Virus record (IMG/VR): IMGVR_UViG_3300037882_001770
Coordinates: 1 to 64,000 of that record
Strand: one strand, 5' to 3'
Length of the DNA: 64,000 bases
The notes beneath the pieces are model-generated. The model had not been told where the DNA came from, made no database searches, and worked only from the letters and a program-made list of their open reading frames with translations. Shown one piece after another: positions 1 through 64,000 of the stretch (position 1 is its first letter; the number at the start of each line of letters is the position of its first letter). Made by a program: the position numbers and the translations under genes.

Positions 1-99
1 ATAATAGAAATAGGCAATGCAGTTACAAATCTTATTGATTCCAATGAAGGCTGGATTGAATTTGCTAGAGCAATACTAAAGAAAGCGAGTGAGAAATGA
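1..99 (+). CDS. 3' end of a hypothetical phage protein (partial; ...WIEFARAILKKASEK*)
   Basis: Frame open from position 1 to TGA at 97-99, overlapping ATG 96 (ATGA). Confidence 0.6.
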   Translation: MIEIGNAVTNLIDSNEGWIEFARAILKKASEK

Positions 100-281
100 C
101 AGAAAAAGAAATATTTGAGTTGTTTGATTTATATGGCACTGACATGGGTGATTACTATGAAATTGAAGTAGGTCGTATTGCACTGACCACTTACAACCTG
201 CCGTTCCAGCCTACCAAGCTGAAAAACTTTGATGAGTTTCATCAGCGTTATGGCAAGTATATCTTGCAAGCTTCGGCCTAG
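96..281 (+). CDS. hypothetical protein, 61 aa
   Basis: ORF track; ATGA coupling with upstream ORF. Confidence 0.6.
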   Translation: MTEKEIFELFDLYGTDMGDYYEIEVGRIALTTYNLPFQPTKLKNFDEFHQRYGKYILQASA

Positions 282-334
282 GAATAGGCCCGGAAGGCTG
301 TGGTCATCACAGGCTGTGTCCTCCACAGCCTTCC
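275..334 (+). promoter_or_regulatory. two adjacent RNA hairpins (possible terminator or processing structure)
   Basis: GGCCTA-GGAA-TAGGCC (275-290) and GGAAGGCTGTGG...CCACAGCCTTCC (292-303/323-334, perfect 12-bp stem). Confidence 0.5.
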
Positions 335-364
335 ACCTTTAACCAAAGATCCAAGGAGCCAAAT

Positions 365-598
365 ATGGGATTTGTAGTTTACTCCAAGAAGGACGGTGAA
401 ATGTTGCGCTACTATGACAATAGGTCAAAGGCACAAGCACAGGTCACCGGACACAATCGCAAGGCCATTATACAAGTACTCAAGGGCGATGAGTATGCAA
501 AAGAATGGGACCTATGTGAGTGGGCCGAATATGAACAGGTGTATGCTGAATATTACAACCGAAACAAGATGTATCTGCTGAGCCGGAGCAACTGGTAA
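365..598 (+). CDS. hypothetical protein, 77 aa
   Basis: AAGGAG SD upstream; TAATG coupling to next gene. Confidence 0.75.
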   Translation: MGFVVYSKKDGEMLRYYDNRSKAQAQVTGHNRKAIIQVLKGDEYAKEWDLCEWAEYEQVYAEYYNRNKMYLLSRSNW

Positions 599-939
599 TG
601 AACTATACCTTGATCCGGCTGGATCGGCGACACTCCTATCATGAACAGTTTGCCTACATGATAGAATTTCGCAAGCGACCCGATTGGGCCATTGGCGGAA
701 CTTCGGGTGTGCTAGATTTTGACCGTGTACGCAAGTGGATGAACGAAAGCTGGGGCTGGAGTCAGGATGTAGAAACTCGCACAGAAATGATCAAGGCACA
801 TCGCACCGCCAAGACCGAATCCACAGATGTAAATCGTCGCTGGGCCTGGAGTTGCAGATATCAAGAATATCGTATCTACATGGATGAAAGTGCTGTAAGC
901 CTGTTCAAACTCAAATGGAGCCAGGATGCGGTTGCCTGA
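598..939 (+). CDS. small 'LRW-family' protein
   Basis: C-terminal YMDESAVSLFKLKW; internal KWMNESWG. Confidence 0.75.
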   Translation: MNYTLIRLDRRHSYHEQFAYMIEFRKRPDWAIGGTSGVLDFDRVRKWMNESWGWSQDVETRTEMIKAHRTAKTESTDVNRRWAWSCRYQEYRIYMDESAVSLFKLKWSQDAVA

Positions 940-1144
940 TGCCGACTGGCCCTATATCTGTTATACCAGCCATCCCTATCCTGAAGTGTGTGCCTGGTGT
1001 GAACAGAATATTGGCAATTTTGATCGGGATTGGTACAAGCTGGGCGAGGATATCATGGCGCAGAGCATAATGACAGACTACAAAAGTACTTACATGTTCC
1101 GTGACCAGCGGCATGCCATGCTGTTCGAGTTGAGGTGGGCATGA
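926..1144 (+). CDS. small 'LRW-family' protein
   Basis: AWCEQNIG; ends YMFRDQRHAMLFELRWA. Confidence 0.8.
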   Translation: MRLPDADWPYICYTSHPYPEVCAWCEQNIGNFDRDWYKLGEDIMAQSIMTDYKSTYMFRDQRHAMLFELRWA

Positions 1145-1347
1145 TGGTATACAAATCTCCCGCAATGCCAGAGGCTTGGGCCTGTATGGAGTGGTGTCGG
1201 GTTCAGTTTGGTGGCGAAGGTGAACCCTACTGGGAAAAGTATGGCGGAGTTGATATTGCACATGGGTTACGCTGGTGGCGCAGACAAGGACACTTGTTTT
1301 TTTGCAATGAGAAAGATTACTTGTTATATTTGTTGAGGTGGGCATAA
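1141..1347 (+). CDS. small 'LRW-family' protein
   Basis: Start moved to ATG 1141 after GAGGTG; ends FFCNEKDYLLYLLRWA. Confidence 0.8.
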   Translation: MMVYKSPAMPEAWACMEWCRVQFGGEGEPYWEKYGGVDIAHGLRWWRRQGHLFFCNEKDYLLYLLRWA

Positions 1348-1517
1348 TGACACTCAATAAAGATCATGCAGTTTCGTGTAAAGACATAACCAACGATCAA
1401 TGGAACTGGTTGTGCAATACTATAGGAACTCCTAGAAAAGATTGGCACTATAACTTTGCACATATTTGGTTTCTTCGAGAAGAACACAAAACTCTTTGGA
1501 TGTTAAGGTGGGCATGA
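1347..1517 (+). CDS. small 'LRW-family' protein, 56 aa (not in ORF track)
   Basis: Manual translation MTLNKDHAVSCKDITNDQWNWLCNTIGTPRKDWHYNFAHIWFLREEHKTLWMLRWA; coupled on both sides. Confidence 0.8.
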   Translation: MTLNKDHAVSCKDITNDQWNWLCNTIGTPRKDWHYNFAHIWFLREEHKTLWMLRWA

Positions 1518-1867
1518 AAACCGTACGCAGAACCATTATTATCCGCGAGCGGGATTTGTTTGCGCTCATGCAAACCACCATTCGCAAGAATCTATTTGAT
1601 CGCTTTGATGTGGAACCGCTAACTTATCAGGAGATACAGAATGAAATCCTGATCAACACCCTTAAAGGTGAGACTCCGCCTCAGTACAGCACCTTGCCCA
1701 ACGTGTACGAAACTCTCATGTACAAGGAAGGCAACTTGTATAATAAACAGTATTTGTCCTGGCACCTGACCATGGACTATCCTGCTGGACAGATCTATGT
1801 GCAGAGTCGTATGAATCAACCTAGAGAACCCTTGCATCGTGTGACCTTTGAGAAGGATTATGCGTAG
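1514..1867 (+). CDS. hypothetical protein
   Basis: ATG 1514 overlaps previous TGA, SD AAGGTG. Confidence 0.65.
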   Translation: MKTVRRTIIIRERDLFALMQTTIRKNLFDRFDVEPLTYQEIQNEILINTLKGETPPQYSTLPNVYETLMYKEGNLYNKQYLSWHLTMDYPAGQIYVQSRMNQPREPLHRVTFEKDYA

Positions 1868-2102
1868 ACGATTACACGAATCTCGTTGTTTTAGACTGCA
1901 ACAAGAAACCAACCGTAAAGGTCGTAAGTTCTATCGTATTGTCTGGTGGAATTGGATTGACTTGCATGATCAAGACGAACAACTAAGAGACCTAATAGAT
2001 CCACAACGCAACAAAAGTGGAAAGAATGGTAGCAGTTGGAAGTTTAGCAATCTTAAAGAAGCAGAACAAATGTATAGTATGTTGTTGTTGAGGTGGTCAT
2101 AA
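1860..2102 (+). CDS. small 'LRW-family' protein
   Basis: AAGGA SD; ends WKFSNLKEAEQMYSMLLLRWS. Confidence 0.75.
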   Translation: MRRRLHESRCFRLQQETNRKGRKFYRIVWWNWIDLHDQDEQLRDLIDPQRNKSGKNGSSWKFSNLKEAEQMYSMLLLRWS

Positions 2103-2314
2103 TGACAAGAGTCCTAGACAAAACCTTATGGCCTTGCTGGGTTGATACCGAGTTTGTCAGTGTGGATGATTCTTTTAAGAGGCAACACTGGCTCAAAGAC
2201 AATGTTGGTGCACAACACACAGACTGGCATTTGATCAGTCCTAGCATGGGTGTTCAGCGTTGGCACTTTGCCCGTGAACAAGATGCTGTGCTATTTCAGT
2301 TGAGGTGGGCATGA
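2102..2314 (+). CDS. small 'LRW-family' protein
   Basis: HWLKDNVG; ends WHFAREQDAVLFQLRWA. Confidence 0.8.
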   Translation: MTRVLDKTLWPCWVDTEFVSVDDSFKRQHWLKDNVGAQHTDWHLISPSMGVQRWHFAREQDAVLFQLRWA

Positions 2315-2586
2315 CCGGTCAACTTGATCGACTCGAAGACGAACTTACTGAGTCACTCGGTAAAGCAATGAGTGAATCTATAGACTTCGAAGTGCTGTGC
2401 AGTGTGTATGTGCCTGAAGGTTGGACTCGAATTGAAACCAAATATGTTGCTTGCAACGAGGCAGAGTGGGCTGAAATAATTGGGTGGGTCAACAGTAATT
2501 TTACCGGTGCTTATCGAGAAAACTGTGGTGTATGGTTGATCGAACGACCCGAAGATGCTACAATGTTTATGTTGAGGTGGGTATGA
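2311..2586 (+). CDS. small 'LRW-family' protein
   Basis: GWVNSNFTG; ends WLIERPEDATMFMLRWV. Confidence 0.8.
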   Translation: MTGQLDRLEDELTESLGKAMSESIDFEVLCSVYVPEGWTRIETKYVACNEAEWAEIIGWVNSNFTGAYRENCGVWLIERPEDATMFMLRWV

Positions 2587-2960
2587 AAATTAAAGAATTT
2601 TACAACCGGTTTGAAATGCGTGTGCAAACTAGCAATCATCGTTTACGCAGAATGAAGCCGCTCCATCTCAGAACTGATGTTTGGAACACTCATCTCAGTG
2701 ACGAACTTGTATGGAACTTGACCGAGGCAGCAGAAGAAGTCGAGTGCGTGGATGTGACCATGCCTGTGGATCGGCTTAAAGAGTTAGAGAGATTCCTAAC
2801 GCACTATGAGCGAGCCGAAGACGAATGGCGCAAGCATATGAGTAAGACAGGAGAACTATTGGCACAACACCGCGAGGACGAGCGTGTTAGGATTAAGAAT
2901 CCAGCAGTTCGTCAAGCATACGAGCACTACTTAACATTATTAAACTTGTGTAGAGATTAA
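2583..2960 (+). CDS. hypothetical protein (C-terminal NPAVRQAYEHYLTLLNL helix)
   Basis: ATG 2583 overlaps previous TGA. Confidence 0.7.
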   Translation: MKIKEFYNRFEMRVQTSNHRLRRMKPLHLRTDVWNTHLSDELVWNLTEAAEEVECVDVTMPVDRLKELERFLTHYERAEDEWRKHMSKTGELLAQHREDERVRIKNPAVRQAYEHYLTLLNLCRD

Positions 2961-2961
2961 T

Positions 2962-3285
2962 ATGCAACCCTGGCAAGCCGAGATGTTGATCAAGCTCGAA
3001 CAAGGTCCGTTGACCATAAACGTAGGTCGTCAATCAGGTAAATCTGATTGGTATAAATTGTTTAGGAGTTTTATGGAAAAGCCAGCCAGCAGATTTGTGC
3101 CTTATACCTTACATCACCGGACGGGCTTGATGATACAAGACTACATGTGGTGGCATGAGAACGAGCGTGAAATTTTAAACTGGATGGCGGAACATTTGCC
3201 CCGTGGCATCGAGCATCAGCAGGGTATGACTATTACCTTTGATACGGATAAAGATCGCATGATATTCTTGCTGAGGTGGGCATAG
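2962..3285 (+). CDS. small 'LRW-family' protein
   Basis: NWMAEHLP; ends ITFDTDKDRMIFLLRWA. Confidence 0.8.
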   Translation: MQPWQAEMLIKLEQGPLTINVGRQSGKSDWYKLFRSFMEKPASRFVPYTLHHRTGLMIQDYMWWHENEREILNWMAEHLPRGIEHQQGMTITFDTDKDRMIFLLRWA

Positions 3286-3455
3286 TGTTCAAGTTCTCTC
3301 GACAATATGCTGTGTTTGGTCGCATCACAAACGATCAGTGGAACTGGTTGTGCAATAGTATTAGTCTACCGCAAAAAGAATGGACCGTGAGCAAAGGTGC
3401 TGTTTGGTTCAAACAAGAAAAACACAAAACACTTTATGTATTGAGGTGGGCATGA
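3285..3455 (+). CDS. small 'LRW-family' protein, 56 aa, GTG start (not in ORF track); paralogue of 1347-1517
   Basis: Manual translation MFKFSRQYAVFGRITNDQWNWLCNSISLPQKEWTVSKGAVWFKQEKHKTLYVLRWA. Confidence 0.8.
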   Translation: MFKFSRQYAVFGRITNDQWNWLCNSISLPQKEWTVSKGAVWFKQEKHKTLYVLRWA

Positions 3456-3715
3456 AACTCATAAGATCTACAACCACTGTAAATTATTGGAGATTCTGCG
3501 ACGGGGAGGTTCGTGATCATCCCATTATGGATCACCAGCCACGCGGTTGGTACTGTTGGGTATATCCCCGGGACGACACCGAATTTGTCACGTGGATGAA
3601 AGCCAACTGTCCCGGTGCCGAAGTCACACATAGATTCAACAACGGTAATCCCATGCATACAGTTTACATTAGTGACGATCAGGAAGCCACTGTGTTTGGC
3701 TTGAAATGGCTATGA
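3452..3715 (+). CDS. small 'LRW-family' protein
   Basis: ATG 3452; TWMKANCP; ends VYISDDQEATVFGLKWL. Confidence 0.8.
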   Translation: MKLIRSTTTVNYWRFCDGEVRDHPIMDHQPRGWYCWVYPRDDTEFVTWMKANCPGAEVTHRFNNGNPMHTVYISDDQEATVFGLKWL

Positions 3716-3894
3716 TCAAATTTAGAGGACCCCAAGGACCCTGGGAACCAGTGTTTGCGTGGAAACCGGTCAAGGATATTCACGGTAAGAGGCATTGGTT
3801 AAAACGGATTTATCGTAGAGAACTCAATCAATATGTATGGCCGCCACGAGGTTGGGAATACGGCAATGTATTTGATGTGTTACGAGACTCATGA
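3712..3894 (+). CDS. hypothetical protein
   Basis: ATGA coupling on both sides. Confidence 0.65.
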   Translation: MIKFRGPQGPWEPVFAWKPVKDIHGKRHWLKRIYRRELNQYVWPPRGWEYGNVFDVLRDS

Positions 3895-4139
3895 TCGGCA
3901 TACCGTTACTGAATCACGACGAGCGGCCCGCCTGGTGGTATCGTTTTATAGAGGACATTGTGCGTGTTCAGGATCGTCAACATCTTCCTAAATGGGAACG
4001 CTATAGTTCGTGGATTCAAGATGTCAACAGCAAGCTACAGTTGCACGGGGGTGCTATCAGACGCCTGAACAGTGGCACCTTGTTGGTAACTTTCCGATTA
4101 GATAGCAATTATACTATGTTTGTGTTAAAATATGCATAA
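3891..4139 (+). CDS. small 'LRW-family' protein
   Basis: Ends VTFRLDSNYTMFVLKYA. Confidence 0.75.
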   Translation: MIGIPLLNHDERPAWWYRFIEDIVRVQDRQHLPKWERYSSWIQDVNSKLQLHGGAIRRLNSGTLLVTFRLDSNYTMFVLKYA

Positions 4140-4360
4140 TGATTAGAGTCAGTACAGCAGATCCTGTATTCAATCGGGCATACTTAAATGCGTTCCGTGC
4201 TTTGCCGCTCGGCGATTTAGAAGGGCCCAGACAGTATGGACAGCGTTGGCGTGCGGCGTATCGGTGTAGGGTCGAAATTGGGGGTGCCGAGTGGCCTCAT
4301 TGCAGTTACGTATTTGATCGCGACGAAGACTACACTTGGTTCATGTTGCGATGGGGTTAA
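4139..4360 (+). CDS. small 'LRW-family' protein
   Basis: Ends YVFDRDEDYTWFMLRWG. Confidence 0.8.
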   Translation: MIRVSTADPVFNRAYLNAFRALPLGDLEGPRQYGQRWRAAYRCRVEIGGAEWPHCSYVFDRDEDYTWFMLRWG

Positions 4361-4563
4361 CAATACTTGTGCGGAATGCTGCAGATGCGTTAGTGTTTAA
4401 AGAGCAAGTAGAGGAGCTCTGCACCAAAAACGGCTTTACCTGGCGCTATACTCCGCAAGTAAATAACTGGTTAGGTGATGAGATTATAACTCCTGGCACA
4501 GTAGAATTTAATTTTGCAGATGAAAAAATGGCAACATACTTTCAATTACGGTGGGCTCAATGA
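4351..4563 (+). CDS. small 'LRW-family' protein
   Basis: Ends FNFADEKMATYFQLRWAQ. Confidence 0.75.
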   Translation: MGLTILVRNAADALVFKEQVEELCTKNGFTWRYTPQVNNWLGDEIITPGTVEFNFADEKMATYFQLRWAQ

Positions 4564-4865
4564 CAAGCAAAAAAACAGGAAATTATACTTCCCCTGACAA
4601 AGATGATCTTCATAGATGGTATGTGTACACGCACACCGACCCAGTAACAGGTGAAATTGTATATGTAGGCGAAGGAACCGGACAAAGATTTGCAGCGGTC
4701 AATACAAGAGATGCGCCACATTCTCAATTTCTTAAAGAAATAATCCACGATAAACAATTAGAGTGTTTTTGCATAGTCGAATCAAGACTTACTAAAGAAC
4801 AAGCGAGAGAAATTGAACGAGGATTGATTGCTAAGTACCGACCACGTTTTAATAAATTAAAATGA
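4560..4865 (+). CDS. GIY-YIG family nuclease (stand-alone domain)
   Basis: YVY...YVG...R, helix with E (AREIERGLI) and terminal FN, the order of GIY-YIG catalytic residues. Confidence 0.75.
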   Translation: MTSKKTGNYTSPDKDDLHRWYVYTHTDPVTGEIVYVGEGTGQRFAAVNTRDAPHSQFLKEIIHDKQLECFCIVESRLTKEQAREIERGLIAKYRPRFNKLK

Positions 4866-5143
4866 ACTATTATTACGAAATAGATCCTAGGTACAACGGC
4901 ACTGTGTTTGGTGACAAATGGCGCTACTGGTGCATGTATAACTGTAGTCCTGCGGACAATGGTAAGATGTGTTTTAAAACACACGACGACTTCGTGGCTC
5001 GAAGTACTCGGGTATGGTTAGAAAATCGCAACGGTGTGTATCAGGTACATCCGGCGTGGCACGGGCATCGCCGAGTAGATCCACATGAGTTTACACTAGT
5101 AAAGCTCAAAGCCAAAACAATCAAGTGGTGGCACGATGAATGA
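4862..5143 (+). CDS. hypothetical protein (possibly a divergent LRW-family member)
   Basis: Coupled ORF; DPHEFTLVKLKA weakly resembles the family motif. Confidence 0.65.
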   Translation: MNYYYEIDPRYNGTVFGDKWRYWCMYNCSPADNGKMCFKTHDDFVARSTRVWLENRNGVYQVHPAWHGHRRVDPHEFTLVKLKAKTIKWWHDE

Positions 5144-5477
5144 CAACAAAGTAAAGGTCTTGCATGACAAGTTGCGTGGGTTCAGCAATCAACTACCGGG
5201 ACAAGCCGGAGATGAATATTATGATAGTCAAGCCGCTAGATTAGATACCATCATAGGTGGCGATACCCAACACTTCTTACGCCTGCAACGGGTTAAGAAT
5301 GAATATGATGAACTGGCCAGAGCTGTGCCTGTTGGACAAGGGTTCCTGACCTTTGATGACTATGTACGAGAATACTACGGAATCAAATTGCAGTTTGATG
5401 GTGACAATGTTACACTAGCATATAGCGTTATTAATGAAAAGAAATATGTCATGTTTGTGTTAAAGTTTAACAGATAA
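5136..5477 (+). CDS. small 'LRW-family' protein
   Basis: Ends YSVINEKKYVMFVLKFNR. Confidence 0.75.
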   Translation: MNDNKVKVLHDKLRGFSNQLPGQAGDEYYDSQAARLDTIIGGDTQHFLRLQRVKNEYDELARAVPVGQGFLTFDDYVREYYGIKLQFDGDNVTLAYSVINEKKYVMFVLKFNR

Positions 5478-5725
5478 TGCACGTAAACAATTTTTCTCTT
5501 CCTAGACCATCAGACCGAGCATTAGATCAGTGTCATACGGTTTATATCAACGATCCTGCGTTTAAGATGTGGACTATGAAGAAGTTTTGTAGAGAAAACA
5601 ATTTAAGTTTGATGTGGTCAGAGTTAGTCGAAACTTCGGATGTTAGTGAGTTCTTTGATGAAGTGTGTGCGTTTTATTTTATTGATCCAGCGGATGCTAC
5701 CCTGTTTACATTGAAGTTCAAGTAA
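5477..5725 (+). CDS. small 'LRW-family' protein
   Basis: Ends FYFIDPADATLFTLKFK. Confidence 0.75.
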   Translation: MHVNNFSLPRPSDRALDQCHTVYINDPAFKMWTMKKFCRENNLSLMWSELVETSDVSEFFDEVCAFYFIDPADATLFTLKFK

Positions 5726-5792
5726 TGGCCATAGACCGTAATTCTCAATTAATTTGCTTGCAAGGCAATAAACACAGTAAAAGGACTGCCTG

Positions 5793-6110
5793 TTGAAAAT
5801 CACTGTTAAACATAAGTTAATCATATTTCATAACCCGTATGAATGGTACAACTTGGCCGAACGTTTGAGAAAAGAATACGGCCAAAGTATTATGCTGATC
5901 TCGGCAAGATGTAAACGTGAATTGGGATTTACCGTTAGGCATCACAAAGGACTGGTTCCACATGATCCAGTAGAATGGGAAGTAATGAAATCAGAAGGGT
6001 GGCACCATCGTCATCACTACGAAGACCAAGTACATTTGGATTGGTATAACGAGTCGGCGCAGACTTGGTTTGTGCTTAAATACCTTAATAATGGGCAGGT
6101 TGACCAATAA
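5793..6110 (+). CDS. small 'LRW-family' protein (TTG start)
   Basis: AAGGA SD; LDWYNESAQTWFVLKYL. Confidence 0.7.
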   Translation: MKITVKHKLIIFHNPYEWYNLAERLRKEYGQSIMLISARCKRELGFTVRHHKGLVPHDPVEWEVMKSEGWHHRHHYEDQVHLDWYNESAQTWFVLKYLNNGQVDQ

Positions 6111-6128
6111 AGGCATTTTGGCTATAAT
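6100..6128 (+). promoter_or_regulatory. sigma70-type promoter
   Basis: TTGACC (6100-6105), 17 bp, TATAAT (6123-6128). Confidence 0.75.
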
Positions 6129-6134
6129 AGTAGT

Positions 6135-6428
6135 ATGAAAATAGTTAAATTGGATCAAAGATACGCAGGCTTTCCCAAGTGGAAGTATGCTCTCCAATTT
6201 CCTTTACGCAATCACAACTATAACAAGGAATATTTCAAGTATAAAACCGTATTCCAGGCAATATATGGCCCAGATGCCGAGATAAATCCAGAGTATCATA
6301 CCGCCCAATGGGGTAGTACTCCAAAATGGTTTTATAACGAGAATTGGCATACCAGCTTCGAAAAACGGCGAATTTACTATAATGATCAACGGGTTATGAC
6401 CATGATTCAGCTTAAAATAACAGCTTGA
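6135..6428 (+). CDS. small 'LRW-family' protein (divergent)
   Basis: Ends RIYYNDQRVMTMIQLKI. Confidence 0.7.
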   Translation: MKIVKLDQRYAGFPKWKYALQFPLRNHNYNKEYFKYKTVFQAIYGPDAEINPEYHTAQWGSTPKWFYNENWHTSFEKRRIYYNDQRVMTMIQLKITA

Positions 6429-6453
6429 CCATTAATTCGTGTTATTGTATAAT
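6425..6453 (+). promoter_or_regulatory. sigma70-type promoter
   Basis: TTGACC (6425-6430), 17 bp, TATAAT (6448-6453); followed by AGTAGTAT like the 6100 promoter. Confidence 0.75.
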
Positions 6454-6482
6454 AGTAGTATAGTGAATAATAAGGACAAGTC

Positions 6483-7772
6483 ATGACAACTAGCACACAA
6501 AACAAAAAAGAATCAGACAAGTTTAAGGACTTGCTTGGCCCTACAGATCCCAAATTGGATCGCGAAATACGTGAAAAGCTGATCACAGCTCGTGTAGGAC
6601 TCTTGCTTCGTGCTAGTTTCTTTGGCAACCTGGCTACTCGACTCAAGCTGGTTAATGCCGATGAGTGGTGTCCTACTGCCGCAACCGACGGACGTCACTT
6701 TTACTACAATAGCAGATTTGTAGACATGCTCAAGCCCAAAGAGATTGAGTTCCTGTTTGGACATGAGGTCTTGCACTGTGTGTATGACCACTTTGGTCGT
6801 CGTGGTGATCGTGATCCACAACTGTTCAACATTGCCAATGACTATTGTGTAAATGGCGATTTGAAAAAACATCGTGTAGGTGAGTTTATCACTTCAGTTC
6901 CGTGCTTGTATGATGCCAAGTATGAAGGCATGAGCTCTGAAGAGATCTATGACATCTTGTATGAAAATGCGGAAAAAATCGACATTGGCAGTTTGATCGA
7001 CAAATTGCTGGATGACCACTTGGATGGCGAAGGTCAAGATGGTAGTGGTGAAGGCGACGGTGATGAAAAGAGTGGCAAAGGGTCAGGCCGTCCCAAGTTG
7101 AGTGCAGAAGAGCGTCAAAAGATCAAGGACGAAATCAAAGAAGCTGTGCTTGCGGCTGCGGCTGCCAGTGATGGTGCAGGCAACTTGCCAGCAGGTGTCA
7201 AACGCATTATTGAAGACATGACTGCACCCAAGATGAACTGGCGTGAACTGTTGCGTATGCAATTGGAAAGTACCATGAAGAGTGATTACACCTGGATGCG
7301 TAGCAGTCGCAAAGGTTGGCACATGGACGCGGTAATGCCAGGTATGAAGCTGGATCCAATGATTGATATTGCTGTGAGCTTGGATGCATCTGGATCAATT
7401 AGTGCCAAAATGCTTAACGATTTCTTGAGTGAAGTCGGCGGTATTATGGAACAGTTTCCAGCATATCGCATTCACGTGGTAACCTTTGATACTGAGTGCT
7501 ATAACCCTGTACAGTATGATAGTGAAAACTTGGATGATATCAACACTTACGAAGTCAAAGGTGGTGGTGGCACAGACTTTGATGCTGTATTTCGTTACTT
7601 TAAAGATAATGAAATTGAACCCAAGCGTCATATTATGTTTACAGACGGTTACCCATGTGGTAGCTGGGGCGATGAGATGTACTGTGACACTGTGTTTATT
7701 ATCCACGGTAGCACTAGTATTGTTCCACCATTTGGTCAATATGCTTACTACGAAGAAGAAAAAAGTCACTAA
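6483..7772 (+). CDS. putative metallopeptidase plus VWA-domain protein (DUF2201-like)
   Basis: TAATDG, HEVLH (HEXXH), acidic linker, MIDAS DASGS, GGGGTDF, FTDG. Confidence 0.85.
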   Translation: MTTSTQNKKESDKFKDLLGPTDPKLDREIREKLITARVGLLLRASFFGNLATRLKLVNADEWCPTAATDGRHFYYNSRFVDMLKPKEIEFLFGHEVLHCVYDHFGRRGDRDPQLFNIANDYCVNGDLKKHRVGEFITSVPCLYDAKYEGMSSEEIYDILYENAEKIDIGSLIDKLLDDHLDGEGQDGSGEGDGDEKSGKGSGRPKLSAEERQKIKDEIKEAVLAAAAASDGAGNLPAGVKRIIEDMTAPKMNWRELLRMQLESTMKSDYTWMRSSRKGWHMDAVMPGMKLDPMIDIAVSLDASGSISAKMLNDFLSEVGGIMEQFPAYRIHVVTFDTECYNPVQYDSENLDDINTYEVKGGGGTDFDAVFRYFKDNEIEPKRHIMFTDGYPCGSWGDEMYCDTVFIIHGSTSIVPPFGQYAYYEEEKSH

Positions 7773-7960
7773 TGCATAAAAAAATTAAACAACTTAAGTT
7801 GCAGGCTGGCATACAGGACAATCCAGATCAAGAAGGGCTAGATTTGTTTGCTGAATTGATTATACAAGAGTGTGCTCATATAGCTGACTGTCCAAGTAGT
7901 TTCAAGCACACTAACGGATACAAGATTCTTCGTTACTTTGACGTAAAGGAATTAGTATAA
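7772..7960 (+). CDS. hypothetical protein (FAELIIQEC motif)
   Basis: TAATG-coupled ORF. Confidence 0.65.
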   Translation: MHKKIKQLKLQAGIQDNPDQEGLDLFAELIIQECAHIADCPSSFKHTNGYKILRYFDVKELV

Positions 7961-8127
7961 TGAACAAGTTTAGAGCGTGGTACCTTCGTAACTATACCGA
8001 AATTACTTGGTTCCTAATTGGCTTTTTGACCTTTGCTGGATTGCAAGATCTGTCACAGGGTGATTATGTGCAAGCTGTTATCAGTTTTATTTTGGTAGCG
8101 GTGAACTGGTCATTTGCACGTCGATAA
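7960..8127 (+). CDS. small membrane protein, 55 aa (not in ORF track)
   Basis: MNKFRAWYLRNYTEITWFLIGFLTFAGLQDLSQGDYVQAVISFILVAVNWSFARR; two hydrophobic segments; TAATG coupling; followed by terminator. Confidence 0.7.
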   Translation: MNKFRAWYLRNYTEITWFLIGFLTFAGLQDLSQGDYVQAVISFILVAVNWSFARR

Positions 8128-8143
8128 GCAGGTCAGTTTAGCC

Positions 8144-8170
8144 AAAACACCCCATTTAGGGGTGTTTTTT
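8144..8170 (+). terminator. Rho-independent terminator
   Basis: AAAACACCCC-ATTTA-GGGGTGTTTT plus T-run. Confidence 0.85.
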
Positions 8171-8217
8171 ATTGTAAAAATAAATTAACAGCATGTATTT
8201 CTATTAAATATCACTGT

Positions 8218-8421
8218 ATGGAAAACAATCAAATCACAGTAACTGATCTTGTTACTATAAAGAATATCATAGATCTAGCATCTGCGCGAGGAGCATTTCG
8301 AGCAGGCGAAATGAAAGAAGTTGGCGAAGTGTATGAAAAACTTACGCAATTTTTAGAAGCAGTAATAGCGCAGGCACAGGCCGCCAATGGCACCGAGCCT
8401 GACCAAACCCAAGGAGAATAA
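8218..8421 (+). CDS. hypothetical protein
   Basis: ORF preceded by TAAATA. Confidence 0.7.
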   Translation: MENNQITVTDLVTIKNIIDLASARGAFRAGEMKEVGEVYEKLTQFLEAVIAQAQAANGTEPDQTQGE

Positions 8422-8422
8422 A

Positions 8423-9127
8423 ATGGCATTTATGAAACACGTAGGTAAACATAGCGATCGTAGCATTGCTTTGTTATTTAGACAAGTACCAGGCGAGGAC
8501 CATATGTGCTTGCTCATCTATCCAGAAGTGTTACCAGCACACTGGCACGATGCAATCATGAAAGTATTAGAAAGCGATGTTGGTCAACAAGCAGAAGAGT
8601 TTGCAGAAGCATTGAGCCGTAGCCTGTTGCCGGACGGTCGTGTGATTCTTAACACCTTGCATCAAGAAAAGATGATCAAAAAAGTTCGTACCAGCGATGT
8701 TATCATGACTCCTAATTCGGGTGCTAGAATTCGCCTCGATGAACTTAACAAAATGTTAAACGAAATGAAACTTGGTGCAGATGCTATCAAAAAGATGGCG
8801 GAAAATGATGCGGCTCGTGGCCTAGTTGACGCACCTACCAAACGTGCCGCCGAAGCAGAATTCAAAGCTGGTCGTCAAGCTCCTGTACAAGCTCCACAGA
8901 ATGGTGCATTAAGTGATCGCGATATTGCAGCTAACATGTTGACCCAAGCACAACGCATGGAAATTGAAGCCAAGGGCATGATTGCCGAAGCCGCACGTAT
9001 GAAAAAAGACGCCGAGCGTATGCACCCAGGTGTAATTGCAAACGATTCTTCATCAACCTCTGCTACTACTGCACCCAAGCGCGGTCGTCCAGCTAAAGCT
9101 AAGGCGGTAGCGGATGCAGCTCAATGA
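8423..9127 (+). CDS. hypothetical phage protein with coiled coil and basic C-terminal tail
   Basis: AAGGAG SD, ATG 8423 (MAFMKHVG...); C-terminal PKRGRPAK (AT-hook-like). Confidence 0.75.
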   Translation: MAFMKHVGKHSDRSIALLFRQVPGEDHMCLLIYPEVLPAHWHDAIMKVLESDVGQQAEEFAEALSRSLLPDGRVILNTLHQEKMIKKVRTSDVIMTPNSGARIRLDELNKMLNEMKLGADAIKKMAENDAARGLVDAPTKRAAEAEFKAGRQAPVQAPQNGALSDRDIAANMLTQAQRMEIEAKGMIAEAARMKKDAERMHPGVIANDSSSTSATTAPKRGRPAKAKAVADAAQ

Positions 9128-9416
9128 TGATTTTCTAGAGCAGTGGGAACATATAATTGCTACAGTAAACAAGACAGATGTTCCATTAGAATGCATTAAA
9201 AAAGTAGTAATCAAATTAAAAGGCGGCAAACAAAAAACTATTAACGTAAGTACTCTCCAGCGACAAGGATTAGATCTAGTCGAAATTGAAGGCATGCTTA
9301 CCCGTGTGTTCAATGAAATGGACAGTGAAATACGAGATGTAGATTTTGTAGTAGATATTTCTGCTGTAGCGGCCCTTGTTCAACCAGAAACTGACAAATT
9401 GTTAGGAAAACTTTGA
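9114..9416 (+). CDS. hypothetical protein
   Basis: Coupled ORF, 100 aa. Confidence 0.7.
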   Translation: MQLNDDFLEQWEHIIATVNKTDVPLECIKKVVIKLKGGKQKTINVSTLQRQGLDLVEIEGMLTRVFNEMDSEIRDVDFVVDISAVAALVQPETDKLLGKL

Positions 9417-10090
9417 AAGTAACATTAGTATCAAGCAGTGAGCCAAGTAAGGAACTAGTTGCACAGGGCATAGTAAATGCTCAAGAACTAGTTGCTTACT
9501 GTGCTCGTGTTAGCAATCCAGCCAACCAAACCAACACAGACACCAGCGAGAAGCTGATTCGTTATCTTATCAAACATAAACACTGGAGCCCGCTTGAAAT
9601 GGTGTCGGCTTGTTTAGAAATTGAAACCACTAGAGACATTGCTAGACAAATACTACGTCATCGTAGTTTCAGTTTTCAGGAGTTCAGTCAGCGTTATGCG
9701 GTAGCTGATCTAGGTTGGGAACTGAAAGAAACTAGACTACAAGATACCAAAAATCGCCAGAACAGTATTGCACTAAGTGGACTGACTCTTAAAGAACAAA
9801 ATCTAATGGAGCAGTGGAAGGTCAAACAAGAACAATTGATACAAGATGCCGAGTATGCCTACGACTGGGCAATCACCAACGGCATTGCTAAAGAACAAGC
9901 TAGAGCTGTTCTGCCAGAAGGCCTCACTGTGAGTAGACTGTATATGCAAGGTACGCTACGTTCATGGCTACACTATATCGAGCTACGTTCGGGGCCAGAA
10001 ACTCAAAAGGAACATAGGCAGGTAGCCGAAGCCTGCGCAGGTGCATTAGAAACTATTTTTCCAATGGTTACCGAATTCCTTGTAAAGTAA
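9413..10090 (+). CDS. thyX: FAD-dependent thymidylate synthase
   Basis: ThyX motif RHRSFSFQEFSQRY; HWSPLE; EQARAVLP. Confidence 0.95.
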   Translation: MKVTLVSSSEPSKELVAQGIVNAQELVAYCARVSNPANQTNTDTSEKLIRYLIKHKHWSPLEMVSACLEIETTRDIARQILRHRSFSFQEFSQRYAVADLGWELKETRLQDTKNRQNSIALSGLTLKEQNLMEQWKVKQEQLIQDAEYAYDWAITNGIAKEQARAVLPEGLTVSRLYMQGTLRSWLHYIELRSGPETQKEHRQVAEACAGALETIFPMVTEFLVK

Positions 10091-10108
10091 TGTCTTTTCT
10101 GTTATAAT
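10080..10108 (+). promoter_or_regulatory. sigma70-type promoter with extended -10
   Basis: TTGTAA, 17 bp, TGnTATAAT; ATG 10114 only 5 nt downstream. Confidence 0.6.
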
Positions 10109-10113
10109 ACAGT

Positions 10114-10449
10114 ATGGCCATTGCAAATACACATCGATCAGAAGATGCCACTCGTTTATTTAAAGCACCCGAGTATAAACTCATCAATGATAAAGTAGTA
10201 AAATTTAACGATGTCAAGGTGCACGAATTTAATATGGGAGATGTAGAGGACCCTGACTTGTATGCGGCAGAGCCATTATGGCAGTGGCAACAAACAGAAG
10301 CCGGAAAATGGGTCATGTCTCATGCAGTAGAAACTCCCTTCTGGCATCGCATAGTGAATCCATACACTTTTGGTTATACTTACTACGTGATTGCTCGGCT
10401 TTGCGAGCAGGATCAAACATACTGGACACTTAAATGGCAAAAATCTTAG
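10114..10449 (+). CDS. LRW-family-like protein heading the sugar operon
   Basis: Ends ARLCEQDQTYWTLKW; KWVMSHA helix. Confidence 0.7.
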   Translation: MAIANTHRSEDATRLFKAPEYKLINDKVVKFNDVKVHEFNMGDVEDPDLYAAEPLWQWQQTEAGKWVMSHAVETPFWHRIVNPYTFGYTYYVIARLCEQDQTYWTLKWQKS

Positions 10450-11405
10450 TAACAGGTGGTCTTGGGTTCATCGGGCACAATGTTGTAGCCCTGTTAGAAT
10501 CTCAAGGTCATCACTGTGTCATTACCGATACTCAAACTACCTACGGTATTATCCCACAAGACGAAATAGATTATCTCGTAAGTGAACGAAAAACAAAAAT
10601 AAAAACTGACAGAATCTATCGAATCGACATTGCTGATCGAGATGGTATTGATTGGGTCGTACGCGAACACAAGCCCGATGTTGTCATACACATGGCCAGC
10701 TTTCCTAGACAGAAAGTAGTCAATGCTAATCCTTCCTATGGCGCCCAGGTCATGATGGAGGGGTTGATTAATGTGTTAGAAAGCGCAAAACGTCACAAGG
10801 TAGAACGTGTAGTTTATATTTCAAGTTCAATGGTATATGGTGACTTTGAAGATCAAGTAACTGAGGATAGTGAATGCAATCCTATTGGACAATATGGCAT
10901 TATGAAATTCGCAGGGGAGCAACTTGTTAAAGATTACCATCGCCGCGGCGCTTTTGATTATGTCATTATTCGCCCCAGTGCTGTATATGGGCCACTTGAT
11001 GTCGAAGATAGAGTCGTTGCAAAATTTATGCTGGCAGCCATGCGCGGAGAAACTCTCAAGGTAAACGGCGCAGAAGAAACCCTAGACTTTACCTATGTTG
11101 ACGATGCTGCTGCCGGTATTGTATCCGCCACTACACGTGTCATGAGTGCCAATCGCATATATAATATTACAAAATCATGTTCAGTTGCGCTGTTAACCGC
11201 GGCCGAAATGATTGTTGCCCTTGTGGGCAAAGGAACCGTAGAAGTTCGCGACAGAGACGCAGATTTTCCCAGTCGCGGCGCATTAGATATTGATCGTGCT
11301 AGAGTAATTCTTGGCTACGATCCTAAGATTGATATTGAAGAGGGTTTCCAAAGGTACTATGATTGGCTTAAAAATTCCGTTTACTGGTCTCAAAAAACAG
11401 TATAA
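10434..11405 (+). CDS. NAD-dependent NDP-sugar epimerase/dehydratase (extended SDR)
   Basis: TGGLGFIG, SSSMVYG, YGIMK (YxxxK), RPSAVYGP, DFTYVDD. Confidence 0.93.
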   Translation: MAKILVTGGLGFIGHNVVALLESQGHHCVITDTQTTYGIIPQDEIDYLVSERKTKIKTDRIYRIDIADRDGIDWVVREHKPDVVIHMASFPRQKVVNANPSYGAQVMMEGLINVLESAKRHKVERVVYISSSMVYGDFEDQVTEDSECNPIGQYGIMKFAGEQLVKDYHRRGAFDYVIIRPSAVYGPLDVEDRVVAKFMLAAMRGETLKVNGAEETLDFTYVDDAAAGIVSATTRVMSANRIYNITKSCSVALLTAAEMIVALVGKGTVEVRDRDADFPSRGALDIDRARVILGYDPKIDIEEGFQRYYDWLKNSVYWSQKTV

Positions 11406-12441
11406 CAATCTTCGCACAGAGATATTAGATGCCACGGACGAAGTACTACGTTCAGGACAACTCATGGCAGGTAATCACACTGCTGAGTTTGAAAACTGGC
11501 TGGCCAAGAAAAATAAAAGCAAATATGCTATAACTTGTCATAGCGGCAGCCAGGCGCTTGAAATTATTGCAGAATACTATCGAGGCTTATCTAGTACCAA
11601 TCCACCCACGGTTGCCATACCCAGCATGACCTATGTTGCCACGGCAAACTCATTTTTAAGAGCCGGATGGAACTTGTACATTGCGGATACTGATCAGTAT
11701 GGTATACTGAACAAAAAGAAAATACCACACGATCTAAGTATTCAAGCAACTTGCCTAGTAGGATTGTATGGTATGGCCATCGATCAGCTAGACAATAAAT
11801 TTTGGGCCACAGATTTAATTATTGAAGATGGTGCCCAGCACTGGTTATCCAGCAACTGCAATCGTATTGGCAACGCTACTGCTATCAGCTTTGATCCAAT
11901 GAAAAACTTAAATGCGTATGGCAATGGCGGTGCTGTAGTTACAGATGATGTAGATCTTTTAGAATATGCTCGCGGGTGGAGTAATAACGGCAAGCCCAAA
12001 CATACCAATGTTGGAACCAATAGTCGAATGAGCGAAGTAGAGTGTGCTCAAATGTTGGTCAAAATCAAATATATCGATCTATGGCAGGATCGGCGTAGTA
12101 ACATTGCTCGCTACTGGATCGGTCGATTAAAAGACACCGGTGTCAGATGTTTGATTGACAAAAATAATGTCAACACACATTCATTTCATAAGTTTGTTAT
12201 TGATGTCGATCAACGAGATATATTAAAACGCAATCTCGAACTAAAGCATATTGAAACTAAGGTACATTACAATTTGCCATTGCACGAACTTCCAGTATAC
12301 GAAACATTTTCTGGACCAGATATTTTGAGCTGTGCTAGTAGTCTAAGTCGACGTGTGTTGAGTTTACCAATGTATCCGGAACTAACTGATCTTGAAGTTG
12401 AATATATTATTGATCAGGTGTTAGATTGCGCTTTATCATAG
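11359..12441 (+). CDS. DegT/DnrJ/EryC1/StrS PLP-dependent sugar aminotransferase
   Basis: SGSQAL, EDGAQ, SFDPMKNL (PLP lysine), GTNSRMSE, LSLPMYP. Confidence 0.93.
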   Translation: MIGLKIPFTGLKKQYNNLRTEILDATDEVLRSGQLMAGNHTAEFENWLAKKNKSKYAITCHSGSQALEIIAEYYRGLSSTNPPTVAIPSMTYVATANSFLRAGWNLYIADTDQYGILNKKKIPHDLSIQATCLVGLYGMAIDQLDNKFWATDLIIEDGAQHWLSSNCNRIGNATAISFDPMKNLNAYGNGGAVVTDDVDLLEYARGWSNNGKPKHTNVGTNSRMSEVECAQMLVKIKYIDLWQDRRSNIARYWIGRLKDTGVRCLIDKNNVNTHSFHKFVIDVDQRDILKRNLELKHIETKVHYNLPLHELPVYETFSGPDILSCASSLSRRVLSLPMYPELTDLEVEYIIDQVLDCALS

Positions 12442-14611
12442 CATAAGTGGCCAGCCACTCCCAGTCATAGGATTTTTTAAGTTCTTCAAAGTTTCCGCCA
12501 ACCGATTCATAGTAGTGTACCGCATCCTCTGCGCCCTTGATTGACCATTGCTCGGGTGTGTTATCCTTGTTGAGCCATTGTTTTAATCTGTATTCGTTTT
12601 CAATATTTGGCAAACTGTGTTTCAATTTGATACACTCGCGGAACGCAGTACGCCAACACATCCATGCTGTTGTATGATAGTTGGCCATACCAGATAGTAT
12701 AGGAACTACTTCGTGTGCTTGATCTAGCGTAAAGTCTAATCCTTCGGCAGTATTGGACATGACCAATTCCTTATTATAAGCGATCATGGCTTGATGCCCA
12801 TATACTAACTCGTTTACAGGATTGTATGCGTGGAATATGTAGTGTTTAGATTCTTGTAAGCGATCCGGTTGCCAGTCCCAGTCAAAGTTGGGATTAACTT
12901 CTAACTTGGCAAACACCGCAAAGAACCAAGGTGTAGTACTTAACTCTGCAGCTGCTCGATACGCAGCTACACGCCCGTTAACTCCACTACTGCGATGTAT
13001 ATTGTTTGCAATACTCACATGTGGTAATTGTAGATAATTATACTCGGCATTGGATTCTCCGTTGTCAATAAACACAAGATCCAGTGGCTCGTCTGGCAAC
13101 AAATGACGCTGAGTGCGATCAATGTTAGGATAATCGTACAACTGTTTTTTAATATAAGGAACACTTACTTTAGGAACAATACAAACACTTGCGCCAGAAC
13201 TAAGAGGTACAATAGTTTTAACTTTCTCGCGCCATAACGGAACAGGCGGAACTTCTATGTTCTCAGGCAACTCCTGTGTTGTAAATATTGCCAGTGGCCC
13301 TTTCCAATCAATGGTTTGTACCGCTTCAACGTGAGTATCAAATGCATGTGTAACTGTTGGTAGTTTGCGACGCGGTACACTGGTGCCTACATAATTTATA
13401 TCGTACCAATCTAGTAATTCGCATTTTTCACTGCGGTACAAGAATGTTGGAACATGCATAAAAAATGTATCGCCGAATTTCATTCCGTCACTGGCAAATA
13501 CGTGCAGCATGGTTGCTTGCCATTGTTCTGGATGCCATGTAAAATCAAAATTAGTATAGTCACATACACTACTACATATCCAGACAAATTCGTGTTCTTC
13601 CGGTATGTTTTTTGCCAAGCGGCGCAAGGTATCCAAATAGTTGTCAAAGTATCGAACTGTCTTATTTGCATTAGGAACTTGGCCTGCGTTGCCGTCCATG
13701 TGATCCAATTCGTATATTGCTGTGGCAACTCTTTCTGTGCGTATCTTGATTTGATCCACATACTTTATATCCGTTGCTCCGGGCATGCGATATTGCGGGC
13801 CACCTGTCTTTTGATGCTGAGTAGCAAATTGATAAATGTACGGCGGACTTCCTGGATCCGGACACCAAGAGAAGTCTATGTCTGCAGAATCGACACTGTC
13901 GGGCACGGTCCATAAGGTTTTATCAGCCAGCAGATCAGCTCGAGGGTATCGCATAAACTTACGCTCGGTTGCACCGTCAGCATGATATTCCACAGTGGGC
14001 ATGGTTTCTGCACGATGCCACTGATTGCCAAATACGTAAATGTAAGGAGGGTCTCCTGGATCTGGTCTCCACGAGTAGTTCCACTCACAATCAACTAGTA
14101 TATGCCAGTGATTATCGTGACGTTCTAGCAGTGTTGCTTGAGGCTTGTCTACAAATTTACGTTCAGTTGCGCCCGGTACATGATATTCTATTGTGGGCAT
14201 TTTGTTTGCAGGCCACCACTGATTACCAAACACATAAATGAATGGCGGATCCAGCGGATGTGGATGCCATGTATAGTCAAACTCTATTCCTTCAACCAAC
14301 TGTTTGTAGTTTTCTTGTCGTTCACGATTGGGCAACACTTTGGTATGAAATTTATACTCAAGTTTGCTGGCATGTTTAGGAACCAAGTAAGTGCCTGAGT
14401 ATGCGTGATGCTGACTTGGCCAGGTGTGAGTATATTGACTTTCCCACGGAACCGGCTCCCAAAGAAAATCCCATCCAGTGTAGTCCGATAAGTAACTTAC
14501 CCACCAGAAATATCTTGTTTTACTTAACTGTTGTGCATGTTCAATAGAAGTTGCTTCTTGCTCGTGTGCAAAAAGATTAGGTTTAACTCCGAAATAAAAA
14601 ACGTCAAACAT
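12407..14611 (-). CDS. 734-aa repeat protein with degenerate glycosyltransferase-like modules
   Basis: Three WxPxPxxPPxIYxF...GATxxK repeats; C-terminal domain aligns by eye with 31311-32237. Confidence 0.7.
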   Translation of the reverse strand: MFDVFYFGVKPNLFAHEQEATSIEHAQQLSKTRYFWWVSYLSDYTGWDFLWEPVPWESQYTHTWPSQHHAYSGTYLVPKHASKLEYKFHTKVLPNRERQENYKQLVEGIEFDYTWHPHPLDPPFIYVFGNQWWPANKMPTIEYHVPGATERKFVDKPQATLLERHDNHWHILVDCEWNYSWRPDPGDPPYIYVFGNQWHRAETMPTVEYHADGATERKFMRYPRADLLADKTLWTVPDSVDSADIDFSWCPDPGSPPYIYQFATQHQKTGGPQYRMPGATDIKYVDQIKIRTERVATAIYELDHMDGNAGQVPNANKTVRYFDNYLDTLRRLAKNIPEEHEFVWICSSVCDYTNFDFTWHPEQWQATMLHVFASDGMKFGDTFFMHVPTFLYRSEKCELLDWYDINYVGTSVPRRKLPTVTHAFDTHVEAVQTIDWKGPLAIFTTQELPENIEVPPVPLWREKVKTIVPLSSGASVCIVPKVSVPYIKKQLYDYPNIDRTQRHLLPDEPLDLVFIDNGESNAEYNYLQLPHVSIANNIHRSSGVNGRVAAYRAAAELSTTPWFFAVFAKLEVNPNFDWDWQPDRLQESKHYIFHAYNPVNELVYGHQAMIAYNKELVMSNTAEGLDFTLDQAHEVVPILSGMANYHTTAWMCWRTAFRECIKLKHSLPNIENEYRLKQWLNKDNTPEQWSIKGAEDAVHYYESVGGNFEELKKSYDWEWLATYAMIKRNLTPDQ

Positions 14612-15701
14612 GATTAGAATAGATGAAATTTACAACCATACATTTTGGCCTTGGATAAACCGGCACAAAGCCGGTACGAGAATGCTGTACTGCGATCCAC
14701 CTGGTAGGTCAGATCCTGAAAGTTTATGCGTGTTTGGCAAATCAACTTCCATAGAAACCGACTATGTGTTTTTTCACGATCAAGAACCGATACATATGGA
14801 TTTGCATGAACCTTTATTTAATGATGTTATGATTCGTACTGGAGATTTATCAGACCACACTAGAGGACACATAATTGTTAGCGAACAAGGACAATTTGCC
14901 GACCAACTGACTGAGAAGTACGGGTGGAAACAACACTACTATTTTTATCATGGCTGGGCCTGCCAGGATTGGTTTCGTGGTTACGATAAAGCATTTTTAA
15001 TTCCCAGAGCCGAAGATCGCAAGCCCAATAAAACGTTTATGAGTCCGAATCGTATTATTGCTGGCAAAAGAGATCATCGTGTGTTATTTCTTTATAATGT
15101 ATTCAAAAATAAATTGGAACAAAATCATATCAGTGCTCCAAGAATCTGCACCTACGAAAATGTAGATATATCTAGTATAGCACAAAAATACATCAATGTA
15201 TACCAGGATATAACCGATGTGTTTACGCAGGCCGAACTGCCAAGACTATTTGTAGGCGAAGACCAACAAGAAATGGCATCGTGCTGGCTGACCAACTTTG
15301 CCGAAGCGCAGGATAGTTTAGTGTATGTCCCAACCGAAACTGTTTATTTTGGAAACAGATTACACATCACTGAAAAAACATTCAAGGCTATTGCATTAGA
15401 AATGCCGTTTGTGTTAGTAGCACCAGCTGGCAGCTTAGAGTACATGCGCAGGTATGGATTTCAAACCTTTGGATCAATATTTGATGAGAGCTACGACGAA
15501 GAAACTAACGACATTCGTCGAATTGAAAAAGTTACCAAACTGCTTAAAGATTTAGATAATCTTACTGTGAAAGAGCGGCGAGAGATCCACCATGCATGTC
15601 TAGACACGGTCAAACACAACTATCATCATTTTTACAATGGCGGACTCACTGAAATACTGTGGAATGAATTAATCAACATGATGTACGAGCTTAGAGTTTA
15701 A
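14610..15701 (+). CDS. putative glycosyltransferase ('TEK' family, GT10-like motif)
   Basis: ET...ITEKTFKAI...PFV...GFQTF...DESYD. Confidence 0.6.
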   Translation: MIRIDEIYNHTFWPWINRHKAGTRMLYCDPPGRSDPESLCVFGKSTSIETDYVFFHDQEPIHMDLHEPLFNDVMIRTGDLSDHTRGHIIVSEQGQFADQLTEKYGWKQHYYFYHGWACQDWFRGYDKAFLIPRAEDRKPNKTFMSPNRIIAGKRDHRVLFLYNVFKNKLEQNHISAPRICTYENVDISSIAQKYINVYQDITDVFTQAELPRLFVGEDQQEMASCWLTNFAEAQDSLVYVPTETVYFGNRLHITEKTFKAIALEMPFVLVAPAGSLEYMRRYGFQTFGSIFDESYDEETNDIRRIEKVTKLLKDLDNLTVKERREIHHACLDTVKHNYHHFYNGGLTEILWNELINMMYELRV

Positions 15702-15720
15702 TTTTGTAGCTGATCGTATT

Positions 15721-16869
15721 GTGCGTAACAAAGCCTATCCAGCACTGGCACAGTGGCAGGCCGATCCGTATACCCCCAAATGGAGACAATTTGTTAACCA
15801 TTGGCCCAATACTGTTCCGTGTGAGTTACACGAACACTGTGCTACACACAATTTTCCGTACCAGTTACAAACTACAAAAGATACATATACTCGGCATGAC
15901 TTTTATACAATAGGGTTGGGATTTTTTAATTTTGATGTGGATTATTTTGGTCTATTAGATTTAGATATTCTTCGTGAGTTACAACAGTTAAATCTACGAG
16001 TGTTGTTCTATTATCACGAAGGTGACAATCCTTATCAAATTAAACAACGGTTGGATACCCTGTGCGTTGCTCATCGATTGAGTACAGATTGTTATCGTTT
16101 CGTTAGCGGAAATACCGCTGCTGACCGTATAAAAAACTTTGCTTGGTTTCCAGATCATGAACTGCTGTATTGGCATCGTAATCGATCAATTCCAGCAGAG
16201 CCAGTTAACGTAACTCCTCGGCAATATGATTTTACCTTGCTAAGCCGTACACACAAATGGTGGCGTGCCACTGTGGTCACAGATTTACATCGCACAGGAT
16301 TGTTGGACTGTAGTCAATGGAGCTACAATATCATTGATATAGGTGATTGTGAAGAAGATAATCCTATAGAAGTTGACAGCTTTGATAATTTACGTAACGA
16401 CATGCACTCATTTTTAACGCATGCTCCATATAGTTGTGATAGTTTGTCTTCGGATCAGCACAATGATCACCATCTGACAGAAAGTTCACACTACACAAAT
16501 AGCTACTTTAATATAGTGTTAGAAACACACTTTGATGCTGATGGGTCTGGTGGCGCATTCTTGACCGAAAAGACTTTTAAACCAATCAAGCATGCTCAAC
16601 CATTTGTTGTAATAGGTGCTCCGGGCAGTTTGTCTGCGCTGAGAGATTTAGGTTACCGCACATTTGATCATGTTATAGACACCGGCTACGATACTATACA
16701 AAACAATACCCAACGCTGGCAAGCTGTTAAATCTACCATTGAGCAAATTAAACAAAATCCTGCAGAATATTTTGCTCAATGCCTTGATGACGTACAACAT
16801 AACCAGCAATTATTTTTATCCAGCAAATACAACCGATTAAATAGATTACTTGAAAGATTACAAACATGA
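15721..16869 (+). CDS. putative glycosyltransferase ('TEK' family)
   Basis: FNIVLET...LTEKTFKPI...PFV...GYRTF...DTGYD; true start may lie upstream. Confidence 0.6.
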   Translation: MRNKAYPALAQWQADPYTPKWRQFVNHWPNTVPCELHEHCATHNFPYQLQTTKDTYTRHDFYTIGLGFFNFDVDYFGLLDLDILRELQQLNLRVLFYYHEGDNPYQIKQRLDTLCVAHRLSTDCYRFVSGNTAADRIKNFAWFPDHELLYWHRNRSIPAEPVNVTPRQYDFTLLSRTHKWWRATVVTDLHRTGLLDCSQWSYNIIDIGDCEEDNPIEVDSFDNLRNDMHSFLTHAPYSCDSLSSDQHNDHHLTESSHYTNSYFNIVLETHFDADGSGGAFLTEKTFKPIKHAQPFVVIGAPGSLSALRDLGYRTFDHVIDTGYDTIQNNTQRWQAVKSTIEQIKQNPAEYFAQCLDDVQHNQQLFLSSKYNRLNRLLERLQT

Positions 16870-17885
16870 TTAACAGTTATACCTCGTGGCAACCATTAGA
16901 AGAAGTTATTGTAGGCCGTGCTTACAGCCCTGATTATTTTGATTTTATTGATAACCCACAAGTACGCAATCAGCTACAGCAAATTCTGTCAGAGACCGAA
17001 GAAGATCTAAACAATCTTCAAAAAACCATCGAAACCTATGGTGCACGAGTTCGTCGTCCACATCTTCCCAGCAAAGACAGCTTTGTCTGGCATCAGACTG
17101 AAGGTGGTGGAGCTCCGTTGCCTCCGTTAACTCCCAGAGATTGGCAAATCAGTTTGGGAGACAAACTATTGCGTGTGTTGGCCATGCCCGAGCTGGACGA
17201 AATTTGTGCAGACTTTGCAGATCAAGTTGTCAATCCACACAAGAGTGCATGGGATCAGGATTGTATTTTAAATCAAGCCAGCGCCAGTTGTATTGTGCGT
17301 GTGGGCACAGATGTATTTTTTGACAACAGCGATTTTTTACGTCCAGAGCAAACACAATGGATTGTGGATAATTGCCTGGATAGTCGTTATCGCATTCACG
17401 AAGCAGTAACAGACGGCCACGGAGATGCGGTATTTGCTATTCTCAAACCCGGAGTTATTTTAAGCAGCAAGCACGATGTCAATTTGGATCTTGCCAAGGA
17501 CTTTCCAGGATGGGAAGTTCTTAAGATCTGGGATAGTAGTATTTGGGCAGCTATGGAAGTGGGCAAGTTCAAGTATGAAGAAAGTCCAGGTGCTTGGTAT
17601 GTACAAGGACAAACACCCACAGCCGAGTTCTCACAGTTTGTAGACACTTACTTGAACAAGTGGACTGGCTTTGTGGCCGAAACTGTGTTTGATGTCAACT
17701 GTTTGGTACTGGATGAAGAAAATGTCATTTTCTCAGCCTACAACAAAGATGTTTTTGATTTTTGTAAAAAGCACAAAATCAATCCTATTATTTCAGAATT
17801 GCGACACAGCTACTTCTGGGATGGCGGTATCAGTTGTTGTACACAAGACTTGACACGACGTGGCGGTTTAGAAACTTATCTCTAA
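16866..17885 (+). CDS. amidinotransferase (glycine/inosamine-phosphate amidinotransferase family)
   Basis: INSYTSWQPLEEVIVGR, PRD, HGD, FDVN, GGISCCTQDL with catalytic Cys position. Confidence 0.88.
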   Translation: MINSYTSWQPLEEVIVGRAYSPDYFDFIDNPQVRNQLQQILSETEEDLNNLQKTIETYGARVRRPHLPSKDSFVWHQTEGGGAPLPPLTPRDWQISLGDKLLRVLAMPELDEICADFADQVVNPHKSAWDQDCILNQASASCIVRVGTDVFFDNSDFLRPEQTQWIVDNCLDSRYRIHEAVTDGHGDAVFAILKPGVILSSKHDVNLDLAKDFPGWEVLKIWDSSIWAAMEVGKFKYEESPGAWYVQGQTPTAEFSQFVDTYLNKWTGFVAETVFDVNCLVLDEENVIFSAYNKDVFDFCKKHKINPIISELRHSYFWDGGISCCTQDLTRRGGLETYL

Positions 17886-17894
17886 TACTGTAAA

Positions 17895-19067
17895 TTATTT
17901 TGTAAACTCTGGCCACAATGCGTCAAACGACAGGCCAGGTGGCGGCATTGTTTGTTCTTGCCGAGCGTGCCATTGTGCCAGCTGTGCCACAGAAGTAATG
18001 TTAATCGCTGGCAGTGCCAATTGAGCACGATATCGTTTTAATATATCCAGACTTAATCGATATGTGTTAGCCGGATCGCTTTCGTATTTTGCCAACACAA
18101 GATCAATTTCTTCTTGCGCACGAGTTTTTAGTACGTTGGGCAATTTGCGAACATCCAGCACCGGCGGATCTATCAAATCGCACCAGTATATTTCAATATT
18201 ATAAAGTCGACAGAACTCAAAATAATCAACTAGATCAAATGCACAGTAGATAGAATAAGCAGGATGTGCTACTATGTGTTGTTGATCGTCTTTCATTAGT
18301 TGTAGATTACGTTTGAATATTTCCCAACTTGCACCACGTCTGACGTACTCGAACTTGGCTGGATCTGCATTGTCAAAACTAATTTGCCAGGCCACACTGG
18401 GCCATTTACGTAGTTCTTGATAGATGGCATTTTTAGTCAGATCTATACTTAAATTAGTAGTAACAACTACCTTGGCCTGAGTAGAATCAATCTCTTTGAG
18501 AAATTCCAATAATCCTGGCTGCAACAACGGCTCGCCACCGCCGAGAGTTAATCCTATTAGGCTATCACGATTGTCCTTGGCCAGTTGTATTAAATCATCT
18601 GATTTGTTACGCACATGGGTAATTGGAATTTTTTTTATGTGTTGCCATGCAGTACTAGTTTCTGGATTACAGTAGGTACAAGTTAAATTACATAAATTAG
18701 TCCAACATACCGTAAGATTAATTAGTTTAAAAAAGTTGATGTCTAGATCAATTTGATCCATTAGGTTAGCTGGTATGCGCCGAGTCAGTCTGGCACTATT
18801 CCCGCCCGTTGATTCGTTGTGTTGGCAGCTTTGGCAAAAGCTGTGCCATTCGCCTTGTGCTATAGTTTCTTTAAGTTCTTTTAATGTTGGGCCATTGATA
18901 ATAGATTGTATGCTTTGTTGTTTGATTGATCCTAGCGAGTTTTGTTTGTTATTCAGATAGTTCCAACCATAGCTATGTAGGCACGGCAATACTTGTCCTG
19001 TTTGATCTATATTCAACGTAGTCCACGGCTCTGGACAAAATGTTGGGCTCTTTGTTATTTTAGACAT
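17895..19067 (-). CDS. radical SAM protein with N-terminal twitch/SPASM-like domain
   Basis: FCPEPW..PC..CQSC; CNLTCTYC; GGEP. Confidence 0.9.
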   Translation of the reverse strand: MSKITKSPTFCPEPWTTLNIDQTGQVLPCLHSYGWNYLNNKQNSLGSIKQQSIQSIINGPTLKELKETIAQGEWHSFCQSCQHNESTGGNSARLTRRIPANLMDQIDLDINFFKLINLTVCWTNLCNLTCTYCNPETSTAWQHIKKIPITHVRNKSDDLIQLAKDNRDSLIGLTLGGGEPLLQPGLLEFLKEIDSTQAKVVVTTNLSIDLTKNAIYQELRKWPSVAWQISFDNADPAKFEYVRRGASWEIFKRNLQLMKDDQQHIVAHPAYSIYCAFDLVDYFEFCRLYNIEIYWCDLIDPPVLDVRKLPNVLKTRAQEEIDLVLAKYESDPANTYRLSLDILKRYRAQLALPAINITSVAQLAQWHARQEQTMPPPGLSFDALWPEFTK

Positions 19068-19764
19068 TGTTTCCTGATAGATAATCGTGTATTTTTTTTG
19101 CTACGTATTTGTGCCCGTCAACTGACATGTGGCCTCCGGGACAGACTGGAATGTGCTCGGTCCATGTTAACATGTGTTCGTGTGGGAACCCAGGATAATT
19201 TTTGACTTGAATTAAATTTTCAAATTTATTTAAACGGGCAAATACCCCGGGGTAAAACCAAGTTTCGCAACTGTTGATAAACAGATATTTTTGACCTATT
19301 GTTCTAAAATGATTTTGCAGAGCAATTACCTGTGCAAACTGTTTATCAAATTGATGGTTATCATCGTAATGATGCTTAATATAATCATTTAACCACGGCA
19401 TGCGTTTTAATAACACCAGGCTGTTGACCGTAAACGGTAAATCCTTGCCCTGGTAAAATAAGTCAAATCGAGGCATTGCGGTCCATGCACATATTACTAA
19501 ACTATATTGTTGATCTACAGTTTCTGTCATGGCCATGCGAAAGATTCGATCATTGCTGCCGCCTATCAGACTGAGATTAACAACCGGCGTGTTTTGAAGT
19601 TTTCCAAGCAGCTCTGGCCAAGCCAATTGGCTAGGAGCAAGCGGCAGTATTTGTGCGACTCGATTATCAAAATATTCATTTCCTAACTCAGTGGTCACCG
19701 TAGCAGGTACGTCGGGCAATTCTAACCCAAATGAATTGCTGTCACCTATTACTAATATAGTCAT
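19060..19764 (-). CDS. SGNH/GDSL-like protein
   Basis: GDSNSFG, GGSNDRI, terminal GGH...GH. Confidence 0.7.
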   Translation of the reverse strand: MTILVIGDSNSFGLELPDVPATVTTELGNEYFDNRVAQILPLAPSQLAWPELLGKLQNTPVVNLSLIGGSNDRIFRMAMTETVDQQYSLVICAWTAMPRFDLFYQGKDLPFTVNSLVLLKRMPWLNDYIKHHYDDNHQFDKQFAQVIALQNHFRTIGQKYLFINSCETWFYPGVFARLNKFENLIQVKNYPGFPHEHMLTWTEHIPVCPGGHMSVDGHKYVAKKIHDYLSGNNV

Positions 19765-20324
19765 GCACGGTTGTACCTAAGATATACGCTATTGCGTTGC
19801 ATGCCAGGAGGAACTGGTGTTGCTAATCCATGCAATACCTGTCCTGGCTTTTCAAAAAAATATCCAAAGTTATTTCGATAAGGGAGTTGTAATAGTATTT
19901 TGTCTGGGGTTTGATATATTGTAGTGCCCAATATTGGACCATTCCATTTTGCAGATTCTCGAGACATGTATATTTGTACTGCGTAATCAAAAAAATCAGG
20001 ATCCTGGTGTGGACTGATAGTGTATCCTTCAAAGTCGGCCCAAAGACTTATTCCTGCAGGGATGACCGGCCTCCCCAACATGCCGTTAATTTCTTTTAAT
20101 ATTTCAGAGCTAGCAGCGTAAGATACTATTTGATCGACAATCTTGCTTTTTCCTCGATACAAACGTCGACCTGCGCGATGACTAAAAACTTCAGTATCGG
20201 GCCAATCTGTGTCATCTATATTGTCAAATATAGAGAGTACTTGTTCTGCTAATTCTGCGGTAAAAAAATTATCTAGTAGATAAATGTTGGACTGTCCTAG
20301 ATAATTGATTACTGTATTCTTCAT
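19761..20324 (-). CDS. 2OG-Fe(II) oxygenase
   Basis: HQD...H...RxS arrangement (PHQD, VLHG, RNS). Confidence 0.75.
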   Translation of the reverse strand: MKNTVINYLGQSNIYLLDNFFTAELAEQVLSIFDNIDDTDWPDTEVFSHRAGRRLYRGKSKIVDQIVSYAASSEILKEINGMLGRPVIPAGISLWADFEGYTISPHQDPDFFDYAVQIYMSRESAKWNGPILGTTIYQTPDKILLQLPYRNNFGYFFEKPGQVLHGLATPVPPGMQRNSVYLRYNRA

Positions 20325-21829
20325 TAGCTACAAACCTTTACACCATATTCTTTCTCAAAACGATCTGCATCTGCGCGGTCATTAACCATGGGCTCTCCAC
20401 GTATGTTAAGACTAGTGTTTAAAAGCATAGGACATCCTGTTTCTTTGTACCACGCTTCGAGTAATCTTCTAATGCCTGAGCCATTATCTGCAACCGTTTG
20501 AATTCGGCTAGTACCATCCACATGACAGATAGCAGGAAATAAATCAGGACGGCGACAATGGGCGACAATTTGCATATAACTGCTATCACTCCAGCCCCGG
20601 GGCATAATAAAAAATTCATCCACATGCTCTGCCAGGATAACCGGTGCAAACGGTCTAAACTTTTGTCTACGCTTGATTTCATTTACTCGATCCTTTATAT
20701 CCACTCCTCGGGGGTCGGCAAGGAGACTTCTATTTCCCAGTGCTCTGGGTCCAAACTCGGCTCGACCACTAGCGACACCGACGATTCTATCACGGAGTAA
20801 ACAATCAACAAGGGCATGGACAGGATATTCTCCTGAGATGTTATGGCCAAGGTACGCATCTCGCCAGTTAACTCGTTTTCCGTAGGCCAGTGCGGCAGCA
20901 CCAAGACTGCTACCAGCGTCGCCAGGGCAAGGCATGATCCAAATGTTTTCAAAGTATTCACCGAGTTTTCTATTAGCAAGACAATTCAACGCCACGCCGC
21001 CCATGTACACTAGATTCGAACTCCAGTTAAACTCCTGAGCACGTTGCATAACACTATATATCAATTCTTCTGCCACCGATTGTGCAGCTCCGGCAATATC
21101 TTCATTGGATACGCCATACATAAATTCTTTTTCTACACCCAAGTGTAGATTTTCTTTAAATTTAAGTTCTTGTACATCGTCTACCAAATGATGTTTCATT
21201 GGGTGGGCATACACATTGCCATGAGTACTGTATGCACTCATGCCCATGGTAATATATTCTTCATCCATTGGATGCAGGCCAATTCGTTGAGTCATTGCAC
21301 TATAAAAAAGTCCAATAGAGTGTGGATATCGTTGTCTCCATAGTCGTTTGTAGATTGCGTGACCCGATCCAGTGTATTCTGCGCCCCAAATGCTAATAGT
21401 ATCAAACTCACCAATTGCATCAATTACTACCACAGTGGCACGTTCATATGGACTGGTTTGAAATCCGGCAGCTGCATGACTCAAATGGTGCGGATAACAT
21501 ACTTCATGTTCGGCCGAATTTGGATACCATGCACCAAGATGTTGAGTCAATGCGCCACGCACAGTCCACGGACCAAATTTATTTTGTCTGGTATATAGCT
21601 GTTGTAAATTGTGCATCCATGGGCGCTCATACCAGGCCACAGTATCAAACTGCCACGGGCATAGTTGTGAAACAAACTCGTCACAAAAATTACTATCATT
21701 TTTAATTTTACTGTAGCGTTCACTGTGTCCAGCAAACTCTATGTCGCCGTGACTGTTAATAACCGTGGCTGCGGCATCGTGATATCCTGCACTTAATCCT
21801 AGGGTGTACTTGACTGGCGCTCGTTTCAT
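20324..21829 (-). CDS. carbamoyltransferase (NodU/CmcH family)
   Basis: HDAAA, HHLSHAA, GGVALNC, GDAG, EFGPRALGNRS, FRPFAP, LLNTSLN. Confidence 0.95.
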   Translation of the reverse strand: MKRAPVKYTLGLSAGYHDAAATVINSHGDIEFAGHSERYSKIKNDSNFCDEFVSQLCPWQFDTVAWYERPWMHNLQQLYTRQNKFGPWTVRGALTQHLGAWYPNSAEHEVCYPHHLSHAAAGFQTSPYERATVVVIDAIGEFDTISIWGAEYTGSGHAIYKRLWRQRYPHSIGLFYSAMTQRIGLHPMDEEYITMGMSAYSTHGNVYAHPMKHHLVDDVQELKFKENLHLGVEKEFMYGVSNEDIAGAAQSVAEELIYSVMQRAQEFNWSSNLVYMGGVALNCLANRKLGEYFENIWIMPCPGDAGSSLGAAALAYGKRVNWRDAYLGHNISGEYPVHALVDCLLRDRIVGVASGRAEFGPRALGNRSLLADPRGVDIKDRVNEIKRRQKFRPFAPVILAEHVDEFFIMPRGWSDSSYMQIVAHCRRPDLFPAICHVDGTSRIQTVADNGSGIRRLLEAWYKETGCPMLLNTSLNIRGEPMVNDRADADRFEKEYGVKVCS

Positions 21830-21927
21830 TTATAGATAAACGGATCCCGTTTGCGTAGTTCTTTAAGTTTCTTACGATAGCGTATTTCTAATCGAATACG
21901 GCTGATTAAATTTTTAATCCATTTCAT
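21826..21927 (-). CDS. 33-aa basic peptide ending DPFIYK (not in ORF track)
   Basis: MKWIKNLISRIRLEIRYRKKLKELRKRDPFIYK; ATGA overlap on both sides, fills the gap exactly. Confidence 0.8.
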   Translation of the reverse strand: MKWIKNLISRIRLEIRYRKKLKELRKRDPFIYK

Positions 21928-23012
21928 TTTACATTCCTTAATTGAAAATCATAACCTGGGCGCAACTGATTAATCTGTTGGGACTTGTAATCACTGTCAG
22001 ACCAGCAGTAGTCAAACGTTTGCGAAATTCCGTCAACTTCAACACAATATATATCTAGGTAGTTGCCTAGTATCTTCCAAATGTCCTCACCGTTTTCTGT
22101 GCCAAAACTTTGTTTTAATTCAACCTGTGCAATGGGCAAGTAACCCAAGCTAAGTGATGGATCTGTTCTATCTTGATTGTTTGCGTCTAACCAAGCATGA
22201 AATGCCAATTGCTCTTTGGTATGCCACGGATTATCTCCAGCCATGGTAACATCATTGCCCCATTCAACATCAAATTCGCCACTGTAAAATCTAAGGCTAG
22301 TAATGGCCTCGCATACTGTTTCGGTTAACTCGGGTGCGCCCTCATCACGAAACACTTCAAATAAAGTTTTGCCTATCTGTGTCCAGTGCATATATACTCC
22401 GCCTAGCACACGATCGTACCCGTTGATAGCAAAGCCATCGCGGTGTGCTGGTTTCAAATCGTATCTGTCGGCCGTTAGCCATGTGGTAATTTGGCTCGGT
22501 CGTACCCAATATGGTGAGGTTGCAGCCTTGCGTTGTCCTAAAATAAGATTTTCCATTTCGTGGCAAATATTGTTAAGTTGACGAATAGCATATTTGGTCG
22601 AATAATCTGCTTTTTGATACCACGGGCTAAGATTCCACACTGTGCCCTGTAATACCTCAAAGTGGTTGTGCAATATGTTCATAATTTCATGATTGACTCC
22701 GTTGTCAGCATAGTCAAATCCCACTACACTTTCTGGGGTGAATATCTGTTCGATTTGATAACCAGGAAAAAATGAATTAATCTGATCCACTGCTTGATTG
22801 AGTTCATTGCACAAATATGGCAAATCTCTAGCGGTGTTAGGAAATCCCATAAAGCAAAAATTCTTTTCTAACATCTTGCCACTTTGCAATAGCTTCTTAA
22901 GTGCTACAATCCAGTCGTGCGCCAATTCGTGATCCTGCGCAGTAATTACATAATCGATTTGATCTTGTTTTTTTAATGGGTTTCGTAATACGATTTTAAC
23001 AGTCGATGTCAT
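21924..23012 (-). CDS. hypothetical protein, 362 aa
   Basis: Long coupled ORF; no motif recognised. Confidence 0.8.
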   Translation of the reverse strand: MTSTVKIVLRNPLKKQDQIDYVITAQDHELAHDWIVALKKLLQSGKMLEKNFCFMGFPNTARDLPYLCNELNQAVDQINSFFPGYQIEQIFTPESVVGFDYADNGVNHEIMNILHNHFEVLQGTVWNLSPWYQKADYSTKYAIRQLNNICHEMENLILGQRKAATSPYWVRPSQITTWLTADRYDLKPAHRDGFAINGYDRVLGGVYMHWTQIGKTLFEVFRDEGAPELTETVCEAITSLRFYSGEFDVEWGNDVTMAGDNPWHTKEQLAFHAWLDANNQDRTDPSLSLGYLPIAQVELKQSFGTENGEDIWKILGNYLDIYCVEVDGISQTFDYCWSDSDYKSQQINQLRPGYDFQLRNVK

Positions 23013-24300
23013 TCCACCACCTTAAAATATCTGCACGTTGTGATAATATATTTTGCATATTTGTTTTTGCTGTTCTTATACTTTCTAGTCGTAATATTCT
23101 GGCCTTGCCCTTGGCAAGTCCGGCTTGATATTGATCCGGCCACTGTTCTTCAAAAGTTGGGCGATTTTTTAATTGTATCAGTACATTTTGCATTGCGCCA
23201 CCGGTGTTAGGCACTAATTCGTCAATCCAAGATTCAAGCAGTGGACGCGGTAACGCCAAGGGACTCATAACTATGTCTGGGGTAAACGAAAATATCACTT
23301 TGGCCAATAGTTCTACACCCAGTTGATTGGCTAGCTGGGTCATTGCAGAAACTTCAAACATGCCTGGCAATGTAAGCGTAAAGTCTAGTCGCATTTGCCT
23401 GCGATTTTTGGATATAGTTAATCCTTGTTTAAAGTTTTCTAGAAAAACGGGCCACGATAAGCCTGTTCTGATATATTCTCCGATGTCTCCGGTTCCGTCA
23501 ACGGAGGCACATATTTGCCAATCACGTAAATTTTCCAACACGCCACTATAAAGATTAATGCCGTTGTAATCCACACGACTGAGATTGGTATTGTATCTTG
23601 CATAGACATTTGGTCCGTCTCCTAATTCAATAATGCGTTTCATGTAACGCCAGTGTTGCTCGTACATAAGTGGTTCGCCGCCGACCCAATATATTTCTTC
23701 TACTCTGTGTTCTTCTACTGCCTCGGCGAACTCTGCTTCAATTTGTTGATCTTGAAATTGACTAATTTGTTTTCTAACGTCAGAGCGCATCCACAAATTT
23801 TTTGTGTTACTCCAGTCCACCATATCGTGTTGTTTTTGTTCTGTTTCCCAACTGCTTGACAACATATCGCCGCAGGTTCTACATTTAAAATTGCACAGAT
23901 TACTGAATCTATAATCCCAACTTACAGGTTTCATAGTAGTATATCCTGTTTCGTCAGTCTCGTTCCATAACTTTTCATACTTGTGATTAAACAAATGACT
24001 AAAATATGTTCGATATACATCAGTGTTTAACAATTTGTCATTGCAGACTTCGCATTCGGGCAGTGTTTCGCCGGCCATCATACGGCGACGTACACTACGC
24101 ATGTGGTCACTGTTCCAGTGTTGCTCTAGAGTTATTGGGGTGTACTTTCCAGTGCCTGTGCTGGTGTCAATGTATTGTTCAAAACTCTGTGCAGGTTCAC
24201 GACTTGCACAGCACAACCTACGCTCTGTTTGTGGGCTCAGATAAGTGTGTGTCCATGGCGCCATGCACAACGTATCGGGCCGTTTATCCGGGGAATTCAT
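22996..24300 (-). CDS. radical SAM protein with N-terminal twitch-like domain
   Basis: LCMAPW..LCC..CEVC; CNFKCRTC; GGEP. Confidence 0.9.
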   Translation of the reverse strand: MNSPDKRPDTLCMAPWTHTYLSPQTERRLCCASREPAQSFEQYIDTSTGTGKYTPITLEQHWNSDHMRSVRRRMMAGETLPECEVCNDKLLNTDVYRTYFSHLFNHKYEKLWNETDETGYTTMKPVSWDYRFSNLCNFKCRTCGDMLSSSWETEQKQHDMVDWSNTKNLWMRSDVRKQISQFQDQQIEAEFAEAVEEHRVEEIYWVGGEPLMYEQHWRYMKRIIELGDGPNVYARYNTNLSRVDYNGINLYSGVLENLRDWQICASVDGTGDIGEYIRTGLSWPVFLENFKQGLTISKNRRQMRLDFTLTLPGMFEVSAMTQLANQLGVELLAKVIFSFTPDIVMSPLALPRPLLESWIDELVPNTGGAMQNVLIQLKNRPTFEEQWPDQYQAGLAKGKARILRLESIRTAKTNMQNILSQRADILRWWNDIDC

Positions 24301-25501
24301 ATTCGATCAACTTGGCAAATTCTGGTTCAACTATCGCAAGATTTTGTTTACGCTTGCGATCTAAGTCTGCTACCCTCATACGTAATATAAATCCATCAAG
24401 GCTGGTGCCACGATTCATAAACTCAATAATATTGGCAAACTCTTGTTGAGTCTTTTGATCTACTTGTGCTGTTTGTAATTTTTGTGTAATTCCTTGTTTT
24501 GCTGTGTCTGGTAAGGTGGCAATACTAAAATAATAAGCATCGTGCATCATGTTCCAGTAGACAAAATCAAATCCTTGTGTTTTAATCCAGTTGGCCACTT
24601 GTTCAATATAATACACGTTAAACACATTGACAGTGGTACAAACTTGTAGTTGAACATTTTTGTTGCGGCTTCGTAACAGTTTAAATTTATTAATATTGTT
24701 ACAGACGTCTGCCCAGATGGCATTACTGCGTTGATACTCAAATCTCTCGCCTACATCGTCAATGCTAAATGCAATCTCGACTGTTTTAAAGTGTTTCCAA
24801 ATTTCTTCTGCTTGTTCGGGCCACTGGGTTCCATTGGTGTTGTAATGTATTTCAATGTTGCCGGCGATTCCTCTATCGACTAGGCCTTGCAATAGATCAA
24901 AGTGTTCTTGGATCATAAATGGCTCACCGCCGGTGAACTCTATGTATTGTATTTGCTCGCTCACTTGTTCAATTTCTTGCCAAAATTTAGGATTCTCTCT
25001 GGGCCATGCTCCTTGCTTGAGCATAGTGTAGTGATGGCTCGACTTCTTGTCCTCATCGCGTCCTAAGAATTGCAATTCTTCTGTGGCAAATGTACTTGAA
25101 CTCCAACTTCCACAAATACGACATTTCAAATTGCAAATGTTTCCTAATTTTAAATCCAAAAACATCAAAGGCTTTGGTGCTGCTGTCCACTCTGAGTCAG
25201 GAAGCATGTGTTTCAAACGATCTAGTGTATGCATGCGTTTACTAGTTCGACCGGATCTTTCCTCTCGCCAGCATTTACGACATGTTTGTGGTTGTTTCTT
25301 GTCGAGAAAATCTTGGCGAAGTTGTTGCATGTTGTTGCTGGTTTGGATTTCTGCAAAGCTGGCAGTATTCAAATCAAACTTGTTTCCGGCGTTGTCAACA
25401 ATTTCGTCATCGGCTAGACAGCACGGACGTACTGTGCCAATGGGGCTAGTCTCTAAACTGATCCATGGCAATACGCAAAATTTATCGTGTGGTATATTCA
25501 T
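24284..25501 (-). CDS. radical SAM protein with N-terminal twitch-like domain
   Basis: FCVLPW..PCC..CRKC; CNLKCRIC; GGEP. Confidence 0.9.
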   Translation of the reverse strand: MNIPHDKFCVLPWISLETSPIGTVRPCCLADDEIVDNAGNKFDLNTASFAEIQTSNNMQQLRQDFLDKKQPQTCRKCWREERSGRTSKRMHTLDRLKHMLPDSEWTAAPKPLMFLDLKLGNICNLKCRICGSWSSSTFATEELQFLGRDEDKKSSHHYTMLKQGAWPRENPKFWQEIEQVSEQIQYIEFTGGEPFMIQEHFDLLQGLVDRGIAGNIEIHYNTNGTQWPEQAEEIWKHFKTVEIAFSIDDVGERFEYQRSNAIWADVCNNINKFKLLRSRNKNVQLQVCTTVNVFNVYYIEQVANWIKTQGFDFVYWNMMHDAYYFSIATLPDTAKQGITQKLQTAQVDQKTQQEFANIIEFMNRGTSLDGFILRMRVADLDRKRKQNLAIVEPEFAKLIEYEFPG

Positions 25502-26868
25502 TCTGATTTTAATTTAAAAATTGTGTTGACTAATGGAGCCAACGGATCCAGGGCATGTTTTTCTTTTTTAGGGCGATATTCAATAATTTGTTCTAGTTCC
25601 GGAACTACTTGCATAAGTGACTCGGATCTTGCATTGTCCAGTTGTTCTACTGATTTCCAAAATTCTGGCAATAGATAACTGTTATCAGTGGACATCATGA
25701 ACTGTATTGCTCCTTGAAATCCACCAACGGCTCGTTGTATAGTATCGCGTGGGCGTAACCATTCAATATGTTCTTCAAACTGTTGTTTAAACTTTTCTTT
25801 TAAATGAGTTGGCAACATGTCAATTCTGTAATTGGCCGGGCCTTGCAAAATATTTAGATTAAAATCTTTTGGTTCAATAAACCCTTGGTCAATCATGTAT
25901 CTGTGATAAGATACAAAATTCCAAATATTCATCATACTAAGTGTAGGACTGATCATAAAATCAATGTGTGGACATTCGCGTTTTAAATCACGAATGTTTT
26001 GTTCTACTTGTGCCCAGTCTGTGCCAGAACGTATAATTGCAGCACGGTCGCCCATGTCGTCTAAGCTGGCCGCAACACACACGCTAGGAAAATGCTTCCA
26101 CAAATCCAATACATTTTGTTTTTTAAATTTTAACTCGGTTAGATTTGTGTTATAAATTAATTTTACCTTTGTATTGCCTTTTTCAATCAATAGTTTAAGA
26201 ATACGATTGTGTTCTTCCATGATCAAAGGTTCGCCGCCGGCAAAGTAGATCTGGTCCAGGTGAGGAATATGTTCTTGCATCTGTTCCCATACGTCTTCTT
26301 CGTGACGCCCAGCAAATTGTACTCTAGGACGCAGCGGTTTGCCCCACAGCTTGACATCGTCATCATACCAACGGCTACTAAAAATGCTGCCACAGCTACG
26401 ACATTTTAAATTACAAATATTGCTAAAACGCACATCCCAATAGTGCAATTTCATATCAGGTAAACTACCATCGGGCAATGTTTGGTCTACTTCTGCAATA
26501 TGTTGGCCAAAGTTTTTGTTTGAATTGTTGCGCATACTTGCAAACCCAGCAGCTTCTTGTTCATAACAATCTGTACATTCTTTGCAAGGTTTATCTGCCA
26601 ACATGTTTGTACGCATTTCACGCATGGGCACATCATTCCAGATTTCTCGCATGCTCTTTTCTTTGAAGTTGCCAACTGGATGTTTTGCATTGCCCAAGCA
26701 ACAAGGATACGCACGACCATCGGGCCAGGCATGCAAATGTATCCACGGAATCATACAAAATGTTTCTGATTCTACTAATCTATGTTTTTGTTTTTCGGTT
26801 AAATCTTCTAACGGAATGTAACTTGGTACACGATCTTTCCAATTGTACTTGCCTAATATTTTACTCAT
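25498..26868 (-). CDS. radical SAM protein with N-terminal twitch-like domain
   Basis: FCMIPW..PCC..CTDC; CNLKCRSC; GGEP. Confidence 0.9.
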   Translation of the reverse strand: MSKILGKYNWKDRVPSYIPLEDLTEKQKHRLVESETFCMIPWIHLHAWPDGRAYPCCLGNAKHPVGNFKEKSMREIWNDVPMREMRTNMLADKPCKECTDCYEQEAAGFASMRNNSNKNFGQHIAEVDQTLPDGSLPDMKLHYWDVRFSNICNLKCRSCGSIFSSRWYDDDVKLWGKPLRPRVQFAGRHEEDVWEQMQEHIPHLDQIYFAGGEPLIMEEHNRILKLLIEKGNTKVKLIYNTNLTELKFKKQNVLDLWKHFPSVCVAASLDDMGDRAAIIRSGTDWAQVEQNIRDLKRECPHIDFMISPTLSMMNIWNFVSYHRYMIDQGFIEPKDFNLNILQGPANYRIDMLPTHLKEKFKQQFEEHIEWLRPRDTIQRAVGGFQGAIQFMMSTDNSYLLPEFWKSVEQLDNARSESLMQVVPELEQIIEYRPKKEKHALDPLAPLVNTIFKLKSE

Positions 26869-28196
26869 AATTCAAGATACCAGTTGTTTAGTGCAGGAAA
26901 TGCAGATGCAAAATTCTTGCCACGACGGTTGTCGTATTGTTTATAAAAGTTTTTAAAGTCATTCAAAAGTTTTGGCATTTCAAATGCTTCTTTGTGCGGG
27001 GTTTTAACCACATCAAGATAATCAATTAACCGTTGCGTATGATTAACTTCGTGTTCCTGTAGTAGTCCGGTAGGCCTAGCGCGATCTAACCACTGCTCCA
27101 AATTGAGTTTGTATTTTGAAAGTATTTCAGGAGGCAATACTAACGGAGATTGAAAACTTGGAAACCTCAATATGTTCAATGTGAAGTTTGGAAAATCTTT
27201 TCCGTATTGTTTTTTTAGATCTAGGCATACATCCAAAAATTCTGGCAGGCTGTCCAAACACAATGCATTGATAGTGTTCATTACATGCAGTCCTCTGATT
27301 TTTTTACTGCTGGCGATCTTGTGCATGTTATCTACCCATGCTTGCCAGTCAAGACCATCGCGAATGTATTCGGCTTGTGCTCCTACACTTTCATTACTGG
27401 TGTAGATGTCTACTTCTAGTCCGTCAATACTATCCAGTAAACGATCTATATCTACTTCTGCACCTAGATTACTGTTAATAGCCAGCCGAGTCGTACTTTT
27501 ACCTTTGTTGTTTTTAAACCAGTCTAGTAATTTCCAGGTTTCACCCGACATTAGTGGCTCTCCGCCGGTTACTCTCAGTTCTTGAAGAGTCTTGTGTAGA
27601 TCTGTTTCCCACCACTTAAAGAACGCTTCAACATAGGGATTTGTTTCGCCAAAGCGGTATAGTTGAGCACTATTGTGACCATGAGTAAAGTGGTTACGCC
27701 CATCAGACACCAGGCGCTCATAGGGACCGTTGCGTTGTATGTCTTTAACCCATGTACTACTGAAAGCAGGGTTACAATAGCTACAAGCAAATTGGCAAGT
27801 GCGATCGAATGCAATTTCAAGCGTGCGAAGATTGACGTCATCTTCTGGCGGAGTGTTGTATGCTTCATTAAGGGCCTCTATAGGATAAATTTTTGATTTG
27901 TATACACGGTCGCTAATAGCTTCTCGTCCCATGTCTTCAATCTTCCAGCAGTACTCACATCCTGACGGACGTTCTCCTGCTAGCATTTTACGCCGATCGT
28001 CTTTCTTTTGATCAGTGTTGTGTAATAGTTTAGGGTTATCGACAACTTTGTTGATATCAACTAAATGAGCCGGTGGGTGATGACAGCTTGTGGTCATGCC
28101 CGAGCCCAACCATATAGTAGCATTGTACCACTTGGCTCCACAAAAACTGGCACTTTTGGCATCTAATATCTGTTGTCGAAATTCTAAATCATTCAT
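26865..28196 (-). CDS. radical SAM protein (AKW/CHHP subtype)
   Basis: FCGAKW..SCHHP..CEYCW; CQFACSYC; GGEP. Confidence 0.9.
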   Translation of the reverse strand: MNDLEFRQQILDAKSASFCGAKWYNATIWLGSGMTTSCHHPPAHLVDINKVVDNPKLLHNTDQKKDDRRKMLAGERPSGCEYCWKIEDMGREAISDRVYKSKIYPIEALNEAYNTPPEDDVNLRTLEIAFDRTCQFACSYCNPAFSSTWVKDIQRNGPYERLVSDGRNHFTHGHNSAQLYRFGETNPYVEAFFKWWETDLHKTLQELRVTGGEPLMSGETWKLLDWFKNNKGKSTTRLAINSNLGAEVDIDRLLDSIDGLEVDIYTSNESVGAQAEYIRDGLDWQAWVDNMHKIASSKKIRGLHVMNTINALCLDSLPEFLDVCLDLKKQYGKDFPNFTLNILRFPSFQSPLVLPPEILSKYKLNLEQWLDRARPTGLLQEHEVNHTQRLIDYLDVVKTPHKEAFEMPKLLNDFKNFYKQYDNRRGKNFASAFPALNNWYLEL

Positions 28197-29343
28197 TGAT
28201 AGTAAGGTGTTGGTTTATAAATTGAAAAAAACGGTTTGGAAATTCTTGCCGAACTTGCAATCTCATGTCAGCAAGATGTTGTTGATTGTATTTACACGTT
28301 TCTTCCGCAGCGGCTAGGAAAGCTGAAAGATCTTGTTTGCACAATTCCTCAACTACGGCGGCTATACGATCAATTCGTTGTTGCCCATCTTCTATGTTAT
28401 CGAAACTTTCGTCGATTAGATGCCCAAACGTTTTAAATCCTAAATTGTGCAGGTCTCGGTAGTAACCCTGATTAGCTACCACTATAAATGGATGACCAAT
28501 TGCAATGGGTTTCCAAATTTTTTCTGTTCTAAAGCTGTATGGGTAGTCAAACACTGTTTCGGTAACTAGGCTAAAATATGTGTCAATATAAGGAGCTGGC
28601 TCTAGATAGATTTCTCCCCACGAGTTATCAAATAGATTGTACTTTATATAGTCAACTGAAAATTTTGTGTTGACTCGATCTTTATAAAATTTATATTCGT
28701 ACTTGGGATCCAAACACTTGATCACCCCGGGTGCAGACAGCAAATTGGTTGATTGTCTCCATAATTTTATAAAACGACTTTTTACAGGTGTGACGTCGAG
28801 ATTGGTCCAGATACTTTGATCCAGTATATTTGCTAGTTTGAATTTTTCAATAAGATATTTTCTGTGTGGCCGTGAACGCCCGTTTAAAAATAAAAACTTA
28901 TAAGGTTTGTCGGACCTGGCATAGATCTCATCAACTCTGGCGGCTGCTTCTACATTTTCTTCATAATCATACAGTTTAGGCAAAAAACTATCGTATTGTA
29001 AACATTTGTAGGAATCATCCATGTCGCCGCCGCCAATGATTAAAACTTTTCCAGCATGTGCTAGATCTTCAATGGGTATCGCCTGCATTAGCTGACCAGC
29101 AATAGTTTCAGAGCCTTCGGCTGGATTGCTAAAAATGTAGTATGCAAGACCTTGCTCAATTTCTCTTCTAATTCGTTCATGATACTTTATAAATTCTTTA
29201 CGGCTGATTACATACACTGCGCCCGGAATGGTTTCATGATTGCTAAAGTCCCAGAAGTCTCCGTCGGCGTAAGGTTGTAGTAAGTCGTAGACTTCACAAA
29301 ATGTATCTAGAATTAGTTTAAATTGTTTTTGCATGATACTCAC
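28189..29343 (-). CDS. putative glycosyltransferase ('TEK' family)
   Basis: FSLVTET...RTEKIWKPI...HPFI...GFKTF...DESFD. Confidence 0.6.
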   Translation of the reverse strand: MSIMQKQFKLILDTFCEVYDLLQPYADGDFWDFSNHETIPGAVYVISRKEFIKYHERIRREIEQGLAYYIFSNPAEGSETIAGQLMQAIPIEDLAHAGKVLIIGGGDMDDSYKCLQYDSFLPKLYDYEENVEAAARVDEIYARSDKPYKFLFLNGRSRPHRKYLIEKFKLANILDQSIWTNLDVTPVKSRFIKLWRQSTNLLSAPGVIKCLDPKYEYKFYKDRVNTKFSVDYIKYNLFDNSWGEIYLEPAPYIDTYFSLVTETVFDYPYSFRTEKIWKPIAIGHPFIVVANQGYYRDLHNLGFKTFGHLIDESFDNIEDGQQRIDRIAAVVEELCKQDLSAFLAAAEETCKYNQQHLADMRLQVRQEFPNRFFQFINQHLTINE

Positions 29344-30739
29344 ACTCTGCCCACCATGAACTCATTTCTGGAAAGGTTTCTAAAAAATTAGTTCCGCGTC
29401 GACGATCGTGTTCGCTAAAAAATTTGTAAAAGTCGGCCTTGTTACGATTAATATATGTAGGATCTAACTTTTGTCCATCGCGCATCCAGGCTATGTCTCG
29501 GTCCAATCTAGCTATCTCGTAGTCTTTGAATCCTTTAAAACGAGTTTCTTCTGTTTCAATTTGTCGAATCATCCAAGCCCATAATTGTTCAAGTTGGTCC
29601 ACATAACTTTCAGGCAACAGTTGCAGACTCTGCCATGTGGGCTGACGTAGAACTGGAGTATCAAACCATACACGCTGATAAGTGTTGCTGTATATTTTAC
29701 GTAGTCCTAGTATGCCAGCGAACAACGAACTAAGATTAGTGACACTAAGATTATTCATAGTAACAATAAAGGTAATGCTGTTTCGTCCTGGTATCTCCGT
29801 CAGGAACTGATTAACACGATCCCACAACAGGTCAAAATTTAGACCGTGTCTAATATATTCTGCTTGATCACCAAAACTGTCTAAACTGATAAACTGCATG
29901 AAGTGTTCAATTTTTTCACCTTCACATAGTTCCTTTACATACCCCTTATACTTCTGCCAGGACTTTTCATCCACGCTGAAGTTACTAGTCACATTCAAGT
30001 GTAGGTCTGGTTTGGGGTTGGCCAACACGTAATCAAAGACACGATAGGTATTTTTATCTAACATGGGTTCGCCACCAGTCATACGAAAGTGTTGTAGTTC
30101 TGGGTATAGTGTGGGCCACCATTCCCAAAATGCATCTACATACGGATTGTCTTCGCGGACAGGTATAGGACGATTCCGGCCAACAAAGTGGCCAGGATCA
30201 TTGTGAGTAGTTGATGTAGGATATCCTCCTAGGCGATCAACTTCTTGTTGCCAAGTACTACTAAACTGCGGACTACAATAACTGCAAGCAAGATTGCATA
30301 CGTGATTAAAATTAACTTCCACATAACTAGGAACAACATCTTCGTCTCCATTGGAGTTTACTATAATATCAAAGTCCTTGGCAGCCCAAGGCTCGCCACT
30401 ACGATAATGTCTGTCGCTTAACTTGTTGTTATCCTCCATGGCCCAGCAGTAGCTACATTCGCTAGGGCGTTCTTGCTTGAGCATAATCTTACGTTGTTCT
30501 TTCTTGTAAGGAGTATTATGCAATGCGGCAGGATTATTCTTTAATAGTTCTGCAGGTATAGGATGTAACGGTGGATGATAACAACTATTATTAAGTCCGG
30601 TTGGCAGATGTAAACTTACCTGTTTCCATTTGGCCAAGCAAAGTGCATGACCAAGTTGATCTTTCATTTCTTCGGCAGATGACAAGAACTTTGATTTAAA
30701 GTCTTGTGTCATATTGTCGCCTTTGTTTTGAGAATTCAT
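29318..30739 (-). CDS. radical SAM protein (AKW/CYHP subtype)
   Basis: LCLAKW..SCYHP..CSYCW; CNLACSYC; GGEP. Confidence 0.9.
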   Translation of the reverse strand: MNSQNKGDNMTQDFKSKFLSSAEEMKDQLGHALCLAKWKQVSLHLPTGLNNSCYHPPLHPIPAELLKNNPAALHNTPYKKEQRKIMLKQERPSECSYCWAMEDNNKLSDRHYRSGEPWAAKDFDIIVNSNGDEDVVPSYVEVNFNHVCNLACSYCSPQFSSTWQQEVDRLGGYPTSTTHNDPGHFVGRNRPIPVREDNPYVDAFWEWWPTLYPELQHFRMTGGEPMLDKNTYRVFDYVLANPKPDLHLNVTSNFSVDEKSWQKYKGYVKELCEGEKIEHFMQFISLDSFGDQAEYIRHGLNFDLLWDRVNQFLTEIPGRNSITFIVTMNNLSVTNLSSLFAGILGLRKIYSNTYQRVWFDTPVLRQPTWQSLQLLPESYVDQLEQLWAWMIRQIETEETRFKGFKDYEIARLDRDIAWMRDGQKLDPTYINRNKADFYKFFSEHDRRRGTNFLETFPEMSSWWAECEYHAKTI

Positions 30740-31317
30740 TGTTCTATTAGTTTTATTAAATTACGAAACAAATGAGCCGTGCCGTCGGCATTTAAGTGCC
30801 CATCTGGTAACCGATGTGAAGGAGTAACATGCGGAAGGAACACCGGTATTTTCACATTTCGCGGTTCCCAACTAAAAAATAAAACTTGTTTATTTTGAGA
30901 AATAATATTTGAATACGCGGTAGATACCAACATGTCACTTACGGAATTCCAATGATCGGTATCAAACAAACTGTATAAAGATTTATGTAAAAGTTGATAG
31001 CTGTCCTCGATGCATTGACTGTCTAATTCCAGCGGAAGTTCAATAAATTCTTTTGATGATAACAGGTCAATATTTTGTTTATGATATTTTAAATGCCATC
31101 TAGAACTAAAAGTCCACCCAACAACTACTGCATCGTGTTTTTCAAAATTTTCATAAACATCAAGTGCTATTGCAGAATTACTTTTTCCAGGTCTTGATAA
31201 ATTTGTAACCTCATATCCCAGCTCAACAAAATGCTGGTTAAGTGTTTCTTTAGGATCAAGATGCAATCCGTAAGTAAAGCTACATCCATCGATCAATAAT
31301 CTTTGTTGCATTACCAT
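30736..31317 (-). CDS. SGNH-like protein
   Basis: GCSFTYG, GKSNSAI, DGHLN. Confidence 0.65.
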   Translation of the reverse strand: MVMQQRLLIDGCSFTYGLHLDPKETLNQHFVELGYEVTNLSRPGKSNSAIALDVYENFEKHDAVVVGWTFSSRWHLKYHKQNIDLLSSKEFIELPLELDSQCIEDSYQLLHKSLYSLFDTDHWNSVSDMLVSTAYSNIISQNKQVLFFSWEPRNVKIPVFLPHVTPSHRLPDGHLNADGTAHLFRNLIKLIEQ

Positions 31318-32237
31318 CCTTCTTGTCTGCGTATTACATCTATTTCTCTAACCATAACCCCTTGATTATGCCAGTTGCTACGGTAGTGATTTTTAAAAAA
31401 CTTACTTGCAATTTGATCTAGCCATATAATAGGCAAGTCCAACTGCGATGCTAAATCGTCTGAAATACGGCCAGCAACTAATTCTGGATCATGCGACTCG
31501 ATAGTTTTCCATAGTTCAGCCAGTGCATCAAAATTTTGCACTTGTTTATAATCCCACTCAGTAAGCATGGTCATGTAAGTTCCCATTCTTGCTCCGACTA
31601 TGCTCCAAATGCCATGGTCAACATCTCGACCAACATTGTGCCATATGCTAAGATGATCAAAGTTTCTGTGATGGACTCTTTCTCTAAAATCTGCTACAGT
31701 GGGAATTGATCCTTTGTTCAAGCACATTTTAACACCTTCTCTGAAGCCAGCTCTCCAAGCATGAAAAGGACTGCCGTTTGGGTAAGTCACACTGTAACAA
31801 TCATGCATGGCCCAATACAACGGATCAAAACAAAATTCAACCACTGTTTCGTCACGACCGTCGGTAACTTCGTGGGTTCGCATATCATTGACAAACTTTC
31901 GTGTCCACGAACTAAGCCCACCATTGCCATACATGAGTCCATTGACGTGGTTTCTAGCTCGCCAACGAAATACTGCATTCTCCCATTGTGGATCTGGGAA
32001 GGTCAAAGTTAAATTAAAAAATTCTGGACTAGGTAAATTATCGCCATCGATCAGAATAAATCGCTCTGTATCACTGGCAGCCGCAGCGGCTTTGTGTGCC
32101 GCGTCACTGCCCTTGACTCCGTCTACACGCTTGGCCCACGGAATCATATTTTGTATTTTTATCCAAAATTCTTCCTTTTGTGGCTCGTCATACGTTAGAT
32201 AAACGCAGTCCAAGTCTGCTACATCAATTTGATTCAT
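31311..32237 (-). CDS. putative GT-A fold glycosyltransferase
   Basis: VYLTYDEP, GVKGSDAAH, ILIDGDN (DxD after hydrophobic strand). Confidence 0.65.
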   Translation of the reverse strand: MNQIDVADLDCVYLTYDEPQKEEFWIKIQNMIPWAKRVDGVKGSDAAHKAAAAASDTERFILIDGDNLPSPEFFNLTLTFPDPQWENAVFRWRARNHVNGLMYGNGGLSSWTRKFVNDMRTHEVTDGRDETVVEFCFDPLYWAMHDCYSVTYPNGSPFHAWRAGFREGVKMCLNKGSIPTVADFRERVHHRNFDHLSIWHNVGRDVDHGIWSIVGARMGTYMTMLTEWDYKQVQNFDALAELWKTIESHDPELVAGRISDDLASQLDLPIIWLDQIASKFFKNHYRSNWHNQGVMVREIDVIRRQEGW

Positions 32238-32577
32238 AAGTTTTTACACTCCATTTAATATGTGGTTGAGATTCGTTTACAACAACGCAAACGTCTCGAG
32301 GATCACACGCAACTCCGTCGGTTGACGGCGCAAGTTTTATATTGGCCTGGGTGGTAACTCTAACCAGTTGGCTGTTGATTACCTTAACTCGGCTCGGCGA
32401 TTCGGCATAGGTTGTTGCATCGATATCTATGTAATTACCTGGCATATCCTCCATACTGTAAAATAGCGGATTACCATCGTTGTCATAGTACAGTCTATAA
32501 AATATTTTTAATGGCTTTGTGTCTGGAACTTCGGCCCAGGCAGCCCAAAAATTATCTGTGGTGTTATCATTGATCAT
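32224..32577 (-). CDS. hypothetical protein
   Basis: ATG 32577 overlaps upstream stop. Confidence 0.7.
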   Translation of the reverse strand: MINDNTTDNFWAAWAEVPDTKPLKIFYRLYYDNDGNPLFYSMEDMPGNYIDIDATTYAESPSRVKVINSQLVRVTTQANIKLAPSTDGVACDPRDVCVVVNESQPHIKWSVKTYESN

Positions 32578-33350
32578 GATATAACCCAATCTTTTACGTG
32601 GTAATGTACAAAACCCCATTGTGCTACTGTATTAATTCTAAGCCCAGGATCAGTATGTTCCCATATTAGTTCCTGGGTCCAGTTTTTGCTTTGAATTGGA
32701 ATAACATGTTTTTTCATATGTACTATAGTAGGGCCCATACCAGACGGTAGTGTACAAAGCTCGGGTCCAAGAATTTGTGCAGCTAATGCATACACAACAT
32801 CAGTAGTTGCTACATCGTCTCGGAACTTTAACAAGGTTTTGTACTGCTCCCAATTTTCAAATATTTTTCGTACGGTGCGGAAAAATTCTTGCGCAAAGGG
32901 GCTGGCACGCCAGTAGGTAATAGCATTATACACGTCTGGCAAATGGTTTGAATCAAATAGTTTTCTGTAATGTCTCGAGGTCGATAGTTCATCGTAAAAA
33001 TTTCTGCAACCAGTACTAATTACTAAATCTCTGGTTTCAAATAACTTCCACCAGTGGTCAATTGGACTCGCCGCAAGCATGTCTGCTTCTAGTTTAATAG
33101 TTTGTCTGTAAGGACTAGCAGAAAACACTTGCCAGTCATTAGCATAGCCTCCTAGGTCACCATATGGTAACGGAACAACATGATCAAATACTGGATCATT
33201 ACACCGTTCGACTGTAATTACAGAGATGTTGGCATCTGGATGCCATTGACGAATGGACTTGGCCAATTGTACGGCACAGGCCAAGTAGTCCACTGATTCT
33301 GTATTGACAGCCGGTATAAGATAACCGCGTTCAGCAAGGATTGGCAACAA
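32574..33350 (-). CDS. putative GT-A (GT8-like) glycosyltransferase
   Basis: SPYRQTIKLEADML, terminal HYH; paralogue of next gene. Confidence 0.65.
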   Translation of the reverse strand: MLPILAERGYLIPAVNTESVDYLACAVQLAKSIRQWHPDANISVITVERCNDPVFDHVVPLPYGDLGGYANDWQVFSASPYRQTIKLEADMLAASPIDHWWKLFETRDLVISTGCRNFYDELSTSRHYRKLFDSNHLPDVYNAITYWRASPFAQEFFRTVRKIFENWEQYKTLLKFRDDVATTDVVYALAAQILGPELCTLPSGMGPTIVHMKKHVIPIQSKNWTQELIWEHTDPGLRINTVAQWGFVHYHVKDWVIS

Positions 33351-34137
33351 TGGCTCCTAATTGACTTTTTCCCATAGCATGGAAATCTTGATTTACTAAC
33401 TTGATCCAGCGGTGTTGTTTTTGTGCTGTAAAATAATCGACTCGATACTGGTCTTGGTCAATTTGTTTTAGGATCGGACCGGATGTGAGTGATGCCAGGC
33501 CCCACGGAATTGTATTATGGTTGATAACATGTCCGTTGACCATCCCCAAGGCAATACTTAACGCATGGTCGTTACGATATGTTGCTTTTGAATTTTTGTA
33601 CACATTTCTATAGTGTAACCAGTTATCATGAATCATGATCATACTGTTAAACAGCAACTCAGCAGTTTTTGAACGCCGAAAAAACATTACTGTGGCCCAC
33701 CACATGGGCATGTTGTGTCGCCCAAACACGTTCAGATCGGTGAATGGCTGTAATCCGGTGATGTCGTATGCTGTGCGGTGTGCTAAAAAATCTTCTTTGC
33801 TTTCTAATAGCACCAGCAGTTGATCACTGGCCACAATATAATCTGCATCGAGCACCATAGTGTTGTCCCACGGTGACAACGCATATGCATCAATTCTATT
33901 GGCATTATACCAGTTGACCACTCCTTCAATATCGCCAAAATGGCGATACGACGGTTCTCTGTGCTTAGTTTTTACCACGCAATCAAAGTTGTAATGCACT
34001 GGAATATTTTCACAATCTGTTACGACACATACAGGAAGATTTAGATGTCGACGAATGTTATTGGCCGACCAGGCTGCCATGGCCAGATAGTCAATCTGAT
34101 CATTATTAAATGCAAAAATTAAAACACCGGTGGTCAT
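33331..34137 (-). CDS. putative GT-A (GT8-like) glycosyltransferase
   Basis: SPWDNTMVLDADY (DxD), RNDHAL, HAMGK. Confidence 0.7.
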   Translation of the reverse strand: MTTGVLIFAFNNDQIDYLAMAAWSANNIRRHLNLPVCVVTDCENIPVHYNFDCVVKTKHREPSYRHFGDIEGVVNWYNANRIDAYALSPWDNTMVLDADYIVASDQLLVLLESKEDFLAHRTAYDITGLQPFTDLNVFGRHNMPMWWATVMFFRRSKTAELLFNSMIMIHDNWLHYRNVYKNSKATYRNDHALSIALGMVNGHVINHNTIPWGLASLTSGPILKQIDQDQYRVDYFTAQKQHRWIKLVNQDFHAMGKSQLGAIVANPC

Positions 34138-34442
34138 CTTGTTTTTGTTAACTCAGTGTACTCAACCAACCAACCGTTTAACTGTTCTTGCCATCGTCGT
34201 TGGCTTTGTTCTAACAGTTCTTTGGTGTTTATTTTGATTGGGTTTTCATACAGATCCAACAGTACCACAGTATCGTTACTTCCACTAGTAACTATTGCAG
34301 AGTGCAATTCTGGACCGGCAAGCCAAAGCCCGCCATTATATGCAAATGTCAGTTTGGCCTGGTATTTTTCTTTGAGCACCCGCTTGGCTGATGCGTGATC
34401 AAATCTGCCGCGAGAGTGTGTGAGTAATTCTTCAGTATTCAT
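34134..34442 (-). CDS. hypothetical protein (first gene of the minus-strand tailoring operon)
   Basis: Coupled ORF directly after a promoter. Confidence 0.75.
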   Translation of the reverse strand: MNTEELLTHSRGRFDHASAKRVLKEKYQAKLTFAYNGGLWLAGPELHSAIVTSGSNDTVVLLDLYENPIKINTKELLEQSQRRWQEQLNGWLVEYTELTKTR

Positions 34443-34448
34443 GAGTTA

Positions 34449-34477
34449 ATTATACAGGAATTTAAAACAAAAAGCAA
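34449..34477 (-). promoter_or_regulatory. sigma70-type promoter for the GT/radical-SAM operon
   Basis: Minus strand TTGCTT (34477-34472), 17 bp, TATAAT (34454-34449); ATG 6 nt downstream. Confidence 0.65.
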
Positions 34478-34483
34478 ATTGAC

Positions 34484-34511
34484 ACTGCCCAATCTTGTTA
34501 AATTGGGCAGT
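34484..34511 (-). terminator. hairpin terminator after the tail-fibre genes
   Basis: ACTGCCCAAT/ATTGGGCAGT 10-bp inverted repeat; T-rich tract follows a few nt later on the minus strand. Confidence 0.6.
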
Positions 34512-34539
34512 TAGATTTTTAAAACTAAATTAATAAATT

Positions 34540-35523
34540 TTAGGCTACTGTGGCAGCAACTGTGGGTGTGCCCCACGATGACTCGGTTAAGTATGTGGCA
34601 CTTGGTGGAAAGTATGTGACCACTGTGGTAGGGGCTGTGCCAAACGTGATACCGGTTGTTGCGGTTCCACCTGAGATATTATCATTTGGAAATAGTGCTC
34701 CGCCTGGATCAGTCCATACAGTAGTCAGCACCAACTGCGTACCCGAGCCAGCGGTTTTAGCACTAAGTTGAATAAACTGGTCTGTGTATGAATAGGTATC
34801 AGCAAACTGCTTGTATAAAATAGTATCTGTGGTAATCAAATCATACCAGCCTGTGGTTGTGGCCAATGTGGTAGGTGTTCCTGTTCCGCCCGACTTGGTA
34901 GTGCCTGTGTAGTTTGTGCCGGCAATGGTTGCAAAATCGCCGCCGGTAATAAAAATATCACCAACTAGTGTGTTGGCCAAGTCATTCCATTCATCGTCAG
35001 CATCTGTACCGGTTGATGTCTTTGATGTTTCCCATTTGATGCGGCCGCCGGCATTGAAAAAATAACGTGCAGCGTTAGCACTACCCCAAGTAATAGTATG
35101 AGTAAACGTGATAGTCCATGCGGTGTTTCCAGAACCAGTGGCAGTAGTTTTAGAACTAGTGCCTGTCCAAGAAGTATATTGACTGCCCGATAATGCAGCA
35201 TTGGCACGATTGGTTGTAAGATTAACTAGGTCTGTATTTAATGCTGACAAAATACCAATAGTGCTGCCTGCAACTGGATTGGCTCTTGATGTAATTCCGG
35301 TTCCTTGGTGCGCAGCCAAAGAACTGATTCTATTATTAAGTGTTGCCCATTGTGTAGCAGTAACCGTTGCGCCTGCCGACACTGTGGCTAATGTGGTACT
35401 TTGCCCGTATCCAGCATTGGTTGAACCCGCTCCCCAAATTCCGTTGACGTTGGCCGCCGCTGTGTCGTTAGCAAAACCATTATAGTCTGTTGCTTGTATT
35501 AATCCGCCTATTGAGTATGTCAT
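34540..35523 (-). CDS. Thr/Gly/Ala-rich virion (tail-fibre-like) protein
   Basis: Composition; ARYFFNAGG; position at the end of the structural module. Confidence 0.65.
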   Translation of the reverse strand: MTYSIGGLIQATDYNGFANDTAAANVNGIWGAGSTNAGYGQSTTLATVSAGATVTATQWATLNNRISSLAAHQGTGITSRANPVAGSTIGILSALNTDLVNLTTNRANAALSGSQYTSWTGTSSKTTATGSGNTAWTITFTHTITWGSANAARYFFNAGGRIKWETSKTSTGTDADDEWNDLANTLVGDIFITGGDFATIAGTNYTGTTKSGGTGTPTTLATTTGWYDLITTDTILYKQFADTYSYTDQFIQLSAKTAGSGTQLVLTTVWTDPGGALFPNDNISGGTATTGITFGTAPTTVVTYFPPSATYLTESSWGTPTVAATVA

Positions 35524-35536
35524 TACTGTATCCTAA

Positions 35537-36928
35537 TTATTTTGTCGCAACAATGGCTTCTACTGTGCCCTCGTTTACATCTGTTTTGTTTCGCAGTGCG
35601 CGACCAATAACATTAAACGCAGTGGCCTCACCTAACTTTGCAGATCTTGCTAGACCATTTCCAGCCGAAACCAAACGATCTCCTTTGTTTATCACGCCAA
35701 CTACTCTAACTGGGACCCGGCCTGTCATTGCCACCGGTGGGTGAGTTTTATCGTCGCCTGCTCCGGCATTCATGAGATAAGCCGCATTTGTACTTATAAC
35801 ACCAAATACATTTTCGCTCAATTCGTCAACAGAACAGGTGATTTCTGCAATACCGCCGAGCTCTACCACTGTGCCCGGAAGTAGTTCTACATCTGATTCG
35901 AAGCGTTCTGCAACGTCGGCGTATTGTGCCGAAGTTGCTTTGGCAAATACAGTGTTGAAATAGTTTGAACTTGAACCAAGATTGCCCACTCCGTTGGCGT
36001 TACTGTTGATCAAATTATTAACTGCTACGTTGCCGCCAGCAATGTTTCCGCTGAAACTTGGGATATCAACTACACCAGTGGTGCCGTTGATAGTAATTGC
36101 ATTGATTGGCGACCCACCTTGGTTAACTTGTATATTTAAATTACCATTAGAGGTTTGGTTAGCGAGAGTTACGGTACTGCCAGAAACACTTGCTTTAAAA
36201 TCTGAGTCCACGCCAACTTGCAAACCGGCATCATTTAGAACACCCACAGTGCCTGTAGTACTGGTGTTTGCTGTGGCTCGCATAAAGTCGGAGCTGGCTA
36301 AACTGTCAAGTAGTTGTGAATTGGTTGCTGTTCCTTGGAACAATTGTGGAACCGCGCCGATTGCTGTTGCTAAGGTAATGCCAGGACGAATTGTTGTGAA
36401 CCCTGTGATTGCAGATGCCGGAGTGAATGATGCATCTTTACTGATAATGCCCACAATGCTGTTGCCAACAGTTAATTCAATAACCGGGTGAGTCACTGCT
36501 AGGTTATCTGTGATAGTTGTTGTCTGAACACCTGTACCGTTGGTCACAGACGGACCAACTACCAACCAGGCAGTTCCGGTATATACATTTAATAATTGAG
36601 TAGACGTGTTGAACCAAAGATCACCAGCAATGTTGCTCGACGGAGCTGATGCACTGGCTGTTGATCCTGAAATTGTTTTAAAAGTAGTACCATTGTACAC
36701 TTTAAGAACAGCATTGGTTTTATCCCACCAAAGCTGACCTGTTAGTGGAGCACCGGGTGCTGTAGTATTTGCGCCGTTCTCCAAAAGATGAATAAAGTTT
36801 TCGTCTAAGAAATCACCGTATCCAGCGTAGTTTTTACCGATTAAGGTCATTGAACTGGCGGTGTTAATTGTACCATCTGGAATGGTAGCAAAAATTGTGC
36901 CGTCAGTTAAGTTAATTGTATATGCCAT
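35537..36928 (-). CDS. tail fibre protein with C-terminal intramolecular-chaperone/autocleavage-like domain
   Basis: GKNYAGYG..ENF..LLEN, GQLWWD/GDLWFN repeats; AQYADVAERF..PGTVV..GRVPVRV. Confidence 0.75.
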   Translation of the reverse strand: MAYTINLTDGTIFATIPDGTINTASSMTLIGKNYAGYGDFLDENFIHLLENGANTTAPGAPLTGQLWWDKTNAVLKVYNGTTFKTISGSTASASAPSSNIAGDLWFNTSTQLLNVYTGTAWLVVGPSVTNGTGVQTTTITDNLAVTHPVIELTVGNSIVGIISKDASFTPASAITGFTTIRPGITLATAIGAVPQLFQGTATNSQLLDSLASSDFMRATANTSTTGTVGVLNDAGLQVGVDSDFKASVSGSTVTLANQTSNGNLNIQVNQGGSPINAITINGTTGVVDIPSFSGNIAGGNVAVNNLINSNANGVGNLGSSSNYFNTVFAKATSAQYADVAERFESDVELLPGTVVELGGIAEITCSVDELSENVFGVISTNAAYLMNAGAGDDKTHPPVAMTGRVPVRVVGVINKGDRLVSAGNGLARSAKLGEATAFNVIGRALRNKTDVNEGTVEAIVATK

Positions 36929-36950
36929 TTAGTCTTACTCCGTCCTTTTG

Positions 36951-36957
36951 TATTTAC
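36951..36957 (-). promoter_or_regulatory. putative late promoter (RTAAATA)
   Basis: GTAAATA upstream of 36928; same motif precedes other structural genes. Confidence 0.45.
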
Positions 36958-36978
36958 CGCGCATTAATATACTCATAT

Positions 36979-37584
36979 TTATGCCGAACTTAAATTAGTC
37001 AAAGTCTGAATACGTAAGGTATAGTCAATCTGGATTTGCCTATTCAAACTTTTTTGTACCGGGTGAAAAATCACGTGTGTAATTAGGCGCAAATCTGTGG
37101 TGCTTCCGTTCCACGATTTTAATCCTAATTCGTCAAACACATATTCACCATTAAAATTGGTACTGTTATCAAATGCTTGTTGCCCTGCAGGCTCGCCGTA
37201 GTCCAATAAACAAGTTACCAAAATATCCGTATAAACTTTGCCAGTGGTGTGTAACACTGTCATTTTGTTGTTGGCCGGATCTGTGTCGGCAGCAGAGTTG
37301 TCGTTAACAACTTTGGCATAGGTTTGGTTGTACAAATCGGCATTTTGACCTGTGGTGTTGGGCGGCAAATATGTAATAACTCCGGTTGGGTCCACACTGC
37401 TTCCGCCATTGCCAAATGCCATTTCGTAAATGTATCCTAAGTTTCGATCGCTTAGGGTTTGTGCCATAGCAATACTGATATTCTCATAATGTATTGCATT
37501 TTTCTTATCTACTAAAACTTCTCCAGAAATTGGATCTGTGATTTTAACAAATCCTTCGATCTTGGCTAAACCTGGTTGAATCAT
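36979..37584 (-). CDS. virion structural protein (baseplate/fibre-associated)
   Basis: KKNAIH, FGNGG, FDELGL, LITHVIFHPVQKS; structural context. Confidence 0.7.
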   Translation of the reverse strand: MIQPGLAKIEGFVKITDPISGEVLVDKKNAIHYENISIAMAQTLSDRNLGYIYEMAFGNGGSSVDPTGVITYLPPNTTGQNADLYNQTYAKVVNDNSAADTDPANNKMTVLHTTGKVYTDILVTCLLDYGEPAGQQAFDNSTNFNGEYVFDELGLKSWNGSTTDLRLITHVIFHPVQKSLNRQIQIDYTLRIQTLTNLSSA

Positions 37585-37727
37585 GCTCGTTTCTCCACAA
37601 ATACTTCTTGATTTTTTGGATCAAAAATTTTCACAAAGCCTTCAACACTAACGCTTCCGGTCTCATTGGGACGTTTTGCAACAGGTTTTACAGTCGGGTC
37701 AGGGCGGTTAATTGTGTCTTTTTGCAT
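37581..37727 (-). CDS. 48-aa protein resembling the N-terminus of the downstream gene (not in ORF track)
   Basis: MQKDTINRPDPTVKPVAKRPNETGSVSVEGFVKIFDPKNQEVFVEKRA; ATGA-coupled; GTAAATA at 37735-37741. Confidence 0.75.
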   Translation of the reverse strand: MQKDTINRPDPTVKPVAKRPNETGSVSVEGFVKIFDPKNQEVFVEKRA

Positions 37728-37746
37728 TATGATTTATTTACCTTGA

Positions 37747-40700
37747 TTATAGTCCCCGTAAAAACCTTGCGGCCTTGGTCTGAGTATCTTGTAACGCTAC
37801 GCCATCACTAGCAGTATTAATACCCTGAGCATACCAGGTTACTCCACGACGTATTAGTATTGTAACTTCAACTCCGTCATCTGGCGGAGTATCAAATACT
37901 ACAGTTACAGGATTGTCAGCAATTATTGTATAGTTGCCAACTTGATATGTGCCGCCAACGTACACTTCGACTGCTTCCTCTAAACTGGTGCTGTCGAGTG
38001 TGCCAACATCAACGTTGTCTGCGGTAAAAGATACTGTGACGCCGTTTGCCGCAAAACTATTGCTAACGATGTAATTTTGATATTCTGCTGGTAGTAAATT
38101 ACCACGTCCCATATCATACAGATCAGTACCAACGCTGTGTGCCGCGGCAGCGGTACCAGCTGTTCCTCTACGTAAACTGCTAATAGTGTTGTTGACCGTA
38201 TCTCTTTCACGATACATGATACGTTCGCCGTCAATGGTAACAATACCCCAGATGTTGATATTCACATTTGGATCACTTAACCGACTTGCGTCTTCAACAT
38301 ATATTATGTCTGCAGTATCACTTAATGGTTGTGCTAATGTTGTTGTAGTTGCTGGCGTAATTCTATATGTGGCCTGCGCTCCGCGCATATCTTGAAATAT
38401 ACGGAATGCCATGGCTTCTGGAACCAGACTTTCGGTAAATTCAGTTATTATCACTATGTCAGATGCTGTCATTAAACCAGAAGTAAGAATTAACTCTTGA
38501 TCCTGAATGGCAAAATCCTGGCCATAGAATATGCGTTTACCATTAAAAGTGACCCAAAGTCGATCTGGATCTGTTATGGTTCTTTCTAAAGAAAGATTGT
38601 TAACAATTACTTCGGCGCCAGCACTGTAGTCAAACGATCCAGCTGTGCCATTGGTAACGTCTGTGGTGGTGCTTCTCGAATAGTTAGTTACTGCAATTTT
38701 TACTGCATATCCAAATGTTGGAGCCACATCAAATACCACAGTCAACGGCCCCGGAGTTGACAGTACCGTGTATCCACTAACCTGCAACACTCCGCCAACA
38801 TACACTGCAACTGGAAGATATGTTGTGTCAATTACTTGAATTGTATTGGCCACAAAGGTAGTAGACCCGGTTGCTACAAAATTTTGTTCTACTGTATTAG
38901 ATGCTGGAATAAAATCTGTATCATAATTGACTTCGTCGTACCCTTCCACTAGTGTGATACCAGTTACTACAGGCCCAACAAATACCTGAGTTAATATATC
39001 TTGTTGGCGAGTGTCGTTCCATGTGGTTACTGCAATGACGTCGCCATCTTGCGGGATCAGTCCTGCAGACGAATTAAATGTCAACTGATTATTATTGGAC
39101 ACATAACATTGAGTGTTTGTATCCACTGTAACCAACACGCGAGTACCAGGTTCTGGCAAGGTGTTAAGAATAATCGAACGAGCATCATCAAACGGACTGT
39201 ACGGTTCAACCGCAAAATCAACATTTAATGTCTGAGGTATATCGTTGAGATACACGTGAACTTCGTTGTCAGAAATCAACTGTTGACTGAATCCTAATCT
39301 ATTAGGCAATAAGAATTCTGTGCTGTCGTCGCTGTAGTATTCGGCGCCAGCAGATGTTCTGGCACGTAGTCCATTAACTGTCACAATTAAATTGTCAGGA
39401 TTACTATACTCTAAAGTATTAGTTAACTCGTACACTAATACTCCGGTTGTACCCGTAATAACCTGGGTTTGTGGCGCACTCCAGCTGTAATTAACTTCTG
39501 TGTCGTTAACCAAGGTTGGACCAATGGCTGTTAATGTTACTTCATCTGCACTTGCTAGTGTCGTTCCAAAGACAATACGAGTTTGCAAGTTCTCCGCAGC
39601 CTCGTACACATAATCGGTAGTTATTTGTCCATTAACAAATATTGCCAGCTCTTGTATTTCTGAAAATTGCACAGGAATCAACAAGGTATTGCCAATATCA
39701 GCGCCATTAACCAGAGCTTTGTATAACTGACTACCGCCGCCAAGCTCATATGAACTAATCACAATAATTTGTCCGGTAGTAGCACCAGACGTAACTGTGA
39801 CTGTTTGATTTACCCAGTTGACTGTGTAATTAACTCCTTCAACTAGTTGTATTCCTGTGCTTTGATTGGCTACTGTTACCTGTGAGGGATATGGCAGTAA
39901 TCCAGCAAAACTCATTTCAGACACAGTTGGATCTATCGCATACTTGATTACAACCTCTGGAAAACCATGGCCGTCAAGCGCCCAATAACTACCAGGACGA
40001 GTGTATACTCGCATGTCCATAGTATCAAACTCACTACCAGGAATTAGTTCTTCCGGTGCATGACTGCTGTAAGTGTCGATATAGGCGCCGCCGTCAACAT
40101 TGATATCTGTAAAGCGAGTTCCTAGATATAAATCAAGGTATGAGCTTTCATAAATTGCGTTTAACTCTGTGGTTTCTGTATAGCCAAGGCCATAAACCTG
40201 TACTCCGGGATAGTCCACTCCGTCAATCAACAATGGTAATTCTAGTCCAGGTTGATTTGAAGTGGGCGTGTAAAGTCCCATAGTGCGGTCAACACCTGTA
40301 ATGTATGTTGATCCGGGTGTAATCTCATAGTAGTTGCCACTGGTGTTGTACTGCAAGGTAACTAGTGCTGGGTTTACTCGAATCCACTGCTCAGGATTAA
40401 ATGTGGGACTGTTTACAGCACTGCTGTCGTCACTGTTGGCCTCCCAAATCTGATCAATATATCTCACCAACGTACCGTTGTCAAAACTGGTATTGGCTTC
40501 CCAATCCATAATGGTACTAGAGTATTGATATCTGTCATACTTCATCACTGTTTTGATTGAGCGCACCAGATCATTGCCCATGATTGATGTCGCACGAGCG
40601 CCTAGTCCGTTACCGCCAACAAATGTTATTTCAGCCGTAGTGCTGTATCCAGATCCTGGATTATCAACAGTAACTCCTACTACCTGCCCTGCACTGTTAA

Positions 40701-43700
40701 TGATTGCTGTCATTTCTGCTGGTACTTCACAATCTCCTGTGACCACAACTTCTGGTGCTACTGTGTATCCGGCGCCGGTGTCAACTACATTTACTCCCTG
40801 AATACTCAACAAGTAATTATTGTACCATTCTTTCCATGGACGCAAGGTCCAAATTTCTGAGTTAGGTTCGGCATCACTTACAGTCGATTCACCTTCGCTT
40901 CTGGCCTGTGTATATGGTGTCAATACTGGGCTAACATATTGTGGTGGCACCAACTCGGTATTAAAGTATGCCGGAATATCGAAGTCTGTTAGGTCTCCAA
41001 AATATGCATCGCTACCGTCGTACGTCAAGTTAAACTCTCTAATTTGCACATGATATGGCTTAACTTCTTGAATATAGTCTAGTACAAAGTCCTGGTTGTC
41101 TTGCAAGTAGGTCTGGAACGGTAATAGTGCGCGGATCTTGTGGTCAACATCAACTAAACTGGTTTTAACCAACCACTCTGGTGCAGTAAATTCACTATAA
41201 ATGTAATGGAACATCAGCATCAAGCTGCGATTACGTTCAATTGCTAAGTCATCAATAAACAATTCTTCATTGATGGCTTGAATGATTTTTCTGGTTTCAA
41301 TTACAGGCTCTTGATCAAAGTATTGAGCGTCAAATACTTCAACGTCAAATCCAAAATTACCAAGTGCATAATTCCATAGTTCTTGATTGAATTGAATGGT
41401 TCCGTCCTGCAATCCTACCCGGTTCCATCCCAGGTCAGTTCTTTGATACACTTCAAATTTGCCTTGTGCATTTGCAGTCACTTGAACACTGCTACCAACC
41501 GGCACTGCTGTCAAGGTCAATGTGTCTAGACTTGTGTAGTTTGGAACTTCGGCTACAGGATTAATGGTGTTGTTATAGCCAGGAAGGTACCAATCAATAT
41601 GGCTCCAGTAGCGGCGAGTATCATAATTTTGTACACGAACAAGATTTAATACACGAACCGATGCCACTTCAGCAACTTCATAAATGGTCCATAGTCCATT
41701 TTGTGAACTGTCAGAATCTACTAGATATAGGTATCCTAGTGCTACTGTATTGATGTTTTGATACCCAAGCACGTCCAAGTTGGCCACACGAAGGTTCCAA
41801 ATTGTAGTAGAATCCACAGTTGCTGGTGGTTCTGGCTCGCGACTGTTTAACAAATTAAAACTGCGCATTTCCACAATAGGATATTGTGCCAGCACGGTAT
41901 TTGCACGAGTTAGATAATTTTCTAGTGCGGTATAACGGTCAGCAAACATACTCTGGCGTGGGCGGAACTGTACACCATAACGTTCAGCCGGACTAAGGAA
42001 TGGGTCTGGAACAACTCCGCCACGAGTATCGACTCCGCAGAACGAGTCTTGCATCTTGCGATACAAGATATCATTTAAGAAAGAATCCCCCCGACCGTCG
42101 GCAATTAATTGAAATTCTTGATGCACCGCTGCATCTGTGAATTGACGATCATACTCAATATGTAAAATTGTATCGGCAGCGGAAACTAAATCTAATGCAT
42201 TGTAAATTGCAACAGTACTGGCATTCAACGGTGCCACATACGGAATACCGCTTGACCGTGGGTTTTCAATATATCGAGCAATGCCGGTTGAACTTAGGGT
42301 TTTTCCTGCCTTGGTATCAATGGTTGTTAATCCGCGAACCCAAAAATAGTATCTAGTTTCAAGAATATTTTGTTGGTTCAGCGCAGTACTTACAGTATAA
42401 CTTGAAGTACTTAAAGGAGTACCGGGCCCCGGGTATGATACAGGAGCGACCAAACTTGAAATCCATTGATAGATATCAACTCTACTACCAGGAAATAACT
42501 GTCCCCATCGTCGACTTGCATAAACAATATCATCCTGATTAGGATCAATGAATCTTACTGTATCGGTATCCCACCAAATTTCTCCAACATGTTCTTGTGC
42601 CCAGCTATTTCCAAGGTTATGAATGGATCCAACGTTGTAGTCTGCTGGATCAACTGCTCCAATATAGTCAATATTTCTTTGTGCGGCTCCAAGAATTTTT
42701 CCTTGTAACGGATTAAAAAAGTCAAAATACTGCTGGCCACCCGAAGTTAACTTGTCGTAGGCAAAGACAGAATTTATCAAGTCAATGTCAACCACCGGCT
42801 GTTGCTGATGTATCACTGCCCAGGCTGGAGTATCATTTACATTGTTGAATACACTGACCCTACCGGCAAAAGTTAAATTTTCAACTGTGCTGTTAGGACT
42901 GCCAATTATTAATCGGCTACTGGTGTAGTTGACTGCTGTGCCAAATTCATCATTGGCTGCGATTGACGTATCATAAATTTGTTGACCAAACACAAACAGT
43001 CCAGGGTTAGAAATATTGTCAGTGCCACTAGACAAGTAATCAAACGTATACACTACACCACCGTCGGCAATTGGCGTAAAAAATGTTGTGCTGCTATCGT
43101 CAAATACTGTGTTACCGCCATCAAATGTAACCGGCTCATACACATTGCCATGTGGAGCTCCTACTACCAATGTTGTACTGTCATCGTTAATGTTCAATGC
43201 GCTGCCAAATTTAGCATACGCCGACGCTGCTGGACTAACGATAGTCTGTGTCCATGGATAAGTGTCAAACAATAAATCTGTGAATGCCGTAGGCAACACC
43301 GACGATACTGCGCTTACTACCCCTGGCAATATTGTAAGTTTATTAAATGGTGTAGCTGCTATTGAATTTTTCACCGATAATGTTAATCTTCCAGATACTA
43401 CCAAAATTACACTGTTCTTAGCCGGAGCAGAAGTAAAGATTATTTGTTCTGAAGTATTGTTGTAACTATAATCAACACCACTAGTTTGTAATACATTATT
43501 TACATAGACCACAGTGGTGTAAGAATCGGCTGCGGAGTATAATGATCCAATACCAAATATATTGGTTATTCCATCGCCGGCAAATGTCAGGTCGGTTGTA
43601 GTTGATGCAATCACATTAGGAATTGGCGGATCAAACGTGTTGATTGCATTGGCAAGACCGCCTACTGTGTTGTTGGGGCTGTTAGGAACAGTGACTTCGA

Positions 43701-46700
43701 TATTGTTGATGCGGATAGTATCGCCAGCAACCAACGTTGGATTGGCAATTAGTGATGTTGTCACTCCATACACCCGAGATTGATTAACTCGGCGATCCAC
43801 AGACCCGGCCTGTGACAATACCGAACCGTCAAATGGTGCTCCAATATAGATACTGCAATTTGTTGGGCACACATCAATGGCATGACCAAAGTCAGCTTCG
43901 TCAAATGGGGAGTTTGCAGAGATTGTCTGCACCAATTGGAACTGATTTGTTTCTATTTCTAATATATCACCAATGGTCAACTCTGTTGAACTTGACAGTA
44001 CCACGTCACTTCCAACAATTGTGTACTGCCCATTAACTGCAAACTGTGTGCTGGTTAAATATTCACCATTTAATACTACCATTATAGGATCGACCGGAAC
44101 TCCTGGAATTGCGTAAGTATCTTCTAAAACATCATTTACGCTGTAACGAATTACACTGCGGTCATATACATAAGTGTTTCCTGCTAATATAGGTGTTGGT
44201 GCTCCATTAACTGTGATTGTAACTTCATCGTCCGGTGCTCCAATCATCACTTGACGGCCGTCGGTTGTGGTGTCAACACTATGGCCAAATCGTGATCCGG
44301 AAGGACCGGTTATAGTATCAGCATACTGCCAGTATACACCGGCTCTGACTGATATAACCGACCCACTACCCGGCAAGGTAGTAAAGGTAATAGTTGTGGT
44401 TCCGTTGTTAAATGTATAATCTAAAAACGGACGTTGTATAATTCCATCGACTACTACTGTGAATGAATAAATGTTGGTAGCAGTATACAAAGACGGTTCA
44501 AGATTGAACGAAGCTGTGTTTGAAATGCCACCACCAGTGAACGTGAAGTCGGTAATTATACCAGCAACCAATGTTGTGACCCCGGTGATTGTAATAGTTA
44601 CATCGTTTGCAGGGCTAGTGCCACCAATGCTGGTTCCCGGAATGGTTAATGTATTTCCTACTGTGTAACCCGTGCCCGGATTTACAATAGTTACGCCGTA
44701 GACCCCCCGCACATTGTTAACACTGAAACGAGCGCCAGTGCCAGATCCACCAGTTGCTACGACATTAACATACACTCGGCTGTCGAGCTGTACTGTATCT
44801 CGTCGTGCGATGTTAAGTGGTTGATCCGCAATTGGTGCAATTGTGAATATTACATCTTCGGCATCGATTGTGTAGTCGGCGCCGTATGTTAATTGATTAC
44901 TGTTTAGCGTTACTAATAACTGTGCTGGATTAGCACTGTCAATTTGAATCGTGTCTGAGTAATTAAATGACGCAGTGCTGCCATCTGTTCGATAGTTTAC
45001 CGATTGTGGATCAGCATCAACACGACCATATGCATACACACGGTCTCCATCAGGAGCACCAACATACATCCAACGTTCATCTCTGCTGATAGTCACCGAC
45101 TCACCAAACTTGATAGGATCAATCACAGAAGGATTGATGTCAGGTGGTATTAATAATTGTACCTGTAAGAAATCTGGTGTGGTCGGAATCTGATAAAGAG
45201 ATATCGCGTACCCGGTGTTACTTAAACTCTTGCTTGCGCCAGCAACTGCCCACGACTGATTACCAAATTTTACGCTATTACCAAAGCCAACAGTGTTGGC
45301 AGCCAACAGCACCAGAGTGCCACTGTCAATATACAAATTATCTACGCCTTGATTAAAGGCGTTAATTGTGCCTGCTCCCGAGTTGGCGCTAGGTGCTCCA
45401 ACTAGTGCTGAAAAATTATTAAGAGTCTGCGTAATACTTGTTCCAAAATTTGCATTGCTTTCCACTGACTCTGCTGTGATCTCATTATAACTTGTGAACG
45501 GATTTTGTTTTTCTAAAACTGCCCAGTGCCCGTTTCCGTTATTGTCAACCCAGGCCTTTGCGCCAGCTGTTAATAAATTTGCAAAAGGCAACAATGCAAC
45601 ATCACTGGCCTGAGTGACCCGCGAGCTTTGTAGTTCAAATGCCAAGCCTTCGCCAAATACCTGTGTTTGGTTGGTGTTGTTGAAGTTGAATGCAATAACC
45701 ACCGAAGTGATTGAAGGAACAGACAACACTCTGTAGACTCCGTCGATTGCAGTATCAAAATAACGAATAATAATCAAATCACCAACTTCTAAATCGTGCG
45801 CCGTATTAAATTGCGCCACACTGGTACCGTTTAAATTATCAATTACTTGTTGAACTTGACCCGCAACACGTCCACAACGATAGATGTTCCAGTCGTAACT
45901 GTTGGTTTTGGCCACCCAGATAATTGTACCAATCCCGATGCTATCCAAACTAGCCGAAATACTCGAAGGATCGTCTAGGCTGAATACGTTGATATCTGTA
46001 TCATTAAGATTTACATACCCGGCACTTGGCAATGCAGTATCTGTTTGTGTTGTATAAGTGGTCGGTAATATATCTGTGGATGTAAGTTTATAACTTTCTC
46101 TCCAGACGTCTGACAGCAACACAGTCTGCTCGGCGTTACTCTGCTGTTGTGGCTGAATAACTTGTATTGTGCTAGGATTTGACGATAACAATGCTTCGTT
46201 TAATCTCAATTCAATGAAACTACGATTGGCATTGGCACCATACGTTGACACCAATACTCCCCAGTTTTCGTAAATATTGTATTCAGCACTTTCTTTGCCA
46301 AGGTCGGCTCGTGTAAATATTTCTGCACTGCGAACTGTGCCTTTAGATTTTAAAAACTGTTGATAAATGTTTACTTGACTTACGTCGTCAAGATTCAATG
46401 CTTCCATGTACTGGCGTGGGCGGAACCCAATTAATCCATAACTTAATAGATCATTGTCGCCTTCAAGGTTGGCCACATTGGTATTGTAACTGTTAGCCAA
46501 TTGGTCGGCTTTGTTTGCAATATTGGGTAACAGGCCTTTTTGTATTGCAGTATAATCGCTTTTGACCCAGTCGTTGTAATCAAACTCCAGCTTAGGTTGT
46601 ATGATCCCTTGAGCTGACCAATAAGTGCCTTTATACTTGACAATCTCACCTTTGGTATATCTACGATTTGATTTCCATTCTTTGACATTGTCTTGATTTA

Positions 46701-49700
46701 AAATAAATCCTTGAGCATCAAGTGTTCCATTCCACTCGGTAGTCGTGGAAGCCATAATACGAATACGGTTTTGCCTAGCGCCAGTGGTTGGATTGTAAAT
46801 TAAATCGTTAAAAATGCTTAAATTATCTAATACCACTAAATTTTCATAATTGGTAAAGCGTAGTTGTAGGTATGATATTGTTTGGTTAGTAGCCGAACTA
46901 ATAGTAAAGCGATTGTCAATACGTTCAATTAATAAATCTCTAGTAGGCAATACCGTGCGATTTTGATCTAGCAACATATTTTCAGGTGTAACGCTAACAA
47001 TGGTGTCAACCACTGCACCCGGACGCACCGCGGTGAGTTTTGATGCCGACGGATTCAAGTTGATCATGGTGCCAACTGCCCATCCTTGTTGACTGAAATA
47101 TAAAAATTCTTCAGCCATTTGGTTCCAGTTTAGAGTATACCCATTTTCAACATCGTCAAAAACTAAACCCTGGCTCTTAAGGTACGCGCCATAACTAAGA
47201 ATAAAATCAACCATGATGGTGGTGTTGGTAAACACGTATCCATATGGAACTTGAACAACTGTGTCTGTATACTGTGATGGAACTCGAACACTTGCGCCGC
47301 CGGCTGACACAGTGGTCAATAGGCCATTGCTGGCGCTGGCAAATATTTGAAAATATGGTGCTGTGGTACTATACCCATAGACTGCGTATCCGTTTTGAAC
47401 ACGCTCGATGATTAATGCGCTATACACAATCTCAGCAAACGGTTGGTTTTTGTATAATAATAAATTGTAGCTTTCGTCAGGCAACAACAGGCCCGAGTTC
47501 AAACTGTCAGGACTTGATCGCTCTGTGTAAATTTTTAAATACTGTTTGTCTGTGAAGGTGGCCATGCGATAACATAGTCTTACATCCAAATTCTGTAAAT
47601 CTTCTGTTAGTCTAGTTGTACTACTACGTCCCAACTGTTGGTTATAGTCAACAATCCAGTTGATATAGCTAGCTTTGCTAACTCCGTTTCCGTATACTTC
47701 GATTCCATTGGCGTCTAATCTATAACGACCGTTGTACAAGTACTGATCCAACTCAGCATCAAATCGATATAAGTCGCGGTCTGCAAATAAACTAAAAAAT
47801 TGTGCTGGCCGTGTTAGTGCCAGTAACCGCATAACCGCAAACGGATAACTAGAACTAGTCCACCAAGCACTTTCAGCTGGGCCGCCGTCACCGACTACCC
47901 AGCTCTTACGGAATGCAGTAGGATCATATGGACCCACAACACTGTCGATCGGAGCTAACAGTTGCCCCTCTGACCCAGCGGGTAACACCGAGGTCAATCC
48001 AGGGCGACGGTATTTTTCAATCACATACGGAGCAACAGGATCCGCTACATAGCCGGCCTCTAGATCATCCCATAGAACTAAGTTATCACTGGTGTATGGA
48101 GCAGGACCATATTGGTCTACCCACCAGGCTGGTTCCTCGCTGAATCCCAACATCTCCCAAGGGCGTGTATTAGGAGATTCTGTATCATAGAAATAACGAT
48201 AAATTCCGCGCCACGCTCCTAATAGTGGGGTATTAGTAATCCTATTTCCGGCACTGCTGTAATTGTAAGTAAACGGATTATTGGCAATATAATCCTGAGT
48301 TTTGTAATCAATTTTGTTCCAGCCAACCCAAGTTAAAAAGCTCTGGCTTAATATATTTGTAATTTCGGTTTGGCTATAACCAGTGGTTCGGAAAAATCCA
48401 GGTGCAATATCAGCAAATGACAACGGCGTTGGATTGTTGTCATTTTTTAAATTGTTGTAAATTCTGGTTTCAAATTCTAAAAGAATCTGATCTCGTATAT
48501 CACCAAAGGCCACTGTGATGCTGCCGTCGTGCCCTTGAATAACTGTTGTAGGATTTACATAGCTGGTGTCAACATAAATTTCAGGCCGGAACCGTGGATA
48601 CAATCCAATTTTAGTCGGAGTGTTTGGTACATAATTGCCGACCGTGGTTGTATATTCGCGAATGGTTACTTTTTCACCAACTGCCAATGGTATTGTAATT
48701 GTCAATCGTGGTCCGTCTATTGCTACATCGTATTCAATGCCGCGCTGCAACAACACTGTTTCGGGCTGATTATTTACAGTACGAGTAAGATATACCAACA
48801 GTCCTAGATAATTTGAACTGGTAAAATCATAAGTTTGTAGTGTGCTGAATATGTTAGTTGTAATTGGGGTGATTGTTGTAACTGTGTCTGTAAACACCGA
48901 TCCGGCAGGCAACATGTCACTCCAGTAAAATGGATTTAACTCGGTTCTTCCTTGGGTGATTTCGCTGATAGCCGAATCTAAAATTTGTGAAACTGTTTGA
49001 CTTACATAGTCATTACGGATTACAGTCTCTAGCAGTTGAGATTTAAATTTGATATACTCTCTGCTGTTATATTCAATCGATGCAAATATGTTATACTCTG
49101 GATTCCGCATAAAGTAGCCAGCAAGAGTAAGCGGGCTACTTTGTTGTAGTATTTGTAAACCATAAGGAATTATATTACCAAGGTCACGAGTGTTATTAGC
49201 TCCATTAATTGGGCCTTGCAACGCAATAAGATTTTTTGCAATCGAACCATAGTGACTGCGAATGGTGCCTAGAGTAAAAGTGTCGCTGTTGGCATTTAGC
49301 GGATTAGATTCAAGATTTCCGGGCACTTGGTAAAAGCCAACTGCACTAATTTGATCGCTCAACACTTCTACTTCAATAATGTCGCCAGGAACATAGGCTG
49401 TGGTCAAAACAATAGTAGTTGTGTTGTCTGTGGTAGTGTAGGTATAATTTCCTGTTTCTTGGAACTGAGAACCAACATACAATTGAATTGCAGGAACAGT
49501 ATTATTTTCTACAACCTTGACATCTAATTGTAGTGGACTGCCGTCGTATGTGAATTGGAATTGTTGTCTTATCAACTCCGGAGTTACTGCTGGTTGCCAC
49601 CCAATTTCGCGAACATATGTGATACGATCACTGTATTGACGCACGAATCCAATACTGGTTGGTTGTGTTTTTCCTACTGAATCAGTTACATAAACAAAAG

Positions 49701-52530
49701 TATCTTTATATAAATTATTGTCAAACACGATATCGCCAACGTTGGCTAAACTCAAGTACCGCAATGGAAATCCTAATACCGGATCATTTACATTACCGGG
49801 TCCTATTGCATAGCTAAACAATTTATTACCAGCAAAAGTGGTACTTGGGTATTTTGACGACGATCCAAGACTAATACCGTCAGCATCATACACATCAAAC
49901 AACGGTGGTTGGTTGACTCCAGTTTTTTGTTGAGTTTCGAGCCATTCAATACCATCAAAGTAAAAACTTATTCCTTGCAAAGTATTACCACTTAAGCAAA
50001 CTATATTTTGATCAACCAACACTGTAGCGTCAGCTGCCGGAACCAAATTGATAATAGGTTGAGCAATCAACGGTGGCACAGTATCTGGAACAATAAATTC
50101 AACTAGGTATATTTTATTACGTACATCTGGGTCAGAATCAGCAGCAAAAATAACCCGAGTTCCGTTGGCCAATTCATATCCGTCAATAGAATACGTAGCT
50201 GTTCCGGTGCCAGCAGCAGTTGCTTCGGCAGTGATAATATCTCCGGCGCTGTACACAATGCCAGCGGTACCGGCTACTGTGTTCCAGTCAGTGGTGCCCA
50301 CTGTTGTAATTGTGTAAGAGTATCCAATTACCAAATTACTAGATTCAAATGTTCCGGTTGTTCCGTTAATAGTGCTGAGTACATCTGTATTAGAAAAATC
50401 AATAATATCAACTGGTTGCTTGCCCTGAGTTCCAAAATTAAACAATCGAGTTCCGGCACGATATTCCAACACCGGGCGTTTTGCTCTTGACAAATTATTC
50501 ACTGTAGGTGCAACATTATTGTATTCGGCGGTAGCATTGATGACATCAATATGGAACCAGCGATTACTTCTAGTCCAAGGATTTAAATCCGGACTGGCAC
50601 GATTTATTGTTAGATAATCTGTAACCTCTGGGGCATTTAAAGTAGTGTCATATCCACCAACATCGAACGGAGCACTATCATACGGAATACTTTCGCTCTT
50701 GGTGTAGGTTTCCGGAGTAACAAAGTTGGTCACCGGTAATAATTGAATAGCTGTGCCAACACCCTCTATATAATAAGAATTGTTTTGATAGCTTTCTGGA
50801 ATTACATTGCCTCTAAATGTTACCTTGAGGCCATTGGTGAACACCACACCGTTGGGGCTGGTGTAGTCGGGCTCGCCAATAATATCTTCAATGTTAAGAG
50901 TAGTATCTAGTGATTGGTCGATCAATCGAATACGGCCAAAAATTTCAGGATCTGTGCCGTCCTGGTACCAGAGGGTATCAAGTATTGCAGTTAGTAATGG
51001 AATTTGTTCAAAATATCCTTCGGCATTTTTATACCATTGTGTGCTGGCATATTGCTGACCAAACTGAATTGAAAACTTTTCTAAATTGTTGACCTCTTCC
51101 ACACTGTTTAATTGCATAAACTGTGTGCCGTCTGAGGTTGTTACATATTCAATTTGCCACACGCTATAACGCAAGGACTGGTTGGTAATGTCTGTGGTTT
51201 GATCAAATGTAGTTGTGTCAAAGGCTCCAACAATACCAGTATCGGGTGCCGTGTCTGGCAATGGGTCAAACTGTGTGGTAATTTGCCAGCCGCCGTCTTG
51301 TGCATCGACAATTTGATTTAAAAATATTACGGTGCGGCCGTTGAGATTTGTTATTCCGTCAATGCCGCCATATTGCTCAAGGAATGGGTCAACAAATTGA
51401 TTGTTGATTTGATTGAACTTGAGATTGGTTACTAGATCAACTGTGCCAATGCTGGTTAATCCGTAGTAAAAATTCTGTGCAGTACTCAGCGGAACGTTAA
51501 AAGTTACTGTCCCTAAATCTTCACCGTTGTTAATTACTCCCAACACATCACGACTGCTAATATTAGGAGTGCTAGGGATTGTTCCGCTAATGCCTGGATC
51601 GGTTTGTATCCAGAATCCAGGACCGGTTCCGGGAGTGCCATCGATTATGTTGATTTGACCGCGCATGTTAAACTGCGTAGCACTAGAGTAATACAGTGTG
51701 TCGGGCGCATCTTGTGGGACTTCAAATGTGATTGTTCCGGTGGTTGAACCGTTGCGACTTACCCCAGTGCTATACGTGTTAACGTTGCCAAGGCTTGCTA
51801 TTGTTTTGATCCAAAATGGTGACGGCACATTCAGTGACAAATCAAACGTATATGTGTTGCCGCGAGTCAAGGTCAACGTTGGGTTCGTTAAAAAGTCAAT
51901 CACATAAGCCGATGTACTGTTGTTGGTCACTCGATAATTAACAGTCTCCTTAGCGTTTTGCGCAACTTGAAAAGTATAATTGCCGCCACGCACTAATGTG
52001 ATTGCCGGATTGGTGCCCGAAATTCCACTAAATGTGTACGCACCATTGGCGCGAGTCACAGTGATATTATCAGTTAATGGTACTGTGGTTGCCGATACAT
52101 CAACATCGTCTGGACCCGACGGTAACCAGTAGTATTGACTAAAGTTAACCATTTTGTCAAAATCAACAAATGGGTCCCATGTGTAGTATTCGCTAGTATA
52201 TAGGCGAGCCGGGTTATTAGTGACGGCGCCTTGTAATCTAAGTGCATCATTGATACCAGGATAGGTAATAACATCATTGATATCGTCTGAGTCTGGTTCT
52301 AATGAAACAACGCCGGGTTCTAATTGATAGTCTGTACGAATTTTTGTTGGCTCTGTCACGTATCGATCGTTGGGATTTACACCAGGACCAACCCGACGAC
52401 CCACAAAGCCTTGAGTCTTTTGAAATTTTGGTTCTTGAACTAATTGATCTAATGTTGCATTTAAAAATTGTTCGGTAACCGGAGTCTGGAATATTTCTGG
52501 GAGGAAATCAACAGTTCTTATTTTTGCCAT
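37747..52530 (-). CDS. giant (4927 aa) virion protein, baseplate/fibre-like, with FG-GAP-like propeller and beta-rich repeat modules
   Basis: Uninterrupted 14.8-kb ORF coupled to the gp6-like gene; FGxS/AV...GAP repeats; VxVNG..Q..GxDY repeats. Confidence 0.85.
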   Translation of the reverse strand: MAKIRTVDFLPEIFQTPVTEQFLNATLDQLVQEPKFQKTQGFVGRRVGPGVNPNDRYVTEPTKIRTDYQLEPGVVSLEPDSDDINDVITYPGINDALRLQGAVTNNPARLYTSEYYTWDPFVDFDKMVNFSQYYWLPSGPDDVDVSATTVPLTDNITVTRANGAYTFSGISGTNPAITLVRGGNYTFQVAQNAKETVNYRVTNNSTSAYVIDFLTNPTLTLTRGNTYTFDLSLNVPSPFWIKTIASLGNVNTYSTGVSRNGSTTGTITFEVPQDAPDTLYYSSATQFNMRGQINIIDGTPGTGPGFWIQTDPGISGTIPSTPNISSRDVLGVINNGEDLGTVTFNVPLSTAQNFYYGLTSIGTVDLVTNLKFNQINNQFVDPFLEQYGGIDGITNLNGRTVIFLNQIVDAQDGGWQITTQFDPLPDTAPDTGIVGAFDTTTFDQTTDITNQSLRYSVWQIEYVTTSDGTQFMQLNSVEEVNNLEKFSIQFGQQYASTQWYKNAEGYFEQIPLLTAILDTLWYQDGTDPEIFGRIRLIDQSLDTTLNIEDIIGEPDYTSPNGVVFTNGLKVTFRGNVIPESYQNNSYYIEGVGTAIQLLPVTNFVTPETYTKSESIPYDSAPFDVGGYDTTLNAPEVTDYLTINRASPDLNPWTRSNRWFHIDVINATAEYNNVAPTVNNLSRAKRPVLEYRAGTRLFNFGTQGKQPVDIIDFSNTDVLSTINGTTGTFESSNLVIGYSYTITTVGTTDWNTVAGTAGIVYSAGDIITAEATAAGTGTATYSIDGYELANGTRVIFAADSDPDVRNKIYLVEFIVPDTVPPLIAQPIINLVPAADATVLVDQNIVCLSGNTLQGISFYFDGIEWLETQQKTGVNQPPLFDVYDADGISLGSSSKYPSTTFAGNKLFSYAIGPGNVNDPVLGFPLRYLSLANVGDIVFDNNLYKDTFVYVTDSVGKTQPTSIGFVRQYSDRITYVREIGWQPAVTPELIRQQFQFTYDGSPLQLDVKVVENNTVPAIQLYVGSQFQETGNYTYTTTDNTTTIVLTTAYVPGDIIEVEVLSDQISAVGFYQVPGNLESNPLNANSDTFTLGTIRSHYGSIAKNLIALQGPINGANNTRDLGNIIPYGLQILQQSSPLTLAGYFMRNPEYNIFASIEYNSREYIKFKSQLLETVIRNDYVSQTVSQILDSAISEITQGRTELNPFYWSDMLPAGSVFTDTVTTITPITTNIFSTLQTYDFTSSNYLGLLVYLTRTVNNQPETVLLQRGIEYDVAIDGPRLTITIPLAVGEKVTIREYTTTVGNYVPNTPTKIGLYPRFRPEIYVDTSYVNPTTVIQGHDGSITVAFGDIRDQILLEFETRIYNNLKNDNNPTPLSFADIAPGFFRTTGYSQTEITNILSQSFLTWVGWNKIDYKTQDYIANNPFTYNYSSAGNRITNTPLLGAWRGIYRYFYDTESPNTRPWEMLGFSEEPAWWVDQYGPAPYTSDNLVLWDDLEAGYVADPVAPYVIEKYRRPGLTSVLPAGSEGQLLAPIDSVVGPYDPTAFRKSWVVGDGGPAESAWWTSSSYPFAVMRLLALTRPAQFFSLFADRDLYRFDAELDQYLYNGRYRLDANGIEVYGNGVSKASYINWIVDYNQQLGRSSTTRLTEDLQNLDVRLCYRMATFTDKQYLKIYTERSSPDSLNSGLLLPDESYNLLLYKNQPFAEIVYSALIIERVQNGYAVYGYSTTAPYFQIFASASNGLLTTVSAGGASVRVPSQYTDTVVQVPYGYVFTNTTIMVDFILSYGAYLKSQGLVFDDVENGYTLNWNQMAEEFLYFSQQGWAVGTMINLNPSASKLTAVRPGAVVDTIVSVTPENMLLDQNRTVLPTRDLLIERIDNRFTISSATNQTISYLQLRFTNYENLVVLDNLSIFNDLIYNPTTGARQNRIRIMASTTTEWNGTLDAQGFILNQDNVKEWKSNRRYTKGEIVKYKGTYWSAQGIIQPKLEFDYNDWVKSDYTAIQKGLLPNIANKADQLANSYNTNVANLEGDNDLLSYGLIGFRPRQYMEALNLDDVSQVNIYQQFLKSKGTVRSAEIFTRADLGKESAEYNIYENWGVLVSTYGANANRSFIELRLNEALLSSNPSTIQVIQPQQQSNAEQTVLLSDVWRESYKLTSTDILPTTYTTQTDTALPSAGYVNLNDTDINVFSLDDPSSISASLDSIGIGTIIWVAKTNSYDWNIYRCGRVAGQVQQVIDNLNGTSVAQFNTAHDLEVGDLIIIRYFDTAIDGVYRVLSVPSITSVVIAFNFNNTNQTQVFGEGLAFELQSSRVTQASDVALLPFANLLTAGAKAWVDNNGNGHWAVLEKQNPFTSYNEITAESVESNANFGTSITQTLNNFSALVGAPSANSGAGTINAFNQGVDNLYIDSGTLVLLAANTVGFGNSVKFGNQSWAVAGASKSLSNTGYAISLYQIPTTPDFLQVQLLIPPDINPSVIDPIKFGESVTISRDERWMYVGAPDGDRVYAYGRVDADPQSVNYRTDGSTASFNYSDTIQIDSANPAQLLVTLNSNQLTYGADYTIDAEDVIFTIAPIADQPLNIARRDTVQLDSRVYVNVVATGGSGTGARFSVNNVRGVYGVTIVNPGTGYTVGNTLTIPGTSIGGTSPANDVTITITGVTTLVAGIITDFTFTGGGISNTASFNLEPSLYTATNIYSFTVVVDGIIQRPFLDYTFNNGTTTITFTTLPGSGSVISVRAGVYWQYADTITGPSGSRFGHSVDTTTDGRQVMIGAPDDEVTITVNGAPTPILAGNTYVYDRSVIRYSVNDVLEDTYAIPGVPVDPIMVVLNGEYLTSTQFAVNGQYTIVGSDVVLSSSTELTIGDILEIETNQFQLVQTISANSPFDEADFGHAIDVCPTNCSIYIGAPFDGSVLSQAGSVDRRVNQSRVYGVTTSLIANPTLVAGDTIRINNIEVTVPNSPNNTVGGLANAINTFDPPIPNVIASTTTDLTFAGDGITNIFGIGSLYSAADSYTTVVYVNNVLQTSGVDYSYNNTSEQIIFTSAPAKNSVILVVSGRLTLSVKNSIAATPFNKLTILPGVVSAVSSVLPTAFTDLLFDTYPWTQTIVSPAASAYAKFGSALNINDDSTTLVVGAPHGNVYEPVTFDGGNTVFDDSSTTFFTPIADGGVVYTFDYLSSGTDNISNPGLFVFGQQIYDTSIAANDEFGTAVNYTSSRLIIGSPNSTVENLTFAGRVSVFNNVNDTPAWAVIHQQQPVVDIDLINSVFAYDKLTSGGQQYFDFFNPLQGKILGAAQRNIDYIGAVDPADYNVGSIHNLGNSWAQEHVGEIWWDTDTVRFIDPNQDDIVYASRRWGQLFPGSRVDIYQWISSLVAPVSYPGPGTPLSTSSYTVSTALNQQNILETRYYFWVRGLTTIDTKAGKTLSSTGIARYIENPRSSGIPYVAPLNASTVAIYNALDLVSAADTILHIEYDRQFTDAAVHQEFQLIADGRGDSFLNDILYRKMQDSFCGVDTRGGVVPDPFLSPAERYGVQFRPRQSMFADRYTALENYLTRANTVLAQYPIVEMRSFNLLNSREPEPPATVDSTTIWNLRVANLDVLGYQNINTVALGYLYLVDSDSSQNGLWTIYEVAEVASVRVLNLVRVQNYDTRRYWSHIDWYLPGYNNTINPVAEVPNYTSLDTLTLTAVPVGSSVQVTANAQGKFEVYQRTDLGWNRVGLQDGTIQFNQELWNYALGNFGFDVEVFDAQYFDQEPVIETRKIIQAINEELFIDDLAIERNRSLMLMFHYIYSEFTAPEWLVKTSLVDVDHKIRALLPFQTYLQDNQDFVLDYIQEVKPYHVQIREFNLTYDGSDAYFGDLTDFDIPAYFNTELVPPQYVSPVLTPYTQARSEGESTVSDAEPNSEIWTLRPWKEWYNNYLLSIQGVNVVDTGAGYTVAPEVVVTGDCEVPAEMTAIINSAGQVVGVTVDNPGSGYSTTAEITFVGGNGLGARATSIMGNDLVRSIKTVMKYDRYQYSSTIMDWEANTSFDNGTLVRYIDQIWEANSDDSSAVNSPTFNPEQWIRVNPALVTLQYNTSGNYYEITPGSTYITGVDRTMGLYTPTSNQPGLELPLLIDGVDYPGVQVYGLGYTETTELNAIYESSYLDLYLGTRFTDINVDGGAYIDTYSSHAPEELIPGSEFDTMDMRVYTRPGSYWALDGHGFPEVVIKYAIDPTVSEMSFAGLLPYPSQVTVANQSTGIQLVEGVNYTVNWVNQTVTVTSGATTGQIIVISSYELGGGSQLYKALVNGADIGNTLLIPVQFSEIQELAIFVNGQITTDYVYEAAENLQTRIVFGTTLASADEVTLTAIGPTLVNDTEVNYSWSAPQTQVITGTTGVLVYELTNTLEYSNPDNLIVTVNGLRARTSAGAEYYSDDSTEFLLPNRLGFSQQLISDNEVHVYLNDIPQTLNVDFAVEPYSPFDDARSIILNTLPEPGTRVLVTVDTNTQCYVSNNNQLTFNSSAGLIPQDGDVIAVTTWNDTRQQDILTQVFVGPVVTGITLVEGYDEVNYDTDFIPASNTVEQNFVATGSTTFVANTIQVIDTTYLPVAVYVGGVLQVSGYTVLSTPGPLTVVFDVAPTFGYAVKIAVTNYSRSTTTDVTNGTAGSFDYSAGAEVIVNNLSLERTITDPDRLWVTFNGKRIFYGQDFAIQDQELILTSGLMTASDIVIITEFTESLVPEAMAFRIFQDMRGAQATYRITPATTTTLAQPLSDTADIIYVEDASRLSDPNVNINIWGIVTIDGERIMYRERDTVNNTISSLRRGTAGTAAAAHSVGTDLYDMGRGNLLPAEYQNYIVSNSFAANGVTVSFTADNVDVGTLDSTSLEEAVEVYVGGTYQVGNYTIIADNPVTVVFDTPPDDGVEVTILIRRGVTWYAQGINTASDGVALQDTQTKAARFLRGL

Positions 52531-55500
52531 TAAATTACTCCGCTACCGGGTGCAGTACGAATATTTGTACTGGTTAATGCCTGAATTACTTCAACATCAT
52601 TAACTGTTGCCGCATTAACAAAAATTTGATTAGGGGCTGATCTAATTTCGTACAAATCACCAAATGATTTTTGAGGGTTAAGTGGAACCAACACTACAGA
52701 GCTTACAATATCTCCAATTTGACTATGCAGGTAGGCAGCCAGTTCACTGAAATAAAATGTATCGCCAAAATCCCACTTGTCTAAACTAAAGTAAGCTTCG
52801 ACATTGGCGACAACTAAATTTTTAATTTCGCTCACGCTGGCTATGCTATTTGCAGCCTTAATGACCTTAATAGTTGCCCGCAACTCTTGAGAGGCCTTTG
52901 CTCCAAACAACGGTTTAAATTCAACGCTGTTTAAAATCACATTGTCTGAAATCATTTTATAATCTTGCAATCCGGCATACTCCGTAGTAAGTTGATCAAT
53001 AGTTGGCGGGGTTGGTACGGCCACTGTACCGGTTGAATCTTTGATCCAATTTTGATAGGCAGTATAATATTGTAATGTCACCACATATAGGTCAATAATG
53101 TTTGTTGTGCCAGGGTCAAGTCTTGAAGTCAACGGACTATTGTGTCGATACTGGAAGAATAGATCTTGGCGACCAGTTCTGGCCACCCATTCTGAACTAA
53201 CATCTGTTAAAGTGCCAACTCCTAAACTGTTTACTGTCAATTTGTAAAACGACTGATTATCAATGCTAACAGTTGAGTCTTGATTCCATGCATAGAATAT
53301 TTGTCCGTCAAAGTACTCAGACTTGATTGCGTTAATTGCATCAAGAGTAGGATACTCACTGTTGACTACTCCTGCTTCGACCAACAAGTAACGTTCAAGA
53401 TTATCAAAGTCTACAGTTTTTTCTAAGAATACCAACTTTGATTCAGGGTTAACTAACGGTGCCACAATGTCATTGAAGAAATCTGGGTTGTCGGGGATGC
53501 CATCACTATCGCTATCCTGGAAGCTGACTAAAACTTGGAAGTCGTCAACAAATCCATCACTTTCAACTGGTTGACCAATAATACGTAGTTTGGTATCACC
53601 ATCGAGTGGATAATTGCTATCAGGTTTACTATTGGTTTTTAAAACTTTGACAAAGTCTGAAATTACTGTGCCGGTGCGACTGTCGTAGATTTTTTGATCT
53701 GTAAAGAAAAAGAATCGTGTTTCCAACACTGATCCAAAATAGTAATCTAAGCTTCGACTAACTACTGTGTATTTTTCGCCGTCGGTGGTGGCTTGGATAA
53801 ACCAGCTGGCATCATCGTTTACACCGGCGTCACTTTGAGCGTTTGCTAAACTAAAAGTGGCGCCAACATCCAAATTAGTGCTAGTAATTACGTACCACTC
53901 AGCAGTAAGGTTATCATATCCTAGACCAAAATTACGATTTAAAATAATTTGATCTGCTACACTTTGTATTATAGTTGTTGGCAAATCTGTTACAAAAAGT
54001 GGAATAACTTCATCGCATATTGCGCCGGTAGGAACAAAGTTATTAAGAACTACCGGACCGGTTCCGTTGGCTAAATTTCCAAGTCCCTGGTTTGTTCCAT
54101 CAACAAACACCGCAGTTGGGCTGGCCCAGATACTTAGTCTTTCGTCGGCTGTGGTCGGAGTGCCCGGAACTAATTGATTGTTAATATCAAAGAAATATCC
54201 TGTAGGTGCTACAAATTTTACCAAGCTGCCAACTTGAATATACTTGGTGTTGCTTGACGAATACACACCAATTGATACTGGCGAGCCGGTAAAGGTTTGA
54301 AAGTATCCTGTAGTTTCATTGGCCAATGTAGTGCTTTGTTTCCAAGACACACTCAATGACAATAAGTCTGGGCGAGGATAATTTGCATAATAAAATTGTT
54401 TTGCAGTATCTTCGATCAATGTTGGAGTGATACGATTTGTAATTGTATCGCTAATATCGTTATTGGTCAGCCATGTGAATTGAAACGCCGGTAAGGTGTT
54501 GTATTCATACAATGCGCCGTCACTGCTAAAAGTATTGGTGCTGGAATATTTTCCAGTGTTGTCTACCAAATCAAGATATCGACTGGTACCAATACTGGCA
54601 CGATTCAATGCCTTGCTTTTTAAAATTGAGTTGTAGTTGGTAAACGGAAAATTATTATAATCTTCGCCGTTGACCATACGATTTTGTGTATAGTATCTTG
54701 CTGGCGCACGTTGCTTGATCTCGTCAATAGTTTCGCGTGCCTGTGCATTGCTAACCGGTTCGGTGATGCCACAAGTGAATGTAATTGTTTCAATTTGACC
54801 AGTGCGGCTCACATAACTGATTGGGATTACCACACTTTGCATTTCTTCTGGATTGATAATGTATTGCAATCCATTTGATGCACGCACATAAGCCCGGAAC
54901 AAGCCCACAGGAATTTCACTGAATACTCCGTCACCAAAGTTTAATGTGATTTGATCGTTTGTTCTTGAAGTTACGCTGAATAATTTTCTAATGTTTGGGC
55001 TTAACTGCTCAACCGCGGCTGCATAAACGCTTTCTACAAAGGTCCATTCCTGAGCCACGTTGCCTACGTTGTCTAATTGATACAGCCAACGGTCTGTGTT
55101 ATTGACGCCCTCGATGTTGATATTCACAGTACGGTTGCTGATACGTTCTGGCAAGTTAAAATCCTGATTTTGCAACACACCTTGTTTGAACATAAAGAAG
55201 TAACCGGTATTGGCACTAGCAAATCCCAGTTCGTCGTTGCGGAATAGTACATTAAATTGTCCATTTGGCAATGGGCTCGGTTCATATACAAAGCTCTTGC
55301 CGATTGCAGTTGATGTAACTGCTTCAAATGGCATATTAACACCGTCAATGGTAGAAGTATATGGAATAACCGGCAGGTATCCGGGAACTAAATTTATTGT
55401 GTATTCATCTGTGCGCACACCTAAGATTGTGTTTCTTGCGCCTGGGCGGCCAACTCGCTGAGTATTGACCAAGCTGGCATTAACAATTGATGTAAATTGC

Positions 55501-55961
55501 TCTTGCCAATCAAAGTTGCTGGGATCGGCCCAGTTAACTGTAATATTGGCCAGGTTAATCCCGTTGTAGTCAATAACGCTTTCGGTTGTACTAACTGAAA
55601 ACACCTTGAGATACCCCTGAGCAGCAGTGTTACGCTTGGGGGTATAACTGACTAAATTGGCTAGTTTTACAACACTATCTCTGCGCTCGGCGGTGTCTAA
55701 ATAGTTTTCACGTGTGTTTAAATCGGTACGGAATGCTAGTGCTTGACCCATAAAGGCCATAATATCAAGTAGAGCAATGAACTCACTTGATTCAATGTAA
55801 TCATTAAATGTTTCGGGATAATACAGGCGTAAGTAGTCTACAAAACTTTTGCGTAAGGTTTCAAAGTCGTAGCTTTGAAAGTCAGCTTCGCGATAAGTTT
55901 GATAGATTCTTTTCCAATCTTCAACACCAAAAATCGCGGTTTGTCTTGTGGTTTTTGCCAT
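52530..55961 (-). CDS. baseplate wedge subunit (T4 gp6-like)
   Basis: DFETLR, YLDTAERRDSVVKLA..Y.P, FGDGVF..IP, ETIDEIKQRAP..Y..QNRMV..EDY. Confidence 0.85.
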   Translation of the reverse strand: MAKTTRQTAIFGVEDWKRIYQTYREADFQSYDFETLRKSFVDYLRLYYPETFNDYIESSEFIALLDIMAFMGQALAFRTDLNTRENYLDTAERRDSVVKLANLVSYTPKRNTAAQGYLKVFSVSTTESVIDYNGINLANITVNWADPSNFDWQEQFTSIVNASLVNTQRVGRPGARNTILGVRTDEYTINLVPGYLPVIPYTSTIDGVNMPFEAVTSTAIGKSFVYEPSPLPNGQFNVLFRNDELGFASANTGYFFMFKQGVLQNQDFNLPERISNRTVNINIEGVNNTDRWLYQLDNVGNVAQEWTFVESVYAAAVEQLSPNIRKLFSVTSRTNDQITLNFGDGVFSEIPVGLFRAYVRASNGLQYIINPEEMQSVVIPISYVSRTGQIETITFTCGITEPVSNAQARETIDEIKQRAPARYYTQNRMVNGEDYNNFPFTNYNSILKSKALNRASIGTSRYLDLVDNTGKYSSTNTFSSDGALYEYNTLPAFQFTWLTNNDISDTITNRITPTLIEDTAKQFYYANYPRPDLLSLSVSWKQSTTLANETTGYFQTFTGSPVSIGVYSSSNTKYIQVGSLVKFVAPTGYFFDINNQLVPGTPTTADERLSIWASPTAVFVDGTNQGLGNLANGTGPVVLNNFVPTGAICDEVIPLFVTDLPTTIIQSVADQIILNRNFGLGYDNLTAEWYVITSTNLDVGATFSLANAQSDAGVNDDASWFIQATTDGEKYTVVSRSLDYYFGSVLETRFFFFTDQKIYDSRTGTVISDFVKVLKTNSKPDSNYPLDGDTKLRIIGQPVESDGFVDDFQVLVSFQDSDSDGIPDNPDFFNDIVAPLVNPESKLVFLEKTVDFDNLERYLLVEAGVVNSEYPTLDAINAIKSEYFDGQIFYAWNQDSTVSIDNQSFYKLTVNSLGVGTLTDVSSEWVARTGRQDLFFQYRHNSPLTSRLDPGTTNIIDLYVVTLQYYTAYQNWIKDSTGTVAVPTPPTIDQLTTEYAGLQDYKMISDNVILNSVEFKPLFGAKASQELRATIKVIKAANSIASVSEIKNLVVANVEAYFSLDKWDFGDTFYFSELAAYLHSQIGDIVSSVVLVPLNPQKSFGDLYEIRSAPNQIFVNAATVNDVEVIQALTSTNIRTAPGSGVI

Positions 55962-55980
55962 ATCTATTCCAGTCTAATAT

Positions 55981-55987
55981 TATTTAT
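55981..55987 (-). promoter_or_regulatory. putative late promoter ATAAATA
   Basis: T4-late-like motif about 20 nt upstream of the gp6-like start. Confidence 0.5.
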
Positions 55988-56007
55988 GGTAATAATAATC
56001 TGGGTAG

Positions 56008-56382
56008 TTAAACGTACGAGGCTCGACGAGTTTCTTGATTAAAGAAGATAGACAGACGCTCTGCACTGGTGCTCGGAACCACTGTAATTTCTATTTGCAA
56101 CAACATGCCGTTGTTCTGTGGAAACAGTTCGATACTACTGACATAAATTCTAGGGTCGCCGCCGGCCACTCGTTGTATTTCCGCTGTGATTCCTCGTTCG
56201 GTTTCTTGCGTTTGATTTTCAAACACATAATCCCATAACACAGTACCGTAGGCCGGTCTTCCAACCACCTGCCCTTGCTGTATATTAAACGCATTTAGCA
56301 GGTCGCGTTTGATTAATTCAAAGTCAACTAGTGTAAACTTTTTATTTTGATTGATTGTATTAAATCCGATAAAAGTGGCCAT
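56008..56382 (-). CDS. baseplate wedge subunit (gp25-like)
   Basis: LIKRDLLN..G..P.YGT.LW..FE...DPRI pattern; size and position. Confidence 0.8.
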   Translation of the reverse strand: MATFIGFNTINQNKKFTLVDFELIKRDLLNAFNIQQGQVVGRPAYGTVLWDYVFENQTQETERGITAEIQRVAGGDPRIYVSSIELFPQNNGMLLQIEITVVPSTSAERLSIFFNQETRRASYV

Positions 56383-56399
56383 GCTGTATTTACTTTCGT

Positions 56400-58136
56400 T
56401 TAAAGAGTGACATTTTGACCAAACACATTATTTGATGACCGTGCATCCTTTAAGAAATTTTGTGCCAGCGATATATCAAGTCTCGACGCAATTGACGGCA
56501 AACTTGGATAGGTAAAGTTAGGAAGTGGTACTTTGGTGCTGCCTAACACTCGCCCAAATGCTGCATCAACTGTGGTTCTATTGACGGTGTTGCTGAATCC
56601 AGCGGCTACTTGGGTTCCTGACACTAGGTCACCGCCACCACCAAATAGACTACCTAAACTGCCTAAATTTGCTAGTCCACCAAAGTTGCCTAACACTCCG
56701 CTTAGTTGTCCCTGAAGTGCAGTAGATAATTGGGTTGTGATTGCTCCGACCCCTGGCAGTTTAGTTAAGTCCCCGATGCTGCTTAAATTTCCTAGATCGC
56801 TTAAATTGCCAAAACTACCAAGGGGATTTGCAAAATTCAAAGAAAATTGTGAACCTTTGCCAAATATATCTAATTGGCTGGTTAAATTGCTCAACGACCC
56901 TGGCACTAGATTTGTTAAGTTTGTACTAATACTGTTAAAATCTAATTTTGATAGTGATCCTGTGAGGCCTGGCACAGAACTGCCTAGTCCAGATTTCGCC
57001 CATAGTGCCGTGGCATCCACCCCAAATTTACTAGCATTGGTTACTAAAGCACCGATGTCACCAGTTACCTTGCTGTTTAAAATAGAGTTAAGATTGGTAA
57101 AATTCAAACTGCCTACACCCAGACTGTTAATTGCACCCGACGCAAGTGTTTTTAAATTTGTCAACGGCGATGATAATAAACTGCCCAACACTGAATTATT
57201 GGTATTGATGTTTTTTAATATTCCATTAATGGTTGAATTAACTCCAGCACCTAACAATGTCAATGCAGATGCCGTACGTAGTCCGCCTTGTGTAAACACT
57301 TGGCCACTGTTTACACTTACGGCCGGGGTTATTACATTGGTGATAATACCAGCAGCAGTCAACGAGTCATAACCAAGCGCCATTAAATCAGTCTGAATGT
57401 GTGTCTGCGCAGTTGGATCAGTTAACAAATCATTTAATGAGTTAACTCCGTTTAATCCGGTCCACACACTTGGGCTGCTCATTACAGAGACAAAATCTTC
57501 GGGGTCCACTGCAAAAAAACGCAGACTGGTTCCGGGCTTGACATAGCCGGCTTGCTCAAGTTGGTAGGCATTAAACCCGTACTGCCCGATACCTTTTTCT
57601 TTTGTAATTTCATTGGCGGCCTGGGCGATCAAGTTTGCCAGCTGAGCCAATAATGCCTGTATCTGGTAAGGAGTCAATGGGCCTACTCCCAACGGACCGA
57701 GGTCGCCAATGTTGACTGATATAATATCAGCCTGTGTAATTGGAGCTTGTAGTGGCACGTCCACCAATGACGGAATGCCAGTTACAATTGGCAATCCTTC
57801 TAATATTGATAACACGGCTGTGGCATCATTGCCAGAAATAGACAGAGTTTCTTGTGTTTGTCCGGTGCCACTGCTAACCACCACTGGAAGTCCTTGCGAA
57901 ATCGAATACACTATTGGATTATCAACACCGGCGGTTCCTCGTTCTAAACGGCTAAGTTCAAAAGTGGTGATCTTGGTTGCTGCACTAGTTAATGTTTGTC
58001 CCACTTCGTAGCCAACCAAGGCACCAGCTGCCACTTGTTCATAAAATATACGGTCTGCCTGTACTTGAGTCGCCCCGGGTGGGCCATTGACCACAAACTG
58101 TGCGCCGGAAGGTAAGGTATATTCAAATTTAGCCAT
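56400..58136 (-). CDS. baseplate-associated hypothetical protein with Gly/Ser/Leu-rich region
   Basis: Long ORF between gp5-like and gp25-like genes. Confidence 0.7.
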   Translation of the reverse strand: MAKFEYTLPSGAQFVVNGPPGATQVQADRIFYEQVAAGALVGYEVGQTLTSAATKITTFELSRLERGTAGVDNPIVYSISQGLPVVVSSGTGQTQETLSISGNDATAVLSILEGLPIVTGIPSLVDVPLQAPITQADIISVNIGDLGPLGVGPLTPYQIQALLAQLANLIAQAANEITKEKGIGQYGFNAYQLEQAGYVKPGTSLRFFAVDPEDFVSVMSSPSVWTGLNGVNSLNDLLTDPTAQTHIQTDLMALGYDSLTAAGIITNVITPAVSVNSGQVFTQGGLRTASALTLLGAGVNSTINGILKNINTNNSVLGSLLSSPLTNLKTLASGAINSLGVGSLNFTNLNSILNSKVTGDIGALVTNASKFGVDATALWAKSGLGSSVPGLTGSLSKLDFNSISTNLTNLVPGSLSNLTSQLDIFGKGSQFSLNFANPLGSFGNLSDLGNLSSIGDLTKLPGVGAITTQLSTALQGQLSGVLGNFGGLANLGSLGSLFGGGGDLVSGTQVAAGFSNTVNRTTVDAAFGRVLGSTKVPLPNFTYPSLPSIASRLDISLAQNFLKDARSSNNVFGQNVTL

Positions 58137-59631
58137 TTTTTGTTATGCTCCACTCACTAGGCAAATCTGGGCTGCCTGGCGGCGGCGAAGCTTGCCCTTC
58201 TTCCAGTGATACACTGACTGCTACTCCTTGATTGTGGTACGGATAAGGTTCGTGCGTTGGCGCTCGAGTTACAATACTTTCTAATCCAGTTGGGCTTACT
58301 ACCCATCCAGTACTACTGTTAAATTCTGTTTCGGGCATGAGTGTTTTTGTGATGCCTTTAGGGACCGATGCCGGCAATGTTGGGCCGCCGTTGAGCATGA
58401 TTGGCGTCGCTTTTAGACTTAAAGGGCCCGATGCATTCCAACTGCCTGTTTTGCTTTCTACTGCCAATACCCCATTACTTTTTACTGATAATTTGGTTGA
58501 ACTAAACAATACCAATTCTTTTTTACAGGCCACGTTGATGTCTTTTTCGCTTTGTATTGACGTTCCCTCGTTGCTTTTCATGTTGATTTTTTTGCCTGCA
58601 AACATGTTTATATCTTCGTCGGCGTGTAAATTAATAGTGCCTTGTGTGCGAAGATTTATTGAGTTGGTGGCAAACACATCCAAGGTGCCTTCTTGGCCCA
58701 TTTCGATCCAGGCTTGGCCGTTGGCATGTGTTATATAAAAACAATTACCATCGTCACTCATGGTAATCTGGTGTCCTTTTGCTGTTCTAATGCGAATTAA
58801 GTTGTCGTTTCCTTCAAGGTCACCGTCATCCATAACAAATGTGTGGCCTCCGCGGCGACCTATAACTTTTACGTCTTCGGATTTTAAGTTTTGAACTGCC
58901 GCAGCAGCACCAGTATCTACATTCAGTCCAGAATATACTGCACGACCTGGCGTACTCATGCCATAACAAGCACTTGGACTTTCGCGCTGACTGCTGGATC
59001 CAATTGTGCCACGAACAGGGTCGTTGATTAACCCTTGTGCAAACAATACACCTGCTACAAAACTATGTACTGGTTTTTGTTGCTCAAAAAACTTTGGATT
59101 TTGACTAATACTTTTATTTTCGTTGTTGATTTCTGTGACCGGCAATAACGGTGCGCCGGCAAAATAGGTGGCTTGATTATTGTTTTGTGTTTGTGCTTTG
59201 TTACGAGTCACCGCCCCGATTGCCGGAATCATATGGTTAATACCTTGCTCAGGAATACACCCTACATAGTAACCTTGGTTAGGATCGCCTGCTACAAAGA
59301 AGCACAACACTTGTGTTCCTAAATCTGGAGGAGTGAACCACATGCCGTAGCTTTGTTGGTTGCCTTGTAGATAGGTGCCCACACCAGCACTGCCTTGCTT
59401 GGGAGTAGCGCCATAAAATGGTGGGCAATAACTAACTGTACGCCATAGAGATTGGTCTTTTGGGTCTGGACCGGCAAACTGTTCAATATAAACTTGCAAT
59501 CTGCCTTGTCGTGTAGGATCTACGTTGTTGGTGACCGATCCAATAAAGGGACCAAACTCAGTCGGGCTACCGCCGCGGTCAAATTTAAAACTTTTTGGTT
59601 GGCCGGTACTGCGTTGTATATTCTCACTCAT
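58129..59631 (-). CDS. baseplate central spike (gp5/VgrG-like OB fold plus beta-helix)
   Basis: DPTRQGRLQVYI, GMWFTPPDLGTQVLCFF, GHTFVMDD, IRIRTAKGHQI, short beta repeats. Confidence 0.8.
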   Translation of the reverse strand: MSENIQRSTGQPKSFKFDRGGSPTEFGPFIGSVTNNVDPTRQGRLQVYIEQFAGPDPKDQSLWRTVSYCPPFYGATPKQGSAGVGTYLQGNQQSYGMWFTPPDLGTQVLCFFVAGDPNQGYYVGCIPEQGINHMIPAIGAVTRNKAQTQNNNQATYFAGAPLLPVTEINNENKSISQNPKFFEQQKPVHSFVAGVLFAQGLINDPVRGTIGSSSQRESPSACYGMSTPGRAVYSGLNVDTGAAAAVQNLKSEDVKVIGRRGGHTFVMDDGDLEGNDNLIRIRTAKGHQITMSDDGNCFYITHANGQAWIEMGQEGTLDVFATNSINLRTQGTINLHADEDINMFAGKKINMKSNEGTSIQSEKDINVACKKELVLFSSTKLSVKSNGVLAVESKTGSWNASGPLSLKATPIMLNGGPTLPASVPKGITKTLMPETEFNSSTGWVVSPTGLESIVTRAPTHEPYPYHNQGVAVSVSLEEGQASPPPGSPDLPSEWSITKNG

Positions 59632-61247
59632 TATGCTTCTCGATTTCCAATTTGTGGTGCGTTAGTATTTACAGTTCCATCGCCCGCCGGCAACGTTAAT
59701 AGGTCACCATTACTGGTTGGTCCACTAAGTTGCAACGGCTCGGCTGGGTTATTCTGATCAGACTGATTGTCATCTTCGTTTGGTAATGCATCTGTGCGAA
59801 GAGTCGAAAAGCCATCAACTTCGGCCCAATCTCCTGTGCCGGGTGGCAATGTTGCGCTGGTTCTGTTATTGCCGTATACTACCCCGTTGTCGCCATCATA
59901 CCCCTCGTTAGCATTAGGTCGTCCGTCGCTGACCTGCTTTGTAACTTTTTCAAATTCAATCAGCAATCGACCTTCAAGTTCTTGTTCAAATCGGCCTTTG
60001 CTAAAAAAGTTTTTACATTTAATAGCAGTGTATGTGGCATTTTCTTGAGGTTGATTATTTTTTGTACTTGTGGCGTTGATGTCTGTTAGCCCGGTATTGA
60101 AATTATAGTCGCTGGGTCTATTCCAGCTGATGTCAAATACTATTTCTTGGCTGTCAAAGTTGATCCCACCATCACTGTTAAATGGAGAAAAACTAAAATT
60201 ACTACCTGTGACTCCGCCGGCTACTTCACCCTGTTGCATCCAGGCTGGGTCGCCAACAATTCGCATCTTAACCTTTGCCAAATCAGTTGGACTGTATAAA
60301 AAGCTAGCCGCACTGTCGCCTGGCTCGTTAGTGTACCCGTCGGCTCCTTTGGCTGCATTTTCGTTAGTGGGCATAGCAATTCGACGAGCTTGATCTCTAA
60401 AATCCGTGCGAGACTGTTGTTGAATCTGGTTACCAATTCCGCTAATAATTAACCTGTACATGTTGTTAAATTCTTGTTCAAAATTCAAAATTTCTGTATT
60501 TGCTCCGGTAAACCAATAGTTATAACTCTTGTGGCTTCCGCGATATCGACTGTTAGAGAAAAAATTACTTTGTAGAGTATTAACAGCATATGGTGTGATA
60601 AGATATTTCAAACGGTAAGCATGGTCATGTCTTTTTGGATCGTAATCAAGTTGCGTAGCCTGCACACTGATTTTATACCAGGCCACTTGTCCAGAGTTGG
60701 GTGGACTTTTGTTAGTTTCCTGTTTCTGCGTGGCATCGTTTACTTGAGTAGTTGCTTGATCCAACACATAGGTACTGTTGCGCATTACTTGATCAATAAA
60801 CTGTATAATTTGTGTGCCGGCTGTAATTTGCATGCTGCGGCTGTTGGTATCCATGCTGTTTTTAGTAGGCAACGTTTTGTCTGCTGCTGTTTTTGTATCT
60901 TGCATTCCGGTTTTGCTGTAATCAACTTCTCCGGGCTTTTTAAGTAAAAACCCTGCCATGCTAGCCGGCTGAAATTCTATTTCGTATTCGTCGGCTACTG
61001 TGTATTTTTTTTGTTCAACTAATTTTTGTTGATAGGTGTTGAGTGCCTCAACCAACCCTGTAAAAATATCTTTGGTTGATCCTTTGCGTGCAGCCGGTGC
61101 CTTTGCTGGAGCTGATTGTGCGCTCGACGGCGTAGCTGAGCCGGTGGCCTGTGCAATTGGGGACTCACGTACTCCCTCGCCGGTGCCTCCAAATTCAGCT
61201 TCTAAACTGGATCCTGGTAGTTCTTCTAAGCGTGGACTGCGGGCCAT
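59631..61247 (-). CDS. baseplate hub protein (gp27-like), C-terminal part
   Basis: ATG 61247 with GGAG SD; KSYNYWFTGANTEIL, MRIVGDPAW, FSKGRFEQEL; lies upstream of the spike gene. Confidence 0.6.
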   Translation of the reverse strand: MARSPRLEELPGSSLEAEFGGTGEGVRESPIAQATGSATPSSAQSAPAKAPAARKGSTKDIFTGLVEALNTYQQKLVEQKKYTVADEYEIEFQPASMAGFLLKKPGEVDYSKTGMQDTKTAADKTLPTKNSMDTNSRSMQITAGTQIIQFIDQVMRNSTYVLDQATTQVNDATQKQETNKSPPNSGQVAWYKISVQATQLDYDPKRHDHAYRLKYLITPYAVNTLQSNFFSNSRYRGSHKSYNYWFTGANTEILNFEQEFNNMYRLIISGIGNQIQQQSRTDFRDQARRIAMPTNENAAKGADGYTNEPGDSAASFLYSPTDLAKVKMRIVGDPAWMQQGEVAGGVTGSNFSFSPFNSDGGINFDSQEIVFDISWNRPSDYNFNTGLTDINATSTKNNQPQENATYTAIKCKNFFSKGRFEQELEGRLLIEFEKVTKQVSDGRPNANEGYDGDNGVVYGNNRTSATLPPGTGDWAEVDGFSTLRTDALPNEDDNQSDQNNPAEPLQLSGPTSNGDLLTLPAGDGTVNTNAPQIGNREA

Positions 61248-61248
61248 G

Positions 61249-62664
61249 TTAAGCTCCAAATCCAAGTGTGGGCGTTTCAAAATTTCCTGCATCATTGTCG
61301 GATGCGGATGCTGGTGCAGACGATGGCTGTGGCACAGTGGGCGAAGTTGTGGTGGTTCTTTCGCCCGAGGATGTTGGGTATGTTGTGCCCACTGGTTTGC
61401 CAACTAATACATCTCCTACCGTTTGTCCCAGTAATCCAAATGCAAAAGGAATGGTGCCGCGGTCCTGGCTAAGATTATAAAAGTGCCCGATGGGTCTGCC
61501 GTCGACCATGTACTCAATTGCACGATTGGCAACTCTAAATTTAATATTTGTAATCACAAACGGATAAAATTTTTCAACAACGCTGCTAGGATCAGTCGAA
61601 TTAACATTTTTATTGTTGCCTTGTTTTCCGACCTGTATTAAATTTCCATTCTGATCATATCCATAGAATCTTACCACCAGGCAATACTGTGCCATTGGAT
61701 AGTTTGGACTGTTAGCTACACTTTTTTGTTTGTATAATGTGTCAACTGCTCGATAAAGATTGGTCAATAAAGTTATTCCGTTTGGCTCTGTCACTTTGAA
61801 TCTTAATGCTGTGGCTGAGTGTGCCATGTTGGTACCTTTGAGTGGTACCAAACTTTCAATTTCTAAATCGTCTAGATAATAATCAAGATCAAAAAATTGA
61901 TTACGTCCGGGCTGGTTTGTGCCTGCGACCGCAACAGGTGCTCCGCCGCTTTGCATTAGCAACTGCCACCCAGCTATGTTTCTTTTCTGAGTCAACAACA
62001 TAGAATTGTATTGATCGGGGGTCAACAGATACCAACTGATACTGTACGTATAGCTGGCATATTGATCCAAAATATTAGGTTTAGGAGTTATCCTGGCGTT
62101 GTCGCCGCCACCAAACTGTGCGGTGATAATCTGTTGGGCAGTTGCGCCGCCGCCAGATGGAACATTGTCGTCGTTGCGGGCGCCAACACCAGCAGTTTGA
62201 TTGGAAGTAGCACCCGGGTCGTTTAAATTTATTGCCGGAGTGCTTTGTGTTTCATCTAATGTGCGAACTTCGTCATCTGTGCCAGATTCTTCTGTGTTGT
62301 TTGTTTCGGTTACATACCCAGTTGTTGAATCTGGGGTTAATGTTGTACGGGCCGCGGTGATTCTCCCGACCGGCTCAAGTATTTGATTTGCTGATTGTGG
62401 GTTTTGTGTATTTGCTCTATCATCTCGTGCCTGCTGACTCACAGTGACTACTTCACCAGAACTAGCAGTAGACGTAGATTGAACGCCATTTAATTGGTTT
62501 CTTAATGCAGTAAGCTCTGCCTGCTGTATCTGCAACTGATCGTTGAGAGCCCGCTCTAGCGTAGCATTACTGCTGTTGATTGCCGCTTGAAGTTGCTGTA
62601 TGGTTCGACTAACCTCGTTCTGCAATTTAAAAATTCGAGCAGAAAGTTCGGAACTAGTTGACAT
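61249..62664 (-). CDS. baseplate hub protein, N-terminal part
   Basis: NILDQYASYTY, FKVTEPNG, LVVRFYGYD; N-terminal coiled coil. Confidence 0.6.
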   Translation of the reverse strand: MSTSSELSARIFKLQNEVSRTIQQLQAAINSSNATLERALNDQLQIQQAELTALRNQLNGVQSTSTASSGEVVTVSQQARDDRANTQNPQSANQILEPVGRITAARTTLTPDSTTGYVTETNNTEESGTDDEVRTLDETQSTPAINLNDPGATSNQTAGVGARNDDNVPSGGGATAQQIITAQFGGGDNARITPKPNILDQYASYTYSISWYLLTPDQYNSMLLTQKRNIAGWQLLMQSGGAPVAVAGTNQPGRNQFFDLDYYLDDLEIESLVPLKGTNMAHSATALRFKVTEPNGITLLTNLYRAVDTLYKQKSVANSPNYPMAQYCLVVRFYGYDQNGNLIQVGKQGNNKNVNSTDPSSVVEKFYPFVITNIKFRVANRAIEYMVDGRPIGHFYNLSQDRGTIPFAFGLLGQTVGDVLVGKPVGTTYPTSSGERTTTTSPTVPQPSSAPASASDNDAGNFETPTLGFGA

Positions 62665-62665
62665 A

Positions 62666-62965
62666 TTAGAATCCTAAAGTATTTTTAAGTGTTGTAATCT
62701 TGGGCAGGTAGATCAAGGTGTCGGCTTTGAAGTCCAACGGCGGCTTTTGTAAAGTGTTAGGGTTGCGTTGATAAAACACCCACCATAAGTTTGGATTTTC
62801 ATAAAGGTCAAATGCCAGCAAATCGGGCCTGTACTGATAAGTTTGATTTATTTTAAAAGCAATATCGTCTGTTAATTTTGGAATAGGTCTATTGACCATG
62901 ACATCTAAAAAGAACTGGCTATAGCCTGTTTGGAAATAAGGACTAGTTGAGTCGTATGTAGCCAT
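62666..62965 (-). CDS. baseplate wedge subunit (gp53/LysM-like)
   Basis: YQYRPDLLAFDLYENPNLWWVF. Confidence 0.8.
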   Translation of the reverse strand: MATYDSTSPYFQTGYSQFFLDVMVNRPIPKLTDDIAFKINQTYQYRPDLLAFDLYENPNLWWVFYQRNPNTLQKPPLDFKADTLIYLPKITTLKNTLGF

Positions 62966-64000
62966 TACCAGAATCCTCCTTTGAGTAGATCGCCGTTGGC
63001 AAATTGCTTGAGGCTAAATTGTTTACTAACTTGTTGTCGACTCTGAACTGGCAACAAGGTCAGGTTAATTTCCATTTTGGTGGGCACATAGGTTGGGCGA
63101 TTAAGTCCTAATGTAGGTGGGGCAAACGGAGTTGGCACTGCGCCGGCCGGTATCAATGCGGCTGCCAAACGATTGAGACTACCAAACAGACTGTTGGTGC
63201 TGACGCTTTGACGATCTCGAAGAGTTGTCAAATTTACACCGTTTTGGTTTGGGCTTCCGGCCCGTACATAATCCACATCGGCTGGCAAGTTGTAGTTGAA
63301 TGATTGTATTAAACAAGGATGTTCGTTAAATTGATATTCACCGAGACCGGTTAGATATACCAATGGTGGCGGGCTTCCCCGTTCGGTATCTTGACCGTAG
63401 AACATTTTGGTAGCAGATTTTAAAAAGTGTATCACTGCTAACAAATAATTGGCGTCAGCTGTTCCTTGGGCCGTAAACGTTGCTCTCATTGAGATTGCAT
63501 CAACATAACTATTTTGATAAAAATATCCACGATAGTTGCTGTGCGTTAAATCATACGCACTATAATTGGCCTTGTATACTGTGTCAATTTGTGGTGTATA
63601 CGGAAAAATAATTCCATCAGTTACTGCCAACGGCTGTAATATTCCGGGTTGAGGGGCATTGTACAAATATTTACTTTGTGGTGCTAACCGTAACCGTACT
63701 CGCCAGTCACCGTTGTTGATTTGTCGACGTTGTTGAGCAATGGTTTGCTGTTGACGTGCTTGTTCTCTCGCAGCTGTTTCTCTATCTGCATCAGCTTGTG
63801 CCTGTGTTGCTGGCTCTACAAATCCACTGCCCACATAAACTGGATTGTTGTCTTCGTCTAAGGTCCACCCAGGATTAATGTTTCCATCGTCGTCGTAGGG
63901 TGTTTCTCCATCTGGGCCAGCTGGATATTGATATACTGTATTTCCAGGAACGTCCCTGGCATTTAACAATACTGGACCGGTTGACTCATCAATTGGTGGC
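62965..64000 (-). CDS. tail tube initiator/baseplate protein (gp48/gp54-like), 5' partial
   Basis: IIFPYTPQI, LTHSNY, GSPPPLVYL, VPTKMEINLTL; frame open to the window edge. Confidence 0.7.
   Translation of the reverse strand, partial: PPIDESTGPVLLNARDVPGNTVYQYPAGPDGETPYDDDGNINPGWTLDEDNNPVYVGSGFVEPATQAQADADRETAAREQARQQQTIAQQRRQINNGDWRVRLRLAPQSKYLYNAPQPGILQPLAVTDGIIFPYTPQIDTVYKANYSAYDLTHSNYRGYFYQNSYVDAISMRATFTAQGTADANYLLAVIHFLKSATKMFYGQDTERGSPPPLVYLTGLGEYQFNEHPCLIQSFNYNLPADVDYVRAGSPNQNGVNLTTLRDRQSVSTNSLFGSLNRLAAALIPAGAVPTPFAPPTLGLNRPTYVPTKMEINLTLLPVQSRQQVSKQFSLKQFANGDLLKGGFW

What the first reader, a model, noticed from the sequence alone, without database searches (positions are those of the whole stretch)
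10434..17885. Epimerase/dehydratase, DegT aminotransferase and amidinotransferase: a possible guanidino-sugar pathway in a phage
Seen: intact catalytic motifs in all three, with two TEK-family GT-like genes directly upstream of the amidinotransferase. Established: streptidine biosynthesis pairs a DegT-family aminotransferase with an inosamine-phosphate amidinotransferase (StrB1). Inference: keto-sugar to amino-sugar to guanidino-sugar, yielding a cationic glycan, which would be unusual for a virus.
Basis: partly seen in the sequence, partly recalled or inferred. Interest (0 to 1): 0.65.

Follow-up and report, generated by a model that had tools for sequence, protein, structure and literature searches.

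The report
Phage amidinotransferase inside a sugar-tailoring island
A 317-kb T4-like jumbo phage carries an arginine-type amidinotransferase among sugar-nucleotide enzymes, glycosyltransferase-like genes, radical SAM enzymes and a carbamoyltransferase; similar pairings recur in other large phages, so it probably adds a guanidino group to a phage-made sugar, but no product has been shown.

Summary
The genes are real and at the stated coordinates: an SDR (10434-11405), a DegT aminotransferase (11359-12441), two paralogous GT-B-fold "TEK" proteins (14610-16869) and an amidinotransferase (16866-17885).

The amidinotransferase hits no Pfam family. Its sequence profile and AlphaFold model match StrB1, AGAT, SxtG and HsvA. 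It keeps Cys324, His185, Asp187 and Asp92, but has Ser139 where AGAT has Asp254.

- The SDR is epimerase-type and lacks the Asp-Glu of 4,6-dehydratases, so the source of the keto-sugar is open.
- The DegT is closest to C-3 aminotransferases.

The block is part of a roughly 20-kb island with six or seven twitch/SPASM radical SAM paralogs, a NodU-type carbamoyltransferase and a third GT paralog.

The family is large and mostly viral. Most distant members have no sugar genes nearby. Even so, an SDR-amidinotransferase-miniDegT operon recurs in related phages. Cyanophage S-SCSM2R and Campylobacter phage CP220 place the canonical StrB1-like type beside GTs and radical SAM genes. The host genome also has a second, canonical StrB1-like amidinotransferase outside the window.

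Verdict: a glycan-linked amidinotransferase is the best reading (about 0.4). The acceptor is unproven.

The parts
10434..11405 (+). Extended SDR, NDP-sugar epimerase type (323 aa)
   Evidence: Pfam Epimerase 1.6e-46. Best PDB match is B. cereus UDP-GlcA 4-epimerase 6zl6, 1.6e-29. 'SSSMVYGD' aligns with the dehydratase motif 'STDEVYGD'. TIGR01181 scores 133 bits against a cut-off of 365.
11359..12441 (+). DegT/DnrJ/EryC1/StrS PLP aminotransferase (ORF opens at 11311; likely start ATG 11359)
   Evidence: PF01041 1.4e-54. PDB: 7b0d 5.9e-43, QdtB 2.6e-39, DesV 3.3e-38, WbpE, NtdA. PLP Lys and Asp are conserved. Start candidates.
12407..14611 (-). 734-aa protein of unknown function with three N-terminal ~66-aa repeats (W.P.P..PP[FY]IY.FGNQW)
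   Evidence: No Pfam, PHROG or NCBIfam hit. Repeats at residues 115, 181 and 249. The atlas gives only a weak GT2 lead, 0.85. Conserved in 69 of 80 close loci.
14610..15701 (+). GT-B-fold 'TEK' glycosyltransferase-like protein 1 (P0122, 363 aa)
   Evidence: AF2 model pLDDT 78.6. VIA wide search: all top 50 rows are GT-B enzymes, with T4 beta-glucosyltransferase Z 10.8, alpha-glucosyltransferase 10.3 and H. pylori FucT 9.7. Foldseek is weak, best 1.2e-3. E255-K256 are invariant in the family.
15721..16869 (+). GT-B-like 'TEK' paralog 2 (P0123, 382 aa)
   Evidence: Same BLAST cluster as P0122. Aligned in A4 at 18% identity with the TEK motif conserved.
16866..17885 (+). Amidinotransferase, phage-specific subfamily 'type A' (P0001, 339 aa)
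   Evidence: It is the most conserved gene of the island: 85.5% median identity against 50-70% for its neighbours.
17895..19067 (-). Radical SAM protein with N-terminal twitch/SPASM domain
   Evidence: NCBIfam N_Twi_rSAM 3.6e-56, 191 bits against a cut-off of 170. Pfam Radical_SAM plus SPASM.
19060..19764 (-). DUF6071 protein
   Evidence: PF19547 1e-07.
20324..21829 (-). NodU/Nol-type carbamoyltransferase
   Evidence: phrog_1601 2.2e-91. NodU model 7.5e-37, below its cut-off. Present in 74 of 80 close loci.
22996..28196 (-). Four tandem radical SAM/SPASM paralogs (22996-24300, 24284-25501, 25498-26868, 26865-28196)
   Evidence: Pfam Radical_SAM and SPASM. PHROG radical SAM families. One BLAST cluster with 17895-19067 and 29318-30739.
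28189..29343 (-). Third paralog of the GT-B-like 'TEK' family (384 aa)
   Evidence: Clusters with P0122 and P0123. Aligned in A4.
29318..30739 (-). Divergent radical SAM-like protein (473 aa)
   Evidence: phrog_14086 1.4e-9. Pfam Radical_SAM 0.0014. Same BLAST cluster as the other rSAM genes.

Best explanation
P0001 is an active L-arginine-dependent amidinotransferase of a phage-specific branch of the AGAT/StrB1 family. It works inside a phage-encoded sugar-tailoring pathway.

Proposed sequence:
1. A host NDP-sugar, or a host keto-sugar intermediate, is epimerised or oxidised. The SDR does this, or possibly one of the radical SAM enzymes.
2. The DegT enzyme transaminates it, most likely at C-3.
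3. The amidinotransferase converts the resulting amine to a guanidino group through an S-amidino-Cys324 intermediate, releasing ornithine.
4. The GT-B-like proteins transfer the sugar onto an acceptor. No polyprenol-phosphate initiating transferase was found in the record, which fits direct glycosylation of a protein rather than host envelope polysaccharide.
5. The carbamoyltransferase and radical SAM paralogs tailor it further.

Shown: enzyme family, fold, conserved residues, gene linkage and its recurrence. Inferred: arginine as donor, an amino-sugar as acceptor, the order of steps and the final target.
For: Family and active site:
- Searches place the protein in the amidinotransferase family.
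- Catalytic residues are invariant in 121 relatives, and this is the best-conserved gene of the island.

Linkage within its clade:
- 64/64 untruncated loci keep SDR and DegT upstream, and the GT-like genes directly upstream remain detectable in all but a few.

Independent linkages:
- The order GT1-like, SDR, AmT, miniDegT, FolE occurs in L124, L160, L164 and L167; L146 shows the AmT-miniDegT-FolE part. That AmT is about 30% identical to P0001.
- G000 has the same block at 284465-288256 without the AmT. So two different AmT lineages each sit beside an SDR/DegT pair.
- The GT-like family lies within 10 kb of AmT in 16/89 distant loci, against 2/79 control loci (p = 0.001). For the SDR the counts are 8/89 against 0/79.
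- Sugar-linked contexts occupy several deep branches of the AmT tree.

Cultured phages:
- S-SCSM2R ORF309 is flanked by GTs, a mini-DegT and a radical SAM gene. ORF266, the P0001-like copy, lies next to KdsA/KdsB and GTs.
- CP220 gp086 lies among five radical SAM genes and two GT-A genes.
Against: - No acceptor can be read from homology. Solved relatives use glycine, inosamine phosphate, a saxitoxin intermediate or polyamines.
- 63 of 77 distant AmT-bearing records show no DegT-family gene, though most of these contigs are fragments.
- The commonest neighbours elsewhere are three small ORFs of unknown function.
- The SDR lacks dehydratase residues.
- No NTP-transferase, GFO/IDH/MocA dehydrogenase or clear ketoisomerase was found, so the keto-sugar step is unexplained.
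- Ser139 replaces the third residue of the canonical triad.
- Loci within one clade are not independent observations.
- No guanidino-sugar glycan is known to me. That rests on my own knowledge, not on a search.
Confidence: 0.4

Rival explanations
1. Stand-alone auxiliary metabolic enzyme. It moves the amidino group of arginine onto an abundant small host amine (glycine, lysine, putrescine or spermidine). This would make ornithine plus a guanidino compound, for example for polyamine or DNA-counterion supply or for nitrogen handling. Its place in the sugar island would be incidental.
For: - Most distant homologs have no sugar gene within 10 kb, and the gene appears in many different positions beside core T4-like genes such as DNA polymerase, UvsW and baseplate genes.
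- HsvA, a polyamine amidinotransferase, is the best profile match.
- The family is very widespread in viral contigs: more than 600 stretches, and 690 representative clusters.
- SpeD lies a few kb from ORF309 in S-SCSM2R.
Against: - SDR, GT-like and UDP-sugar dehydrogenase genes are enriched near the gene relative to control loci.
- The gene overlaps and appears translationally coupled with the SDR and mini-DegT genes in L124, L160, L164 and L167.
- Its position is fixed within the island in more than 130 contigs.
Confidence: 0.25
2. The acceptor is a macromolecule rather than a free sugar: lysine or hydroxylysine side chains of virion proteins, or an amine on an already attached glycan. The enzyme would then be a late protein that modifies the virion.
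For: - The S-SCSM2R homolog ORF266 (30.6% identity) was detected in the CsCl-purified virion proteome, together with the neighbouring 2OG oxygenase ORF269 (PMC12801897; context).
- The island lies next to the tail and baseplate module, which includes a 4927-aa ORF and a gp5-like hub protein.
- No polyprenol-phosphate initiating transferases were found.
Against: - No solved family member in the PDB hits acts on a protein, and I know of none that does (my own knowledge).
- The paper's authors themselves regard ORF266 as probably non-structural carry-over.
- Nothing in the window tests this.
Confidence: 0.1
3. The enzyme is a hydrolase of the guanidino-modifying superfamily, such as an arginine deiminase or dihydrolase, not a transferase.
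For: - The third triad residue (AGAT Asp254) is Ser139 and is not conserved in the subfamily.
- Deiminases and DDAH share the fold.
- Pfam's amidinotransferase model does not recognise the protein.
Against: - Sequence and structure are far closer to the transferases than to the hydrolases: profile E about 1e-38 and Foldseek about 1e-20, against Foldseek about 1e-9.
- Both guanidinium-binding Asp residues and the HxD motif follow the AGAT pattern.
Confidence: 0.1
4. The island decorates phage DNA. The GT-B proteins would be DNA glycosyltransferases, and the amino or guanidino sugar would end up on a modified base.
For: - The two best structural matches of the GT-like model are the T4 DNA beta- and alpha-glucosyltransferases, Z 10.8 and 10.3.
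- ThyX lies just upstream.
- FolE follows the AmT/mini-DegT operon in relatives.
- Virus GTs that hypermodify DNA with glycans are known (Pyle et al. 2024, as cited in PMC12619734).
Against: - No ThyA-type hydroxymethylase was found in the record, which is 89% complete.
- The Z scores are tied within 1 with many non-DNA GT-B enzymes.
- A carbamoyltransferase and six radical SAM enzymes have no precedent in DNA glycosylation that I know of (my own knowledge).
Confidence: 0.07
5. The genes build a diffusible aminocyclitol or aminoglycoside-like metabolite, as the S-SCSM2R authors suggest with 'antibiotic synthesis genes', rather than a glycan.
For: - The best PDB match of the DegT is deposited as a glutamine-scyllo-inositol transaminase.
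- The genome has a second, canonical StrB1-like amidinotransferase.
- From my own knowledge: twitch-domain radical SAM enzymes (BtrN) and NodU/TobZ-type carbamoyltransferases occur in aminoglycoside pathways.
Against: - No cyclitol-forming enzyme was looked for or seen.
- Three GT-B paralogs, the position next to tail genes, and the KdsA/KdsB context in the cyanophage point to glycoconjugates.
- Depositor names are not functional evidence.
Confidence: 0.08

Closest known systems
StrB1, L-arginine:inosamine-phosphate amidinotransferase (PDB 1bwd), with AGAT (1jdw), SxtG (6u1r) and HsvA (5wpi)
   Same: Same fold and family: profile E 7e-34 to 7e-39, Foldseek about 1e-20. The Cys nucleophile, the His-x-Asp motif and the PRD Asp all align.
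   Different: - Only 18-21% identical (Foldseek alignments).
- About 40-50 residues shorter.
- Ser139 in place of Asp254/Asp179.
- 'GGISCC' instead of 'GGGFHC'.
- Own conserved residues: E272, N278, R313, FWD317-319.
- Not recognised by any Pfam model.
- Acceptor unknown.
Radical SAM plus putative glycine amidinotransferase module of Campylobacter phages CP220/CPt10 (Timms et al. 2010, PMC2853527)
   Same: A T4-like phage with a cluster of five radical SAM genes, one amidinotransferase and glycosyltransferases. It was described as an interchangeable module of unknown function.
   Different: - CP220 gp086 is nearer to the canonical paralog of G000 (par2, E 1e-16) than to P0001 (8e-8).
- In the one CP220 radical SAM protein with an annotated Cys-rich stretch (gp080), that stretch is C-terminal; here the twitch domain is N-terminal.
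- No SDR, DegT or carbamoyltransferase is annotated in the 13-kb CP220 stretch that was read.
Synechococcus phage S-SCSM2R ORF266 and ORF305-310 (PMC12801897)
   Same: - It carries both amidinotransferase types. ORF266 is 30.6% identical to P0001. ORF309 is 35% identical to par2.
- It has a mini-DegT (ORF305, 38.5% to G000's) and a radical SAM gene.
- It has several GTs and a 2OG-oxygenase-like gene upstream of ORF309, as in G000.
   Different: - A 244-kb marine cyanophage.
- ORF266 sits beside KdsA/KdsB and 2OG oxygenases, not beside a full-length DegT.
- Its authors read the genes as antibiotic synthesis genes.
- ORF266 was found in the virion proteome.
Virus-encoded amino-sugar pathways, such as the Mimivirus UDP-viosamine pathway (4,6-dehydratase plus DegT-type aminotransferase). 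Recalled from my own knowledge, not tested here.
   Same: A large virus pairs an SDR with a DegT-family aminotransferase and its own glycosyltransferases to decorate virion structures.
   Different: Here the SDR is epimerase-type, not a 4,6-dehydratase. The island also adds an amidinotransferase, a carbamoyltransferase and many radical SAM enzymes.

Membership tests
AGAT/StrB1 amidinotransferases (guanidino-modifying 'pentein' superfamily) | Pentein alpha/beta propeller fold, closest to the transferase branch | tested here: met
   AF2 model pLDDT 90.5. Foldseek: StrB1 2.2e-20, SxtG, AGAT and HsvA about 1e-20-1e-19; deiminases and DDAH about 1e-9.
AGAT/StrB1 amidinotransferases (guanidino-modifying 'pentein' superfamily) | Catalytic Cys nucleophile (AGAT C407 / StrB1 C332) | tested here: met
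   Cys324 aligns with it. Invariant in 121 close relatives and in 99% of distant ones.
AGAT/StrB1 amidinotransferases (guanidino-modifying 'pentein' superfamily) | His-x-Asp (AGAT H303/D305) and the second guanidinium-binding Asp (AGAT D170 / StrB1 D108) | tested here: met
   His185, Asp187 and the Asp92 of 'PRD' align. D187 is invariant; H185 and D92 are at least 95% conserved.
AGAT/StrB1 amidinotransferases (guanidino-modifying 'pentein' superfamily) | Third triad residue Asp (AGAT D254 / StrB1 D179) | tested here: not met
   The aligned position is Ser139, and it varies (N/S/D) across the subfamily. The genome's second paralog does have it, in 'ILDAAN'.
AGAT/StrB1 amidinotransferases (guanidino-modifying 'pentein' superfamily) | Recognition by a curated family model (Pfam, NCBIfam) | tested here: not met
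   No amidinotransferase family was listed even at E <= 10, and NCBIfam gave none. Only a PHROG of unknown function matched.
AGAT/StrB1 amidinotransferases (guanidino-modifying 'pentein' superfamily) | Arginine as donor, ornithine released, amine acceptor | not testable with these tools
   Needs an enzyme assay.
DegT/DnrJ/EryC1/StrS sugar aminotransferases | Family model above cut-off, with the PLP-binding Lys and the pyridine-N Asp | tested here: met
   PF01041 scores 186 bits against a cut-off of 19.8. Lys in 'FDPMKNL' and Asp in 'IEDGAQ' align with QdtB and 7b0d. No NCBIfam equivalog reaches its cut-off.
NDP-sugar 4,6-dehydratases (RmlB type) | Asp-Glu dyad in 'STDEVYG', and the equivalog score | tested here: not met
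   'SSSMVYGD' aligns with 'STDEVYGD' of 2hun. TIGR01181 scores 133 bits against a cut-off of 365.
GT-B glycosyltransferases, GT10-like 'TEK' group | Two-Rossmann GT-B fold | tested here: met
   All top 50 VIA matches are GT-B enzymes, Z 7.3-10.8. All but one of the listed Foldseek rows are GT-B enzymes too, but weak: best E 1.2e-3, TM about 0.35.
GT-B glycosyltransferases, GT10-like 'TEK' group | Membership of GT10 (PF00852) or another named GT family | tested here: inconclusive
   - No Pfam hit at E <= 10.
- No PDB hit with a family profile.
- The atlas feature search gives GT10 only as a 0.80 lead.
- H. pylori FucT scores Z 9.7, tied with many other families.
- The nearest atlas structures are unnamed viral clusters.
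Streptidine-type pathway (cyclitol, DegT-type transaminase, kinase, StrB1) | A cyclitol-forming enzyme, an inosamine kinase and an acceptor phosphate | not tested
   No search was made for inositol-phosphate synthase or a kinase. Only the DegT and amidinotransferase components were seen.
Phage 'radical SAM + amidinotransferase' module (CP220/CPt10) | Several radical SAM genes clustered with one amidinotransferase in a T4-like phage | tested here: met
   Six to seven radical SAM-type genes between 17895 and 30739 lie next to the AmT. The genome has a T4-type gp23, 9e-99. For comparison.

The most novel reading that the evidence does not exclude
Large T4-like phages make a cationic, guanidinylated sugar that is further carbamoylated and tailored by radical SAM enzymes. 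It would be either a new type of glycan on virion or host surface structures, or an aminoglycoside-like product. Two dedicated amidinotransferase lineages would carry this out, and one of them (P0001-type) is largely confined to viruses.
Probability: 0.3. Interest if true: 0.8.

Novelty: new variant of a known kind. Interest (0 to 1): 0.6.

Why it matters
- Amidinotransferases are known from creatine, streptomycin, toxin and polyamine chemistry. None has been shown to act on a glycan, and none from a virus has been characterised.
- This family is abundant: hundreds of viral contigs and 690 representative clusters.
- It is strongly conserved and is already present in cultured phages (S-SCSM2R, CP220), so the question can be tested directly.
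- If the acceptor is an amino-sugar, it would define a new sugar modification. It would also give a function to the unexplained 'radical SAM + amidinotransferase' modules noted in phage genomes since 2010.
- If the acceptor is a small amine, it would be a new auxiliary metabolic function touching arginine, ornithine and polyamine pools.

Tried and rejected
- Pfam and NCBIfam scans of the amidinotransferase, the two GT-like proteins and the 734-aa protein gave nothing usable.
- Single-sequence and profile searches of the GT-like family and of small ORF c1 against PDB sequences found nothing.
- Foldseek on the GT-like model was only weak. The VIA search was needed.
- Look-ups of three distant homologs returned contigs too short for context.
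- Alignment A1 was too diverse for a locus scan, so A2 and A3 were used.
- My first BLAST-based count of DegT near distant homologs, 0 of 89, was a false negative for a compact DegT form. An HMM search corrected it.
- The three small ORFs c1-c2-c3 looked like obligatory partners. However, the trio occurs without the AmT in 66 of 79 c1-anchored loci, and in G000 it lies 53 kb away. I therefore do not claim a functional link.
- The 'moraphage' lineage paper (PMC12619734) does not mention these genes. Those phages have smaller genomes, so they are probably a different group.
- The DNA-glycosylation idea lacks a hydroxymethylase.
- Not used: reads tools, complex prediction, and any genetic code other than table 11.

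Full report
**What the window is.** The window is the first 64 kb of a 317,493-bp IMG/VR virus record, estimated 89% complete. The genome encodes a T4-type major capsid protein (Pfam Gp23, 9e-99, at 79.5 kb). The window itself holds a gp5-like baseplate hub and a 4927-aa ORF. It is therefore a T4-like jumbo myovirus. Complete relatives of 337-364 kb with terminal repeats exist. Table 11 was used throughout, and no reads tool was used.

**The observation.**
- The SDR is at 10434-11405 and the DegT ORF at 11311-12441. Two paralogous genes lie at 14610-15701 and 15721-16869, and the amidinotransferase at 16866-17885.
- The SDR scores Pfam Epimerase 1.6e-46 and has the Gly-rich, Ser and YxxxK motifs.
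- The DegT scores PF01041 1.4e-54 and keeps its PLP Lys and Asp. Its likely start is ATG 11359.
- The amidinotransferase (P0001) hits no Pfam or NCBIfam model.
- It does match StrB1 and AGAT by phmmer at about 2e-12.
- A profile of 128 family members matches HsvA, AGAT, SxtG and StrB1 at 7e-39 to 7e-34.
- An AlphaFold model (pLDDT 90.5) has those four as its top Foldseek hits at about 1e-20. Deiminases and DDAH come far behind, at about 1e-9.
- Cys324, His185, Asp187 and Asp92 align with the AGAT/StrB1 nucleophile, base and guanidinium-binding residues. They are invariant in 121 close relatives.
- The exception is the third triad residue. AGAT Asp254 / StrB1 Asp179 aligns with Ser139, a position that varies across the subfamily.

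**Corrections to the proposed pathway.**
- The SDR is epimerase-type. Its best solved relative is the B. cereus UDP-glucuronate 4-epimerase (1.6e-29).
- Where true 4,6-dehydratases have 'STDEVYGD', it has 'SSSMVYGD'. The dehydratase equivalog model is far below its cut-off.
- The closest solved relatives of the DegT are C-3 aminotransferases: QdtB, DesV, WlaRG-type, WbpE and NtdA. There is also an entry deposited as a glutamine-scyllo-inositol transaminase.
- The genome record has no sugar nucleotidyltransferase and no GFO/IDH/MocA 3-dehydrogenase. It has only a sub-threshold FdtA-like cupin at 294.8 kb.
- How a keto-sugar arises is therefore unexplained. It could come from the host, or from one of the radical SAM enzymes. 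That last idea is an inference.

**The GT-like genes.**
- P0122, P0123 and a third paralog at 28189-29343 form one family with an invariant T-E-K motif.
- Neither sequence nor profile searches find a named family.
- A model of P0122 (pLDDT 78.6) gives weak Foldseek hits, nearly all of them GT-B enzymes.
- In the VIA search, all 50 top rows are GT-B glycosyltransferases. T4 beta-glucosyltransferase scores Z 10.8, alpha-glucosyltransferase 10.3 and H. pylori alpha-1,3-fucosyltransferase 9.7.
- The GT-B fold is supported. Assignment to GT10 is not decided. The nearest atlas structures are unnamed viral clusters.

**The wider island.** Downstream on the minus strand lie:
- a radical SAM protein with an N-terminal twitch domain (NF033640, above its cut-off);
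- a DUF6071 protein;
- a NodU/Nol-type carbamoyltransferase;
- four more radical SAM/SPASM paralogs;
- the third GT-like paralog;
- a divergent radical SAM-like gene.

A 734-aa protein with three N-terminal repeats lies between the DegT and the GT-like genes on the opposite strand. The finding is one end of a roughly 20-kb sugar-tailoring island that abuts the tail module.

**Close relatives.**
- 138 IMG/VR stretches encode a relative; the 80 loci kept are 80-94% identical.
- Every one of the 64 loci that extends far enough keeps SDR and DegT upstream, and 734(-), GT-GT, AmT and carbamoyltransferase in the same order in nearly all.
- The amidinotransferase is the best-conserved gene: 85.5% median identity, against 50-70% for its neighbours.
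- This is one lineage, so it amounts to a single observation of linkage.

**Distant relatives.**
- The exhaustive search finds 690 representative clusters, 146 of them below 1e-30 and mostly 28-44% identical.
- Bacterial and archaeal genomes gave only 11 loci, all in MAGs. One of them is a 148-kb contig syntenic with the window, binned as Haliscomenobacter.
- In 89 distant loci the commonest neighbours are three small ORFs: c1 (weak DUF6875), c2, and c3 (DUF6614).
- That trio occurs without the amidinotransferase in 66 of 79 c1-anchored loci. In G000 it lies at 70.1-71.3 kb. I do not treat it as a partner.
- Using those c1-anchored loci as a control, the GT-like family is enriched near the amidinotransferase: 16/89 against 2/79, Fisher p = 0.001.
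- The SDR is also enriched (8/89 against 0/79, p = 0.007), as is a UDP-sugar dehydrogenase (6/89 against 0/79).
- Sugar-linked contexts occupy several deep branches of a quick maximum-likelihood tree.

**The DegT test.**
- A BLAST count gave 0 of 89, but it missed a compact form.
- A Pfam scan, followed by PF01041 searches of 77 records, found 14 records with a DegT-family gene.
- At least seven of those 14 carry a 'mini-DegT' of about 200-250 aa, which keeps the PLP Lys and Asp.
- In L124, L146, L160, L164 and L167 it starts immediately after, or within about 20 bases of, the end of the amidinotransferase gene.
- In four of these, an epimerase-type SDR ('SSAAVYG') overlaps its start. The order is GT1-like, SDR, AmT, miniDegT, FolE.
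- G000 has the same block at 284465-288256, 69-89% identical, but with no amidinotransferase between the SDR and the mini-DegT.
- So two different amidinotransferase lineages each sit beside a different SDR/DegT pair in related phages.

**A second amidinotransferase.**
- G000 encodes a canonical StrB1-like paralog at 190073-190996, outside the window. It has all five canonical residues: 'CPRD', 'LDAAN', 'HIDST' and 'GGGFHC'.
- It sits in a cassette of a UDP-sugar-dehydrogenase-like gene, a 172-aa gene, the amidinotransferase and a 425-aa gene.
- The same cassette defines the deepest clade of the tree.
- All five complete relatives carry both types.

**Cultured phages and literature.**
- Cyanophage S-SCSM2R carries both types. 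ORF266 (30.6% to P0001) lies next to KdsA/KdsB, GTs and 2OG oxygenases.
- ORF309 (35% to the canonical paralog) is flanked by several GTs, a mini-DegT annotated as AHBA synthase, a radical SAM gene and a 2OG-oxygenase-like gene. That last gene is homologous to the 172-aa gene of G000.
- Its authors detected ORF266 in the virion proteome. They call ORF305, 306 and 309 'antibiotic synthesis genes' (PMC12801897).
- Campylobacter phage CP220 has an amidinotransferase among five radical SAM genes and two GT-A genes.
- Timms et al. described this in 2010 as an interchangeable module of unknown function (PMC2853527).
- Full-text searches found no functional study of a phage amidinotransferase.

**Judgement.**
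- That P0001 is a functional amidinotransferase-type enzyme is well supported.
- That it works with sugar-nucleotide enzymes is supported by repeated, partly independent gene linkage. It is not shown.
- The acceptor, the position of the amine, the order of steps and the final target are all inferred.
- The absence of polyprenol-phosphate initiating transferases, the nearby tail genes and the virion-proteome report lean towards decoration of virion or other proteins, but weakly.
- Rivals remain open: a small-amine acceptor, a protein acceptor, hydrolysis, DNA glycosylation, or an aminocyclitol-like metabolite.
- I rate it a new variant of a known kind. The enzyme family and the phage module were already noticed, but this subfamily, its island and its recurrent SDR/DegT linkage have not been described or explained.

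Noticed in passing
G000:C1:190073-190996 (outside the window; L260:8073-8996): A second, canonical StrB1-like amidinotransferase with all five canonical residues. It sits in a cassette of a UDP-sugar-dehydrogenase-like gene (415 aa), a 172-aa 2OG-oxygenase-like gene, the amidinotransferase and a 425-aa unknown gene. It is present in all five complete relatives and is homologous to S-SCSM2R ORF308-309 and CP220 gp086.
   Followed up: partly
G000:C1:284465-297406 (outside the window; L261): A second sugar block: GT1-like, SDR2, mini-DegT and FolE, then an FdtA-like cupin (sub-threshold), a UDP-sugar-dehydrogenase-like gene and SDR3. In related contigs (L124, L160, L164, L167) an amidinotransferase is inserted between SDR2 and the mini-DegT.
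   Followed up: partly
L146, L160, L164, L167; G000:C1:286758-287348; S-SCSM2R ORF305: A compact 'mini-DegT' family of about 200-250 aa that keeps the PLP Lys and Asp but lacks most of the C-terminal domain. It is annotated as AHBA synthase in the cyanophage. BLAST with a full-length DegT misses it.
   Followed up: partly
G000:C1:70066-71335 (minus strand; L180): A tight trio of small ORFs: c1 (166 aa, weak DUF6875, 'WAPCPYAR' motif), c2 (144 aa, weak ATE_C-like) and c3 (111 aa, DUF6614, up to 92% identical between phages). It is very common in uncultured T4-like phages and often interleaved with the amidinotransferase gene, but nearly absent from cultured phages.
   Followed up: partly
window 17895-19067 and 22996-30739 (minus strand): Six to seven tandem paralogs of a radical SAM family whose twitch/SPASM domain is N-terminal (NF033640). 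Their substrates are unknown.
   Followed up: no
window 37747-52530 (minus strand): A single 4927-aa ORF rich in Thr, Val, Gly, Ser and Asn, with no collagen-like repeats and no internal repeats by BLAST. It is followed by a 1143-aa ORF and a gp5-like hub, so it is presumably a giant tail or baseplate protein.
   Followed up: partly
window 12407-14611 (minus strand): A 734-aa protein with three ~66-aa repeats carrying 'W.P.P..PP[FY]IY.FGNQW'. It is duplicated or triplicated in some relatives, and the atlas gives only a weak GT2 lead.
   Followed up: no
L089 (NZ_JBBAKG010000003.1, 148 kb): A contig binned in a Haliscomenobacter MAG has the same gene order as the window and an 81%-identical amidinotransferase. 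It is either a mis-binned phage contig or a hint at a Bacteroidota host.
   Followed up: no
L153, L165, L173, L176, L107, L134, L139, L155: Two or three amidinotransferase paralogs on one contig, sometimes in tandem or flanking a GT-like gene.
   Followed up: no
window 9413-10090: ThyX (flavin-dependent thymidylate synthase) lies just upstream of the island, in conserved synteny. No ThyA-type enzyme was found in the record.
   Followed up: no

What the first reader, a model, noticed from the sequence alone, without database searches (positions are those of the whole stretch)
17895..30739. Six radical-SAM paralogues with the auxiliary Cys domain at the N-terminus, in two subtypes
Seen: all six have CxxxCxxC and GGEP, preceded by an N-terminal Cys-rich region. 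Four are of type CxxPW..C(C)..CxxC (17895, 22996, 24284, 25498) and two of type CxAKW..SC[HY]HP..CxYCW (26865, 29318); four are consecutive. Established: SPASM/twitch domains are normally C-terminal; the twitch enzyme BtrN oxidises an aminocyclitol and many SPASM enzymes modify peptides. Inference: a permuted family performing serial oxidations or epimerisations on sugars, or post-translational modification of virion proteins. Six Fe-S enzymes is a large investment for a phage.
Basis: partly seen in the sequence, partly recalled or inferred. Interest (0 to 1): 0.72.

Follow-up and report, generated by a model that had tools for sequence, protein, structure and literature searches.

The report
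Phage array of N-terminal-twitch radical SAM enzymes
A 317-kb aquatic jumbo phage carries eleven diverged copies of an already catalogued but uncharacterised radical-SAM family whose extra iron-sulfur domain sits at the N-terminus; five form a conserved cassette shared with Bdellovibrionota bacteria, most likely tailoring a sugar or glycan.

Summary
All six ORFs are radical SAM proteins with CxxxCxxC, GGEP and an N-terminal four-Cys twitch-like domain, in two subtypes. The permuted architecture is not new. All six score above the curated cut-off of NCBIfam NF033640, "N_Twi_rSAM". I found no paper on that family and no characterised member.

New here:
- The genome (317 kb, T4-like capsid) has 11 copies, its largest paralogue family, only 20-31% identical to one another. 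It also has other radical SAM genes, and an ErpA/IscA-like carrier and a superoxide dismutase next to one copy.
- Five copies (22996-30739) occur in 80 of 80 related phage loci. A GT2-like gene, a carbamoyltransferase, an unknown 362-aa protein and a near-invariant 33-aa peptide usually accompany them.
- Subtype-by-subtype orthologues (35-53% identity) lie side by side in a closed Bdellovibrionota chromosome. In 20 such genomes the commonest neighbours are other radical SAMs and GT2 glycosyltransferases, and no RiPP recognition family is among the 25 commonest.

Most likely function: serial radical tailoring of a sugar or glycan. This rests on gene context only. Peptide or protein modification, including of the 33-aa peptide, is not excluded.

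Verdict: new members of a known, uncharacterised family, of moderate interest.

The parts
17895..19067 (-). N_Twi_rSAM paralogue, type 1 (390 aa). Single Cys at the second auxiliary position. Variable within the lineage.
   Evidence: NF033640 191 bits. Pfam SPASM at residues 11-82 and Radical_SAM at 122-260. An orthologue was found in only 1 of 80 related phage loci. Sister to genomic copy 116498-117658 in the tree (100/99).
22996..24300 (-). N_Twi_rSAM paralogue, type 1 (434 aa). Core-cassette member and the most conserved of the five.
   Evidence: NF033640 286 bits. Present in 80/80 related loci, median identity 70%. 46% identical orthologue in Bdellovibrionota chromosome G030; clade support 100/100.
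24284..25501 (-). N_Twi_rSAM paralogue, type 1 (405 aa). Core cassette.
   Evidence: NF033640 344 bits. Present in 80/80 loci, median identity 48%.
25498..26868 (-). N_Twi_rSAM paralogue, type 1 (456 aa). Core cassette and best match to the family model.
   Evidence: NF033640 413 bits. 80/80 loci. More than 7,000 metagenomic homologues at E <= 1e-5, the 120 best at 79-98% identity. AlphaFold model pLDDT 93. The rSAM core is roughly equidistant (Z 11-13) from anSME, BlsE, CteB, SkfB, MoaA, DesII and viperin.
26865..28196 (-). N_Twi_rSAM paralogue, type 2 (443 aa; SCHHPP and CEYCW motifs). Core cassette.
   Evidence: NF033640 305 bits. 80/80 loci, median identity 65%. Orthologues 53% and 49% identical lie side by side in G030; clade support 100/100.
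29318..30739 (-). N_Twi_rSAM paralogue, type 2 (473 aa; SCYHPP and CSYCW motifs). Core cassette.
   Evidence: NF033640 311 bits. 80/80 loci, median identity 66%. Bacterial orthologues at 35-36% identity.
28189..29343 (-). Phage-specific 384-aa protein between two rSAM genes. Weak lead to a GT10-like glycosyltransferase.
   Evidence: No Pfam or NCBIfam hit. Atlas: nearest named clusters are Glyco_transf_10 at 0.79-0.80 (lead only). Structural neighbours include phage proteins that also carry methyltransferase or epimerase domains. Present in 33/80 loci.
21924..23012 (-). Conserved unknown 362-aa protein directly downstream of the rSAM array.
   Evidence: 71/80 loci. Model pLDDT 87. No Foldseek PDB match. 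Weak cyclophilin-like barrel with a helical insert, Z 7-8.6. Uncharacterised cellular homologues in AFDB, E 1e-23.
21826..21927 (-). 33-aa basic peptide gene (pep33). Its ATG overlaps the stop of the upstream ORF, and its stop overlaps the ATG of the carbamoyltransferase gene.
   Evidence: Sequence read. Full length in 67/80 related loci and always 33 aa, with the C-terminal 17 residues almost invariant. Codon-position entropy 0.49/0.33/1.07. A Shine-Dalgarno-like sequence lies upstream.
20324..21829 (-). Carbamoyltransferase of the NodU/CmcH/TobZ type (501 aa).
   Evidence: Pfam Carbam_trans_C 2e-48 and Carbam_trans_N 8e-30. 62/80 loci, median identity 63%.
19060..19764 (-). SGNH/GDSL-like protein (234 aa).
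   Evidence: Pfam DUF6071, 1e-7. N-terminal GDSN motif read. GDSL-like proteins recur in the bacterial clusters.
31311..32237 (-). GT2-like glycosyltransferase candidate (308 aa) that travels with the rSAM families.
   Evidence: Atlas cluster 'Glycosyltransferase 2-like domain-containing protein', score 0.99. 77/80 loci. Orthologues at 34-37% identity next to N_Twi_rSAM genes in three Bdellovibrionota genomes. Paralogue at 12407-14611.
32574..34137 (-). Two conserved proteins (258 and 268 aa) that look like GT-A-type sugar transferases by eye.
   Evidence: Present in 75 and 71 of 80 loci. No Pfam or PDB sequence hit. The DxD-like 'DADY' motif was read, so this is inference only.
16866..17885 (+). 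Amidinotransferase (339 aa), convergent with rSAM gene 17895.
   Evidence: PDB sequence hits: StrB1 inosamine-phosphate amidinotransferase 1bwd at 1.9e-12, AGAT at 2.7e-12, SxtG at 2.8e-9.
10434..12441 (+). NDP-sugar epimerase/dehydratase (10434-11405) and DegT-family aminotransferase (11311-12441).
   Evidence: Pfam Epimerase 1.6e-46 and GDP_Man_Dehyd 2.7e-36; DegT_DnrJ_EryC1 1.4e-54.

Best explanation
Identity. The six genes are diverged members of the curated but uncharacterised family NF033640 (N_Twi_rSAM). Each has a radical SAM core, with a CxxxCxxC site for the SAM-cleaving [4Fe-4S] cluster and a GGEP SAM-binding motif. An N-terminal twitch domain precedes the core. Its four conserved Cys (C-x17/18-C-x~41-51-C-x2-C, the same order and similar spacing as in BtrN) would fully ligate one auxiliary [4Fe-4S] cluster.

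Organisation. The genes are not recent duplicates. They represent at least four or five old, functionally distinct subtypes that travel together as a cassette. Five of them are fixed in this lineage of 320-355-kb aquatic jumbo phages. Orthologues of the same subtypes lie side by side in Bdellovibrionota chromosomes.

Inferred function. Each subtype performs one radical step (H-atom abstraction followed by oxidation, epimerisation, dehydration or C-C/C-X bond formation) on successive intermediates of one carbohydrate-type product. In the phage that product would be built by the co-encoded NDP-sugar dehydratase/epimerase, aminotransferase, amidinotransferase, carbamoyltransferase, GT-like and SGNH-like enzymes. 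Because the long minus-strand gene run continues into fibre-like structural genes, the product probably decorates a virion or cell-surface structure.

Shown: family membership, motifs, copy number, conservation, shared synteny with bacteria, gene neighbourhoods.
Inferred: cluster binding, substrate class, chemistry, target.
For: Family and motifs. The BtrN twitch region aligns with the N-terminal part of the paralogue profile (E 0.004).

Copy number: 11 copies, the largest paralogue family in the genome.

Cassette conservation: five related complete or near-complete phage genomes carry 7-11 copies above the cut-off, all with the same adjacent five-gene block. The five core genes occur in 80/80 related loci, and flanking GT-like genes in 71-77/80.

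Orthology with bacteria: orthologues of 22996 (46%), 26865 (53% and 49%) and 29318 (35%), plus a 24284/25498-like copy, are adjacent in closed chromosome G030. Tree clades mixing phage and bacterial sequences have 100/100 support.

Bacterial context:
- GT2, PMT_2, nucleotidyltransferase, GDSL, APH-type kinase and further rSAMs.
- Among 140 nearest neighbours in 20 genomes: other rSAMs 17, GT2 7, methyltransferases 3, DegT 2, and no RiPP recognition family among the 25 commonest.
- A GT2-N_Twi_rSAM fusion protein exists.
- The phage GT2-like gene 31311 has orthologues in the bacterial clusters.

Phage context: epimerase/dehydratase, DegT, amidinotransferase, carbamoyltransferase.

Fe-S support: an ErpA/IscA-like carrier and an Fe/Mn superoxide dismutase lie directly after copy 235471.

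From established knowledge: several twitch radical SAM enzymes (BtrN, NeoN, HygY, BlsE) act on carbohydrates.
Against: No member of the family is characterised, so the substrate class rests on neighbourhood alone.
- The solved structures and sequences nearest to the core are as often peptide-modifying (TvgB-type 8vpo, SkfB, CteB, anSME) as sugar- or nucleotide-modifying (BlsE, DesII, viperin).
- Many family members are fused to TPR or Sel1 repeats, which usually bind proteins.
- A near-invariant 33-aa peptide gene sits one gene downstream of the array.
- Six of the eleven copies lie outside the array, five of them scattered among replication, packaging and housekeeping-type genes with no sugar genes nearby.
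Confidence: 0.5

Rival explanations
1. The array matures a ribosomal peptide or a protein. The near-invariant 33-aa peptide (pep33), or a structural protein such as the neighbouring fibre-like proteins, would be the substrate. The radical SAM enzymes would install cross-links, epimerisations or other side-chain changes. As in mycofactocin, glycosyl- and carbamoyl-transferases could then decorate a peptide-derived product.
For: - pep33 is a real gene under strong purifying selection: 67/80 loci, always 33 aa, C-terminal YRKKLKELRKRDPFIYK almost invariant, third-position entropy 1.07 against 0.49 and 0.33. In this window it is translationally coupled to both neighbours.
- The closest PDB sequence match of the core is a RiPP cyclopropyl synthase (8vpo, identified in PMC10878394), followed by SkfB.
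- TPR and Sel1 fusions are common in the family.
- The adjacent unknown protein has a weak cyclophilin-like (peptide-binding) fold.
- Two Peptidase_S74 (tail-fibre chaperone) proteins occur among the bacterial neighbours. The phage operon includes a protein with a weak Peptidase_G2 autoproteolytic-domain hit.
Against: - The orthologous bacterial cassette in G030 has no pep33, no homologue of the 362-aa protein and no carbamoyltransferase within 60 kb. pep33-like hits in five Bdellovibrionota genomes were chance matches in alternative frames.
- No RRE/PqqD domain was detected in the six enzymes, and none is among the 25 commonest families in the bacterial neighbourhoods.
- pep33 has no Cys and few of the residues typical of a radical SAM RiPP core.
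- pep33 was not found in the isolate phage collection.
Confidence: 0.25
2. The paralogues serve several unrelated purposes. The scattered copies and perhaps some array members would act on nucleotides, DNA bases, lipids or host metabolites (for example viperin-like nucleotide chemistry or DNA hypermodification), rather than on one shared pathway.
For: - Five copies lie singly next to primase/helicase-, terminase-, ClpP-, IF-1- and clamp-loader-like genes, judged by eye.
- There are weak profile matches to viperin, MoaA and QueE.
- Pairwise identity is only 20-31%.
- From established knowledge, radical SAM enzymes occur in phage thymidine hypermodification pathways (PMC5889632 and PMC8989533 appeared).
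Against: The five array genes are fixed together in 80/80 loci, with overlapping reading frames in this window. They recur together in bacteria, which argues for one pathway at least for the array. The viperin, MoaA and QueE matches cover only the generic rSAM core and fall far below those families' cut-offs.
Confidence: 0.15
3. The N-terminal Cys group binds zinc or a [2Fe-2S] centre, or is purely structural, so these are single-cluster radical SAM enzymes with a decorative N-terminal domain.
For: Cluster binding was not tested. Pfam SPASM does not reach significance for the two type-2 proteins.
Against: The four Cys are conserved across the family. The SPASM model matches end to end at E down to 1e-12 in the four type-1 proteins. 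The region aligns with the BtrN twitch. NCBI's curators name the family for its twitch domain.
Confidence: 0.07

Closest known systems
NCBIfam NF033640, N_Twi_rSAM (twitch domain-containing radical SAM protein)
   Same: All six window proteins, and ten in the genome, score above the curated cut-off over nearly the full model length. They share the same architecture, an N-terminal twitch followed by the rSAM core.
   Different: Nothing structural. The family has no described function that I could find. The phage setting, the 11-fold expansion and the fixed five-gene cassette do not follow from the family definition.
BtrN (2-deoxy-scyllo-inosamine dehydrogenase), the prototype twitch enzyme
   Same: One auxiliary cluster site with four Cys in the same order and similar spacing. 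The twitch region aligns with the N-terminal part of the paralogue profile. It acts on an aminocyclitol or sugar, which fits the gene context here.
   Different: BtrN's twitch domain is C-terminal and here it is N-terminal. The only sequence match is that short region (E 0.004). BtrN did not appear among the 50 listed structural matches of the core. These are not orthologues.
SPASM radical SAM peptide maturases and anSME (CteB, SkfB, SuiB, TvgB-type 8vpo, anSMEcpe)
   Same: Best overall fold and sequence matches of the rSAM core: Z 12-12.7, and 8vpo at E 8e-15. Pfam's SPASM model hits the N-terminal domain.
   Different: Those enzymes carry a C-terminal SPASM domain, most with seven or eight Cys and two auxiliary clusters. 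The RiPP maturases among them usually also have an N-terminal RRE. Here there are only four or five N-terminal Cys and no RRE hit.
Sugar-tailoring radical SAM enzymes BlsE and DesII
   Same: The core fold matches about as well as the peptide enzymes do (Z 12.5 and 11.6). The gene context with NDP-sugar enzymes is similar.
   Different: Sequence similarity is marginal (BlsE E about 1e-3), and the domain order differs.
Radical SAM gene arrays in cultured jumbo phages (Vibrio phages K566/K567, Ralstonia phage RsoM2USA)
   Same: Homologues at about 22% identity covering 87% of the protein. In K566, three or four adjacent family members are annotated only as 'radical SAM domain-containing protein' or 'hypothetical protein'. 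These phages are close to or within the isolates whose major capsid proteins are nearest this phage's.
   Different: Fewer copies. Their sequences form separate long branches in the tree. No pep33 was found in the isolate collection.

Membership tests
NCBIfam NF033640 N_Twi_rSAM | Full-length match to the family HMM above the curated cut-off (170 bits) | tested here: met
   Scores of 191, 286, 344, 413, 305 and 311 bits for the six ORFs. Ten genomic copies are above the cut-off and one scores 165 bits.
NCBIfam NF033640 N_Twi_rSAM | Radical SAM core with CxxxCxxC and a GGEP-type SAM motif, placed C-terminal to the auxiliary domain | tested here: met
   One CxxxCxxC at residues 123-152 and GGEP at residues 177-222 in all six. 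Pfam Radical_SAM hits lie downstream of the SPASM hits.
Twitch (half-SPASM) domain | Four conserved Cys able to ligate one auxiliary [4Fe-4S] cluster, in a short beta-hairpin plus helix domain | tested here: met
   C38, C57, C98 and C101 are invariant in the 11 paralogues. In 104 family members two are invariant and two at least 90% conserved. The SPASM model matches in four of six. The region aligns with the BtrN twitch. The model shows a hairpin followed by helices with pLDDT above 95.
Twitch (half-SPASM) domain | Actual binding of an auxiliary [4Fe-4S] cluster close to the active site | not testable with these tools
   This needs reconstitution, iron and sulfide analysis and EPR.
Full SPASM domain | Seven or eight Cys motif binding two auxiliary clusters, C-terminal to the core | tested here: not met
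   Only four or five Cys lie in the N-terminal domain, and there is no conserved Cys group C-terminal to the core.
Radical SAM RiPP maturases | RiPP recognition element (PqqD-like domain) in the enzyme or a neighbouring protein | tested here: not met
   No PqqD/RRE hit in Pfam or NCBIfam for the six proteins, and none among the 25 commonest families in 140 bacterial neighbours. The neighbouring 362-aa protein shows no RRE-like fold. Some RiPP radical SAM enzymes lack an RRE, so this does not exclude peptide substrates.
Radical SAM RiPP maturases | A co-encoded short precursor peptide | tested here: inconclusive
   pep33 is conserved and lies one gene from the array. It is absent from the orthologous bacterial cassette. 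The complex prediction gave no answer.
BtrN/NeoN-type carbohydrate twitch enzymes | Orthology to a characterised sugar-modifying twitch enzyme | tested here: not met
   Only the twitch region aligns with BtrN (E 0.004). No NCBIfam equivalog of a characterised enzyme comes near its cut-off; for example BlsE TIGR04466 scores 20 bits against a cut-off of 400.

The most novel reading that the evidence does not exclude
The five-gene N-terminal-twitch radical SAM cassette may be an undescribed, horizontally mobile biosynthetic system. It would include its co-travelling GT2-like gene and two further radical SAM families, and be shared by an abundant lineage of aquatic jumbo phages and Bdellovibrionota. 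It would make a heavily radical-tailored surface glycan or, in the phages, a glycosylated and carbamoylated product derived from the invariant 33-aa peptide. This would imply several new radical SAM reactions and a new kind of virion or cell-surface decoration.
Probability: 0.3. Interest if true: 0.8.

Novelty: new member of a known kind. Interest (0 to 1): 0.55.

Why it matters
Radical SAM enzymology is driven by finding families with no known reaction. This is a large one, with 1,518 cluster representatives at E <= 1e-30 and no characterised member. Its subtypes are organised as fixed multi-enzyme cassettes, which suggests a pathway with five or more consecutive radical steps.

Finding the same cassette in an abundant lineage of aquatic jumbo phages and in predatory-bacteria genomes gives two handles on it. 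One is comparative: the genes that always travel with the cassette (a GT2-like enzyme and two more radical SAM families). The other is experimental: cultured Vibrio and Ralstonia jumbo phages that carry small arrays.

For phage biology it shows an unusually large commitment to oxygen-sensitive Fe-S chemistry. The genome has about 15 radical-SAM-type ORFs, its own A-type Fe-S carrier and a superoxide dismutase. Because the cassette sits in the gene run that continues into fibre-like structural genes, it points to an unexplored form of virion or host-surface modification.

Tried and rejected
- Megablast of the whole region against the isolate phage collection gave no match.
- The search for related loci with the paralogue alignment failed because no stretch was conserved enough.
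- Four of the six literature searches looked for the family name, N-terminal twitch/SPASM, or phage radical SAM arrays. None found a paper on this family. The 'moraphage' paper (PMC12619734) appears to describe a different jumbo-phage lineage.
- Complex prediction of pep33 against the 22996 and 26865 products returned 'no answer' (score 0.00). This is no evidence for or against binding.
- pep33 look-ups: no match in isolate phages, too short for the protein database, and the two weak hits in Bdellovibrionota genomes lie in alternative frames and are chance; one lies inside a long ORF that looks like SecA by eye.
- The 362-aa neighbour has no Pfam hit, no PDB sequence hit and no Foldseek PDB match. 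It has only a middling cyclophilin-like match, which I treat as a lead.
- Pfam and NCBIfam gave nothing for ORFs 12407, 15721, 19761, 28189, 30736, 32574 and 34540.
- I could not measure Cys-Cys or cluster-cluster distances, because model coordinates are not exposed to the scripting box.
- I considered that the bacterial copies might be phage contamination of MAGs and rejected this. G030 and G168 carry them on single contigs of 2.66 and 2.91 Mb. In G030 the cluster is followed by housekeeping genes.

Full report
WHAT IS THERE

The window is the first 64 kb of a 317,493-bp IMG/VR virus record with a CheckV completeness of 89%. The genome encodes a T4-type major capsid protein (Pfam Gp23, E 9e-99). 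The nearest isolates, at 62-67% identity, are jumbo myoviruses such as Pseudomonas phage PA5oct, Vibrio phage 2.275.O, Sinorhizobium phage Phosso and 350-kb Escherichia phages. Sequencing runs that hold parts of the region are labelled aquatic metagenome.

From 37584 down to 17895 the minus strand carries one long run of genes. Most have overlapping stop and start codons. The six ORFs of the finding lie in that run at exactly the stated coordinates.

- Each protein has one CxxxCxxC and one GGEP motif, preceded by an N-terminal Cys group.
Type 1 is CxxPW...(C)C...CxxC in 17895, 22996, 24284 and 25498. Type 2 is CxAKW...SC[HY]HPP...CxYCW in 26865 and 29318.
- Pfam places its SPASM model end to end on the N-terminal 64-76 residues of the four type-1 proteins, and Radical_SAM downstream.
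- A profile of the paralogues aligns its N-terminal positions 7-76 with the twitch region of BtrN (E 0.004).
- The four auxiliary Cys are invariant in all genomic paralogues and invariant or at least 90% conserved in 104 family members.
- The spacing, C-x17/18-C-x~41-51-C-x2-C, gives four ligands. That fits a twitch domain with one fully ligated auxiliary cluster, not a full SPASM domain.

THE ARCHITECTURE IS ALREADY CATALOGUED

All six proteins match NCBIfam NF033640, 'N_Twi_rSAM, twitch domain-containing radical SAM protein'. Scores are 191-413 bits against a cut-off of 170, over nearly the whole model. The 'permuted family' is therefore a curated family.

It is large: 1,518 representatives of 50%-identity clusters at E <= 1e-30. 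Four literature searches aimed at the family or at phage radical SAM arrays found no paper about it and no characterised member.

An AlphaFold model of the 25498 product is confident (pLDDT 93). Its core is about equally far (Z 11-13) from anSME, BlsE, CteB, SkfB, MoaA, DesII and viperin. The best PDB sequence match is a RiPP cyclopropyl synthase, 8vpo (E 8e-15). Structure therefore does not decide the substrate class.

THE FINDING UNDERSTATES THE EXPANSION

- The whole genome has ten copies above the cut-off and one at 165 bits. This is its largest paralogue family.
- Pairwise identity is only 20-31%.
- There are further radical-SAM-type ORFs of other families: 100315, 145906, 316741, and 219191 by homology.
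- Immediately after copy 235471 come an Fe/Mn superoxide dismutase (E 2e-24) and an ErpA/IscA-type Fe-S carrier (E 8e-34). A second IscA-like gene lies elsewhere.

A FIXED CASSETTE IN THE PHAGE LINEAGE

More than 7,000 metagenomic proteins match the 25498 product at E <= 1e-5, and the 120 best are 79-98% identical to it. Five related complete or nearly complete phage genomes (320-354 kb, two with terminal repeats) carry 7-11 copies above the cut-off. All have the same adjacent five-gene block.

Conservation across 80 related loci:

| Gene | Loci with it (of 80) |
|---|---|
| 22996, 24284, 25498, 26865, 29318 (rSAMs) | 80 each (median identity 48-70%) |
| GT2-like 31311 | 77 |
| 32574 | 75 |
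| 33331 | 71 |
| Unknown 362-aa protein, 21924 | 71 |
| pep33 | 67 |
| Carbamoyltransferase | 62 |
| GT10-like 28189 | 33 |
| rSAM 17895 | 1 |

Copy 17895 is sister to the scattered copy 116498.

THE SAME CASSETTE IN BACTERIA

NF033640 is above its cut-off in 45 of 201 sampled Bdellovibrionota genomes, often in eight or more clustered copies.

In the closed 2.66-Mb chromosome G030, several orthologues lie side by side:
- 22996 (46% identity)
- 26865 (53% and 49%)
- 29318 (35%)
- a 24284/25498-like copy

These identities are well above the 20-31% between paralogues. A maximum-likelihood tree puts phage and bacterial sequences together in subtype clades with 100/100 support. The subtypes are therefore old and distinct, and the cassette has moved between phages and bacteria as a unit.

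The phage GT2-like gene 31311 and the radical SAM families of 145906/316741 and 219191 also have orthologues in these bacterial clusters.

WHAT THE NEIGHBOURS SAY

In the phage:
- an NDP-sugar epimerase/dehydratase and a DegT aminotransferase
- an amidinotransferase whose best solved relative is StrB1
- a NodU/TobZ-type carbamoyltransferase and an SGNH-like protein
- several GT-like proteins
- fibre-like structural genes upstream in the same gene run, including a 4,927-aa ORF

In bacteria:
- GT2, PMT_2, nucleotidyltransferase, GDSL, APH-type kinase and more radical SAM genes
- among the 140 nearest neighbours in 20 genomes: other radical SAMs 17, GT2 7, methyltransferases 3, DegT 2, and no RiPP recognition family among the 25 commonest
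- a GT2-N_Twi_rSAM fusion protein exists, and TPR and Sel1 fusions are common

MOST LIKELY MECHANISM

Each subtype uses its SAM cluster to generate a 5'-deoxyadenosyl radical and abstract a hydrogen atom from a carbohydrate-type intermediate. The fully Cys-ligated N-terminal auxiliary cluster would serve as electron acceptor or donor, as in BtrN.

The five fixed subtypes would act in series on one product, together with transferases. In the phage this product probably decorates a virion or surface structure. The substrate class is inference from context, and I give it about 0.5.

MAIN RIVAL: PEPTIDE OR PROTEIN MODIFICATION

A 33-aa ORF (21826-21927) lies between the 362-aa protein and the carbamoyltransferase, and is translationally coupled to both.
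- It is full length in 67/80 loci, and its C-terminal 17 residues are almost invariant, although the flanking enzymes are only about 50% identical.
- Codon-position entropy is 0.49/0.33/1.07, which shows selection on the peptide itself.
- Together with the TPR fusions and the RiPP-like nearest structures, this keeps a peptide substrate alive.

Against it:
- The bacterial cassette has no pep33, no 362-aa homologue and no carbamoyltransferase.
- No RRE was found.
- A complex prediction gave no answer.

Lesser rivals are unrelated functions for the scattered copies and a non-cluster role for the N-terminal Cys group.

VERDICT

The architecture is already known as a curated family, and its function is unknown.

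Worth taking forward are the fixed, horizontally shared multi-subtype cassette, the scale of Fe-S investment in a phage, and the invariant peptide. Cultured phages with small arrays (Vibrio K566/K567, Ralstonia RsoM2USA) make the question testable.

Noticed in passing
window 21826-21927 (minus): A 33-aa basic peptide gene, MKWIKNLISRIRLEIRYRKKLKELRKRDPFIYK. It is more conserved than any enzyme around it (76-97% identity across related phages, C-terminal half almost invariant). Its start and stop codons overlap the neighbouring genes. Function unknown.
   Followed up: partly
window 16866-17885 (plus); paralogue at genome 190073-190996: An amidinotransferase of the StrB1/AGAT/SxtG family (E 1.9e-12 to StrB1). 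It is unusual in a phage and lies next to the glycan-type genes.
   Followed up: partly
genome 235471-237481 (L005:4472-6482): An N_Twi_rSAM copy is followed directly by an Fe/Mn superoxide dismutase and an ErpA/IscA-type Fe-S carrier. A second IscA-like gene lies at 153768-154088. The phage appears to bring its own Fe-S support and oxidative protection.
   Followed up: partly
genome 145906-146910, 316741-317469, 219191-219823, 100315-101205: Further radical-SAM-type ORFs of other families. The first three have homologues (about 27-37% identity) among the neighbours of N_Twi_rSAM genes in Bdellovibrionota clusters, so several radical SAM families co-travel.
   Followed up: partly
window 21924-23012 (minus): A conserved 362-aa protein with a confident model and no Foldseek match in the PDB. 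It has only a middling cyclophilin-like barrel with a helical insert. Uncharacterised cellular homologues exist in AFDB.
   Followed up: partly
window 37747-52530 (minus): A 4,927-aa ORF followed by an 1,143-aa ORF, presumably giant fibre or structural proteins, in the same minus-strand gene run just upstream of the glycan-type operon. tblastn found no homologue in the 80 related loci, though their 10-kb flanks may not reach these genes.
   Followed up: no
window 9413-10090 (plus): An FAD-dependent thymidylate synthase, ThyX (TIGR02170, E 9e-46), just upstream of the sugar genes.
   Followed up: no
L098 (Vibrio phage K566, OZ196521.1, 161548-168284): A cultured 255-kb Vibrio phage has three adjacent genes of this family annotated only as 'radical SAM domain-containing protein', plus a fourth homologue nearby annotated 'hypothetical protein'. 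It is a possible experimental system.
   Followed up: partly
proteins P0186, P0216, P0189, P0257, P0263, P0179, P0224, P0135-P0142: Metagenomic family members occur fused to TPR or Sel1 repeats or to a GT2 domain. Several long proteins (790-1,106 aa) match the query in two or three stretches, which suggests tandem double radical SAM proteins.
   Followed up: partly
L094 and L100 (Bdellovibrionota G030 chromosome, about 2,381,000-2,404,400): A ~23-kb chromosomal cluster with about ten radical SAM genes, three GDSL-like proteins (one fused to TPR), an APH-type kinase, a nucleotidyltransferase and a GT2. It is an uncharacterised radical-SAM-rich pathway in its own right.
   Followed up: partly
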